Below, piece by piece: positions 1 through 64,000 of a stretch of 64,000 bases of DNA. Source of the stretch: Lepidodermella squamata (lineage: Eukaryota > Animalia > Gastrotricha); the NCBI GenBank assembly GCA_047495785.1, contig JBLDXI010000103.1, positions 1 through 64,000 on the forward strand, written 5' to 3'. A model generated the notes under the pieces. That model saw only the letters and a program-made list of their open reading frames with translations. It was not told the origin of the DNA and did not search any database. The stretch's first letter is position 1. Each line of letters begins with the position of its first letter. Made by a program: the position numbers and the translations under genes.

Positions 1-2710
1 CAACTCAGAGCTTGAACCTGGTCCATCTGTTAAGTGGGAGGGGGGTGTGGGTTGTCCTCGTGGCGACGTAGCCAGCCATGACGCTCGTGTTTCGTGTTTC
101 TGCTGTTCTGCGTTGACCCGGAAGTGCCGCAAGGTCGCTGCTTTTAGCTTATAGAGGCGTCTTTGGACCTCATTTATACCCTGACAAAAACAGACAAAAT
201 TCATTCGGGCATTTGATGTTCGGCATAAGGGTTTTCGTATAAAAGTCAATCGAACATGTGAGATTCGGACAGATTCAGATCAACCTGATGACTCGACCGC
301 GACTTGGAGCGATGACTCGAAGCGATCGTTTTACTTCAATTACACGAATGCACTTTGGGAAGAGACGATTGACACCCCGCTCTTCCACATCCGTTCAATA
401 ATGGGTATCCACGCTTTTTATTCGCGCTCATTTTTCCACGCAATCCGCGTGATTTGTAAACGAGCGAGCCGTTCCGCACAACGAAAACGTTTTCGCTGTC
501 GACGCATCACGTTCGACTGTTGGAAGACAAGTATTTCAGTGAAGATCTCAATCTGAATGCACAGCGAGAGCATATCCCTGTAATAGAGGGCGTCGATGCC
601 TTGTAAACATGTTTTGAAGATTAATGCCAAAAATGGTTTCAACGTTCAAGTCTAGCCAACGAATAGTCAGCGTAAATAGCGCCGCGGACAGCAGCGATTC
701 GGAGATAGTCATGTACTCCAACAGCCCAATTACCTCATCTGCCGTTACCAACTTGCACATCGAATTCGAAAAGGGCGCGTCCCAGTCAGATCTGGTCATC
801 CTTCAAACCGTCGCACCAGCGAAGGACAAGATGGTATAATTGGAATCATTTAACAAATTCAAAACAAATTTCACATGGTTTGAATAGTCCGCTCTCGACG
901 AGTTCAAGGAGTTCCACGCCCAGTCGTACGATTTAACTTCGATTTTGAATACACACAATACAGCCTGGGAAAAGCGTTTCAAGGCTGGATCGATCGAAGT
1001 TGAAGGTAATTACTTAAATTCTCAACTAAGACCCACATTGTATCGAGCTATAGAGATCCTATGAGATCGAAAAGTGAGGTTTCAAATTGTTATTTTATTA
1101 GGAACCGGCACCAAAGTTGCTGAACTGCGCCGCATGATCAAGTCGACTCTGTACCAGCTCTACAGCCAATTCCCGTTTCCCGACCGCTACGGCATGACCA
1201 TGTATGCGGCTGATTGGACCGCCGAAGATAAGTCTTTTTACGGCGTCTCAGCGTGTGGTCTAGGTCGTGGGGAAATTCTAGCAAAAACGCGCGCATTGAC
1301 TTCGGTGGCCATGTTACGCATGAGCAGGAGCTGTTTGTCTTCCCCGCCATCGCCAGCTCTCTATAAATTACTGGAACTACATGCGGTGCTTAGCGGGTAT
1401 GCCTCGCGACGCTGCCTCGGACGCAACGTTGGAACGCGCTCGCCGGCTGACTTTCGATTCAACCCAACGAATCAGATTATAATGAACAATTTGAAGGTTA
1501 TCACTACAACGCGTCGAAGTCGAATCCGCGCCCACCGACATTCAAAGACCGAGCTTGCCGGCTGAAGTAACCGCGCTGCACTTCTTCACTGGCGAGTTCG
1601 ACTATACCGTTACGGCTGATCAGGTTCGATTTGCCCCAGTCTGGGGTTCTCAGTTTGAAACTAAGATGCTATGGCACGATCGGACGACCCTCCGCAGCCA
1701 GGCCTTCAACGGGACGGGAGAGTTCACGATACCCGCTCAGCAGATTTCGTCCTCGCTAGACACCGTGAGCTCAGCGGCCTTGTCCAGCATCATGTCATCG
1801 GAGACTGATTTTAACTGTCCGCTGGAAGACCATAATCCGTACTACCATGCCACGGTGACCGGCATTCAATCGGGTCTTCTCGCTCTTGCGATATCTGCAA
1901 TTCTTACCAATTTGTAATGGCTTTTTTTGATTGATGATAAAATTAGCTCACGATCGGCAGATTAATTTTATGTAATTTCAGAATTTGTTACCTGTAGTTA
2001 CATTCAAGTACTTTTTTATTTACGCAAAAAATTCGGCTGAGTTTATCACGGTGATGAGGTGCTGCCTAGGGCATCCACACTCTTTTTGAAGCGTTCGATA
2101 TCAACATGTTTCGGGAAGCAAGTTTGTGGGAGCTCATTCCAGGTGTCTACCGATTTTACTAGCCGGTGGTAGGACTCAATAGGCTTTTGCTTGCTATCCC
2201 AAGGAAATTTTGACACCATAATGCCACTTGCTACTGATGACGATTTGCTGAGTCGCGTGAGCTGGTTGTTTTGATCGGTAGCTCCGTGAAATGGTTCCGG
2301 ATTTGCGGCGTGCCTTTCTTAGCTACGGTGATTTTGTAACTTACATCACATGTCATATAGCCACGCACTTCAACAAGCCATGATGTTGATTTTACGTGGA
2401 AGCATAAGACACATAAGACATAAGACATGCAATTAAGGATGATTCTGAATCAGATTCAGATTACAGATTTAGATCACGTCCAATGCCTGTCATATTTGCA
2501 TTATCGTGTTATGATAACTTTTTTCTCATTAGCGCTAGCTCAATATATTGTCTTGATGCGATTAGCCGGGCACTTCTCTGCTTTGCCCTTATTCAGCTGA
2601 ACTGAAAGTTATGACATGCGGAGAATTTTCGCTAACTAAAGCCATCTCTGTTTCTAATTGTAGGCATAATATATCCCATCGAAGTCCTGAGTAGCTTTTC
2701 TGCAATGAGT
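1..2710. repeat. Left arm of inverted duplication 1 (continues beyond window start)
   Basis: Reverse complement of 4587-7297; paired ORFs mirror with coordinate sums 7297/7298. Differences seen: a 1-bp indel in a G-run near 1270, and substitutions at 2174 and 2702. Confidence 0.97.
401..1917 (+). pseudogene. Decayed GH65 (PGGHG/acid trehalase-like) gene with hydrophobic GPI-like C-terminus
   Basis: Spliced segments HNTAWEKRFKAGSIEVEG / ELRRMIKSTLYQLYS / FYGVSACGLGRG resemble the GH65 central domain; there are several frameshifts and stops; the 5' limit is approximate. Confidence 0.5.
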
Positions 2711-3467
2711 CATCTAATTCGGATTTTAGGGCATTTGTTTTCTGTTAAGAGCGAGTTTTATTACCCGCTAAACTTTCCTCGGGCGACGACAATTAGCGAT
2801 CGAATTTCCCAATGTCAAAGGCGTCAACAAATTGGGGTCCATGCCGTGTTTACGTAAACAACATACGGCTTAAGCGTAACTTAATGTAAGACCACTTGAA
2901 TTGTGAATTGGATTCGATTTGAACATATATTTGGACCTTGTCTTTGACAGAGAGCAGGCAATTTCTTCTTGCTTTGACGGAACAGTCGCTCGACGCTCTG
3001 GTCTCTGCTTAACTGTATACTATTGAAAGCGATATGTTTGGTCACTTGACTGGTTCATCCTGCCTGGGAGCAAATTGCCAATCAAGTAGCAGGGAGACCC
3101 GAGCTAAACAAATCTTAGTCGAAATTAGCATGAAAAATCCGGAGTAGGGCCCCTGCTGTTTGGTCAAAATTAAGTTCATTCAAATTGTCCAGGCCAACTA
3201 CTTTAAGTAGTTGATGTTTTGTGGGGTAAAAATAGATTGCTGCTAATCTCAATTCATTAACGCCATAAGCAGACACTATACCAATTATCTATCTGGACAA
3301 ATCTAAGATAAAAAAGTCATAAAACCGCATCATTCGTGTAACCTAGAACACGGACAGTGAACGTGGTTTGTCCATGGTATCCCGTACACATTTTTCAGGT
3401 CAAGCGGACAGAAATCTTCGAAAATTTCGAAAATTTATCAAGTTTTTCAGCTCCAAATAGAGCTGCT

Positions 3468-3908
3468 ATGCCATCTCTCAGATCAGTTATTTTGGTAATG
3501 TTGACATCAACCGCAATTCTAGCGACCCAAACCGAAAGCTCCAGTAAACTACTGAAATTCCTGAAAGGTTGGCTTTTTTAAATTAGAGATTGTCAAATTT
3601 GAGATTGTTTATCATATCATGTTAAAAAAGGCTTTTAAAACGTTTTCCGCTTAACAGGAAGCCTCAAAAAGCAGCTTATTGTTGAGTTGGCTCGGGTACC
3701 AGGCTATTGGCGAAAGGCATTGGGACAACTTCGCTATCGGGTACTTCAAAAGCTCCGCATGGACCACTGCATGGCCTTGCTACAGTCTCGAGAAGTCTGT
3801 CGCGATGAAGGCATTTTCTTCGTTTGGGCGAGGGTCGTTGCGAAGGACATCATGGCCGGAAAACACGATAAATACGTTCTCGCTGATGCTGCCTCAAAGC
3901 AATACTAA
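3468..3908 (+). CDS. Family-A secreted cationic helical protein, copy 1 (116 aa; exons 3468-3567, 3658-3908)
   Basis: Signal peptide MPSLRSVILVMLTSTAILA; phase-1 GT-AG intron at K-G; conserved LRMDHC-x9-CRDEG...WAR..AKDIMAGKHDK. Confidence 0.85.
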
Positions 3909-4586
3909 AAGCCTGAAATTGTAATTATAGATTATTTTAATTCGTGTTTAGGATCAAAATGATAGCGAACATACATAATCTCTCCTCTCTATGAAAAGTC
4001 AACAACGGTAATTATCCAGGGAATGTTATGAATTGCAATTTCAGGCCATTATTTAGCGGAACCTAACTGTTGCATGACTTGCAATTTAGAGCAAAAATCA
4101 AGTTTAGCAAAAAATCGAGGTACACAATTAGCCATTCTGTTTAATCCTGTGAAATACTTATTTCAATTTTCAATTACTGTTTGTTTTGAATCACTGCGTG
4201 ATTCTAGGGTATTGTGAATTCGACTTCTGGAGCTGTTAAAATATTCTAAATCAGACTTGGGCGAATTAGGCTCTGCACATTTTTGAGCACCTGTACAATT
4301 TTCAATGTATCGTATCTTACTGCCGTTTCCGCTAAGCGATTACCTATTTGCACATTTAAAGTTCCATTTAGTCATTTGAATTAATTTACAACTTCATAAC
4401 GTTTCCGTTGCACACCGATACATCAATAAAATAAAGTTTTATTGTACCAACATTTTCTGCTTCGCTTTGTCTTTTGCCCAATATCGATCAACAATATTTC
4501 TCTAAGAGTAATAAATGAGACTGGAAAAGACCGATGTTGGATTGATCCTGAGCCTTGAATCTGATTCATTTCGGAGAATCGGCTGA

Positions 4587-7297
4587 ACTCATTGAAGAAA
4601 AGCTACTCAGGACTTCGATGGGATATATTATGCCTACAATTAGAAACAGAGATGGCTTTAGTTAGCGAAAATTCTCCGCATGTCATAACTTTCAGTTCAG
4701 CTGAATAAGGGCAAAGCAGAGAAGTGCCCGGCTAATCGCATCAAGACAATATATTGAGCTAGCGCTAATGAGAAAAAAGTTATCATAACACGATAATGCA
4801 AATATGACAGGCATTGGACGTGATCTAAATCTGTAATCTGAATCTGATTCAGAATCATCCTTAATTGCATGTCTTATGTCTTATGTGTCTTATGCTTCCA
4901 CGTAAAATCAACATCATGGCTTGTTGAAGTGCGTGGCTATATGACATGTGATGTAAGTTACAAAATCACCGTAGCTAAGAAAGGCACGCCGCAAATCCGG
5001 AACCATTTCACGGAGCTACCGATCAAAACAACCAGCTCACGCGACTCAGCAAATCGTCATCAGTAGCAAGTGGCATTATGGTGTCAAAATTTCCTTGGGA
5101 TAGCAAGCAAAAGCCTATTGAGCCCTACCACCGGCTAGTAAAATCGGTAGACACCTGGAATGAGCTCCCACAAACTTGCTTCCCGAAACATGTTGATATC
5201 GAACGCTTCAAAAAGAGTGTGGATGCCCTAGGCAGCACCTCATCACCGTGATAAACTCAGCCGAATTTTTTGCGTAAATAAAAAAGTACTTGAATGTAAC
5301 TACAGGTAACAAATTCTGAAATTACATAAAATTAATCTGCCGATCGTGAGCTAATTTTATCATCAATCAAAAAAAGCCATTACAAATTGGTAAGAATTGC
5401 AGATATCGCAAGAGCGAGAAGACCCGATTGAATGCCGGTCACCGTGGCATGGTAGTACGGATTATGGTCTTCCAGCGGACAGTTAAAATCAGTCTCCGAT
5501 GACATGATGCTGGACAAGGCCGCTGAGCTCACGGTGTCTAGCGAGGACGAAATCTGCTGAGCGGGTATCGTGAACTCTCCCGTCCCGTTGAAGGCCTGGC
5601 TGCGGAGGGTCGTCCGATCGTGCCATAGCATCTTAGTTTCAAACTGAGAACCCCAGACTGGGGCAAATCGAACCTGATCAGCCGTAACGGTATAGTCGAA
5701 CTCGCCAGTGAAGAAGTGCAGCGCGGTTACTTCAGCCGGCAAGCTCGGTCTTTGAATGTCGGTGGGCGCGGATTCGACTTCGACGCGTTGTAGTGATAAC
5801 CTTCAAATTGTTCATTATAATCTGATTCGTTGGGTTGAATCGAAAGTCAGCCGGCGAGCGCGTTCCAACGTTGCGTCCGAGGCAGCGTCGCGAGGCATAC
5901 CCGCTAAGCACCGCATGTAGTTCCAGTAATTTATAGAGAGCTGGCGATGGCGGGGAAGACAAACAGCTCCTGCTCATGCGTAACATGGCCACCGAAGTCA
6001 ATGCGCGCGTTTTTGCTAGAATTTCCCCCACGACCTAGACCACACGCTGAGACGCCGTAAAAAGACTTATCTTCGGCGGTCCAATCAGCCGCATACATGG
6101 TCATGCCGTAGCGGTCGGGAAACGGGAATTGGCTGTAGAGCTGGTACAGAGTCGACTTGATCATGCGGCGCAGTTCAGCAACTTTGGTGCCGGTTCCTAA
6201 TAAAATAACAATTTGAAACCTCACTTTTCGATCTCATAGGATCTCTATAGCTCGATACAATGTGGGTCTTAGTTGAGAATTTAAGTAATTACCTTCAACT
6301 TCGATCGATCCAGCCTTGAAACGCTTTTCCCAGGCTGTATTGTGTGTATTCAAAATCGAAGTTAAATCGTACGACTGGGCGTGGAACTCCTTGAACTCGT
6401 CGAGAGCGGACTATTCAAACCATGTGAAATTTGTTTTGAATTTGTTAAATGATTCCAATTATACCATCTTGTCCTTCGCTGGTGCGACGGTTTGAAGGAT
6501 GACCAGATCTGACTGGGACGCGCCCTTTTCGAATTCGATGTGCAAGTTGGTAACGGCAGATGAGGTAATTGGGCTGTTGGAGTACATGACTATCTCCGAA
6601 TCGCTGCTGTCCGCGGCGCTATTTACGCTGACTATTCGTTGGCTAGACTTGAACGTTGAAACCATTTTTGGCATTAATCTTCAAAACATGTTTACAAGGC
6701 ATCGACGCCCTCTATTACAGGGATATGCTCTCGCTGTGCATTCAGATTGAGATCTTCACTGAAATACTTGTCTTCCAACAGTCGAACGTGATGCGTCGAC
6801 AGCGAAAACGTTTTCGTTGTGCGGAACGGCTCGCTCGTTTACAAATCACGCGGATTGCGTGGAAAAATGAGCGCGAATAAAAAGCGTGGATACCCATTAT
6901 TGAACGGATGTGGAAGAGCGGGGTGTCAATCGTCTCTTCCCAAAGTGCATTCGTGTAATTGAAGTAAAACGATCGCTTCGAGTCATCGCTCCAAGTCGCG
7001 GTCGAGTCATCAGGTTGATCTGAATCTGTCCGAATCTCACATGTTCGATTGACTTTTATACGAAAACCCTTATGCCGAACATCAAATGCCCGAATGAATT
7101 TTGTCTGTTTTTGTCAGGGTATAAATGAGGTCCAAAGACGCCTCTATAAGCTAAAAGCAGCGACCTTGCGGCACTTCCGGGTCAACGCAGAACAGCAGAA
7201 ACACGAAACACGAGCGTCATGGCTGGCTACGTCGCCACGAGGACAACCCACACCCCCCTCCCACTTAACAGATGGACCAGGTTCAAGCTCTGAGTTG
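4587..7297. repeat. Right arm of inverted duplication 1
   Basis: Mirror of 1-2710; the spacer 2711-4586 is not palindromic. Confidence 0.97.
5380..6897 (-). pseudogene. Mirror copy of the decayed GH65/PGGHG-like gene
   Basis: The extra G keeps FYGVSACGLGRGG...GGHVTHEQELFVFPAI in frame (cf. the GH65 motif GHVFWDQxxWMFP); a stop follows. Confidence 0.5.
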
Positions 7298-7440
7298 GAA
7301 CAACAGACTTCGAAGGATATTAATCTTATTTTAATTTCGGTCAGATGACATCCGAACATATGGCTTTTCGTTGACCGATTTTTGTGGGGTTGAAAATACC
7401 GTTCGGACAAATGAGATTCGGACATTTGGGTGAACGCGGG
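7010..7440. mobile_element. Possible MITE-like element
   Basis: Inverted GTCCGAATCTCA motifs near 7028 and 7410-7422; ends and TSD unclear. Confidence 0.3.
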
Positions 7441-8220
7441 TCAGTTGCGCGGCTGATGCGGATCATGGCGTAGTTTGGGATCCGAACCCTAGTCACGAAT
7501 GACCGGTCATTTATGCTGGCAGTGCGGTAAAGACCGGCCAAGTATAAGGATTCCTATTAAAACATATGTGAATTAATTTTAACTCATCGTTAATAATTTA
7601 GTCAAAAATTTCGCAAAAAAAAATCATGACTATCGTTAAGCAGAACCTAATTTACGGAGTGCGGAACCAAATATGCATTTTGCGAAACCAACGTCAAAAT
7701 AGCCAAGGGTCATTTTTTCAACAATGACTTCTGATTCCGCTCACCGTAAATTTGGCTCCAGTAAAAGGAGGACCCAAAAACTTATTTACATTGTAAACTG
7801 TGGTAGCGAGGATACCAGACGACAGCTCGGGAAGTTCTCGAGAATTGTAAATCGTCATTTGTAAATCGTTATTATTTATTTATCATTTATCCAGAAGCTA
7901 TTACACCCAAAGAGGGAAGCTTGACAAAGTATAAGGAAAACAACATATAATTGCAGGACAGGATCACATTTAGGACAGGAAAGGTGTTGTAGAAGAAACA
8001 AAGTTATAGAATTAGGATTAGAAATACACGCCAATGTGTATATAATATAATAATGATAGGTAATAGTAAAAATCGCAACAATAGTGTAATAAAACAAAAC
8101 AGCAGCATTTCAGCAGTATAAAAATAAATTGTATTCAATCAGGTCCATTTCAGTATCAGGAATTAAAGTATACAAATCACAACAAAGTGTATCAAAGTTA
8201 AACCAGATCAAAAATGATGA

Positions 8221-8532
8221 TCACTGGGATAATTTAGCGGCATTCATTCCGTAGTAGTACTGGTAAACTACCTCGCGACTTATTGCTCGAATTAGCCCAT
8301 ACGCCCCCAGGTAGCCTATATCGTGGAGTTTTCATTGGAGTTGGTAAATGCGACAGCTATTGATTTTCAACTTACATTGACGCCATGATCAGGTCCTCGT
8401 CGGGGTTGGTCGATAGAGACTCATCTTCACTCTGCTGCGCTAACGATGACGCTGCAAAAAGCGCCAAGACGAGAAAGGAACGCCTGAAAAGCAATCAATT
8501 GTGATTCAATTTTTGAATTCCACGATTTACAT
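8221..8532 (-). CDS. Small putative secreted protein (about 3 exons)
   Basis: Split ATG (8532-8531 plus exon 8483-8376) gives MRSFLVLALFAASSLAQQSEDESLSTNPDEDLIM; next acceptor at 8316; frame of the last exon is ambiguous. Confidence 0.45.
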
Positions 8533-9233
8533 GGAAATCGGCTACGGTATGACAGCAGTTACTTGGAAAAGCTGAAAAATAAAAACAAGAGCACTACCCT
8601 CTACTGCCTACAGAACGAGTGACTGCAATAATAATTGGAAGAAAGATTGCTGATAAGTTGCTGCTCTCAAACATGGACATGCATAGTAAGGATTATCGCC
8701 AATCAATGGGCTTTTTTTATTGCATAACACTTTTACTATTATTAGTTTGCTTTGGATACCTAATTTTTTCAGTTAAGGCATAGCTGCTATAGCATGCATC
8801 GTTTTGAGCTGTCTGTGATTCATAGCGAAGTCCGGTGTTTTATTACAGGGGGATAAGGTTGCTTTCGGCTTCGGCCCACAGTTTTCGCCAACTAAGCTAC
8901 TTTAATGTAAAATGGATGAAAAATGTAAAATGGCAAAGGTATCAAAATTAGAAGTTTGAAGGAAGAAGTTTCCATGGCTAAATCAAGATGAATGAAATCA
9001 AAAGTTCACTTATTGGGCTAAAAAGCTCATTTCAAATCTATATGGCAAATGGCAATTAAGTTACCAAAATATCACACCAACACAAGTGAAAGTTTGATGG
9101 ACACATTAAAAGTTCTGAATTTCCGAACACAGCCTGCTTAATATTCGCTTCAAAGATTCTGAAGATGCTACACACATTTATTTTCAATGGTGAAAGAATA
9201 CAAAATGAGGATGTTAGCAATCAAGCTAAGCTT

Positions 9234-10637
9234 TCAATCAAGCAAAGGCTTCAGCCCACCAACAAGCGATTCATAGCATGGCGGCATTGGCCCATAGTCA
9301 TACATAACACTGTTGTAGTTCGGCGACATCTCTACAGGCACTGCAACAGGCATAGGCCGTTCTCCAAGGCCCCAAGCTCCCTCGCCAGTCCATCTTACAG
9401 CTTGCAAAATACCTTCCGTCTTCACCTGATCGAAAACCACATCACCCTGGGGTCGCCTTGGTATAGTCCCGATAACTACTGGGAGGTACACTTTCAGGTC
9501 GAATGATCTGGGAACAATTAGGCCGATTTCGACGTGGTAGTTCACGCAGACCAGTGGTGAAGCGATTGAAGGAGCTACTGCAGGCAGTTTGAACGGAATT
9601 TTCTCCCATTCGGCGACGTTGTCGATTAGAGGCTTAAGTAGCTGAGCTGGCTTAAATGGCTCCATTGGCGTCATTGGGTAATCCTTAGAAGCAACGTGCT
9701 CGGACCCTGTATCAAAGCGGAAAGGTTCTGAATTTTTGCGAATCAACGGCCTAAATTAGTCCAACCTCCTTTTTCGCGCATCACTTGGCGCTGGACTAAT
9801 TTGACGTAGGGCTGAACTCCATGCCGCGAGCGATTGATCAATGTACCACTCACCAAAACAATGTCCTCTACAATACATAAATCAAGATAAAACACATTCA
9901 AAGCCAAGGAATTTACCTGGGCAATAAGCGGCTCTATCGGTTTGGCCCTCGATTCTCAGCGGACCTTCGGTGCACAGCCCCCAGCATATCCTCTTCGCAT
10001 CTTCGGCCAAAACTGGAAACTAGAATTATCGGACTTTGATTAGAGTGAAGCAGAGATAATCGCTAAATTGATTACGTCGTACTGCATCAAATTGATGTCT
10101 ATTAGTTGCAGAACTTTGATGGAACTATCGGTCATTTTTATATCCTCCTCTTCGAAGGGAGAAGTTGCTTCGAGCCAATATCGAACGTAGCCATGTGGCC
10201 CCTCAAATGACGCGCTGAGACTTACGAAAGCGAAATTGATAATGAAGTTAATGAAAGAAGTTCTTACTTTGAGGGAAGGTGAAATGTGAACGGAATCAAT
10301 GAGATTCCATGCGTGATAGCTCCTTTGATCTCGGTTATTGCGAAAACAAAACTCTGAGATAATGCAAGTACTTACCATGAGGAATAATGACTTCTTGAGG
10401 AAGGCGCAGGAGTTCTTTGGTTTCATGATACGTTATGGTGATGGTTTCGTTAACGCCCCCGCTTTGATTCGAGTAGGTCTCAGTCCAATAGACCCGGGAC
10501 TTTCCGATTAAAGTCACGGTTATGCTCTTTAGAGGTAACTTGCCCTTAGCTATGATTTCACAGTAGCCATGAAGCAGCTCCCCGGCGTAGTAAAGCGTCT
10601 TTTCTTTGATGACGACAGAAATCGAGTCCAAAGACAT
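9234..10637 (-). CDS. Alpha-arrestin (arrestin domain-containing protein), multi-exon
   Basis: YYAGELLHG, SASFEGPHGYVRYWLEA, CTEGPLRIEGQTDRAAYCPG, LPVVIGTIP and a C-terminal PPxY (PPCY); one junction near 9730-9770 is unresolved. Confidence 0.85.
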
Positions 10638-11228
10638 GTTTGGGATAGAAAAAATGGCAATTTTCTATAAATTATGCTGATGTCAAACTGTTGTTGTTTT
10701 TGAACGTGATTTTTGCTGACTGAAAGACATTAATCGCGATAAATCTGGCGCAGCTTTCCCTTAAATCGCGTCACGAAATAACGCACATGTCAATATTGGT
10801 CAAAAATCACGAGGGGTTTTATTTTTCCTGTAATTTCGGTTTCAAAATAAATAGGTCGAAAGGCTGCTTCACTTACACAGCTCAATAACTGCCTTGAAAC
10901 CGGTACAATTCCTAATGGACAAAAGATGAATTGTCCACCTGCCCATCACGTGATTCTACTTTCATACCACGCTGATGCACGCATGTAGCAAAATAAATTA
11001 ACCCTGGACCCCGGATCAAATCGTGCGAAAAATATCAAATGCACCATTATTCCGATTTATTTGTCATAGATTGCCTTAATACATCGTTTATATCACCAAT
11101 CACCAAATCACTGGGAACATGGAAGACTTGCAATCATTACAAGAGGTGGAATAGATTGGACTAGGTCTCTGATCACGAAAGCTCTTGAATGTAAGTTCGG
11201 TCAATTTCGAATTGTCTCTCAGCAGAAT

Positions 11229-12033
11229 TTACTGGCGCTTGTACTTGCGGACGCTCTTAACGCCGTTAGCCTCGCACTCGGCGATCATGAGGTCACCCTC
11301 GACCCAGCGGGTGAAGTTTGAGTTGACGTCACCCTTCTGGGTCTGCAGCAGCTTGCCATCGCTGGTCAGCGTGAAGGTCGACTTGCATTTGCGGCCATCG
11401 GGTGTCTTCTCGTCGAACTCAACATCGAGGTCGAACTCGGTGGTCGAAGTGGAAACGGCGGATTCCTGCTTCATGATGATGTGGTTGCCGTTCACGGTGA
11501 TGACGATGGTCGGCTTCGACGAGTCGGCGATCTTGCGGACAGCCCAGCTGACGCCAACCTCTGAAAATCAAAATCGAATTATAATCAGTAACAAGAACAA
11601 AAAGGTTTTATTTGATAGTGAACATTAATAGGGTTAGGGTTAGGGTTAGGGTTAGGGTTAGGGTTAGAATTGGGATTAGGATTACCTTTAGGTTAAGACT
11701 GTAGTTAAGAGGGTATTAGAGTTAGGGTTGGGGCTAAAGCCTGGCTTAGTCTGGACTTAGTCCTAGGGTTAAGGGTTGAAGCCTGGATTCTGCTTAGGGT
11801 TAGAGTTATAATTCAAATTGCCTGTGACAGTGCCTCAAGCTTTACGAGTGTGTTCATGATTAATTAGATTTAGGATTAGGGCTAGGATCAAGATTAGTCA
11901 GATGTTTTTAAACCACATGGGTCACCAATTAGAGGGGCTTTTCATACAGTGTATAATAAAATTTCTTACCCTTCATGTAGGCATCGAAGTTCTCCGACGA
12001 CTCCAATTTCCAGGTACCAGCGAACTGAGACAT
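11229..12033 (-). CDS. FABP: Fatty acid-binding protein (iLBP family), 131 aa; exons 12033-11970, 11560-11229
   Basis: [31 protein letters not shown]...EFDEKTPDGRKCKS...SVRKYKRQ; canonical splice sites. Confidence 0.95.
11629..11890 (+). repeat. Interstitial telomere-like (TTAGGG)n in the FABP intron
   Basis: About 6 perfect units at 11629-11667, then degenerate units (TTAGAG, TTAGGA, CTAGGG). Confidence 0.9.
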
Positions 12034-12222
12034 TTTGATTGATGCTTAACTCGGAATTAAGTTTTCTCTAAAAATAAAGAAAAATTCTTAACAGTGAATT
12101 AAGCTTTGTTTTAAGCAAAAATTAGCACATAGATAGCATTTGATTGTACGTGTTTTCGTTCCAACATTGATTGGGAGGTTTCAACACTGATTTAAAGTCA
12201 ATCACATTATTTTATGAGCTGC

Positions 12223-12361
12223 TCACGCACGCTTGTACTTGCGAGTGCATTTAACTTTGTTGCACTCGCAGGTAACAATCAGGTAATCGCCCTCAACCCA
12301 TCGCTCGAAGATGGTGTTGTACTTGCCACGCTGGTCGTGGATCATCTTCTCGCCCTCCATG
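12223..12361 (-). pseudogene. 3' fragment of a second FABP, cut at the inverted-duplication junction
   Basis: Reads MEGEKMIHDQRGKYNTIFERWVEGDYLIVTCECNKVKCTRKYKRA*, aligning with the neighbouring FABP C-terminus (RWVEGD, RKYKR). Confidence 0.85.
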
Positions 12362-13366
12362 TCTATCGCTCGAAGAAATGTTTAACAAAGGAGTTTTAGG
12401 CACAGTTGAGCTCAAAGTGCTGGAACACGCCATTGCCGACTACAACGCTAGTCAAAATTGGTCCGAAAATTTCGACTCAGCGCTTTTGAAATCAATGGCT
12501 GGTCGAATTGCTGCATTATTGTGAATAATTTGATGATTGCTTCAATTATGGATCGTCTGTTTTGTTTGATAATAAAATTCATATAATTAGCCTGGTCTGT
12601 TGTATCCAAGATATAAGCTCCGTGGACCATAAAAACGCGTGATGCATGTCAGGACAATTCAGAAGGATTGTCCGCACAAGAAACACCCGCGGACATCATA
12701 AACTCGGATTACACGTTCGGGGACACCTAATTTGGTAAATCAGGCATTAAAAGTGCGTGAAAAATCAGGTCGACGCAAGATGGTTTAGTCTTGGATTCCG
12801 GGATCAAAATGTCGGCTGTGTCTTGTGTTAATGAGTCTACAATTCAAAGGGTGAAACTGCTACTTGAGTTCAAGATTTGGAACTGGTCATTTGATAATCA
12901 ATCACCGTGACCATGTTCAGGACTGTCTTTGTTAAGTAAGTAGGATAAGTTTTAGCGGGGGCCTTTTGAATTTTCAAAAGGTTTTTTGAGACACTGCCAT
13001 TTCGAAGAAAACGCACCTGGAAATTCCCAATATTTATACATTTACATTTGATGCTGATAACTTGAGAAGCATTGTTCAACCACGTGCTTTTAGTCTGGGT
13101 AAGGAATTAGTTGCCAGCGAAATGACAGAGTGACACGCGAAGCTTCAAGTCAAAGTGTCCGAAGTCAACCACTGGAACTGAGTTGTAAATAGGTTACTAA
13201 CTTGAGCTTTTTATCATCGCCCACATAGCCTGAGCAAATTAGCGGAAAATCGCGGTTAAACGCCATGACGTGTTTTATTGCGCATTTAAAAGCGAAAACA
13301 TTGCTTCTGATATTCCGGTAAACTAAACAGATTTCGAGCCATAAAATCAACTTCAATAAACCTGCT

Positions 13367-13756
13367 ATGCTACTTCTCAACGTGGTTATTCTGCTCTTGT
13401 TAACATCCAATGTAATCCTAGCGGCTCAAGACGAAGGTCCTAGAGAGCTGCAGGCCCTGAAAGGTTTGTGTGAATACGTACCCTTAAAGCTAATACATTA
13501 AATTGTTCAATAAATAGGAAGCCTTAAAAGGCAGCTCTTGGTTCTGTTGGGTCGGTCGCCGGACCTCTGGCGAAAACTGCCGCGTAAACTTCGAATTCGG
13601 GTACTGAAAAAGCTGCGAATGGAACATTGCATCGCTGTTCTAAAGTCTCGAGAATTCTGCCGAGATGAAGGTTCTTTTTACGTCTGGGCGAGAACCATTG
13701 CGAAGGAAATCATGGCCGGCAAACACGACAAGGACGTCCTGTCCCACAAACGCTAA
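13367..13756 (+). CDS. Family-A protein, copy 2 (111 aa; exons 13367-13463, 13518-13756)
   Basis: MLLLNVVILLLLTSNVILA signal; same intron position; LRMEHC-x9-CRDEG...AKEIMAGKHDK. Confidence 0.85.
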
Positions 13757-16310
13757 TTCGAAGCGAAAAAAACTACAGGCCATACTCATCACAAAACACT
13801 GACAATATTTGTGGATGAATCACCTTCTTTCAATCATCTGTGTGAATAAAATTTGTCAATTTTTCACAATGGAACAATTAAGACACCAACCATTTGTTAT
13901 TGATGGTATTGAATTATTTTGAATCTTTCCAATCGCGAGGAAATTGTAACATGGCTACAGAAGTGGCAGAGAGGCTGCGTACGTTTGAGCTTTCGCCGTT
14001 TGCAGTCAATAAATTAACTTGTTATTCTCTCAGTTTCCAGGTATGTCAGAAGTCACATGTCTTCGACATATTTTTCAAGTTAGTTTTAAGCAAGTAAGCT
14101 GATTAAATTAAAATACGACTGTAATCACCCAAAAACAAACTTGAATAAGCCTTAATCCGACGTATTCAAGCGGTCTGGGGAAGTTTACGACAAGTAAAAA
14201 TGCCTGCACACAAAATATGAGACTGTTCAAATGCCCCTTTCCGGCAATTAGTCGGCGACTCTTTTTATAATATCCATACATTTGATAATTTAGACAATTT
14301 CAACCTTGAAGTTGTTCTTGTGATGAGAAGGAAATCAGTTGTCATGTAAGCTGGCACAAGCGCCCAATTTTCTCCGCCTGTAGCTTCGGAATGATCTGGA
14401 ATGTATATATGATCAAACGAGTCATTACCCTTGTGGCTGAGAAAAGAGGTACATATCAGAAGGAAATCACTAGACCTAGGAATCGATAGTTCGCGCGGAA
14501 ATATAAATGGAAAAATATCCGTCCAAAATGGCTCATTTCATGACCTAATGTCGATCGAATAAGCTGAATCGCTGGCATCGATCATCGATCCCAATATTTC
14601 ATACATATGAAGGGTCAAAGTCCTAGAATCTAACCCAGTTGCTATTTTAGATCTACCCAAGATCTCATTTTCATGGGATGGGATGCTGAAACTCGTTCGA
14701 TCTTGTATCATCTATTACATTACTTTATTACAAAGTGATATACAAGCTATTAGTACGTAAAATAATCTTTGCATAAGGCGTTAACCAATTCCAAGCACCA
14801 AATCAGACGGCTGAAATCAGACTTGTTTCTTGTACTTATGAAAGAATGCGCACATTTTCAGGCCGGAATATGTGCACAGAATACAGACAGGGTGCGTAGT
14901 ACAAGGGTGATGGGATGTCGCAACACTACAGCCCCAGGACTCTAACCAAAGAAAACTTAAAATACCACAACGGGAACCCTTTGGTTTCTTCGGCTGGGAG
15001 CTAGAAAGCAATACAGTTCCCGGGTCCTACTTCGCACACTGAATACAGATGAAAAAAGTGAAACAATGATTTTGAGGATTTTGAGTCCGAAATGATTGTT
15101 CTTTTCTGTTAAACAAGTTTTCTTGTTATAATGAAGCAATAATATCTCTTTCGCAATTGTACCATCCTGATTTTATCGTCTCATTCGGGGAGCAAAATTG
15201 ATGGAAGAAGATTTAGCTCTCATTCCTTTTTAAATAAAGCCATCTAAATATACAGAGCAGTAATGATTATGAAATAAATGGTATAGTAGTTTTTGATCTA
15301 GCGAGCAAAGTGAGCAAATTTTTAGCAAAATCAACAAAAAATACGCTGATCCGATTAGAATAGTTATTTTCTATTTTCCGTTTTTTACTGGGTCGATATG
15401 GTTGACTGCCATCGACCAAACCTACATGCATACATAACGAACTACGAACAGCAGCAATCTAACAGCTTTTTGCTACACTCAGTCAGTTTCTTGCGACGTT
15501 CGCTAAGCCACCCTTTATAAATTGTCTAAATTGTACCTTAAAATTCAAAAAGGTGTTTATGCATTCTTTAACCTTACAGGAAAACTTCACATGTCGTTTT
15601 TGACCTCAATCATAAAGGGGAATTTTGCGTGTACGTAAGATGTTCAAAATTTTTACCGGATTACGGTATTGCTATTTTTAAGCCAATGAATATCCGAATG
15701 GCTGCTCTATTGTCGAAAACGGAAAATTAATTAGTCCATGTTCTAAATATAAAATAGACTTTCTGAAATAGATATACTCAATTCACACCGGCTAGTGATC
15801 GTACCCTATAAAAAGATTATTATTCCCGAATACAAGGAAGAAAATTCGATGTACATTTGACAAGGTGTCAGTCGTTTCAGTACATGGAGGAAGGTTTGTC
15901 CACCTAAGTTGGAACTCAGTTGCACCTCCTTGAACACGCACAACAGACATGACCCGAATTTTCATGATAAAGGGCGTTGAAAATAATTGAGTGATGTTAT
16001 CTTAGACTTAACAGTTCAGCAATTGTCCGTTGCAAATCGAGCCTAAGTAAAGCTTTTCGCCGATTGTATGTTGATTCGCAATGATTTAGAAGGAAGGGTT
16101 ATTTTCCAGGCAGTTGCTGAGACATTCTGTCCACGGTCTAGTAGGCTGTTTATCCTGCATAGGTTGAGCGGAAAAACATTGCCTTCGCAAATTAGCAGGG
16201 TTGCACACCATGACACTTTTTTAAGCCCATTCGTTTCCTTTTGGAATTCGAATTAAGTGATATTCAGCTATAATAATACAAGTTTCATCTCAGCTTAGAA
16301 TAAAGCCGTT

Positions 16311-16641
16311 ATGCTACTTCGTGAAGTAGTAATTTTGGTATTGTTATCATCCACAGTTATTCTAGCGACTCAGACGGAAAGCTCCAGAAAATGGATAAAA
16401 TTCCTGAAAGGTTAGTTTTTCGTTTTTGCTTTTGTTCATAATGCCATTCTGATGGTTTTGAAAGTTCAAAATTGTAGAGGTTTTTTCATATTTCAACGGC
16501 CAAGTTCAACGGCCTAAAAATTGCTCCGCAGACACGAATTTTATTACTAGGCAAACGGTGAATCGTCAACGAACTAATATCTTATTCACCTAACAGGAAG
16601 CCTCAAAAAGCAGCTCAAAGCTTTGCTGGGTAGGGTTCCAG
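16311..16641 (+). pseudogene. Family-A protein, copy 3, truncated in exon 2 at the arm end
   Basis: Exon 1 16311-16410; exon 2 from 16597 (GSLKKQLKALLGRVP), then unrelated sequence. Confidence 0.85.
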
Positions 16642-16718
16642 CCAGGAACCGAACAACGCCGATGTGGCCGTTGGCAGCGGCGTTCCAAAGCGGTGTTATT
16701 TCGTCATTATCTGCCGTA

Positions 16719-18665
16719 GATACGGTTGCTGGGTTGTATGGCAACTGAGCAACTGAGCAACGAAAATTGGGAATACGACTATTCGACAGCGACAATTCAG
16801 CAAACGTCAATTCGGCAAGATTTTTTTATACGATTGAAAACGACAACTCGGCAAACGACTACTCGGCAGTGAAAATCAGTGTGGTATACGGTTATAACCA
16901 CGGTTTTAACTAGCCGGTTATAACCGAGTTTTAACCGGTCATTTCAAAATTCGTTTTAACCAACTGTCGTTTAAACTCCCTAAATCCCAGCTGATTTTGA
17001 TTTGAAAATTTGAATTTGAATTTTGAATTTCGATCGCCATGTTGATCGGCTTATAAATCCAGCATATTACATGGCTGATTTCAACCCCAGCTGTGGACCC
17101 CACCTTGGGGACGAAAATATTAATGAGAAAGAAGTGTCAGCTTGCTCGCGATGGTCTTCTCGCAGCTGATCTCGCACCAGGTTCCGTTGACTTACTGAGA
17201 GCCGAATGCCCCTGTTTGTAAGGTGGTCTCGCAGCTGGTGTTGACATAAGAGCCTTGTTTCTAGCTCAATCACACATCATACATGACTCGTCAATTCTCA
17301 AGGTATTTACACAGTAATTAACCTCTTAGTCCTGTAGGTATTTACTCGAAAATCAAAAGTCGAAAATTTGCCTAACCTTCTGGGGTTTAGTGACAGTAAA
17401 TAACGGGTGTGACCTGCAACTCCTGCTCAACCTCGCAGCAAATAATCCCATCTAATCCTATTTAATTCCAATGCGCCAAAAAGCACTGAGCTAAAGAATT
17501 ATCTCGACTTTAGACCTCATCTGGGCGGCCTTGAAGAACAGGCTGTCGCTAGCAACTGTCAATAAAATTGTTTGTTTACCAAGGATTTATGCGAGGCGAG
17601 CAGCGTTCGTTGAGCGCGAAAGTGAAAGCAAATAAACAGCTCTTTTCAAAATTTAGGTGGAAGAAACACCTATCATAATAATTTTCGAAGGGGACCTTGA
17701 ACTGAAAACATTGCTATCGAGGAAATTGATGTATTGTTGGCCCTAGAATTTGAGTGAACTAATGAGTGAGCCTTCTAGTGTAAATTATGAATAAAAACAA
17801 CTCTTTTCGATAACTTTTGATCAGGTTTAGTAAAAACTGGTTGAAACCGCGGTTTTAACTGAGTTAAAACCAAAAGTTGGTTAATTCCGAATTAACTTAG
17901 GTCAATATACCACACTGGTGAAAATTCATCGTACCCTTCAGCAACAATTCGGTAGAAGACAACTCGACAATTCACTAACACTATAACGACAACTCAACAT
18001 TAGCTATAGATTGGGAAGTGTTGAGAGCCACATCGCGCATAAAATAACCGTCAGATAAACTTTTCAAGCCTGTCGGAAAAACCAGGGTTGGAATAGGGGA
18101 ATTTGTGATAATCATTTTGAGAAAATAAAACATCCAACTTAACATTTCACGAAAATTATTCTTCGTTGTAAAAGAAAATCACTTTTCATTCGGCGAATTT
18201 TTTCTTGTTTGCAACTTGATTTTGGTCAACCTTCATTCGTCGGCGAAATTTTCCTGCTGTCCGGCTGGCCGAAGAATCAGTAGTCAAGAGTCATGGAACA
18301 GAACGCCGATATCAAGCCCCGATCATCAAGCCAAGATTATCAGTTGCCTTGGTTCGATGGAGTCTTGAAACGGACAACTCGTTGCCTCGATGAAGAAGCC
18401 ACTCAAACCGATTACCAGCCGGTTTCGCACAGAAATCAATGCATCGCGCCGTCTGGATGAAGACTGACAACAATAAAAGCCATCCGAGCTCGCTGCATGG
18501 TATCTAACGGTATTCAGGTTGCGGCGGAAATTAATCCTGGATATGGGTGGATTTTGCCGGTCGAAGACTCGCCGCGAGAAACCAGTCATTGTCGCGTCTA
18601 ATGTTGCTATGGCTAGTCGCTGAATTTCTGCGTTGTCGCTGAAAACTGCGAATCAGGAGGGAAAC
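16719..18665. mobile_element. Unclassified ~1.9-kb insertion hosting a nested MITE
   Basis: CCGTA direct repeats at 16714-16718 and 18666-18670; subterminal CGACAA(C/T)TC repeats; it interrupts the ankyrin frame. Confidence 0.5.
16877..17917. mobile_element. Non-autonomous hAT-like element
   Basis: 12-bp TIR CAGTGTGGTATA, perfect 8-bp TSD GTGAAAAT, subterminal GGTT..AACC repeats. Confidence 0.88.
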
Positions 18666-19187
18666 CCGTATCTGCATCGCGACAGCTGCCAGCAAGAGAT
18701 TTCGACGACCTCGTTTTTCGCCTCATTCCGCCTCATTTTGTCAAATTTGTATCTTTGCACGTGAAATTGCTTTTAAATAAAATTGAGGTTTTCGTTGGCT
18801 CCGCATACACAGAGCACTGAAAGTAAGAAAACAGCTAGACTGATAGAGATTGAGGCGCATCCTTAGAATTCATAAGAATATTCATTCTGCAATTAAACGG
18901 TAAGGTTATTGCAAAAACAAAAATGACAAACGAAACGAAATCTATGTGTTTTCCTTTGCCTTCTAATTAAAAATTCAATAATTCAATAATTCAACTACAA
19001 CATCATAACCTATATCAATATCAATGATATAAAAAGACAAAGGCGAGGGCATAGGGCAGATGGGCGCTTGTCGAAGACAGTGCACTGCGCTGCGCCGCGA
19101 GAGAGGCGGCACGTTATATCCAATTTATCACTGACAGCGTATTTATCACTGTTAAAATATAAGTAAATGATATTCTATAAATCAGCT

Positions 19188-19571
19188 CTAGTGAGACATA
19201 ATGTCTTTATCGTGCTTGCCGGCCATAATTTCCTTTGCCTTAGATCGTGCCCACACGTAGAAAGAACCTTCATTTCGGCAGATATCTCGAGACTGTAAAA
19301 CAGCTATGCAATGTTCCATGCGGAGCCTCTTCAGTGCCCGAATTCGGAGGTTTCGCGGCAGCTTTTGCCAAAAGTCCGGTGACTTACCCAACAGAGCCAA
19401 AAGCTGATGTTTTAGGCTTCCTTCAAATAGAGACCATAAGTTGCATATTTACTACTTTTTGAAAAACAAACCTTTCGTGGCTTGTTTGAGTTTCTTCGAT
19501 CCTTCATTCCGAGCAGTTTGGATTATACAGGAAAGTATTAGGACTACAATAATTACTCTGTGAAACCGCAT
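19188..19571 (-). CDS. Family-A protein, copy 4 (110 aa; exons 19571-19472, 19420-19188)
   Basis: MRFHRVIIVVLILSCIIQTA signal; same intron; LRMEHC-x9-CRNEG...AKEIMAGKHDK. Confidence 0.85.
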
Positions 19572-21102
19572 ATCAGCCTTGTTTGAGTTGATTGTGTAGC
19601 GCCGATACGTTGATCAATTATTCAGAATTTCTAAAATGAAAAAATGTTGACGATTACTAAGCTCGTAACTTTCTTTCAGATTAAATTGCAAACGTCTGTT
19701 TTCCGTCACTTTACTGGAAACTAATTTGGCATAACTACGTCTATCCGCGCTCAATTAGAATTTGAGGAGCACGATTTGGCTTGAAAACGGAAGCCCATAA
19801 ATTCCTAAGTCTCGTCTGTAAGGCGATACGTAGTGATCAGATAGCGGAAGGATGAGCATAAAAAACGGATGCTCTAGTTACGTGGCTGACTTGGCAAAGA
19901 TTCAAGAAGTTTCTTGAATGTTTTCGCCATTAGTTTATATTCTTGGCGATTCTCGTTCTGCCGCCCACCGCCTACCCCGCAATACGCTATATAAAACTCA
20001 TACTTTCGATCATGCAATCCTGCAATCATGCAAAAAATGAGTCCTTGATTATGAGCAATTCCTTCTGATTTATCTAATCTTTTGAAATTGATCGATGCAA
20101 TGTGAGATGTTTCTTCAGCAATTTTTCTTTCTTTACTTGATTTTACTTTAGCTTTTCTATCTTTTGGGTTTCAGACCTTTAGGTTGCAAGATAGCTACAA
20201 TTGCAGTACAAATACCTCGACAACCACGACATTTCATTAGGTTAAAATTTCCGATAAGGTGGATAGCTCATTCGTGCCACCGGTCACTATAGTAAGTAGG
20301 ATACTACATGATAGAAAAATGCAGGCATGGTGAAATTTTCAGGAAACGATAGAGCGGAATAGCGCATTCACTGAGAAAGAAATAAAAAATGGCCGATTTC
20401 ATGAAACGTTCTCTATGCCACTGAGAGAGTGGAGGTCTCAGCCATCACAGATCATAGCAGGGTCTTGTCTCGGGCTCTATTCTTGAGGCAGCTCACTTCT
20501 TGATTGGTGACGGCCCATGGCGCTTTGGTTTCATGGGCTGCAAAACCTGAGACTCAAAACCCGAAGTTTTCTTTATCGAAATTTACGATACACTATGTAT
20601 TCTGGATGATAGCTCTATTATAGGCCTATTTTGAAGGAAATAAGAACTTGCCGCGACTCGGACTGTGACTTGTGACTTCATTTTATTTGTAGAAAGGATT
20701 GGAGAGAGATAGACTTCGCCCACATAATATCACCTCAGATTTTTCGAAGAAAACATATATTTTGGCCCTTGTTGGGATCATCTTTGTGCATAAACGTTTT
20801 ATTGTGTTGATTTATGGGTGCGCGAATGTATAGTTGCAGAAATTGCATGCAAACAATGTAATCAAAGCTGTAGCGACAATAAATGAAACTGAAAAAATTA
20901 AACACAGAGGTGAAATTTTAATCGCTTTGCGTAAACCTCAGGAAGACACCGCCGGTACAAAAAAACAAAAGAATTACTCTGAACAACATCTTCGTCGATA
21001 GACCAATGAAGGGGCCAATCTACAGACAGGAATACCATCTTTCATTTTTCTATCGAAGATTTTCAGTATATTTTGGGTAACTTGGTATTTTCTAAAGCAT
21101 CA

Positions 21103-21621
21103 TTAGCGAGACAGAACATCTTTATCGTGTTTCCCGGCCATGATTTCCTTCGCAAATGATCTCGCCCAGATGTAGAAAGTACCTTCATCTCGGCAAACGT
21201 CTCGAGAGTGCAGAACAGCGATGCAGTGGTCCATCCGAAGCTTCTGAAGTAACCGGTCGCGAACTGTCGGCGGCAGGTTTCGCCAGAAGTCTGGAACCCT
21301 ACCCAGCAAAGCTTTGAGCTGCTTTTTGAGGCTTCCTGTTAGGTGAATAAGATATTAGTTCGTTGACGATTCACCGTTTGCCTAGTAATAAAATTCGTGT
21401 CTGCGGAGCAATTTTTAGGCCGTTGAACTTGGCCGTTGAAATATGAAAAAACCTCTACAATTTTGAACTTTCAAAACCATCAGAATGGCATTATGAACAA
21501 AAGCAAAAACGAAAAACTAACCTTTCAGGAATTTTATCCATTTTCTGGAGCTTTCCGTCTGAGTCGCTAGAATAACTGTGGATGATAACAATACCAAAAT
21601 TACTACTTCACGAAGTAGCAT
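21103..21621 (-). CDS. Family-A protein, copy 5 (110 aa; exons 21621-21522, 21335-21103)
   Basis: MLLREVVILVLLSSTVILA-TQTESSRKWIKFLKGSLKKQLKALLG...; intact across the arm boundary at 21291. Confidence 0.87.
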
Positions 21622-24600
21622 AACGGCTTTATTCTAAGCTGAGATGAAACTTGTATTATTATAGCTGAATATCACTTAATTCGAATTCCAAAAGGAAACG
21701 AATGGGCTTAAAAAAGTGTCATGGTGTGCAACCCTGCTAATTTGCGAAGGCAATGTTTTTCCGCTCAACCTATGCAGGATAAACAGCCTACTAGACCGTG
21801 GACAGAATGTCTCAGCAACTGCCTGGAAAATAACCCTTCCTTCTAAATCATTGCGAATCAACATACAATCGGCGAAAAGCTTTACTTAGGCTCGATTTGC
21901 AACGGACAATTGCTGAACTGTTAAGTCTAAGATAACATCACTCAATTATTTTCAACGCCCTTTATCATGAAAATTCGGGTCATGTCTGTTGTGCGTGTTC
22001 AAGGAGGTGCAACTGAGTTCCAACTTAGGTGGACAAACCTTCCTCCATGTACTGAAACGACTGACACCTTGTCAAATGTACATCGAATTTTCTTCCTTGT
22101 ATTCGGGAATAATAATCTTTTTATAGGGTACGATCACTAGCCGGTGTGAATTGAGTATATCTATTTCAGAAAGTCTATTTTATATTTAGAACATGGACTA
22201 ATTAATTTTCCGTTTTCGACAATAGAGCAGCCATTCGGATATTCATTGGCTTAAAAATAGCAATACCGTAATCCGGTAAAAATTTTGAACATCTTACGTA
22301 CACGCAAAATTCCCCTTTATGATTGAGGTCAAAAACGACATGTGAAGTTTTCCTGTAAGGTTAAAGAATGCATAAACACCTTTTTGAATTTTAAGGTACA
22401 ATTTAGACAATTTATAAAGGGTGGCTTAGCGAACGTCGCAAGAAACTGACTGAGTGTAGCAAAAAGCTGTTAGATTGCTGCTGTTCGTAGTTCGTTATGT
22501 ATGCATGTAGGTTTGGTCGATGGCAGTCAACCATATCGACCCAGTAAAAAACGGAAAATAGAAAATAACTATTCTAATCGGATCAGCGTATTTTTTGTTG
22601 ATTTTGCTAAAAATTTGCTCACTTTGCTCGCTAGATCAAAAACTACTATACCATTTATTTCATAATCATTACTGCTCTGTATATTTAGATGGCTTTATTT
22701 AAAAAGGAATGAGAGCTAAATCTTCTTCCATCAATTTTGCTCCCCGAATGAGACGATAAAATCAGGATGGTACAATTGCGAAAGAGATATTATTGCTTCA
22801 TTATAACAAGAAAACTTGTTTAACAGAAAAGAACAATCATTTCGGACTCAAAATCCTCAAAATCATTGTTTCACTTTTTTCATCTGTATTCAGTGTGCGA
22901 AGTAGGACCCGGGAACTGTATTGCTTTCTAGCTCCCAGCCGAAGAAACCAAAGGGTTCCCGTTGTGGTATTTTAAGTTTTCTTTGGTTAGAGTCCTGGGG
23001 CTGTAGTGTTGCGACATCCCATCACCCTTGTACTACGCACCCTGTCTGTATTCTGTGCACATATTCCGGCCTGAAAATGTGCGCATTCTTTCATAAGTAC
23101 AAGAAACAAGTCTGATTTCAGCCGTCTGATTTGGTGCTTGGAATTGGTTAACGCCTTATGCAAAGATTATTTTACGTACTAATAGCTTGTATATCACTTT
23201 GTAATAAAGTAATGTAATAGATGATACAAGATCGAACGAGTTTCAGCATCCCATCCCATGAAAATGAGATCTTGGGTAGATCTAAAATAGCAACTGGGTT
23301 AGATTCTAGGACTTTGACCCTTCATATGTATGAAATATTGGGATCGATGATCGATGCCAGCGATTCAGCTTATTCGATCGACATTAGGTCATGAAATGAG
23401 CCATTTTGGACGGATATTTTTCCATTTATATTTCCGCGCGAACTATCGATTCCTAGGTCTAGTGATTTCCTTCTGATATGTACCTCTTTTCTCAGCCACA
23501 AGGGTAATGACTCGTTTGATCATATATACATTCCAGATCATTCCGAAGCTACAGGCGGAGAAAATTGGGCGCTTGTGCCAGCTTACATGACAACTGATTT
23601 CCTTCTCATCACAAGAACAACTTCAAGGTTGAAATTGTCTAAATTATCAAATGTATGGATATTATAAAAAGAGTCGCCGACTAATTGCCGGAAAGGGGCA
23701 TTTGAACAGTCTCATATTTTGTGTGCAGGCATTTTTACTTGTCGTAAACTTCCCCAGACCGCTTGAATACGTCGGATTAAGGCTTATTCAAGTTTGTTTT
23801 TGGGTGATTACAGTCGTATTTTAATTTAATCAGCTTACTTGCTTAAAACTAACTTGAAAAATATGTCGAAGACATGTGACTTCTGACATACCTGGAAACT
23901 GAGAGAATAACAAGTTAATTTATTGACTGCAAACGGCGAAAGCTCAAACGTACGCAGCCTCTCTGCCACTTCTGTAGCCATGTTACAATTTCCTCGCGAT
24001 TGGAAAGATTCAAAATAATTCAATACCATCAATAACAAATGGTTGGTGTCTTAATTGTTCCATTGTGAAAAATTGACAAATTTTATTCACACAGATGATT
24101 GAAAGAAGGTGATTCATCCACAAATATTGTCAGTGTTTTGTGATGAGTATGGCCTGTAGTTTTTTTCGCTTCGAATTAGCGTTTGTGGGACAGGACGTCC
24201 TTGTCGTGTTTGCCGGCCATGATTTCCTTCGCAATGGTTCTCGCCCAGACGTAAAAAGAACCTTCATCTCGGCAGAATTCTCGAGACTTTAGAACAGCGA
24301 TGCAATGTTCCATTCGCAGCTTTTTCAGTACCCGAATTCGAAGTTTACGCGGCAGTTTTCGCCAGAGGTCCGGCGACCGACCCAACAGAACCAAGAGCTG
24401 CCTTTTAAGGCTTCCTATTTATTGAACAATTTAATGTATTAGCTTTAAGGGTACGTATTCACACAAACCTTTCAGGGCCTGCAGCTCTCTAGGACCTTCG
24501 TCTTGAGCCGCTAGGATTACATTGGATGTTAACAAGAGCAGAATAACCACGTTGAGAAGTAGCATAGCAGGTTTATTGAAGTTGATTTTATGGCTCGAAA

Positions 24601-25570
24601 TCTGTTTAGTTTACCGGAATATCAGAAGCAATGTTTTCGCTTTTAAATGCGCAATAAAACACGTCATGGCGTTTAACCGCGATTTTCCGCTAATTTGCTC
24701 AGGCTATGTGGGCGATGATAAAAAGCTCAAGTTAGTAACCTATTTACAACTCAGTTCCAGTGGTTGACTTCGGACACTTTGACTTGAAGCTTCGCGTGTC
24801 ACTCTGTCATTTCGCTGGCAACTAATTCCTTACCCAGACTAAAAGCACGTGGTTGAACAATGCTTCTCAAGTTATCAGCATCAAATGTAAATGTATAAAT
24901 ATTGGGAATTTCCAGGTGCGTTTTCTTCGAAATGGCAGTGTCTCAAAAAACCTTTTGAAAATTCAAAAGGCCCCCGCTAAAACTTATCCTACTTACTTAA
25001 CAAAGACAGTCCTGAACATGGTCACGGTGATTGATTATCAAATGACCAGTTCCAAATCTTGAACTCAAGTAGCAGTTTCACCCTTTGAATTGTAGACTCA
25101 TTAACACAAGACACAGCCGACATTTTGATCCCGGAATCCAAGACTAAACCATCTTGCGTCGACCTGATTTTTCACGCACTTTTAATGCCTGATTTACCAA
25201 ATTAGGTGTCCCCGAACGTGTAATCCGAGTTTATGATGTCCGCGGGTGTTTCTTGTGCGGACAATCCTTCTGAATTGTCCTGACATGCATCACGCGTTTT
25301 TATGGTCCACGGAGCTTATATCTTGGATACAACAGACCAGGCTAATTATATGAATTTTATTATCAAACAAAACAGACGATCCATAATTGAAGCAATCATC
25401 AAATTATTCACAATAATGCAGCAATTCGACCAGCCATTGATTTCAAAAGCGCTGAGTCGAAATTTTCGGACCAATTTTGACTAGCGTTGTAGTCGGCAAT
25501 GGCGTGTTCCAGCACTTTGAGCTCAACTGTGCCTAAAACTCCTTTGTTAAACATTTCTTCGAGCGATAGA
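21291..25570. repeat. Right arm of inverted duplication 2
   Basis: Mirror of 12362-16641; intact genes cross both of its ends. Confidence 0.97.
24176..24565 (-). CDS. Family-A protein, copy 6 (identical mirror of copy 2)
   Basis: Reverse complement of 13367-13756. Confidence 0.85.
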
Positions 25571-26316
25571 TCTTTGGCAGGCTGGACTCGTTGATAGACC
25601 GAATTCGCCCGTTCGATTTCATCAATTGAGTATGACAGAGTGAACGTTTCGTCCAAAGCGAGGCAGATGACATCAAAATCGCCAGAGAGACGTTCTTCGT
25701 ACCAGGGATTGCGCCAAGGCTCGTCACAACCTTTGATCCAATCGAAGTTTTTCCGAAGCCTCAATTGGTCGCATTCAGCTTGGGTTATGCCGTAGACACA
25801 AACGCAGCATGGTGTCCAGAAATCGAGGTCAAAATTCGGCAGAACACCTTGCCTAGTTCGTTTAACCCGCCAATCATCGTCGCAAGAGAGAATTCGGCAA
25901 TTTTCGAGTCGAACTCGCGTTTCAGGTCGAATGAATCCGAAGTCAGCGTCTTCTGTCCAACAAATTGAGAAGTTATTAGGAATTCGCTTTGATTCTTCGT
26001 TTTTGTAACAAATGCTACGGGCATAACCCATATTTCCAACGTATAGACTCGACCTCATCTCTTCATCTTGGCTGAGAAGTTGAGCAATAACGCTCGGATC
26101 ACAGGTTTGTACAGCGACGTTTGAGTGGTTCTTATAAATCGCCAGCCCTTGATCAATCAGACAAGAGTGGTTGTCATTAGTGAAACCCGAGCAAGTTGCG
26201 TCGACACATTGGGCGTCGGGGTGGTTGGATGAGCAATAATCGCTGTAGGTTGTGCATGTGAATAAATTTTCCATAGGGTTGTCAGCAGAATTGCGAAGGA
26301 GAACCCGACGGTGCAT
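25408..26316 (-). CDS. Cys-rich protein of unknown function (302-aa ORF, possibly lacking a 5' exon)
   Basis: Long ORF with 16 Cys; begins right after a possible acceptor (ttattag); its 3' end is duplicated at 12362-12524. Confidence 0.7.
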   Translation of the reverse strand: MHRRVLLRNSADNPMENLFTCTTYSDYCSSNHPDAQCVDATCSGFTNDNHSCLIDQGLAIYKNHSNVAVQTCDPSVIAQLLSQDEEMRSSLYVGNMGYARSICYKNEESKRIPNNFSICWTEDADFGFIRPETRVRLENCRILSCDDDWRVKRTRQGVLPNFDLDFWTPCCVCVYGITQAECDQLRLRKNFDWIKGCDEPWRNPWYEERLSGDFDVICLALDETFTLSYSIDEIERANSVYQRVQPAKDLSLEEMFNKGVLGTVELKVLEHAIADYNASQNWSENFDSALLKSMAGRIAALL

Positions 26317-26595
26317 CTAATAAATTCATATTGGGGTACAGTTTATTTTACAATACATTTAGTTAAAAAATTAAGTCTTTGAACTATTTGGCCGAATCGT
26401 TACAATGAAAGTGGCAAGAGCTTAAGATGAAAATATTCAATTCTTAAAAAAAAATTAATTGTACAGCTTTGAAAATCGGATCACTTAGGTTGCTAGTAAA
26501 TGTTGTTGAATCAGTGGGTAAGATTAGATTACGCTTACTCATTACTCATTTTGAATCGCCATTCTCTACTTTACGTTGTTTGCTTAGCTGGAAAC

Positions 26596-28069
26596 ATGCC
26601 GTATTTGCTCGTAATTAAGGCTATCCATAGAGCTAGTTTTAAGATAGAGGTCCTACTCCTGACTAGGCCTGTAAACGCAAGATGTTGTGATCGAGCATCA
26701 TCAGCATCGAGTGGTTGGAAAAGTAAACAAATCAGGTGATTTTTCGATTCCCGAAACTAGCTCTATGGACTAGTCTTATGTTCGTGTACATTTCATTGGA
26801 ACAATAGTTACAAGTCATCAAGGTCAAAGCACGCAAGGTCAAATCACGCGAGATCAAAGCAAGCAAGATGCAGATGAGCAATATCCAGAGAATAAATATC
26901 CATGGGAACTAGATCCATGGGATCTAGATCTATGGGAGCGCTATCCAGATGGAGAACTTCTGAAACCGAAACTGCAGAATGAATGGTTGGATGCTTTCTC
27001 TCCGCACCATTGTGGATTAGGCAGCGAAGAAAGGCTCTCTTTTCAAGTTATGATTAGGTTATTTTGTTCACAATCAACCGGATCCCACTATGAATTAAAG
27101 ATTTGCCTTCTAGGCAACGCGATTCATACCCTTGCGTAGCTGTTCTTATCGACCGAAATTGGGTTCTAGCTGAAGCCAGTTGCATCGCGAGAATCGATAC
27201 TCAATTCGAAATAGGAGACATGGAACGAAAAATCAATATGTCAAAAGTGGCATTTCGCCGCATTGATCAAACTAGCGAAGGGAGATTTTTCGATTACGCT
27301 ATGATCAAGATAGGTACTATTTCATTTCTCCCAAAGAAGCTTCCATATAATCACATATTCCCAGAGCCACCATTGGACAGATTTAGCAGCCAACTTTCGC
27401 CAATCTGTATCAAGGAAGCTGCTGTTTCTAACAACAACAACAACAAGGGAATGAAAGCAACTCCATTTACCTACAAGGAAATTGAAGGGGAGTTGAAGCT
27501 GGTTAAAGCTCATAAGGTTACTTTAGATCAGGTATTAATAGGATTCAATGCTTACCAATTTAAATTTATTTATTCATTATTTTTTTCAGAAGTGTGGTGG
27601 AGATCGAAAGGTTTTTTCTCGAGATGTCCCTTTATTTGCAATTAATTGTTTTTTTCAGCCACCTTGTTTGAACGCTCCTTGTGAGGTGAACGATGGAACA
27701 ATTTGGGCGACTAAGGATCAACAGTTCAGCAACCAACCAGGCCGATGGAGCCTTGTTAGCCTTGCGCCTTCCTCTGGAAGATGCCAGAATAGCCGAATCC
27801 ATCTAACCCGGATCGATCGTGATGTGATATCGTGGATGCAAGAAACGATTGCGCGCGAAGCAACGAATCTGCAAATCGCGCCGGCTGACACTGAAAAGCA
27901 CCATTCTGCTATCAAGGATAAAATGCGCAAGTGCAACGGCGTTACGCTGATAAGTTGCGCTCATGGCGGATGCGTTGTTGCTAATTCAGCGGAAAACACT
28001 ACATTTCACGCAGCGCAACTGACTTTGCTCGCACTCATTGCTGTTTATAAAATAAGTTATGTATTGTAG
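26596..28069 (+). pseudogene. Non-catalytic S1 protease homologue with hydrophobic tail; exon 1 interrupted by a MITE
   Basis: EWLDAFSPHHCG pro-motif, CVAVLIDRNWVLAEASC (His lost), FDYAMI, SPICI, CEVNDGTIWAT (Ser motif lost); signal-like MPYLLVI/MFVYISL split by the MITE, then a frameshift. Confidence 0.65.
26618..26776. mobile_element. 159-bp MITE
   Basis: Imperfect TIRs around TCCATAGAGCTAGTTT; TA on both flanks. Confidence 0.7.
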
Positions 28070-28189
28070 CTTTCGCAAGGTATATCGACTTTTCAGGAGC
28101 GAATAAAGCAGTGACTTCAGCAAACCGCCAGACCATTGGTGGTAATAATTTAATATTTTCATTTCATACGCAAAAATAATCATCAAAAT

Positions 28190-28560
28190 ATGTCAATATA
28201 TAACATATGTGCTGATATGCAACCCCTGAGAATCAACCCTGACGATGGCCGAAAAATTGTAGGCACCGGTACCTATGCCGATGACGCTGCAACCTGGGCA
28301 TGGGGGGGCCCCATTACGAACAATCTGTCTTGCGGCTTCAATCTCGCTAACGCTCGACAGAAAGCTGGTGTGCTAGATTGCGACTTGACCTCAACCCCAT
28401 AAAGTGCGAGTGTATTATAATCAGTCATCATGGCGCCTCTTCCCCCTCCGTCCTATTGTCTATTGGTGGTGTGCGAATCCCGCAAGTGAAAGAGGTTAAG
28501 AACCTCGGTATCACTCTGACTTCGAAACTCTCGTGGGAGAGACATCTTTATGATGATCCC
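28190..28560 (+). mobile_element. Degenerate non-LTR retrotransposon RT fragment
   Basis: GTYADD, LNPIKCE and VKNLGITLTSKLSW in shifting frames. Confidence 0.8.
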
Positions 28561-28958
28561 CCCATCCCCCCTGAAAGTCGCACACTGGTCTTTTGTTTTT
28601 GCCTCTTCATTCACGTTTAAGCAGTGCACGGTGTTCACAGGTTGCAGGGTTGCCACAGTCCCTGATTCCAGGCCAACGGGTTGTAGCGACTGCCACGATC
28701 ACTACTTCCCGGCCGATGCACCAGTGTAACGGTGACGGGTTCTCGCGATCACGGGATCATGACCGACGATGTTTGAAGTTAAGGTAAGTTGTAGCAAAAA
28801 CACGTTCGAAGTACGAAACTAAGGTCCTTTGCCCACTTTCGATGTCTGATATATCGATTCTTATATCCATTTTGCATTTAGCCTCGCTTGCGAAACTCGA
28901 CTTCGGGTAATCGGGTGTCAAACCAAACCTCCAACGCTCAGGCGGGTCCAATCAACCA

Positions 28959-29391
28959 TGTGACGTAGATAGGACGCCGCACTAAGCGGTTTTCGGACAC
29001 GAAAAACTGAAGTCAGACTAATATAAGGGGCAAAGTTCATCGTTTCAAATTTAATGAGATGAATCATGTCGTTTTTTCCGCCAAAATATTTTTTTTGCTA
29101 TTTCTGTGTAATTTTGGGCAGATGCTGCCATTTCATCAGCTGAATTCATCTTTAAAGATGCATCTCCTTTTTGTAGAGTCTCGGAAACCGCGCCAAATCA
29201 CTGCTTTTCACGATCTTTGAAACTTGAACTATTAATTGTTTAGTTTTAATTATTAAACAACTTCTTCGAATTGAGCCCGACCATTTTATGTTTTTAAGCT
29301 GCAAAATATTCTGAATATTAATGAGGAAAAAGGTGAACACGTCTTCTTGTCTGCCGGCGTGCTCTGAGTGCGGCGTCCTATCTACGTCACA
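28959..29391. mobile_element. MITE-like element or internal inverted repeat
   Basis: Perfect 25-bp inverted repeat TGTGACGTAGATAGGACGCCGCACT; no TSD seen. Confidence 0.6.
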
Positions 29392-29583
29392 CGCAATTTT
29401 CAAAGCACAAGTTTACGAATTTTCTCGAATAGGGGTTTCTACACGTGGAAAAGCCCGTTCGATAAATACCTACTGTAGCTAAACTGCTTTTACACGTTGT
29501 TTTTACAGCAAGGTTTTTACATTGACAACCCTCATTTATTGACCAATATTGTCCAATTTTACATAGTTTTGGGTGTTACGAAA

Positions 29584-30894
29584 CTAATGATAACGACGTA
29601 TTGGACGACGTATTGGGCGACGTATTGGACGAAGTATTGGACGACGTATTGGGCGACGTATTGGACGAAGTATTGGACGACGTATTGGGCGACGTATTGG
29701 ACGAAGTATTGGACGACGTATTGGACAGCGATAGCGAGCGGGTTTTAATAAGAAAGTTGGCTTCAAATCGTCAATAACAGATTGTCGCAGTTGCACGGAT
29801 GGATCTGTTGTAAAATCAGGCATGTTTTCCTGAGGCTCACACGAAGGATGTCTCGTTATGTCAACAAGATAAGGCTGAAGATCGTAAAGTTTGATCATAT
29901 GCGCCCGAAAGATCCTGCATCGTTCAGCAGCAATAGTCGATTCTACCAAAATGTTCACATGCATTTCATTCGACTTGCTGTCAGCATTTGCCTTTTTGAA
30001 TGCGACCGCTCTCAATTCAAACTTGACGTTGTCATGCACACCAGCCTGCTTTGCCAATTCGTCCAAAGCGTAACTTTTTAAATACGCCTCGTACAATCGA
30101 GGCGCATCTAATATGTAAGTATTTGGCGTGTTTTTAGGAAGATGGATTGTAGAATGTACCCCATCTTCGTATACCACGTACCAGGGATGATTCTCTTCCG
30201 CCTCCGGTGGGGGCGTTGTAACTTCGACAGTCTTGACAGCCACTCTGCCGCCATCGTTTTGCTTCGGCTTATCGGAAGTGTCTTCTTTAGTCGCCGAAGG
30301 GAGCGTTGTGGCTTCCACAGCCTTGACAGCTATTCCACCGCCATCGTTTTGCTTCGGCTTATCGGAACTGTCTTCTTTCGCCTCCGAAGGGGCCGTTGTG
30401 ACTTCGACAGGCTTGACATCGTCATTATTTTGCTTCAGCTCTTCGGAACTGTCGATTACCTCAAAAGTTGCCCCCTTGCCTCCCTTCCCACCTTTCCCTT
30501 TCTTGCCAATATTCGTGCTTCTGCCGTCTTGTTCGTCCGTCGCCGACGCTTTTCGACCATGTTTCCTCCCGTGCTTTTTCTTCGCATCGTGCTTTTGCTT
30601 CAGCTTATCGGTGCTGTCTTCTTTCGCCTCCGAAAGGGGCGTTGTGACTTCGACAGGCTTGACATCGTCATTATTTTGCTTCAGCTCTTCGGAACTGTCG
30701 ATTACCTCAAAAGTTGTCGTCTTGCCTCTCTTGCCACCCTTCCCTTTCTTGCTAATCTTCGTGCTTCCGGCTTCTTGTTCGTCCGTCGCCGACGCTTTTC
30801 GACCATGTTTCTTCCCGTGCTTTTTCTTCGCATCGGCGCTGATCAGCAGAATTAGGACTAAAATGAAGCATAAAGATACCAAATAAAGCTTCAT
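29584..30894 (-). CDS. Secreted 436-aa protein: Lys/His-rich repeats, globular 2-3 Cys domain, (RRPI/LRPI)n tail
   Basis: Single ORF; signal MKLYLVSLCFILVLILLISADA; internal 82-aa and 30-aa repeats (246 and 90 bp); Arg/Pro tail. Confidence 0.85.
   Translation of the reverse strand: MKLYLVSLCFILVLILLISADAKKKHGKKHGRKASATDEQEAGSTKISKKGKGGKRGKTTTFEVIDSSEELKQNNDDVKPVEVTTPLSEAKEDSTDKLKQKHDAKKKHGRKHGRKASATDEQDGRSTNIGKKGKGGKGGKGATFEVIDSSEELKQNNDDVKPVEVTTAPSEAKEDSSDKPKQNDGGGIAVKAVEATTLPSATKEDTSDKPKQNDGGRVAVKTVEVTTPPPEAEENHPWYVVYEDGVHSTIHLPKNTPNTYILDAPRLYEAYLKSYALDELAKQAGVHDNVKFELRAVAFKKANADSKSNEMHVNILVESTIAAERCRIFRAHMIKLYDLQPYLVDITRHPSCEPQENMPDFTTDPSVQLRQSVIDDLKPTFLLKPARYRCPIRRPILRPIRRPIRRPILRPIRRPIRRPILRPIRRPIRRPIRRYH
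29593..29725. repeat. 12-bp coding minisatellite (ACGACGTATTGG variants, 36-bp higher-order period)
   Basis: About 11 units; encodes PIRR/PILR on the minus strand. Confidence 0.95.
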
Positions 30895-31217
30895 TTTCGT
30901 TATTTTCGCGTAAAGAAGCGAAATGTGGATTGCTGCGCCTACCATATGTATGTAATATTATGGCGATATTATGCGTCTGGTTATTAAATCTTCTGTAAGA
31001 AGAGTTAATCTCTGCGAACAAATGCTGCGTTCTCAAAGATGGTAGCGATGGTCATAACGACCGTTTATGAAGATCCTATCTAACATCTATTCCTTCGCAC
31101 TTTGGAAATGTTTGGAACATCTTTCATATCGAATTTCATACCTCACGTATCATTTCGCTCATATTAGCCGATTGATTCATCGAGCGTGCTACGGCTCTAT
31201 ACAAGGAAACCGAGTAA

Positions 31218-32112
31218 TGCTGGATTTATAAACACTTCGGACGCCTTATCAGTGCCGAAGTGCGGCGAATTTCGTCCGACGATTCTATTGTTCGCTCTCC
31301 GAAGTTGTAAGGCGCGCGCGGCTCCGAACAAAAGTGCGTGGCGCGGCATGACGCATCCTCGGCGAGTGCGCCTAATCGACAGGGTCGGGTTACAAAAATG
31401 CGGAAAAATGCTCTAATGCTGCTTAATTTAATGTAAACGAGTTCTTCATATCGAGAAGAGCATAAGCATATCAATTTCATCGAAAAATAAAAAAATTCAA
31501 CATTTTTGATGTTTTAGCTATTACATCCGCGGTCTATGGCACCAGTTGTTTGCACGCACAGCGGGCGGTAACTTGCACGGGCGCAAGGTGTAGCGGCCTC
31601 GTAATTAGCTCAGTCATGAGTATGCCGGCGAGCGCGGGTTTAAGCACGCGGCAAGGCGACAAGCGTACTTGTCAAGTGTCAAGGGTCAAGTCAAGGAGCG
31701 CATGTCACGAGCGCACAGCGCACCGTGGCCTCGCCTAAAATGAGGCCAATATTAAGGTGGATTACCAGCGCTTTGATACAAATCTTAATAGCTGTCGCTT
31801 CCGGTGTTTTCTAATTTACTGCGCTTTTCTGCCCGCTTTTATTGTTTTAATGCGTGTAGCTTCGGCTCTTCGGATTCGGACGCTTCGGACGGCCCATCCG
31901 AAGCGCGGCGGTCCGAAGTCTATTGTTCTCGCGCTTCGGATACTTCGGTGCGCCCTATTGTTCTCGCGTCGCGCGCGCCGTCCGAAGTTGTGCGCGTATA
32001 TAAATGACGATCTCGTTCTTCGGACGTGCGCGCGCCCAACTTCGGCGCGTATTACGCAACTTCGAACGTCCGAACTTCGGATGGCCGTCCGAAGTAGTTT
32101 ATAAATCCAGCA
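31218..32112. mobile_element. PIF/Harbinger-like MITE
   Basis: TIR TGCTGGATTTATAAAC(T)ACTTCGGACG, 3-bp TSD TAA, internal TTCGGA repeats. Confidence 0.8.
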
Positions 32113-32143
32113 TAAATGTGGTGGTAAATGCTATGGTCTGGCA

Positions 32144-32574
32144 GAGAGCGAAGTACCGCTAGGGATGGTAGGGATCATCCCTACCAGTTCCATCGGTCCG
32201 TACGGTGAGCTCATTCAAAGACCAAAGGGGGGACCCTTATGTCGATTTTTGTGATCCCCAGCAGTTCCGCGGTCCTACTTCGCTCTCGCAATTTATTGAA
32301 CACACGCCAGACCAGGTCTGGCGTGTGTTCAATGTTTTGAAGTTGGAAGAAGTATATAATTAAAGCGCTGCCGGACCGCTTGGCCCACTTCAGGTTTCAG
32401 GGAAGACAAAACACTCCATTGGGATGTATAAAACGACCTTGTCGGAAACATGTCGGCAAGGGGGGGCCTGCACATAATTATCAGGTTTCTTCGGGTTCTA
32501 AGAAACCTGATAATTATGTGCAGGCCCCCTCTGCCGACATGTTTCCGACAAGGTCGTTTATACATCCCAATGGA
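32144..32574. repeat. Cluster of hairpin/foldback sequences
   Basis: Inverted ends 32144/32288, 19-bp perfect stem 32295-32333, ~76-bp near-perfect stem 32415-32574. Confidence 0.85.
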
Positions 32575-33520
32575 TCTTCCCGACCTGCACCTTTGCTGAC
32601 GCATCGCCAGCCGTTCGTCGTGTACTGCCATTCACCAGCCTCGCCGACGCTTATGCACATGCCGCCGGCGTTGAGTAAATCGCGAGCGTTATCGCAGACA
32701 AAGCGACCTGTTATACATATATTATATCAGAAATTAGCATGATTAATAATCTCATCTTACGAAAAGAAATATAACCAAAACGAGTTTTGCCATGATAATT
32801 CGGTTGACTGATGAAATTAATAGAATAGGGTTATTTAAGTAAAAAGAAGAGAATTAAATAAGCTTGAGCAGGATACTCGTATTGATGATGCGGCGTGAAG
32901 GGCGGCCAGGAACATTTAAGGCGACTGATTCAATAAACGATGAGGCATGATGTTAATGCTAAGACGTATCGCGCACTCGAATGGCGTCACCAACTAATAA
33001 AAAAATGAACATCTGAAATAACCATGTGATGCCAGGTGATGATTCACAGAAAAACTAACATACGGACGGTAAATAATGGCGTTAGATTCGTGTTGTTGTT
33101 TTCGACATGAATGAATGAGGCTATTCCATCGTGCCATCGCGCCCTCTTACACTCATGCATAAAATGCACGTGATGAAATACCGATCCATGGCGGAATTCA
33201 GGCGCATGTTTACACCGATTTCCGTGTCAATTACACTATCATTTTGTTTCAAGTAATAAGTTAATCTTTGACCCGTGCGATGATCAATTTATTGTACGAT
33301 CGATCGATGGATTGACCGATCGATCGATTGATTGACGCGATTCGATCGATTGACCAATCAGCGCACGCCCAGAAGTTCAACTATTTAGCTCAAAAACAAT
33401 GATGTCATACAGGATTGCTGAAATTCGCTCATGGTCTAGGATACTGGGCTTATTTTAACGGTTACGGGTCCGCATTTTCCGTCTTTTAGTGATTCCCGGC
33501 TCTCCTGCACACATTTATAT

Positions 33521-33990
33521 CAGTGTGGTGCAAACGCGGATTCAGGAGACTCTTGGGCTCGTTTTTGCAGGACATTTTGCAGGCTGCAGGAGGATTTTTG
33601 GTTTTTCGGGGTCTTGCTCCACATTGACTCTGGCCTTTTGCTCCAACGGACTCCCTTGCAAACTTGGGCTCCAGATGAGGTGCATCTTCTGTAGATTTTA
33701 ATTCGGCGTTGTATCAAATACCATAGTCTTCATGATTCGAATAAATTGTCAAATTTCTCTTACGGAATTTTTTTCGAATTTCAATATGATGCTTGTATCG
33801 TGTAGTAAAATTGCCTTTTGGGCTTTTTTAGACTTTTTGCAGGTTCCGAAGTGACTTTTTGTTTTTTGAAGGTCTGTAACGCTAACTGTTACACTTAATT
33901 ACACTAAAAACCCTCTACTAACTCCGGCGATCCGGCGATAATTTTGGGCTCCGGCTGCTGCTCCATAATTTTTGGGCTTGGGCCACACTG
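33521..33990. mobile_element. hAT-like MITE
   Basis: CAGTGTGG...CCACACTG termini, same as 16877-17917; flanks ATTTATAT/ATTTGGAT (6/8 TSD match). Confidence 0.65.
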
Positions 33991-34208
33991 ATTTGGATGA
34001 TCGATTTTCTCCAGACTTGCAGATGGCAAAGTTAGAATTTTAGAACAAAACGCGCTGCTGCCGGAGCTAAACTTCGGCGACATTATTCAAGCATAGAAGT
34101 GGATAATATTGAAAAAAAGCAGAACTCAGGTTTCAGATTTCAGGAAGTTGTAAAGCAAAGTGTTTTGGCTTTTTATTTATTATTGCTCGAAATATTGCAT
34201 CTAATCTG

Positions 34209-35662
34209 TTACAAGTTCGGCCGCCGACTTTGATACATAGGGTTCCTAGCAGGTCGGATAATCTAAAATAAAACAACGCATTTTCATAATCAATTCCCAA
34301 CTGTAACAACGAAGTAATGAGTACCTGAAATGAACATAGCAGCGTTTCATCAACCGACAAAACAGCTGCCGAATTTTCAAACTCGCCGCAGTAGTTCGGT
34401 GCCGAAAAAATCGTAACCAACTTCTGATTCGCGAAAAATTCATAACCATCCTCGACAACTTGATGCGCCCGGCAAATCAGATCTAGATCGTGACGATTCA
34501 AAAACTCAGCCACAACATCAGCTCCAAAGGTTAGTGACACCCCACGATCATTCTGCTGCCAGCCTGGAGTTTCAGAGCTAGGGTCAGACCAGAGTAGATC
34601 GCAGGCCAAGCCTTTCGATGGGATCTCAAATGGTCGTTTGATTCGCCGGATCTGGTCCATAGATTGAAGATCGGGCGACAAACCGCCGTGGCAGCAGAAG
34701 ATCTTACTATCAACAATCGCGGCTAAGGGTAGGCAGTTGAAACAGTCGATGAAGGTGTGCCACAGCTTCGGGCTAAATCTTCGTTTGCATTCGTCGTGAA
34801 ATCCGTAGATGTACGATATCGTTGAAGTTTCGTGATTGCCGCGGAGGATGAAAAACTTGTCAGGGTATTTGACTTTGTGACAAAGTAATAGGCACACTGT
34901 CTCGAGCTGTTGTGGGCCTCTATCGACGTAATCGCCCAGGAATAGGTAGTTTGAATCTGGAGGGAAGCCGGCTACACCGAATATTCGAACAAGGTCCGTG
35001 AATTGGCCGTGAAGATCGCCTTAATTCAGATGGGTAATCCTGGAATCGATAGATTTATTACAGTAATTACCGCAAATTTTGATGGGAGCAGGGATTTCGA
35101 GTAGAGTAGGCTGACTTAGAAAAATGTCTCTTGCATTATGGCATAGAGCTGTGATTTCCCACTCGCTCATCTGCACCCTGTCGCCCAGCCACGCTTCTAC
35201 AGATAAAATGAGACTTAAGAGGGTCCCCCACAGAGCAGCAGGCTTCAAAGCAGGGTAAATGCACAAAACAGTCCTCCTAGCAGGCGCTCAGTCTTAGCCT
35301 CTGATTTTCAACCTATGGACTAACATGATGGTCAGCCATTCTAGCTTTTCACACCACAAATTGAGGAGCAAAAGTCATGAAAACTCCGTAATGTAGCTCA
35401 GACCTCAATTTGGTCGAAAGAGTCGTTTTTCAAAAAATTTCTTAAATTTATGATGAGCCCATATTCAGGAAAATTACGCAGAATTTTAACGTAATTAATT
35501 CGATATATTGTTGCGTGGCGTTTGCACCGCTTTTTGAGTTCATCCTGCTTTAAAGCCTGCTGCTCTGTGGGGGCCCGACTTGAGACGTACAAATTTCGAA
35601 AACTCACCCTCTAACAGCCTCGAGATCAAATGATCAACGTCCAATACATAACCTCCAGGCAT
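34209..35662 (-). CDS. PPP1C: Serine/threonine protein phosphatase 1 catalytic subunit, divergent (exons 35662-35608, 35196-35071, 35019-34325, 34262-34209)
   Basis: [64 protein letters not shown]. Confidence 0.93.
35221..35576. mobile_element. MITE in PP1 intron 1
   Basis: ~34-bp inverted ends GGG(T/C)CCCCACAGAGCAGCAGGCTT(C/T)AAAGCAGG; no clear TSD. Confidence 0.7.
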
Positions 35663-35872
35663 TTTATGCTGAAATAATCTAACAGATGAAAATGAATGCA
35701 TTAAACGCAATTGCCTTAAATGTAACTGTTGACTTCAGATAATTTTACGATTGTAAGTCTAGCCAAGCATCGGTAGTCGTAATAAAAATCATGAATCAGA
35801 AAGGAATATCCTCTCGCTTGGATTGCTTTTTGCCTAAGTCAATATCCCCCTTTTGAGTCATTCAGCGGTGAG

Positions 35873-37129
35873 ATGAAAAGGATGCTTAGTAAGTTCGCGA
35901 TTACCTTATTTGCCATTGTCCCAGCATTTTCTGGGATGCAGCTGCCTAATGACAGGAAAGCAAAGTCTATGAGCAAATTGAATCGCGACAGACTCCTAAC
36001 AGCCTCCCCTACTCCTCCGACATGCGGAAAAGGCAAGTTGAGACAATCGATTCCGGAAAACGCCGAATCTACCACTGAGGGGCTTAACGCTAAAGCAACT
36101 GAATTTCCTCATTTCATACTCTTAAGGTAAGCTTTTCATCTTTACTTCTCATGACCAAAAATATCGTGAAAAATACAGAAGTAAATGTTTTCTCAGGTTG
36201 CTATTTTCATCCTTATTTCGGAAATTTCTTTAGGATCGATTCCGGAGGAGAAAAATTTGCTTGGTGTGCTGGGGCGCTGATTGCCCAAAAGTGGATCCTT
36301 TCCTCGGCAAGTTGCCTCGGAAAGGGAGTCCAGATGGCTGCTTTTTACGGCGTCGACGTTATTGAGAGGTCGACGGTCGCACGAGAAATCGATTTGATAA
36401 ACAGTGAAGGCAAAGCTTTGGATGACATCTTCACAGATTTGGTCATCATTCATCCGAAATTCGAATCAGACAAGAATCCTGAGTTCAATTTTGCTCTAAT
36501 ACGAATCTCCCCTACTCACTTTGAGTTGAGCAATGGGAAGAGTGTTGTGAGCGCGAAATCTTACAACAATTTCTCGGAAATCTATTCCCCGATTTGCCTG
36601 GCTGATGCTCCATCCCCTGGTAATAAGTCCTTGCTTCTTGAAACTACGTTTTCTGGCACGCAAACGGATGGCGACATTACAATAAATCGCTTGCAAAGTT
36701 TCCAACAAAAAGTATGCAATTGTTTCGTTGGGTTTTTTTTCTATACGAATTATCTTTTTTCAGCCATGTCCCGATCTTTGGAATACCAAATCGCCCTTGG
36801 TAAGATCAATCTATTCATAAGCATATCTGATTTTGTTGTTGTTATAGTTCTGCACCGAATCATTTCGAGCTTGTGGGTCACATTCCGGATCGTTGTTGAC
36901 GTACCTCGGGGAAGGCGATCGATGGTACTTACTCGGCCTTTCTAACAATTTTGAATGTGTCGATGAGATGAGAAAATGTTTCACGGTGTTAAATCCTGAA
37001 ATCATGACTTGGATAAAGGCGTGGACGGAAGAACAGCAGAAAAATGGTACATCGTCGCGTGCAAATAACGCTTCAAGTTCATTTCCTTGGCTTTTATTAC
37101 TAATAATGACGTTTGCCATTATGAAATGA
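35873..37129 (+). CDS. Non-catalytic S1 protease homologue, probably GPI/membrane-anchored (multi-exon)
   Basis: Signal peptide, CAGALIAQKWILSSASC (His lost), HPKF, FNFALI (Asp lost), SPICL, RWYLLGL, hydrophobic C-terminus FPWLLLLIMTFAIMK. Confidence 0.75.
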
Positions 37130-38046
37130 ACAACTTATTGAAATCGTGATCGTCTCATGATTTTCCCTCATTTCATAAAGAAAATTCTCAATGTGGATCA
37201 AATAATTTTATATTTATGTAAAAAATGACCTTGCCACGCCCTCTGCGCGGTTTCCATTGACCACGAGCGTAAACTCCATATTTGTTGGTAAATTGCTACG
37301 GCAGAAAACCTTTGTTCCAAAAAGGCTTATGGATCGCACGACCAAAATGTTTCATCGGGGGGTCATGGCAACGATCGATTGACCAATCAGCGTGCGCATT
37401 GGATTGGAGTTTCAAGTGGTCACGCAATGCAAGCTGTTTTCGATAAACATTAGAAAAATCACTCATGCGAACCAACAATATGCGCCTGGGCTCATAAATT
37501 CAAGAATTTTGAGTGTATTTGGCGTGTCTATCTTTGAAATTTCGACGTCATGTCGGTTTGGCCAAAAGTCGGTCTCAAATGAGATTTTTATAGTTACGAG
37601 CTCAGAATTTACTGCCAGTCATTTTTCTGAAAATCGCACCTCAAAATTTCCAAGTAATATGTCCGCTTTCGTTCCTTTTTGCGAGTTCATAAGCAGTATG
37701 TAATATGTTCATAGCATGAGCTCGAGAAGAGCATCAAAAAATCACTCAATCGCGAGCCAAATGGTGGTGTGAAAATCACCGAAAAAAATCGATGCACGCA
37801 TGAGGAATTGAACCGCAGCAGCGCGATGTTGATGTCAGCAGGTGCATTTTTGGCTTTGTGCTTACTGCGAATGAAAGTGAGAAAAATTACCTTCATTGTT
37901 TCGAAAATTATGATTCTGGGACAATATTTATTATATTGCCTGTCTAGACTTGCGAATAATTTTTTCGGTATTTATAAAGCACCAATGTTGAAGTCATTGA
38001 TTTATTCTTTCTTGAGAATACGAGTTCCGAATTAAAGCCAAGAGTC

Positions 38047-38335
38047 ATGCATTTTATGGGTGCTTTTTGTCTCTCTATCCTTTTGTTTTCCGCGGCTGTA
38101 TCGTGCTGCAAACCGTGCCGTGCTGCGGATTATCCATTATTAAATATCGATGAAGACATGCTTGTCGATGCTCAAGAATTAAAACCAGAAGAATACCCTG
38201 GTAGAAGCATCAACACCAACGACAGGAATAAAAATCCCATAAATGAAAAAGGAGAGTAAGTTCTGAATTGTTTTATTTTTCCGCATCTAGCATAATAATT
38301 ACAGACCCGGTCTTCAGCAAGAATTTGGTCTCTGA
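38047..38335 (+). CDS. Family-B small secreted acidic peptide, copy A (79 aa; exons 38047-38255, 38305-38335)
   Basis: Cys-containing signal-like N-terminus, VDAQELKPEEYPGR, phase-2 intron, C-terminus EPGLQQEFGL*. Confidence 0.6.
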
Positions 38336-38974
38336 AGTTTGATAAGGGAGAAGCTATGATAAAACTTGCAACTTTGGAGGATCACATAATGTATGAGCAG
38401 ACCGTTCATCGTGATAATAAAGATCTGAGGTTCTCATCTAGATGCGCTTTTGGTATCTATGCTTGATTTACGGGAATTTAGGCAATTATGACCATTTTAT
38501 TGCTTCTTCACATCGACCTCTCCGAAGGGATCAGTCCCATGTCCCATCATTCCGAGCTTGTGGATCATTTTCCTGATCTTTGTTGACGTACCCTGGGGAA
38601 GGAACTTACTAGGCCTGTCTAAAAATTAGGTCCAAGTTTGGCGAGTCAATTCTTTTGGGATGGGTCCAAAATACTCCATATTTGCTACTTTGCCCACCTA
38701 TCTCGCTTGACCTTGACTTTCAGCTCAATTAAAGGTTGTTGAATGCTCCCCTCATAACTCATAAGAGTACAGAACGGGCAAGATGTACCTGAAACGTGAT
38801 CAAAAGTTGACACTAACCGTTATAAATTCAAACATCAATAAATGTTAATTAGTTGGTAATGCAGGGGCCTGTATATCTAATTTCGGCTAATTCCTTTGAA
38901 ACCTGAAACTTCCCACGGCATTTTAATTTATTTAACACAACACCTCGGTTCATACCTCGCGATATTCCGCTTTC

Positions 38975-41302
38975 ATGTCCTTTACAATCACTCTTGCAGC
39001 TGGGCTTGTGTTTGCGGGGCTGAGTTATAGCTCAGCAAAGCCTTACAAACTGAACGTTTTATACATAGCGCCGAATGGTCTGGTGAGAAACAGCTCGTTT
39101 CAGGTTGTAACTCAATTCGTCACTAATCACGTCAATTCAAGAAATGACATTTTACCCGATTACGAACTGCAGCTGACCATTGGCGATGAGGGAAGTGGCG
39201 GAACTTTATCCGCCCGTCACGTGATCGATTTCGACAGAAGTTTCTCAAACTCGTCTACTTACAAATCGCCCCTAATTTTAGGCCCAAGTACCTCGAATGG
39301 TTGCAAAGCAGCTGGAGCTCTGCTAGTTCATCTGAACCTCGTTGAATTAAGCACGTTCTGCGCAGCACCGATTTTAGTTGACCGAACAAGGTTCAGGAAC
39401 CTATTTCTCATGTTCTCAACCGGCCGAGTTACAGCGATAGGTATTATCCTTTTTGTGAAAGATGTCGGAAAATGGTCACGGATAGGGATATTAGCTGATG
39501 CCTCTAATCCTTACTCGTTTGCCACTGCGGTTAACGTGAACTCAGTCGCGACCCAAGCAGGCATTGATGTTCCCTTTTTCGATGCTGACATCGAAATGAT
39601 TTCGGATAAAGTTTCCACTCTGAAGCGGCTTGACGTACGAATCTTAGTGTTACTATCATTTTCTTCCAATAAATTTCTAGGATGGAGTTTAATCTGTAAC
39701 TTGGCGAAGCATGGAATGATAGGGCCCAAGTTTTTCATCATCACAAACACCAACTATCCGGATTTTACGGACGTCCCCGAGGAGCCATATCCTGGCTGCA
39801 AAAGGACCATAATCGCTGAAGCTTTGAAATATCTAGTTTTCATCTACCAGCAACGCTACGACGAATTTCTGTCTACAAAGTCTTCATTCGGACATTCTTT
39901 CGCCGATTTTGAAGCTTCGATCAGATCCATTCAGCCTGACGTTAAGTCATACTCTGATTACGTCTTAACCTTCACATACTACGACACGCTGCTTCGAGGG
40001 ATTATAGCTTTGAATGAGACGGAAATTCGGTTGAAAGCTCGGAATTTCAGTCTTCGGGATTACGAGCTAAACCAACGATTCGTCATGGAAATTGCAAACG
40101 AGACGCTGTATCAGTTGAGAGTTTCTGGACTTCGGATGGGAGAAATGTATTACGACAAAACTGGAGAGGTCGATAACGACGTCATTTCCATAGGCCAATA
40201 CACTTCTATCTCAGGATATCGCAATGTTATATCGGTCCGGTTGAAGCACAATGCAAATGATTCGAATTTTACTTCGTATGAGACTGTCAAAATTGGAGGT
40301 AATCAGTACAATTTCTCATCTGGCCAGCCGCCGAGGGATTGCAGGAATTACGTTACTTTCATTCAGCAAATCTCATGGGGGGTCTGTCTCACTGTAATCT
40401 CTCTCGCCTCTCTACTTTCGATCGTTCAATTAGCTTCTATGGTGATTGGCGCAAGGGAGTTAATTAGGTCAAGCATTGAAGACGAGCACGACTTTTCAAT
40501 TAAAATGTTTGGATTGTCATCGTGCATTGTTTTGAACATGTCGTCCATTCTTTTCGCGTGGCCGATTGGCCAATCTTCGGTTGAAGCACGTTCTCTTTGG
40601 ATTAGCAAAATTCTTCTCATTTGTAGTGGAAATTCTGGAATTTTCGCAATTACCTCATTCCGGGCGGTCTTTCTATGCAATGAACTAAGGCTGAAATACC
40701 TATTAAAACGCGAGCGAATTGCTTCAAGAGCTGTCCTAGCATATACATATCGTCGCGATGAAGAAAATATGCCCAGGGACGTGAGAATCGACCACCGTAG
40801 AGTCGCGAAACAAACTTTTGCTTCCACGGGAGTTTTCGTGCTTTCGAACATTATTCTTGCTGCGATTTTGTTTGCGACTCGCCGTGTATTTTGTGCACTT
40901 GAGTTCTATCATTCTGTCGAAGACGATGAAAATGATTTGACGATTCGTCAGCTTATCATGGTTTGTCAAAGTGATAGATTCAAGGTGTATTGTGGAGTTT
41001 TTCTGGCATTTCAATTCTTGCTGCTGTTAGCCGGTGCCTATTCAGCTTATCGGATAAAGAGGGACATCCCGATGGGTAAACGGCAGAAAATTCTGCCGGC
41101 TGAACTAGCGTTTGGCCGGTTTGGCATAGCTAATAGCTTGACTGTTCTCCTCGCTTCGGCTTTTATAGTTGAGACTTTGAGCGGAAATTACGCGGCCCAG
41201 AACATGTTTGTGGCCTTTGCTGGCTTGTTTCAATCGCTTATGTCGTCTTTGCTATGGATTTCACCGATTGTTCTAAGCAAGAGTTCTGAGCTATTTTCAT
41301 AA
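38975..41302 (+). CDS. Intronless class C GPCR, GABA-B-receptor-like (Venus flytrap + 7TM)
   Basis: Signal peptide, VNSRNDILPDYEL, LILGP..S..C, DRTRFRNLF, LDVRILV, seven hydrophobic segments, no Cys-rich linker, very short tail. Confidence 0.88.
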   Translation: MSFTITLAAGLVFAGLSYSSAKPYKLNVLYIAPNGLVRNSSFQVVTQFVTNHVNSRNDILPDYELQLTIGDEGSGGTLSARHVIDFDRSFSNSSTYKSPLILGPSTSNGCKAAGALLVHLNLVELSTFCAAPILVDRTRFRNLFLMFSTGRVTAIGIILFVKDVGKWSRIGILADASNPYSFATAVNVNSVATQAGIDVPFFDADIEMISDKVSTLKRLDVRILVLLSFSSNKFLGWSLICNLAKHGMIGPKFFIITNTNYPDFTDVPEEPYPGCKRTIIAEALKYLVFIYQQRYDEFLSTKSSFGHSFADFEASIRSIQPDVKSYSDYVLTFTYYDTLLRGIIALNETEIRLKARNFSLRDYELNQRFVMEIANETLYQLRVSGLRMGEMYYDKTGEVDNDVISIGQYTSISGYRNVISVRLKHNANDSNFTSYETVKIGGNQYNFSSGQPPRDCRNYVTFIQQISWGVCLTVISLASLLSIVQLASMVIGARELIRSSIEDEHDFSIKMFGLSSCIVLNMSSILFAWPIGQSSVEARSLWISKILLICSGNSGIFAITSFRAVFLCNELRLKYLLKRERIASRAVLAYTYRRDEENMPRDVRIDHRRVAKQTFASTGVFVLSNIILAAILFATRRVFCALEFYHSVEDDENDLTIRQLIMVCQSDRFKVYCGVFLAFQFLLLLAGAYSAYRIKRDIPMGKRQKILPAELAFGRFGIANSLTVLLASAFIVETLSGNYAAQNMFVAFAGLFQSLMSSLLWISPIVLSKSSELFS

Positions 41303-41506
41303 AGCGTCACAGTCGTTTCCAGCTTTCAATTGATAAGAATAAAGCAAGTTTTGAACCTTCCCTTGTTGATTAATGCCGAAAAGATTAGGCTTCAAACTTC
41401 GTGCAACAGACAGGATAGATGCGTGATTAGCATTTTCAACTCATAATATCATAATTCGTAAGCTTATGCGATCAAATCGTCTAAAATGAGTTCATTCGAA
41501 TGAGAA

Positions 41507-42818
41507 ATGATACCCCTCAGAAATATTTGCTTCCTCATATACCATATACTAGCGCTATCCTCGGCGCAGAACTTCGACCAGTGGTCTTATCTGCTAAGAA
41601 GATGGCAAACAACTCGGCGATTTCAGAACTACAAAAGTTACGATCCTAAAGCAGAGGGAAGCCAAGGTGAACTGGACGCATTTTCTCCTCAGTATTGTGG
41701 TAAACTCGGCTCAATCGGTAATGTCAAACAGCACGTAACATTTGGTATGGGCCGGATTCTCGGTGGGATAGAGGTCAGCACTAGCATGTATCCATATCAG
41801 GTTTTGCTTATGTAAGACCTTTACGGTGACTTTGAGTTTAGGAGAACATGTTGAGCTTAACATTTTCCTGTATTCAGGATACGAGAAAACAGTGGCTTGC
41901 GTCAGAATTGTGGTGGCGTGCTAATAGACCGCGAATGGGTCCTGACAGCGGCACATTGCTTACAGAAACCGCAACAGCACGTCGTGTTTTTTGGAGTCGA
42001 TTCCATTGACAAACAGCGAGGGCCGTTAACTTGTATGCTCGAGCCTGCTGTACAGCGGACGGTCGATCAAATTACGATCCATCCAAACTTCGAACGAGAC
42101 AACACCTTGGACCCAGCGTTTGACTATGCTTTAGTTCATTTTGGTAATTTTTCATGGATATGCGCATACTTTATGACTGAATTTACCTGAAAGAGCCCAT
42201 CGAGTATTCAGGCTACATAGCTCCTATCTGCATGTTCCGGCAAAATACTCCATTTTTCGATGGTGGAACAACAGCAGTTGCAACGGGTTATGGTTTGATT
42301 CGAAGTGGCGGCATCGTCAGCAAAGTATTGCGATCAATTCAGAACAATATAATGCCGATAAAAGTAAGTCCATTGAACTGAATCCGCGAAACCAGTCAAT
42401 TAATTTACATAGGAGTGTCAAATTGCGAAGTTCTACGGAAATCCTATCGATCCAGATACGGTTGGTGAATTTTCAGATTTTCATTTCAACTGAATGAAAT
42501 TGCTTTAAATTTAAACTAACACATTTTCAGATGATTTGCCTTGATACGAATGGGCAACGGGACACTTGTACGGGCGACTCTGGTGGACCCTGGGCCACTA
42601 TAGCCCGCCCGTTCCCTGGAGCTGGGCAGCGAATGACGTTGGTAGGAATAACAAGCTATGGGAATCCTAGCGGCTGCGGTGACCCTCCAAGTGTTGGGGC
42701 GAGAATTACTGACAACGTTGTAGCTTGGATTCTGAAACTCGTAAACAAGGGGGCGAAGAAGCGGAGAACCCAGAACGCAAACCTTCAGTTTGTCAGTAGC
42801 ATATGGAACAGGAAGTAA
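41507..42818 (+). CDS. Trypsin-like S1 serine protease (multi-exon)
   Basis: Signal peptide, R|ILGG, TAAHC, DYAL, RDTCTGDSGGP (Asp at S1). Confidence 0.93.
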
Positions 42819-44372
42819 ATAATCTTAATAGCTGGCAAATAAATCCCTATCGGTTGATGCTAAGCAGACAATTTTGGCATGGTATAAGTTATAAGTAATT
42901 TTCGCTCAAAGTTCAATATTTAATTTTAAATTTTGATTCCCCTGATTCGCTATCAAATTTTCTATTTTTGTATGAGCCTAATGTGTAGGATCCCATTTTC
43001 ACGCTCAATTACCACTGCAGAGAAGCAAGCACATTTTCGATGCATTGAGGTTGCCAATCAACCAATCCAGGCCAGAATTAGTGGTGGAAGGTAGAACAAA
43101 CAACGTATTATGATGATCACAGCCACTGGTTTTCTCCGAAATTTCTCCGAAAGAGCCAGCCGAGAAGACCGTAGAAAATTATTATTGATTCATTTCTTGA
43201 ATTGGCATATTTCTGATTTTATTTTACTACCATCGCCTGTTACGGCGCTCTCGGCGCGATTACATAGCCTCATTGACTCATAAATTTATGATGCAATCAA
43301 CAATGTAAAAAGGCGATCTAAAATTAACGGTAGAAAAGATAATATGCTTTTTCTCTAAAAAGAGTGCTGGTTATTAAACGACTTGTAGCCAGTCCCGTGG
43401 GTCGTGTGAGAGGCTCAGCTGGCTAGGTTTTGAAACTTCACGCAAATGCCAAGCTGCACTGTTTGATTTATCACGCGTTATGCAGTGTGAGGCGTTACAC
43501 AACGCGTTATAACGGCCGGGGCGCGCACACCGACTGTTTCTCGCGGTATCATAACGCGTGTTCAAGTGTTCAAGTGCGCCCTTGTCGTCCGGGCGCACGC
43601 CGGTGCGTCGCCGCCTATAACAACACCATTTGCGCCGCAGCCGAAAAGCCGCGCTGCTGCGCCGCCAAACGCCGACTTTCGACTCCTGCCGGCTTCAGCC
43701 TTTTGACTGATATTATATTATCACATTCTTTTTCCGACTTTATTGCATGCCATACGGGTCAGTTCATTCACAACTTTGGTTTTTCCTTACAAGCCTCGAA
43801 ACTTGACCGCGAGAATAAAATGACACAACGACGACTCTTTGTTGAAAATGAAATGACAATCTAATGAAAATGTGTTCGGTGCCTAGTTTCCATTTTCAAG
43901 TGAGTAGCTACTTATTGCCGCTTCAAGTCAAGAGCTGTGCGGTACTTGAGGTGATTCAAAGACGCACGAATTAATAAGACACCGACCGCAGAGCAGGTGC
44001 GCGTCGGTGTCCAAGAGAGTGCGATGAGGCGAGAAAGACACCTGACGGACACCAGACGCTGAGATAAACGGCTAAACCAGCTCATTTAATAATTATGAAA
44101 TTAAGGTGGCTTTTTGTTGGCCGTCTAATTACTCGCCGGAAATTTTTCTATAACGCCGCCGAATTTTTCCACGATTAAATCGCACAACAACATCCAATTT
44201 TATCAAATATTTCGCATCAATTTTCAGTCCGTTTCTCTACCACATGGCCCATGACCTTCGGTGTTATTCTTTTTCGATTTTTTTTCGAATTTAATAAGCG
44301 CTATTTAAAATGTATACGTTCTTTTTAGAAAGTCAAGAAAAACCGTTTACTGCAGTTTAGTCAGCTTCTGGC

Positions 44373-47300
44373 ATGGCTGAACCACCCGCGAAAAAGGCCA
44401 GGGTTGATACCGAGTTCAAGTGTTGCGCTTGCGATACCATTTACTCGAATTGCCATAGGTTGATAAAACACACGTACGAAAAACACGCCAATTGGGCTTC
44501 TATTCCCAATTTTCGCTTTTCATGCCCGTCTTGTTTAGTCGCCTTTACTGGTATCCGCCGCTTTATTGTTCACGCTCCTTCATGCGAAAAAACGTCAGCT
44601 GTCGTAGTAGCTTCGGTTGATGAAAGTAGCACCGATCCGGCGGTGGAAATTGCGGACGCGTTTCCTTTTGCGGCCTCAGGTTCGTTGCCTCATGAGGCGC
44701 CGCATGACATCGACCCTCCAGTTTCGAAACCTAAATTCACTAATGCGCATTTTGAGAAATTCGTTGGCGAAGGCATCGATTGCTCGTTCAGCCCTCCCAC
44801 GCCGAAAACAAATGTCGAAAAAGCGTTCGACCTTGTTCTTATTCTATGCGCCGAACTTCGGCGCAAAGGTGTCGCCATGTCGTTGATCGACAAAATCGCG
44901 AGTAATTTCGTTGCTCTCGCTTCAATTTTAAGCAATGAGGAAGTTCGCCGCCAGCTTTCGTCATTATGCTCTCAAAAAAGTCGAGAAAAGTATTTAGCAT
45001 CTCGCGGCCTTTACATTGAACCCAGGGAAGTGGAACTTACCGGCGGTACTGGCTACTACATTCCATTCGAAACTTCGCTAGCTAATGTCCTTTCTCGGAA
45101 ATCGGTCCAAGATCAGATTCGAAATCCACCAGAATTTCGTGACAATTTTATGGCTGATTTTTCGCACGGTGCGTTCTATAAAAAGATTTTAGAGCAGCTA
45201 GATCAAGACCGTTGTCTAGTTATTCTATTGCACGTTGACGATTTCGGCCTAACCAACGCCATTGGCTCAGCTCGCGGCTTGCATTCCATGACCATTTTTC
45301 AGTGGCAATTAGCAAATTCACATCAGCACGTCCGCTCCACCCTTGAATCGCGCAATTTTCTCGCGGTTGCTAATTCGAAATGTTTCAAGTTGTTCGCGGC
45401 TGTGAATTGGCGAAAAATCCTCAAAAATTTCATCATGACATTGCTAGCTCTTGAGTTGACCGGCATTGAAGTCCCGAATGTTGGTGTGCTACCAGTTCGT
45501 TTCCTCGCCCTTCTAGCCGATTGTTTGGCTGCCAAACAAATTCTCGGCGTCTTCGTATGTTTCGGCGCAAAAATTCGGTCGATTTGTTGTCACTGTGGCG
45601 TGTCGGGAAAAAAAATGGGCGATTTATGTGTTGTTGAGGTGAGCTGCTCGAAAACTGGCGAGGATATTCTCCGCCAGCTTAAATTGATCGACATGGCTCC
45701 TGATCGCAAAACCCGGGCTTTCAGGAAGAAGGTTTTCAGTCTACATTTCCGGTCGCCCTTCTTCGACGTTAGCTACTTCAGCTTCAAAAATTACCTTTCC
45801 GATCCTTTTCATCTTCTTGACCAGGCAAGTTTTTTATTAATTTACAATTTACAATTTTTCTCTATTTTTTTCCAACTTCCCGAATTTATTATTATTATGA
45901 AAAATAAATGCAATTTCGGAATTATTTCATTAAAATTTGGCGAAAAAATATTTTAAAATGTTAATTTTTTTCATAGGGAATCGTCCCGCGAGAGCTGGGC
46001 TTTCTATTCCGCTGGCTGGTGTGTTCGGCCAGAAAACTTCGACCAGCTGAACTCAGCGTTGGCGAAATTCAAAGTCTTCGGCAACCAGAAGACGCTGCTG
46101 GTGAAAAATTCCGCCGGCTCGCTATCGCTTCTCAGCAAGGGTGCGGAAAATTTCGATACTATCATCCAAATCTTGGCCTTCATCAATGCCACGCTGCCAA
46201 ACGCGCTTCCGGCTAACGAGCCGCATTTGGTATCTATCAGACTGCTCGCCATTCAGTGCCAGCTAACTATGAGCCCGATCGTTGACGACGTCACGCGTCA
46301 CCAGCTTCAAGTCGTCACAACAGCGCATCACCGGGCCTTTCAAGCTGCGTACCCTGAAAAATCAGTGGTATACAAGAAGCACGCCACTCATCATTTGCCT
46401 TTGACGACCCAGTCGGAAATCAGTAGACCGAGAAATAGCGGAATGATCGAATTAAGATCGAATAAAGATCTATCAACTATGATCGTAGAAATTAGGTCAC
46501 AGCTAGACCGAGGCGACCATTCAAACAGCCCTAATCGTGTAAATTGCGTCTATACCCATAGATCGAGGCTCCTCGATCGCCAATAGGTCAGATTTTGTTC
46601 AGATTCGGACAAGCCATCGCCATTATTCAGCACATGTAATTATTCCACGCAGGCCTAGCCACTTGGAGTAGGCCAGGGTCGTTTTAACAGGATCTAACCA
46701 GATCGATCTAGCCAGGGTCGACCCACAAGTAGCGATGCTCTGATTTGACCAATAACTGAGCCGCGTTCTAGCTCATCAATTTCACACACATGGATCTAAG
46801 GCGATAGATCTAGAGATGACCCACGGCAAATTCAGGTCATAAATTGTCTTGCTCGGTTCAAAATTGGTTTGAGTCCAGCACGTGTCGTTATGACGCAACA
46901 TTGTTACAGCAGCAGATTTCTGAACTACTTTGAGAATGAAATAAATCTCTCATTTCGCAATTCTTCAACCTAATTCGAATTTGTTATTTTTCATCATAAT
47001 TTTGGTTTGATTTTGTTGAGGCTGACTTGCTTTTTTCACTGCTATGCTAAAGGCTAAGGCTATGCTGCTACCTCAACACTCTTAGTTGATAGTCTTAGTA
47101 AACTTATTATGAAACCACATAACCGCTAAACCACGTGTAGTTTCTAGTTTTCGAACCCTAATTTAACCGACTGTGCTAAATAAACTTCAGCCACACATTT
47201 CATATTTTTAGAATTTTATCAATTTCCATGCCGATGTCACGGGCGAGAAATGGGGAATCGCAATTATCGCGGACTTCCTGCGTGGAAATTCGGCCGTAGT

Positions 47301-48971
47301 ACAGGCTTGAAATGACCGTCTATTTTTTCCTGAATTTTGTAAATAATTATTTTTACTTAAGATCGTTCCGTCACCTCAATTTTTTTGTGAAATCGCTTCA
47401 GGTTCAACACTGCAACACGTCAACAAGGCAGTCGTGATCTACTTGGTTTGTTATTTGTTCCGAAAATTCCACCTTAATTGTTGAAGCTACCTCATATAGG
47501 ATTGCTAGTATCCTGTCGAACCTGCCTCACAAGGCTGACTGGTAAACGGCCGAAGACATCGTCAATTTCGGTATGTCATCCATCATCCAATGCCGAGTCT
47601 CAGTTACAAGATTGTATGAAAACCAACTGCGCGGTAAGAAAATTACCTGCCTGTAAAATGTAGTTGAAAAACAAAAAAAATTGGTGAAATTTCAACAAAA
47701 TTATTAGGATCCTGAAATAATTTGTAAAGTTAACCTTTAATGCTCTCGTAGAATTTTCTGAGGCCAAGATTGTTTACCAATGATACGAAAGTTTCCGCTA
47801 TCCAATTTAGATGAATTACGCATTTATGAAGCAAAAATCAAAATTTTCAATTTTAATCAACAATTTTTTTTAATTTCCTGATTTTCAATTTTCAGAGAAG
47901 GAAGAAAATTTGGAATTCGAAACAATTATCGAGCGATTGTGGCTAAAAACTGCGGCTATCGGCTGGTTAGCAAAAAATATTTTCTGAAATTCTCATGTAA
48001 TTATTTCATTTTATTTTTTCCCCTGAAGCTTCAGCAATTTTCGCCGAATACTAATCGTTTGTCGAATTCAACCACCGTGAAATCGTGAGGGTAAGAAAAA
48101 TGAATTTTTAACAATATTTTGTTTTATGGTATCAGCAATAATAAAAAATTCAAGTTATTATTTTTTTCTAAATTGGTTCACAATTTTTGGCGAATTTCAA
48201 CCCGAATCTCGATCGACGTGAAAATGGTAAGACAATTTTGCAGCTATTTTTTTATTTATTTTTAGGAAAAATGTTTAGGTACCAAGATTCACCGTGCCAA
48301 GATAACGTGCTAAATTGCCTTATCGCCGATTTAATTTGAGCTCCCATTTCAGGTAAGACCCCTGATTATAGCGAAAAATGCGATTCTCATCTTCAATTTA
48401 TTTTCAGAGATGGAAGTTTGAAGATTTTCGCTTGACTGAAGCCGCGAATGACGAGTGACGACGACAAGGCGAAATAACTCGATTCAATTTCAACAATTCC
48501 AGGAACCAAGTCGTAGCCGGCTCGAAATTTCAAGCAGAGAGACATTATTTTTAATATTTATGTGATTTGTGATCAATTGCTTCATCGTGATAATAAGAAT
48601 TGATTATTGCTTAATGTTTTTAAATAAATAAATGAAATTATTGGAATAATTGCTTCCTATGAGGGTAACTGAAGCAAGTGGAGGAACAGCTGGGGCAAGC
48701 CGTGATTCATGCGGGCAGTTCAAGCCGGTATTATGAACTAGATCTACGCACGATCTAATCGCGAAAATTTAGATCTACCGCCGGTCTATCCATCAGGATC
48801 TATCCGCCGTCTAGGTAGTCGCTAGCTAGATCTACCCCAGTGTCATTTTTCGCATCCCACACGATCTATCCAGATAGACCCAATAATAGCGGTTAGGGTC
48901 TAGCTAGGATCTATTTTTTTACGACTGGGGATGCTCGATTTCGGCCCTGCTCGTTATTATTCGTGCGCGAG
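44373..48971 (+). mobile_element. EnSpm/CACTA(CMC)-like transposase with N-terminal C2H2 fingers, interrupted
   Basis: LHVDDFGLTNAIGSARGLHS, ADCLAA..CCHC, DPFHLLDQ|GIVPREL (GC-AG intron 45825-45976), HHRAFQAAYP..KHATHHLP; the frame resumes at 48932 as MLDFGPARYYSCAR. Confidence 0.8.
46408..48929. mobile_element. Non-autonomous EnSpm-like element nested in the transposase
   Basis: Termini CCCAGTCG...CGACTGGG, 2-bp TSD GA, subterminal GATCTA repeats; its removal restores the reading frame. Confidence 0.85.
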
Positions 48972-49030
48972 GTACATTTTCGCCCGGCTTATTATTATTC
49001 AATATCACTATTCGATCACAAAAACACAAT

Positions 49031-49828
49031 TTAAACAATTTTCTTTATAGGTTCGAGAATTTCTACGCCGATTTGAGGCGCGTTAATTTTGGCAAGTACT
49101 TTGCGAGCGTCTTCTGACGTTGGGCGGATACCGCAGACGTAGTTGATGTAGTCCGCCGTATCGAGACCTGCTGCTAAGCAGCGCTCGCCATAGCGTTTGA
49201 AGGCACCAAGGAAGACATCCTCAATGGAGTCGACTCCGGCGTAAGCGATGACGTCAATTACTTCCGTTTCGAAGGGCAGATCAAACAAGGCTCGAAGGCA
49301 GTGGGCTTGGATTTCCATCAGTTTTCCAACCGAGGAGGGCGCAAGGCAACGAAGGGCTGGGGCTCCATAGGCAATCAAGGACTCCAGGACTGTTTTATAA
49401 AAGAGCACACAAAGGTTTTTAGGCAAAACATGCCGCTTGGCCAGGGCGTAGAGGGCGCCAAGGCGAGGCTTCAGTTTTGAGGCAATTATTTCAAGATGGT
49501 AATTCCAACTTAGCTGGGGTGTGAGGTAAATCCCGAGGTAGCGTGCGCGGTTGACCTGAGGCAGGGGCTGGCCATATAGCTCAAAGCGTACTTCAGGAGG
49601 CGAGTTGCCATATCTACCGAAGACGATCACTTCACACTTTCCCGGACTTAAGCGAAGCCGCCATTTGTTGCACCAGACTTCGATTGAGCGTAGGCGCTTT
49701 CTTAGCCTCGCGACGCTGGCTGCAATCGAGTAGCCGAAGGCCCATATTAGGGAGTCGTCAGCAAATGTGCCTTTTGCGACAGATCTGGTGGCGTCTTGCG
49801 GCGAGGAACCTTTTGGCTGAATGTCCAT
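49031..49828 (-). mobile_element. 5'-truncated non-LTR retrotransposon (RT C-terminal part)
   Basis: FADDSLIW, WRLRLSPGKCE, RYLGIYLTPQLSWNYH, LFYKT.L...IAYG. Confidence 0.88.
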
Positions 49829-50278
49829 GTCATGAAAGATAAAAGATTAGTTTTTGATGAACTCTCAATTTCTATGTAGGAAATTTGCCTCAACTGCGGC
49901 AGCGGAGTAATTGTCCCGGAGATTCAGGTGCGCCTTGGTTGCGACAATCGATAAGCCCATTCTAGGAGCCGGCCCTCGATGGACCTTAATGGACTGACCA
50001 GCTTTGGCAGGGAACCTTGTGGCTATAGACACTTTGCTGTTGCTTCTCGTATAACGAACGATTTGGTCGAATGGATCAAAACTGTGGCGATGGAGTTTGA
50101 AAGTCCTTAAACGCTTATGAATCTGAAATCTGAAAGCTATTAAAAGCGCGTTGAAGTTGTTCAATTTTTTAAAAATTGAGACGATTCTTCACTTTATCGA
50201 TTAAATTTATTATGGATTATTTTTTCCGCGCAGAATCAAAAGTCATTCTTTCAGGTGGCTGGTTCAGTCTTCTCGTTT

Positions 50279-50423
50279 ATGAATAATTTTATCGACACCT
50301 ACCAATCTTGCGATATATATATCGCAAGATTGGTAGGTGTCGATAAAATTATTCATGAAAGTTTAATTTATGCTCATTTCAGCTGCCGACTCGGCAGCTG
50401 AAATGAGCATAAATTAAACTTTC
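50279..50423. repeat. Two abutting perfect palindromes upstream of a protease gene
   Basis: 78-bp palindrome 50279-50356 with no loop; 33-bp arms with a 1-nt loop 50357-50423. Confidence 0.95.
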
Positions 50424-50500
50424 CACAAAAGAGAGGTTACTGCTTTATAAGTATAGCTATCTCTAGAATCTAGCTGAAGTATCTCATTACTACTACAGAA

Positions 50501-51716
50501 ATGAAAGTTACTGTCCTAGTATTCTGTGGCTTAGCCATTGCAGTTTTATCGAATCGACAAGTCTCTGGACAAAGCGATGGAGTTCACAGGCTGTTTTCAC
50601 ATTGGAATGCAACCAGGACGCAGTTTTACATTGGTGGACCCAGTAGGCGAATCGCCCCGCGTCGACCGGGTGAGTGGCTAGATGCATTCTCAAAAGATTA
50701 CTGCGGCTTCGGTAACCTGAACCAACAACTACGGATCGTCGGTGGTTCAGATGCAAATATCTACGACTACCCTTACAATGTGTTACTCAAGTAAGACATC
50801 GTGGAAATCTCTAAACCCTGCAACTATGCCGTCATTTTCACTTTTCATAGAACTTTAAGTCATAAAGGAAAAACGTTTACTTGTGGGGGTGCATTATTAG
50901 ATCGCGAATGGATACTAACAGCGGCACATTGTGTTGAAACTTCGAGAGCCCTAGCCTACCTAGGCGCTCAGTACCAGTCAATTGACCGTCTGAGGCCTTC
51001 ATCGGCCGATGGCAAAGCTGTTGTGCCAAGAAACGTTAACCGCATATTTCGACATCCAAATTACAAGCCATACGATACGGATTATGACTATGCCTTGCTT
51101 AGAATAGGTAACGCGAAATCACATTTTGAAATAAGAGTTTAAATAATTTCTGAGTAGAACCATTAGCGGAGTATACGGACTATTACTCACCGATATGCAT
51201 GTTCGAACGAGGAACGCCTAGCTTCGCAGGAGTGCTTGTAGTAGCAACAGGTTTTGGCCAGCGTGGAGCAGAAAATAAATCGAGCGAAAGGTTACAAAAG
51301 CTCTCGCGGAATGTAATGTCTAACGAGGTAAGCAACATAACTGCTGTATATCGCAATTTGATGTTTTCATTATTTTCAGGATTGCGTTTCCTTTTACGGA
51401 AACATTAACAAAGAATCAGTAAGTTTTAGTCACGCTCCATTCTTGTTCACCCCGATTCTATTCGAAGATGGTTTGCATTAACTCATACTCTGGCCGTGGG
51501 ATTTGTGGCGGAGATTCGGGCGGCCCATGGGCAACAGTCGCTGAGCCATTCTCAGGATCAGGAAAACGTTCTACCTTAGTTGCATTGACCAGTTTGGGCC
51601 CACGGGAGTGCGGCAGCCGGCCAGATGTTGGCGCGCGAATGACAGATAGCATTATTTCCTGGATCAAGGGAGTCGTTTCCAAGAACAACAATCAGTGGTC
51701 CAGACTTCATTGGTGA
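50501..51716 (+). CDS. S1 serine protease with non-trypsin S1 pocket (multi-exon)
   Basis: Signal peptide, R|IVGG, TAAHC, DYDYALL, GRGICGGDSGGP. Confidence 0.93.
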
Positions 51717-52483
51717 AGCTCTTTCGGTTGTTTTTTTGCTTGGAAGGAAATAACATTGCATAAAAATATACTGTGAGTGTTTTGTTAACAGACACATCTC
51801 TTCTTGAGATCAAAATTGTACAAACATGTATGCCACACGTCAATAAGGTTTACTTGATAGTAAAATGAAATCGTCAGGCTTTGGAACTTTAAACAATTCA
51901 AACGACCAGTTCTTCGGTCCTTGTGAGTAAATGCTATCTGACCTGGGTAAGAAAGAAACTTTGCGCAGTGGTTTTGATTGTTTTCTCCCCCGAATGATTC
52001 TCGAATGATGTTAAGTTGTCATATTTGTAGTTTGAATAGACCTTAATACCATTGATAGCATATGATTTCATTGTTGAGCCATTATCGACAGTGTGCGCAG
52101 TAGGATCATGTAACTGATGTGTTTTACAGTACCCAGTCGAAAAACCCAAAGCCCAAAGGTTCCCACGAGTTGTTTTTTCACCAGCCCTCTGTTTGGAATA
52201 CCGGAGCTGGGGTTTCGCGACACTTCAGCACACATGGATCGTTCTTTGTCGAACGCGGCATCGCTTACCTGGATTCATTTCATCGAACTGTCTACAGGCT
52301 CTCGACGGCCAATGAAAGTGCGGGAAGCCATGTTCGCTTCATTGATTTCAAAAATTATGATCTTGGGACATAAAGGATGTTTATTACTTGTCTAGACATG
52401 CGAATGCTGTTGTCAGTACTTATGGAGCGCCAATATAACACTATTCGCCTCGAGAACTCTCAAATATTTTAAGATTCCAACTC

Positions 52484-52796
52484 ATGGAAATTTTGAGTTG
52501 CTGTTGTTGCGGTTGTTGCTCGATACTTATGTATTGCGTGGCTGTATCGTGCTGTGAATCGTCTCAAGCTGCAGACAGTGATTCCGATGATGAATCGAGC
52601 GTCGATGCTCAAGAGGAATTGAAACCGGAAGAATACTCTGGTAGAGGCCTCTACACAGATGACTGGGATCTTTATCGCATCAATGAAAACGCTGAATTCT
52701 TGCAAGTTTTTCATCCCCTTTTGTTTTCCCCTATCAAGTAACACCGATTATAATTGCAGGCCAGGGTATCAGCAAGAATTCGTCATACGAAGTTAG
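52484..52796 (+). CDS. Family-B peptide, copy B (84 aa; GC-AG intron 52702-52759)
   Basis: MEILSCCCCGCCSILMYCVAVSCC, VDAQEELKPEEYSGR, C-terminus PGYQQEFVIRS*. Confidence 0.55.
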
Positions 52797-53059
52797 GGAA
52801 TGGAGAAGCTCGGAACGTAGAAGGAGCAGAGCGTTAATCGTGAAAATACAGATATCATTCCGATGCTATGAATAAGATCGATGGGCAATCAATGAAAAGC
52901 GGATTTATGACCGCTCTATTTTTCTTCAAATCGATCTCTCCAAAGGGCTCGTTTCTAGACAGACGCCTTATGAGGCTCATTGCGAAATTTAAAATCTGGC
53001 TTCATTTGGGCTGATTTGGTCCAGACTCTCGTTATATTTCCGAGCCAAGTACAACAATT

Positions 53060-53223
53060 ACCCATGGGCAGCAGTTGCCGAGACATTTCCCGGAGCAGGG
53101 AAACGATCTACCTTAGTTGCATAGACCAGTTAGGGCTCAGAGGATTGCGCCAGCAAGCAGCTGTTGGCGCGCGGATGACAGATAGCGTTATTTCCCGGAT
53201 CAAGGGAGTCGTTTCCAAGAACA
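53060..53223 (+). pseudogene. Decayed duplicate of the protease last exon (51525-51688)
   Basis: PWAAVAETFPGAGKRSTLVA* ... VGARMTDSVISRIKGVVSKN. Confidence 0.85.
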
Positions 53224-53558
53224 CCAGCTTATTTTGGTTTTTATGTAATTATTTTTGCGCGGCAAGGATATTTACCAAATGGTTCGCCCAGCGTAGTATC
53301 GCTTGCCTAGATTCATTTCATCGAAATGTGTATACAGGTATGAAATCCTTAATTCACTGCAAATGAAAGTGAGGCATAAAGCACTTCATTGTTTTCGAAA
53401 GTTATGATTCTAGGACAATAATAACATGGATTATACAGCATGTCTAGACGTGCGGTATAATTTTCTCGGTATTTATGGAGCACTACCAATAAAAAAGACT
53501 TATTGGTAATATTTTTTCTGTACAAATTCTCAAATATTTGCAATTCAAACCAAGAGTC

Positions 53559-53877
53559 ATGCATTTTATGGGTGTTTTTTGTCTCTCGATCCTTACGTTT
53601 TCCGCGGCTGTATCGTGCTGCCGACCGTGCCGTGCCACAGAGATTCCATCATTAAATTTCGACGAGGACATGCTTGTCGACGATCAAGAATTGAAACCGG
53701 ACGAATACCCTGGTAGAAGCATCAAAACCAATGACTGGGATCCTAATCCCATCCACGAAAAAGGTCAAAAAGGAGAATTCGTGTAAGTTTCTTGCCTTTA
53801 TTATTTATTATTATTCCCTACCAAGTACCACCGATTACAATTGCAGGGCAGGGCATCAACAAGAATTTGCTCTCTGA
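53559..53877 (+). CDS. Family-B peptide, copy C (84 aa; exons 53559-53782, 53847-53877)
   Basis: VDDQELKPDEYPGR; C-terminus VAGHQQEFAL*; same intron phase as copies A and B. Confidence 0.6.
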
Positions 53878-54754
53878 AGTTTGAGAAAAGAGAAGCTTTG
53901 ACCGGAACAGAGCGTTTATCGTGAAAATAAAGATCTGACGAATTCATTTCGACACGCAATTTTCAAAATCGATGAAAATTACATTTACTATTGTTTCATC
54001 CCATCAACCTCTCCAAATGGCTCGGTACCAGTCAGAAGCTGTACCAGGGTCATTCAGAAAGGAATCCCACTTCATTCGTGTTAGCCCAGACTCTCGCTAT
54101 ACTTCCGAGCCGGATACAATAAAAATAAGCCTTGTCAATTGAGTCTAGAGACGTTCGAATATCTATTTCCAGGAGCCAGGGGGATCCCTACATTCTGCTC
54201 GATGAAAACAGGTGGTGAGAGAAGTTCAATCAATCAACGATTGATGCGGGCTGCTGGGACAAAAGCATGCCTCATGCCTCATTAACTAGCCCTGGAAAAG
54301 CTGACTATTTAGGGCATCAAGTCCGTTGACAACAACAAAGAAATGCTCTGTCGATTATTTGAAATTACGCCGATTAGACAAAATACACGGAATTAGGTTA
54401 TTTATAACGTGAACTTTAATCAATTCCAGATTGCAACGCAAACTCTGCGAAACAAGCGAAACGAGCGTCTCCCAGACAGCTGCTTTGCGGTAATTAGTTG
54501 AACATCTCGCAAGGCGAGGTGAGTGCATAAGAGTCGCATTTTTCATGATTTTGCCTCTCGTGTTTCTTTCTACCTGACAATTTTTGCTACTGATTTAATC
54601 AATGTTAAAATGTAAATGATGTTAACCCCGCGTAATAATTGCCGTTCACTCTCAGGTATTATATTATTTGAAACCTGATCTTTAGTCCAAAAAGGCCTTT
54701 TCCCAGCGCGAAGTCTAGCCTTCGCCTAAGTTTATCACTAGTTCAAAATTGTTA

Positions 54755-57115
54755 ATGGATTCTACTTCGATTCTTGCAGCGCTGCTCGTGACTGCCGGGC
54801 TTAGCTATGGCCTGGCAAAGCCTTATAAAGTGAACGCATTGTACATAGCCCCTAATGGTCTGGTTAAGAACAGCTCGTTTCAGGTCGTAACCCAATACGT
54901 CATTGATTACGTCAACAAAAGGAGCGATATTCTACCGGATTACGAACTACAGCTGACAATTGGCGATGAAGGCAACGGCGGGATTTTATCTGCTCGTCAC
55001 GTCATCGACTATTACAGCAGAAGCTTTTCTACCTCGTCCTACAAGTCGCCAGTGATATTGGGCCCTAATACCTCGAATGGATGTAAAGCAGCTGGAGCCC
55101 TGCTGGTTCATCTTAACCTAGTTGAGTTGAGCACTTTCTGCGCTGCCGCTTTCCTTACGGACAGGACGAGATACCGAAACCTATACCTCATGTACTCGAC
55201 AGGCAAAGTTTTAGCTGTTGGAATCGTTCGTTTTGTCAAGGATGTTGGAAAATGGTCCAGAATTGCCATTTTAGCCGATGCAACTAATACAAATTCATTT
55301 TCTACGGCAATCACGGTTAATTCATTTGCTATTTCTGCTGGGGTCGATGTTCCCATCTTCGATGCCGATATTGAGATGAGTTCGGACAAAGTATTGAACT
55401 TGAAGAAGTTGGATATTCGAATTTTCGTTCTATTCGCATTTTCAACAAACAAAATAATAACTTGGAGTCTGATTTGCAACTTGGCGAAGCATGGAATGAT
55501 TGGGCCAAGGTACTTCATTATCACAAACACGAACTATCAAGACTTTACCGAAGCCCCTGAAGAGCCTTATCCAGGTTGCAAAAGGGCAGTTTTTGCTGAA
55601 GCTTTGAAGTATCTAGTTTTCATCAACCAGCAACGATACGATGAATTTCTGCCAACTAAGTCATCATTTGGGCATTCATTCTCAGAGTTTGAAGCTGCGA
55701 TTAGAGCCGTACAGCCTGAAGTGAAGTCTTATTCCGATTATCTATTCAGCTTTACGTATTACGACACGCTACTTCGAGGGGTTATGGCTCTAAATGAAAC
55801 GGAAATTCGGCTGAAAGCTCGGAATCTGACCCTAAGAGATTACGAGCAGAATCAGAAGCTTGTCATGGAAACTGCCAATGAAACACTGTATAATTTGAAG
55901 GCTTTCGGGCTTCGAGTCGGAGCTATGTTCTATGGAAGTACTGGAGAGACTGAAAATAATGTGGTATCAATCGGTCATTTCTCCCCCAACTTCGGATTTC
56001 GAAACGTTCTATCAGTTCGGTTGAAACAAGAAGCTACTGATTCGAATTACACTTCGCATGAGACAGTGAGAGTTGGGCCATACGACTACAAGTTTCTAAC
56101 TGGCAGTCCACCTAGGGATCAAAGGGAGTACGTTAACATCACTTTGCAACCCTCAGTGGGAGTTCAAATCACCGTGACTTTCCTCGCTTCCGTGCTTTCT
56201 TTAACGCAATTCGTGATGATCGCAATTTTCAGCGCGGCTCTGATTAGGGCAAACATCGGAGATGAGCACGACCTGCTTATCAAATCAGTTGGATTAGCTA
56301 CATGCGTGATTTTCAACATTTCTGCGTCTATTTTTGCGTGGCGCGTTGGCGATTCTCTGTCAGAAGCACGTTCTCTTTGGATATTTAATTTTGTAATAAT
56401 TGTCTTCGGCACCTCCGGACATTTCGCTCTCACGTCTTTTCGAGCTACATTTCTCTACAAAGAACTGACTATAAAACAAAACTTGAGAAGGGAAAGATCG
56501 GCAAGAAGAAGCGTTTTGGTGATTCAAGGTCGTCAAAGTGTTGCTGAACTGCCTCAAATCTTGAAAATCAATCACAAGCGGATACGAAAAAAGAGTCTGA
56601 TTGCCTCGGCTTTCTTTGTTCTGATGAATATGGCTGTCTTATCAATTTGGCTTACGATTCACCGAATTGATTGCGTAAATGAATTGCACGACGTTTACGA
56701 AGATCAAGAAAGGGATTTAATGATTCAAGACGTTTTATTGAATTGCAACGTTGAAAGGTTCAACATTCTTTGCGGGTTGATTTTGGCCTTGCAATTTCTA
56801 GTCTTGTTAATGGGAGCTTATTCCGCCTATAAAACGTTCAAAGAAGTCACAGTCGGAATTGGAAAACAAACTTTGTCTAAAGAAGTAGCTTTCAACCGTG
56901 TCGGCATGGCAAATGCATTGACAATCCTCCTCGCGTCCGTTTTCATTGTTACAGCTCTGAGTGGGGATTCGATTTCGCAACGTGTTGCCATCGCTTTTGT
57001 CAGCTTGTTTCAATCGCTATTGTCAACTTTGATCTGGATTATTCCGATTTTGATGAGGCAGCATTGGCAGCAATATTTGATTCCTAGAGTTGTAAAATCT
57101 TCAATTTCTTCGTGA
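54755..57115 (+). CDS. Intronless class C GPCR, GABA-B-receptor-like, paralogue of 38975-41302
   Basis: Colinear with the first receptor; Venus flytrap domain strongly similar; seven TM segments. Confidence 0.88.
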   Translation: MDSTSILAALLVTAGLSYGLAKPYKVNALYIAPNGLVKNSSFQVVTQYVIDYVNKRSDILPDYELQLTIGDEGNGGILSARHVIDYYSRSFSTSSYKSPVILGPNTSNGCKAAGALLVHLNLVELSTFCAAAFLTDRTRYRNLYLMYSTGKVLAVGIVRFVKDVGKWSRIAILADATNTNSFSTAITVNSFAISAGVDVPIFDADIEMSSDKVLNLKKLDIRIFVLFAFSTNKIITWSLICNLAKHGMIGPRYFIITNTNYQDFTEAPEEPYPGCKRAVFAEALKYLVFINQQRYDEFLPTKSSFGHSFSEFEAAIRAVQPEVKSYSDYLFSFTYYDTLLRGVMALNETEIRLKARNLTLRDYEQNQKLVMETANETLYNLKAFGLRVGAMFYGSTGETENNVVSIGHFSPNFGFRNVLSVRLKQEATDSNYTSHETVRVGPYDYKFLTGSPPRDQREYVNITLQPSVGVQITVTFLASVLSLTQFVMIAIFSAALIRANIGDEHDLLIKSVGLATCVIFNISASIFAWRVGDSLSEARSLWIFNFVIIVFGTSGHFALTSFRATFLYKELTIKQNLRRERSARRSVLVIQGRQSVAELPQILKINHKRIRKKSLIASAFFVLMNMAVLSIWLTIHRIDCVNELHDVYEDQERDLMIQDVLLNCNVERFNILCGLILALQFLVLLMGAYSAYKTFKEVTVGIGKQTLSKEVAFNRVGMANALTILLASVFIVTALSGDSISQRVAIAFVSLFQSLLSTLIWIIPILMRQHWQQYLIPRVVKSSISS

Positions 57116-57979
57116 TTCTTCGTGACTTCTCCATAGCAAAATTTCAAATGTATCTAAGTCTACGTACTCCGGTGAATGACTGTTGTGATTTCTTGATTTT
57201 GTCGTCGTCTACCGTCGTTCGAACTTCACTTTATTCGTTTCTATAATACAATTTACCTGTCCATTGTCACTGTTCGATATGAAATATAGCTATATATGCT
57301 TACTACTCACGTCGAGAAGTGAAAGTCAACATTAGACTGAATCGTGCAGGTTCAGCTTTCAGCCATCATCGAAGTTTTCGGAGTAAAAGAGCTTTCTATG
57401 ATTGCTGATTTCATCACTTATCTAACTAGGAACTAGGACGTTTAAGCGGCATCGCTAATGTTTTGTGCGATTTTTCGGCTCATTTCCCGTGCCATTGTTT
57501 TCAAATTTTATGCGGCTATCAGAAAACGCACTTCGATACAGAGTAAAAGTGTATTTACCTTACCGGCAGCGCAGTTACGCCGATCAATAGCCCGTAATTC
57601 TTGTCATTTCTAATGCGATATTTTCGCCGCAATGTTGTCTTTAGCTAATGAAAGTGTCAAAGAGGTCGTCACACGAGGCCGACTGTCAAATACACGCGAC
57701 GCTTTTTTTCACACCTCGCCTCAAAGCAATCATTCAAACTATATACCAGCAGACAGGTAAAAAACGAGCGGCTTTTAATTCAATAGATTCGATAGTTGAA
57801 TTATTTGCTCTTTTTTATTTATCTCTTCAAGACATTCAAGTGCCCTAATTTCGAACTATGACAGACATCTTTATTGGAAGGCGAAAGAGTGTGGCTAGCC
57901 ACATGTTCGAAGAAAATGTAATTCCATGTCTTTTTTTATTGAAATCCGATTTATCTTCCCATCTCTTTGCCAGGTGAAA

Positions 57980-58795
57980 ATGCAAGAACTGCTCCGGGAG
58001 CAGCTATTCGACGCTGTTTTCGAGAATAAGATCGAAGAAATTGAAGAGCTGCTGAATCGAGGAGTCGATGTTAACAATCCAGATGGGGATGGAATTACAC
58101 CACTAATGGTCGCGGTTCAAAGCCGGCAATCAGAAATCATCGAATACCTCTTAGAAAAGGCGAAAGCTGACATAGAAGCTCGGGATGGTATCGGAAGGAC
58201 TGCTTTAATCTGGGCTGTGAAGCTCAACTTTATTGATATTGTAAAACAACTGGTTGAAAGAAAGATCCGATTTCATCAGGGCCATGTTCCGAGAAGAATT
58301 CGTCGATGCGACATTGACGGCAGTGACAAAAGCGGTAAAACTCCTTTGATGTATGCCGCGATTTTGGGAAATGTCGAAATTGCAAAATACCTCATAGCCA
58401 AGAATGCGTCGGTTCAAGCTGTGGATTCAGCTGGGAAAACAGCTCTCATGCACGCCGCTTCGAATTCTAGGCAGGAAATTGTTGAGCTTTTGCTGAAAAA
58501 TGGTGCCAGTTACCGGATCAATGATGGTTCCAGTGTAGATGGCTCGAATGCATTGGTGCAAGCTGCGAGGATTGGCGATGACAGAATGGTCGAGTTGCTG
58601 GTGAATCGAGGCTTGATGGATGTTAATGTCAGAGATACAGCGGGGCGATCTGCTCAAATGCTGGCTGCTGGGAACGGTCACGGTCGATTGAGTTCGAGGC
58701 TACTCGGATACAGAGCGCAATCCTGGCGTAGTACAGATGATGGGCGGACTACTAAGGACCTTGTACAAACTCGAGTTAGATTATTAAACCGATAA
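57980..58795 (+). CDS. Ankyrin-repeat protein (about 6-7 repeats; upstream exon possible)
   Basis: GITPLMVA, GRTALIWA, GKTPLMYA, GKTALMHA, GSNALVQA, GRSAQMLA; acceptor at 57973. Confidence 0.9.
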   Translation: MQELLREQLFDAVFENKIEEIEELLNRGVDVNNPDGDGITPLMVAVQSRQSEIIEYLLEKAKADIEARDGIGRTALIWAVKLNFIDIVKQLVERKIRFHQGHVPRRIRRCDIDGSDKSGKTPLMYAAILGNVEIAKYLIAKNASVQAVDSAGKTALMHAASNSRQEIVELLLKNGASYRINDGSSVDGSNALVQAARIGDDRMVELLVNRGLMDVNVRDTAGRSAQMLAAGNGHGRLSSRLLGYRAQSWRSTDDGRTTKDLVQTRVRLLNR

Positions 58796-60001
58796 AACAG
58801 GATTTATTTTATGAAAAGTTATTAAATAAATTAGAAAGCCCAAAAATCATCTGAGTGTCAGTTGCCTTTTTTATTTTTTAGCCTCGTCGTGAGTCATTAA
58901 CCCCGAAAAGCAAAGGATTGCTCTTCCAAGTATATTATACTTTATTTATATTTAGGGTTCTAGCAAGCCCTGGATTTATTCAAATTAAGGTTTCTATGAG
59001 TTTTTCGTCTTTGCTAGAATCTCATTTTTGAATCAATCACGGACATTTGACATTTGCGATATCAACTGACTTGAAATCCAAAGTCGATCAGCTTTCTACT
59101 CCGCCACTAGAGGCTGCTTATGTAGCTGAAGTTGAAAATCCTAGGTTCAACCTGATCAAAAACCGAAAAGAATCGGGACAAATTTGGTAGTCTCCTATTC
59201 AGTGGTCCAATTGCGACCTTTCTTTTGCACTTGGAGTTTGGTAACGCCTGATGGGTATACACTTTTGCTGGTAAGATTGCATGATTCCCAATTCTAAAAA
59301 ATCTGATTTCAGCTTTTTTGTGATAGAATTGTTGCCGACGATAGTTCTGATAACAATGTATATTTAATGAACCAGACTGCTTAAGTGTGGGCCGACGTTT
59401 TAATACTCCTTTTTGTCTGGCCCATTAACTAGTGTCAACAGCGAGTTTTCGATTAGCTTCTCTACAAAGCAATTTCAATCGATTGTCGGGTATTAAGGAA
59501 TTGCGCTAATAATAGATGTATTGATACACGATCTGTAGTCTCAGCGTGAACAGACTGCAAAAATAAAAAAGCTGATGAGTATGTAAGCTGTGGGCTGGTT
59601 ATGTTGTAATAACAAATTGCCGATGAACGCGCAGATGCTAGAAACAACACAACCGCGCTGCTGCCTGGTATGTAAAAACCAAACCCCGGTGGTGTTCCAA
59701 CAAAGTGAAAAGAACTATGGCGAAGATTAATACATACCAGCATCTCATGTATATAGGCGCGCGCATAATACGATAGATAGGCCTAATCGCGCGTAACAGC
59801 TAACGCACATGGCGCGTAATCTATTATTACAAAAAAATACGCGCTCGCATTATTTTGTGTTGCGCGCGCGGTCTTCGCCTATTTTTTGCGCCTGCACCCA
59901 AGCAACGGCCGGTTAACAACACGTGTTACAGCGGCGTATGCTCGTATATATCTATCTATCTATCTATCGCTAATCTACTCGCCGTCTATCAGCGCAAAAA
60001 A

Positions 60002-62843
60002 ATGGCGGGTAGCCTTCTCTGCGAGCTTTGCACCGGGGCTTCAGATTTGGCAGTGAGTCTATGCCTTCACCTATGGGCCCATAACTTTTTTACCTGTATC
60101 TGCGCCACGTTTTCAGCTTAAACAGCCGTTTGCCTTGGCAGAGATATATTTGCGCTATGCGTATAATTATTGATGCGCACTTGATCGAATGTCTTCAGCT
60201 ATAAGCTATACGTTGTTGCTAACTAAGCCCAAGGTTTAACCTCTTTATAATACAGGCATGCAATTATCCATCTGATTTTAGTCTAGCCTCTGGCACTTCA
60301 CCAGACTCAATTCATGCTATAAATTGATGACAAGCACCCTTTCGATTATTCTTCCTACTATGTTTAACAAATCCTTTTTCAGATTATAAATCATTTATTT
60401 TCAGTTTAGACACAAGATTTTATCGTTATCTTATGTGGGCGTATGGCGGTATGTCTCATCTCATTCCAGGGCGCATCGACTGGAATCTCACCGGAAAAAC
60501 CATCATAGTGAGTTTTCCTTGAATTTTCCCCTTTCTACTTTTTTTTAATTGTTGAAAATATCCATATTTGAAACTACTATAATAATGTTGGGGAATGCTA
60601 CAGTGATAGGGTTACTTTGTAGATTGTGATCTAAGCTAGGACAATATTGCCCACCCCTATTTTGTGGATTTTTGGCTCTAATTTACAATACTCATATATT
60701 AATTTCAATTTCAATTAATTTCAATTTCAAGCATTTTTGCACAAGGATAATGCCAATAGAGTTTTCTAATACCTTTCAACTACTGCCGAGGACCGTAAGC
60801 TGGTTGAGGCATATTTTGTAAGAATGTATGACATGCCGCTACGACTTTTTTCTGCTAATAATAGACGTCCTATGTAAGGATAATCCCATAATAACCTGAA
60901 TTTAACAGAAATAATTCTTTGATCGAGTATCGATACCCTTCAGAGAAATATTAGGAAACATCTTTGCTAGTATACTTTTGGCTTGAAGCCACGTTAAACC
61001 ACGTTCAATTTATACCAATTTCCCCATTTTTCATTTTTAAACTCAGATTACTGGCGCCAATACTGGTTTAGGAAAAGCAACCGCCTTAGAATTGGCTCGA
61101 ATGGGCATGCGGCGGCTTATTCTGGCGTGTAAGAACGTCGGCGCTGGGGAAGCTACTGCCTGCGAAATCCGTGAACTCGCGGGCGGTTTGGCGGCGGACG
61201 TAGTCGCTGTGCGACAACTCGATCTTTCTTCGGTTGAATCTATCCGGAAATTCGCTCATGATATCAACGCGAACGAGCCAGAGCTCCATATTCTCATCAA
61301 CAATGCTGGCTATTTCGGGGGCAGTATTACTGACAAGCGGACTTCTATCGACGGTGTTGAGCTGCATTTTGCCGTTAATTACCTTGGCAGTTATCTACTG
61401 ACCTTGCTACTCCTGGATTTGCTGAAAAGGAGCTCACCTAGCCGCATTATCAACGTAACAACTAGCGGCTTTTGGCTTCGATTAGCAAAGAAGCGCGGTT
61501 TCAGGCGAGACGATCCCAACTTTGACCGCGCTCCAGGTAGCTTTCATACTAACCTAATCCTATTAAGTTAGAGGAACTGAAACAGTCGATTAATAGGCAA
61601 AATTGGGTTTGAGATGGCTTCTTGATCTAGGGAATTAGGGATTTGTCCAATTTCATCCGGATTCCGGATTCCGAGAATTGTTTTTAAAATGCCAATAATT
61701 TTCTAGGCGACTATACTCCTGTGCAAGCGTATGCACTCTCGAAACTCGCCAATATTCTATTCACGCGAACACTCCACCGCCATTTGCATCCGGTTGTGTT
61801 AGATGACGGATCGTTCGAAGAACTCGACTATCAACTGGCAGCTATGTTGCCAACGTCGCTATCTTATGAGCCAATCAAAGACTTCACTCAAAGTGCGCCG
61901 AAATTCAGGAAAAACTCATCGACTCCTGTGTTATCTACTACTGCTGAAAGATGCGGTCATTTCGTTTCTTTCGATGAGCAAGGTAAGAATCTGAAATGTG
62001 AAATAAATACCTTAGACACAGAAGTCATAATCCTTTGCCACTCGTCAACCTGGAGTTATGTTATTACAATAGTGCATACCTTAGACACAATTAAAGTTTC
62101 ATCATCCCTTACATAAGCTATAAGCCATCTTACATACCTTGGACAAAAAATGATCTGAAAAGAGGTCAAATGTGACCTCATTAAGTCAACTCATTTCAAA
62201 ATTGAGTTTGATCAATTTCATTTATTAGGCGATCGAGCCGATGTCAGGTCGACTTCTTCTGGCGCCAGTTTAACCTCGACCCAAACAGCCCCACCCATCG
62301 TTTCAGCCATGCGCAAGCCCGGCTCCGGGCGACAACGGTTTTCAATCGCAAGTTCTCTGCCTCGCCCAAGCGTCGGTTTCAGCCCGGTACCAGAAAATCA
62401 CGAAACAGGCAGTGATTCGATGAGCATATCTAGCCGTACCCGAGCGAGGCGAAGTGAACCTACCGTAGTTTCTGTCTTCGCTGTGAGCCCGGGTACTTTC
62501 ATGGAGACCGACCTCTATCGACATTTATCTCCGTCTCGAAAGAGACTTATGAAGCCTTTCATTAAAACGGCAGAGATCGGAGCCATCATGATTGGGTACT
62601 GCGCATCGGCTAGCGGGATTGAAAATTTATCCGGCAAATATTTCGTGTAATTTGTTCGATTTCTATTAATACTTCGTATTTTTATTGTGGCAAAATTTTA
62701 ACAGGAAATGCCATCCAGTGGAACCAGCCGGAGCCGGTACTAACGATGCTTTGGCTCAAAAGTTGTGGCAGCTCTCAGCGAAAATGGTAGACATCATCAC
62801 GTATCGAAAGCTGAATCCTAGTCGCAGATCATCGAAATTATGA
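60002..62843 (+). CDS. Short-chain dehydrogenase/reductase, RDH11-14-like, with long internal insert (5' exons uncertain)
   Basis: LTGKTII|ITGANTGLGKATA, LDLSS, LINNAG, FAVNYLG, YALSK, VSPG, SGKYF, AQKLWQLSAKMV. Confidence 0.88.
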
Positions 62844-64000
62844 TAGAAGAACAGGATATATTGGAGAAGGGCGGAACAATCAATATTCTGCTCTTGAACA
62901 CTGCGATTAGCGTCATATTCGCTTCAGCGATTTTCAGCTGGGATTTTATGCGCTCATTTTTACAGACACAGACTCTGCTTGGAAATTGAATTTAATACCT
63001 GTCCAATTTTTATATGTTTAAGCTGAAAATAAAAACGATGTATTTGTATATCTTCACGCGTCCATTCAGGCAAGCATTGAATGTATGTATGCATTTGTAT
63101 CACATGTAAATCTTCGATTCCCTCACGTTGTTTTGGTAGGCTATTAGTCATAGTAAGAGCTGGAATTTATTCCAGCTGTGTTCAATATACCTGAACCGCC
63201 CTCTTGGCTCTTGGAGGTAATAAATTGCGTCGGCTAGCTTTATACATTCGGAGCCTATGTGACGTCACGAGTCACGCACACACCTGTTGACACTATAGCA
63301 TAATACGTACGACATGCTTGCGTATAAGCAATAAAGGTAGGGAAAAAAATTACACACAAACAATCTAGAAAACGGGTTCCGTGTTTCAAGAAAAAACTAC
63401 AACCACTATAATATATTCCGTATAACCTAGCGTTCGACCTTTCTTGTTCGAGAATATACGCGACATTTAAATTACTACAGCATGATGGTTAGTTGTGAAA
63501 TTTACCCAATCGCATAATGTATGCTTTTAACGCAGATTATAAAGTGTCTTTTCCCAGGTCGTAAATTTTTTAATGCAATTTGCCCCACAATTCACTAGAG
63601 CATTTGATAGTTATACGCTCTGTGATTCGCCTAATTCAATTCATCAACTTATGTCTACGATTTGCAGGCCACTCATGACACCTTGAAACTCAATAGTGAT
63701 TAAGTATGTTTCTAGGCTTCTATTTTCACATTTTACACAATTTTCTAACAACAGCCAACTTTCGGATTATGCTAATTCTTTAGAAACAGCTCGATCTTAT
63801 TTTATTTTTGCATTGCACATACCTTGGACAAATATTTATGTCATTTTTGTATTCCTAAAGATGCATACATATATTAAGGACATACCTTAGACAAAAATGG
63901 CCTATAATCTATCGAATAATTTCAACGTAGACAATTAAAATAGCTGATTTCATGCAAAAATGGTGGCAGAGGCGTCAAATTCGACGGCGCCCCCAGGAAT

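Follow-up and report, generated by a model that had tools for sequence, protein, structure and literature searches.

A conserved, undescribed family of putatively secreted, cationic helical mini-proteins at a locus assembled as two palindromes

Introduction

A 64 kb stretch of Lepidodermella squamata DNA (hereafter the window, the whole stretch that was analysed) contains, between positions 3468 and 24565, several short, related coding sequences lying in and around two inverted duplications. This raises the question of what the sequences encode, how the copies arose, whether the family is confined to this lineage and what role its products might have. The original prediction, made from the sequence alone, described genes encoding small and very basic helical proteins that bear a signal peptide and match nothing named, and this part of the interpretation held; its view that the family is lineage-specific and was amplified by inverted duplication did not.

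Gene copies and gene structure

Searches of the full 64 kb with tblastn (using exon pieces) and with a family HMM on the six-frame translation returned five intact cores, no others, and one 5' fragment, in agreement with the six two-exon genes initially proposed (four distinct intact sequences, one mirror and one truncation). The five intact genes, comprising four distinct sequences and one exact mirror, and the single truncated mirror are all held within 3468-24565. The first intact copy (c1; 3468-3908, forward strand) occupies the spacer of palindrome A, with exon 1 at 3468-3567, the intron at 3568-3657, exon 2 at 3658-3908 and the conserved domain at approximately 3720-3860 (HMM, 84.6 bits). 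Palindrome B holds the others. Its left arm carries c2 (13367-13756, forward strand; exon 1 13367-13463, intron 13464-13517, exon 2 13518-13756; HMM domain ~13580-13720) and the truncated c3 (16311-16641, forward strand), a mirror of the 5' part of c5 that extends from exon 1 through the intron into the beginning of exon 2, stops at the left-arm end and is without the conserved core (none found by the HMM). The spacer contains c4 (19188-19571, reverse strand; exon 1 19571-19472, intron 19471-19421, exon 2 19420-19188; domain ~19218-19358, HMM 91 bits), while c5 (21103-21621, reverse strand; exon 1 21621-21522, intron 21521-21336, exon 2 21335-21103; HMM domain ~21133-21273) straddles the inner end (21291) of the right arm. 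The right arm also carries c6 (24176-24565, reverse strand; exon 1 24565-24469, intron 24468-24415, exon 2 24414-24176; HMM domain ~24212-24352).

As read from the sequence, every intact copy has an ATG, an exon 1 of 97–100 nt and an exon 2 of 233–251 nt with a terminal stop. In every copy the intron is bounded by GT and AG, lies in phase 1 (with lengths of 90, 54, 51 or 186 nt) and splits a glycine codon (G|GA) that is followed by S-L-K, so that the common phase-1 intron predicted at K|G-S-L-K is recovered with its ends, phase and split codon. Exon 1 is a necessary part of the gene model, because no ATG precedes the core in exon 2; the ORF track shows exon 2 only. Between paralogues, exon identity is 73–81% compared with 57–66% in the flanks, which is the random level; intron identities from global alignment were left out because unequal lengths inflate them. 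From its sequence features, the locus very probably represents a real, expressed-type family of genes for predicted secreted mini-proteins.

Features of the encoded proteins

The precursors are approximately 110–116 residues in length, with an N-terminal signal-peptide-like segment on its own exon (exon 1), followed by a short basic stretch of variable sequence whose coding region spans the intron. Signal peptides were judged by hydropathy and by small residues before the predicted cut, and the maximum 11-residue hydropathy exceeds 2.2 near the N-terminus in all four exon 1 pieces from the window and in most full-length relatives (see below); by hydropathy, the signal-peptide-like exon 1 is thus shared by all copies, as had been claimed. 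The mature proteins (90–97 residues) have summed net charges of +10 (c1), +12 (c2), +13 (c4) and +10 (c5), where each value is the sum over separate exon pieces; the value for c5 equals an earlier hand count of about +10. The searches were likewise run with exon pieces. Among the four distinct copies 38 of 82 alignment columns are invariant, and the proposed core, LRM[DE]HC-x9-CR[DN]EG.F..WAR..AK[DE]IMAGKHDK, is invariant in all four. The amphipathic N-terminal helix that had been proposed did not emerge from the hydrophobic moments, which in 11-residue windows inside exon 2 were no greater than those of shuffled sequences, a helix crossing the junction falling outside this scoring.

The AlphaFold2 model of c5 exon 2 (pLDDT 86.4, pTM 0.71; residues 21–70 above 92) is all-helical. 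Its core consists of two helices and, between them, a loop that a pair of invariant cysteines would close; the second helix bears invariant phenylalanine, tryptophan and alanine residues. The cysteine pair, nine residues apart, would close an 11-residue ring between the helices, and the model of the closest relative has an identical helix layout. The modelled region is thus predicted to be a folded all-helical domain, probably with a new small fold.

Selection and age of the paralogues

Exon 2 is under purifying selection, strongly so in the core: among the four distinct paralogues dN/dS is 0.16–0.42 for exon 2 and 0.10–0.20 for the core, with a dS of 0.7–1.1, and the N-terminal part is more variable (0.29–1.07). 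Such strong constraint on the core speaks against a rapidly evolving gamete-recognition or toxin family of the lysin type. Abalone sperm lysin and sp18 are, like the window proteins, basic, helical, secreted and duplicated (the earlier suggestion of a gamete role drew on such proteins), but lysin, a bundle of five helices without cysteines, evolves under strong positive selection, whereas the core here is constrained; lysin-type evolution was rejected on the exon 2 dN/dS together with the lack of a Pfam or Foldseek match.

Palindromes and the history of the locus

Palindrome A (1-7297) has arms at 1-2710 and 4587-7297 around a spacer of 1.9 kb (2711-4586), its left arm being cut by the window start so that the arm length of at least 2.7 kb is a lower bound. 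The two arms differ by one indel in a G-run and two to three substitutions (~99.9% identical). Palindrome B (12362-25570) has arms at 12362-16641 and 21291-25570 without a mismatch in 4280 nt, and a spacer of 4.6 kb (16642-21290). Both spacers are unique and have their own genes. Mapping of the arms placed every copy in an arm or spacer of the two inverted duplications, as originally described, and the identity of the palindrome B arms makes c2 an exact mirror of c6. As c1 lies in the spacer of palindrome A, this palindrome did not duplicate any copy.

The proposed amplification by inverted duplication is not supported, as the palindromes explain only c2 and the truncated c3. With a dS of 0.7–1.1 compared to near-identical arms, the four paralogues long predate the palindromes. 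In palindrome B the left arm appears to have been copied, in inverted orientation, from the right: a 302-aa ORF (25408-26316) and c5 run whole across the right-arm ends, while the left arm contains just the truncated ends of both and adjoins an FABP-like fragment that is itself cut. Before this duplication the layout was probably a direct array. Most likely, an old local duplication would have generated a direct array of c4, c5 and c6, plus c1, and a recent inverted duplication would then have added c2 and c3. The locus thus offers a datable example of how an inverted duplication, here very recent, can remodel an old tandem array, cutting three genes in the process.

It is unlikely that both palindromes are assembly artefacts, produced by chimeric joins or mis-joined haplotypes, in which case the locus would hold four genes and no truncated copy. 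Such an origin would fit arms that are 100% and ~99.9% identical, the genes cut at three arm ends and a sole length difference between the arms of palindrome A that falls in a homopolymer run, as is typical of consensus error. The unique, gene-bearing spacers of 1.9 and 4.6 kb, however, would not be expected of fold-back read artefacts, whose arms are separated by a very short spacer or by none, and animal genomes are known to contain palindromes that carry genes and whose arms are kept alike by gene conversion (PMC5490193). The palindromes of the primate Y, of Folsomia candida and of the early Adineta vaga assembly resemble those in the window in their near-identical kilobase arms, unique spacers and genes of amplified families (PMC5490193); the window palindromes differ in having short arms (at least 2.7 kb and 4.3 kb) with at most one intact family member per arm, and are described here as assembled.

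Distant relatives and a wider family

A profile built from the four copies and searched against 1.84 billion proteins recovered 27 distant relatives (E-values 1.9e-11 to 1e-3), all on eukaryote-like metagenome or Logan contigs. The relatives are small proteins, most with a signal peptide or hydrophobic N-terminus, and have the domain at the C-terminus, in most cases 11–20 residues from the end; the total length in the family is approximately 100–150 residues. Reciprocally, a profile made from the relatives alone recovers the window copies at 67–71 bits. In all 45 non-redundant domains, the four window copies included, two cysteines, a phenylalanine, a tryptophan and an alanine are invariant with fixed spacing, and other positions are widely kept (arginine in 40/44, isoleucine and tyrosine each in 37/45 and glycine in 40/45). 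The net charge of the relatives is mostly cationic (+4 to +17), with some neutral members (net 0).

The genes of the relatives are often found in local arrays, with arrays on at least three unrelated contigs. The family is therefore a conserved, undescribed one, because the same C-terminal domain recurs in other uncharacterised eukaryotes, there also in local arrays. Judged from these matches it is older and wider than first envisaged; lineage specificity is at odds with both the 27 relatives of the same architecture and the reciprocal scores. None of 37 relatives looked up was present in NCBI or UniRef, every relative being on an unannotated contig. JGI metagenome contigs scanned with the window profile and with that of the relatives gave pattern matches and no relative, and a single-sequence, word-indexed search with c2 exon 2 returned nothing. 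Standard gene finding misses the family, with its relatives on unannotated contigs and exon 2 alone in the ORF track, and the compact, confidently modelled domain could be traced across neglected animal groups.

A further reading takes the repeated units as parts of a transposable element instead of host genes. In favour of it are the multiple copies, which lie in both orientations, and a fragment of a reverse transcriptase elsewhere in the window, but this reading is highly improbable: similarity between the paralogues ends at the exon ends, selection acts on the coding frame, the copies have no terminal repeats in common, and each relative is a single gene for a small secreted protein, with introns and promoter-like boxes of its own.

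Comparison with known families and folds

The family had been reported as unrecognised, and no Pfam family, solved structure or named protein was matched. Pfam gave chance-level hits only, with no match at E ≤ 1 for the exon 2 pieces and none at E ≤ 0.1 for 28 members, and the best E-values against the PDB were 0.1 by sequence and 2.5 by profile. Foldseek searches of two models against the PDB and BFVD found nothing below E = 2, and the best PDB match for the c5 exon 2 model had an E-value of 5.1 and a TM-score of at most 0.40. No known antimicrobial family was matched by homology or fold (Pfam, PDB, Foldseek), nor did the PDB comparison with Foldseek return an egg-lysin, secretoglobin or known toxin fold. 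With this family, the catalogue of secreted effector or ligand mini-proteins would gain a new sequence family and, probably, a new small fold.

Several known groups share some of the features. Cecropin and moricin antimicrobial peptides have a signal peptide, helices rich in lysine and arginine, an intron after the leader and small, clustered, multi-copy genes, but are 30–45 residues in length with no cysteine and no folded core, whereas the mature window proteins have 90–97 residues, two invariant cysteines and a confidently predicted packed core; a linear helical peptide of the cecropin type was rejected on length, cysteines and the lack of a Pfam match. Saposin-like proteins (NK-lysin, amoebapore, caenopore) likewise combine a small size and secretion with an all-helical, disulfide-stabilised structure, are often basic and occur in multiple copies in invertebrates, but the saposin fold has five helices and six cysteines in a fixed pattern. 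With two cysteines, no SapB or other Pfam match and the weak Foldseek result against the PDB given above, this assignment was also rejected. Anti-lipopolysaccharide factors of crustaceans and horseshoe crabs are basic secreted proteins of approximately 100 residues with one disulfide loop; that loop is a beta-hairpin in an alpha/beta fold, whereas the window model is all-helical, and membership was discarded on the model and on the lack of a Pfam match. The Cys-x9-Cys spacing beside helices recalls the twin Cx9C (CHCH) proteins of the mitochondrial intermembrane space. In those the motif occurs twice, once in each helix, and a signal peptide is lacking, whereas the window proteins have a single motif and a hydrophobic, ER-type leader; no Pfam CHCH match was found and membership was excluded.

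Possible functions

The sequence features suggest, at less than even confidence, a role in host defence, in which the proteins would act as secreted cationic binders of the microbial envelope. Removal of the signal peptide would release a protein of 90–97 residues (+10 to +13) to the outside of the cell, where its basic face may bind an anionic surface. The likeliest target would be a microbial envelope, making the protein an effector of the host-defence type, with the disulfide-stapled core providing stability and the variable N-terminal arm providing differences in specificity between paralogues. The very high charge of the window proteins, a mostly cationic family, multi-copy local arrays, the variable N-terminal part and a signal peptide on its own exon would all be consistent with this role. 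Counting against it are exon 2 amphipathicity no greater than that of shuffles, relatives with a net charge of 0, the lack of a match to any known AMP family and the upstream regions of the paralogues, in which no kappaB-like sites were found and shared motifs, GATA and TATA were not above chance.

Precursors of hormones or ligands, too, combine a strongly conserved C-terminal domain with an N-terminal part that varies, which further counts against host defence. The proteins could be secreted signalling ligands (hormone-, cytokine- or pheromone-like), in which the C-terminal looped helical domain would bind a receptor and the N-terminal part would be a pro-region or specificity arm; this is a somewhat unlikely alternative. 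Consistent with it are the purifying selection on the core (0.10–0.20), the retention of the core and its invariant aromatic residues in very distant relatives, a freely variable N-terminal part, the position of the domain at the C-terminal end of a short precursor and a basic residue (arginine in 40/44) that lies four positions ahead of the first cysteine, frequently in a dibasic context. Hydrophobic periodicity, however, runs on upstream of this arginine, and AlphaFold2 packs that helix on the core with a pLDDT above 90, which points to a single folded domain and away from a cleaved peptide. Amidation is not conserved, since a basic residue follows the near-terminal glycine in only ~30% of members, and a charge of +10 to +13 with at least seven paralogues per genome would be unusual for hormones, though not for chemokine- or insulin-like families. 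Between the two, a cationic host-defence binding protein is slightly favoured over a signalling ligand.

Rather improbable is some other extracellular role with neither a microbial nor a receptor target, be it reproductive (seminal or egg-coat), in matrix or mucus, or as a venom or digestive secretion. Small, basic, multi-copy proteins with predicted secretion would suit such roles, but in gamete-recognition and venom families the dN/dS of the mature part is usually near or above 1, compared to 0.16–0.42 here, and Foldseek against the PDB gave no egg-lysin, secretoglobin or known toxin fold. Taking host defence as the preferred reading, a broader and still more tentative proposal is that ancient, disulfide-stapled, cationic helical mini-proteins, with a fold that has no solved neighbour, could serve as host-defence effectors in poorly sampled small invertebrates, with new copies supplied by local duplication and, at this locus, by a palindrome undergoing gene conversion.

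Other features of the window

Poly(A) signals are inconsistent, Rfam and tRNA scans of the window returned nothing, three long ORFs of the window had no recorded counterpart, and a 775-aa receptor-like ORF in the window had no homologue at E ≤ 1e-5. The window also carries an FABP-like gene and a PP1 gene, as indicated by PDB look-ups.

Two-exon genes under purifying selection

The small two-exon genes of the window are under purifying selection and encode a leader plus a helical, folded core that has two invariant cysteines. Five related open reading frames (ORFs) of ~70 aa each were present in the ORF list, at 3687–3908 (+), 13538–13756 (+), 19188–19400 (−), 21103–21309 (−), and 24176–24394 (−), and a tblastn search of the window with the translated pieces of the first gene copy (c1; 3468–3908 (+)) recovered all five together with their upstream exon 1 partners, plus one extra 5′ fragment near 16311–16652. 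A family HMM applied to all six-frame pieces identified exactly five cores (the conserved exon 2 domain) and no sixth core in the window. Read from the DNA, every copy conforms to the same model: an exon 1 of 97–100 nt starting at ATG, a phase 1 GT...AG intron (90, 54, 51, or 186 nt) splitting a glycine codon (G|GA) that is followed by Ser-Leu-Lys, and an exon 2 of 233–251 nt with a stop codon at its end. Exon 1 is required, because exon 2 has no in-frame ATG upstream of the core, and its product is a hydrophobic leader of ~19–20 residues, with small residues at its end, and then a short stretch that is polar and basic. The copy set of the original prediction, delimited by the outermost two start codons (3468 and 24565), is therefore confirmed by both searches and by the uniform gene model, and the core motif it described as invariant falls entirely within the 38 of 82 columns that are identical among the four distinct exon 2 translations.

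Between paralogues, exon 2 has a nucleotide identity of 73–81%, a dS of 0.70–1.07, and a dN/dS of 0.16–0.42 (75 gap-free codons). The core is the more constrained part (codons 31–75; dN/dS, 0.10–0.20) compared to the N-terminal part of exon 2 (codons 1–30; 0.29–1.07). The flanks (150 nt upstream and downstream) are 57–66% identical, the level of random sequence, and this, combined with the low dN/dS, indicates that the conservation is selective and limited to the coding frame. In the 12 nt preceding the start codons (3456–3467, 13355–13366, 19572–19583, and 21622–21633), most bases are shared by the four paralogues, all with a purine at position −3, and the remainder of the 150 nt upstream is at random-level identity; the stretch is non-coding, as the fifth copy (c5; 21103–21621 (−)) has an in-frame stop within it.

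Relatives in metagenome and Logan assemblies

A single-sequence word search returned no relatives. When the four exon 2 translations were combined into a profile and searched against 1.84 billion representative proteins, 27 proteins matched at E ≤ 1e-3 (best, 1.9e-11); one of them (P0024), repeat-rich and without the motif, was discarded as a false positive. Nearly all of the hits are 100–150 residues long, with a hydrophobic leader at the start and the profile match ending no more than 11–20 residues from the C-terminal end. Five positions (two Cys, one Phe, one Trp, and one Ala) do not vary in any of the 45 non-redundant domains, and further positions are retained in most, including an Arg that precedes the first Cys by four residues (40 of 44 domains), a loop Ser (34 of 38), the Ile before the second Cys and a Tyr (37 of 45 each), and the Gly closing the last helix (40 of 45); in seven of the 45 the loop is shorter by one residue. 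In the reverse direction, a profile of only the relatives recovers the five window cores (67–71 bits) with no other match in the window, which makes the relationship reciprocal.

All 37 relatives that were looked up come from metagenome assemblies in ENA or from Logan assemblies; none was found in NCBI or UniRef and none is named. Their contigs are eukaryote-like, with genes for V-ATPase A, ribosomal L24e, G-patch, Ras/Arf, EB, and LRR proteins, and the family can accordingly no longer be regarded as lineage-specific, as had been proposed. A single metagenome sample accounts for seven or more divergent members, spread over at least five contigs. Local arrays are common among the relatives, including tandem pairs on two contigs (L003 and L008) and five members within 5 kb on a third (L009, 341–5079; four direct and one opposed), where at least three members have introns at differing places, including inside the domain. 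Some relatives have no introns, among them the closest one (P0001), which lies on a genomic contig that also has a TATA-like box; in others, an intron comes after a leader exon, or introns interrupt the domain. Based on the spread of the relatives, their arrays, and their absence from databases, the family is old, multi-copy, and missed by annotation.

Predicted structure and comparison with known families

An AlphaFold2 model of exon 2 from the fifth copy, based on the family alignment, is confident (mean pLDDT, 86.4; pTM, 0.71; residues 21–70, >92) and all-helical, with predicted helices at residues 2–12, 14–19, 22–41, 44–47, 55–65, and 70–75. The model places the two cysteines where the long helix ends and in a short turn ahead of the helix containing the Phe and Trp, and the full-length model of the closest relative has the same predicted helix layout downstream of its leader. 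Foldseek returned nothing significant against PDB (best E, 5.1; TM ≤ 0.40) or BFVD (best E, 2.0), and Pfam and PDB sequence and profile searches gave only chance-level matches, consistent with the original description of an unrecognised family. Cecropin-type peptides, saposin-like proteins, anti-lipopolysaccharide factors, twin-Cx9C proteins, abalone lysin, and secretoglobins were each rejected, with the family lacking at least one of the defining features tested for each.

Proposed function

The mature products in the window are 90–97 residues long and very basic, with net charges of +10, +12, +13, and +10 when summed over the separate exon pieces; the hand count of about +10 for the fifth copy was correct (+10). 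The amphipathicity ascribed to the N-terminal helix found no confirmation inside exon 2, as the hydrophobic moments there fall within the range of shuffles. Across the family net charge is mostly basic (+4 to +17, with a few members near 0), and the genes lie in local arrays. The products would be secreted, the two cysteines probably form a bond with each other, and the proteins may bind an anionic surface outside the cell. The charge and copy number, the dynamics of the arrays, and the greater variability of the N-terminal arm make a host-defence-type effector the first-ranked, though tentative, reading of these sequence features. A secreted signalling ligand is a close second: hormone precursors present the same pattern of a conserved C-terminal domain and a free N-terminal part, but hydrophobic periodicity and the confidently predicted packing run upstream of the conserved Arg, which argues against cleavage into a short peptide. 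A gamete-recognition or venom-type role is less likely than either, considering the low dN/dS.

Palindromes and the history of the locus

As originally predicted, all six copies lie in an arm or spacer of the two palindromes. In palindrome A, with arms at 1–2710 (running off the window start) and 4587–7297 that differ by one G-run indel and 2–3 substitutions, c1 occupies the spacer. The arms of palindrome B (12362–16641 and 21291–25570) have no mismatches in 4280 nt and flank a 4649-nt spacer containing c4 (19188–19571 (−)); c2 (13367–13756 (+)) and c6 (24176–24565 (−)) are mirror images, one in each arm, and c5 extends across the right arm's inner end. The truncated c3 (16311–16641 (+)) has no core because it mirrors only the within-arm part of c5. 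This placement is weak evidence of a link between copies and palindromes, as the palindromes cover about one third of the window and the copies probably amount to only two independent loci.

The right arm of palindrome B looks like the source copy, since c5 and a 302-aa ORF (25408–26316) run uninterrupted across its two ends and the left arm holds only their cut ends. The left arm adjoins an ankyrin-like ORF on one side and, on the other, a second FABP-like C-terminal fragment (12223–12360) that stops at the outer end of the arm as if cut by rearrangement. With the left arm taken away, c4, c5, and c6 line up on the minus strand as a direct array, and c1 lies ~15 kb away. The proposed amplification by inverted duplication thus accounts for a single intact copy plus a truncated one; expansion of the family far predates the palindromes, as the paralogues have a dS of ~0.7–1.1 compared to ~0 between arms. 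The data are also compatible with the palindromes being assembly artefacts, as perfect arm identity and genes cut at the junctions fit an artefact and a real palindrome alike, but the spacers are unique and gene-bearing, which speaks for real palindromes, and gene-bearing palindromes homogenised by gene conversion have been documented in animal genomes (PMC5490193).

Because of the single G-run difference in palindrome A, a 163-aa ORF that is whole in the left arm (1074–1565 (+)) is broken into two frames in the right (5732–6224 (−)), reflecting either a real arm difference or a consensus error. The left arm of palindrome B is flanked at its inner junction by a 6-nt inverted microhomology (GGTTCC/GGAACC, 5 nt apart; 16630–16655), possibly a trace of template switching or due to chance.

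Other genes in the window

This is a compact, non-human animal genome; in the window, introns are 51–186 nt, GC is ~42%, and the genes include arrestin-domain, FABP-like, PP1, trypsin-like, ankyrin, and short-chain dehydrogenase genes. Three trypsin-like ORF fragments (27103–28069, 36151–36945, and 50801–51142 (+)) are scattered along the window, which also has a reverse-transcriptase fragment (49031–49828 (−); RVT_1 score below the Pfam threshold). The FABP-like gene (within 11229–12360 (−); first exon near 11929–12033, last exon 11229–11495) matches FABP4 in PDB (E = 4e-14) and has in an intron an interstitial TTAGGG-type hexamer repeat (11629–11684; 6.5 perfect copies, then degenerate), which hints at that telomere motif in the host. 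In two intronless receptor-like paralogues of 775 and 788 aa (38975–41302 and 54749–57115 (+)), a ligand-binding region of the ANF_receptor type is combined with a C-terminal half that is hydrophobic; a word-indexed protein search returned no homologue at E ≤ 1e-5. A 453-aa ORF without a Pfam match (29584–30945 (−)) has a signal-peptide-like start, long Lys/Gly-rich repeats (246-nt unit, two copies), and a Pro/Arg-rich tandem repeat at its C-terminal end (12-nt unit, ~11 copies; 29593–29726), and its predicted product, encoded just 4 kb from palindrome B, is again secreted and very basic, and is repetitive.
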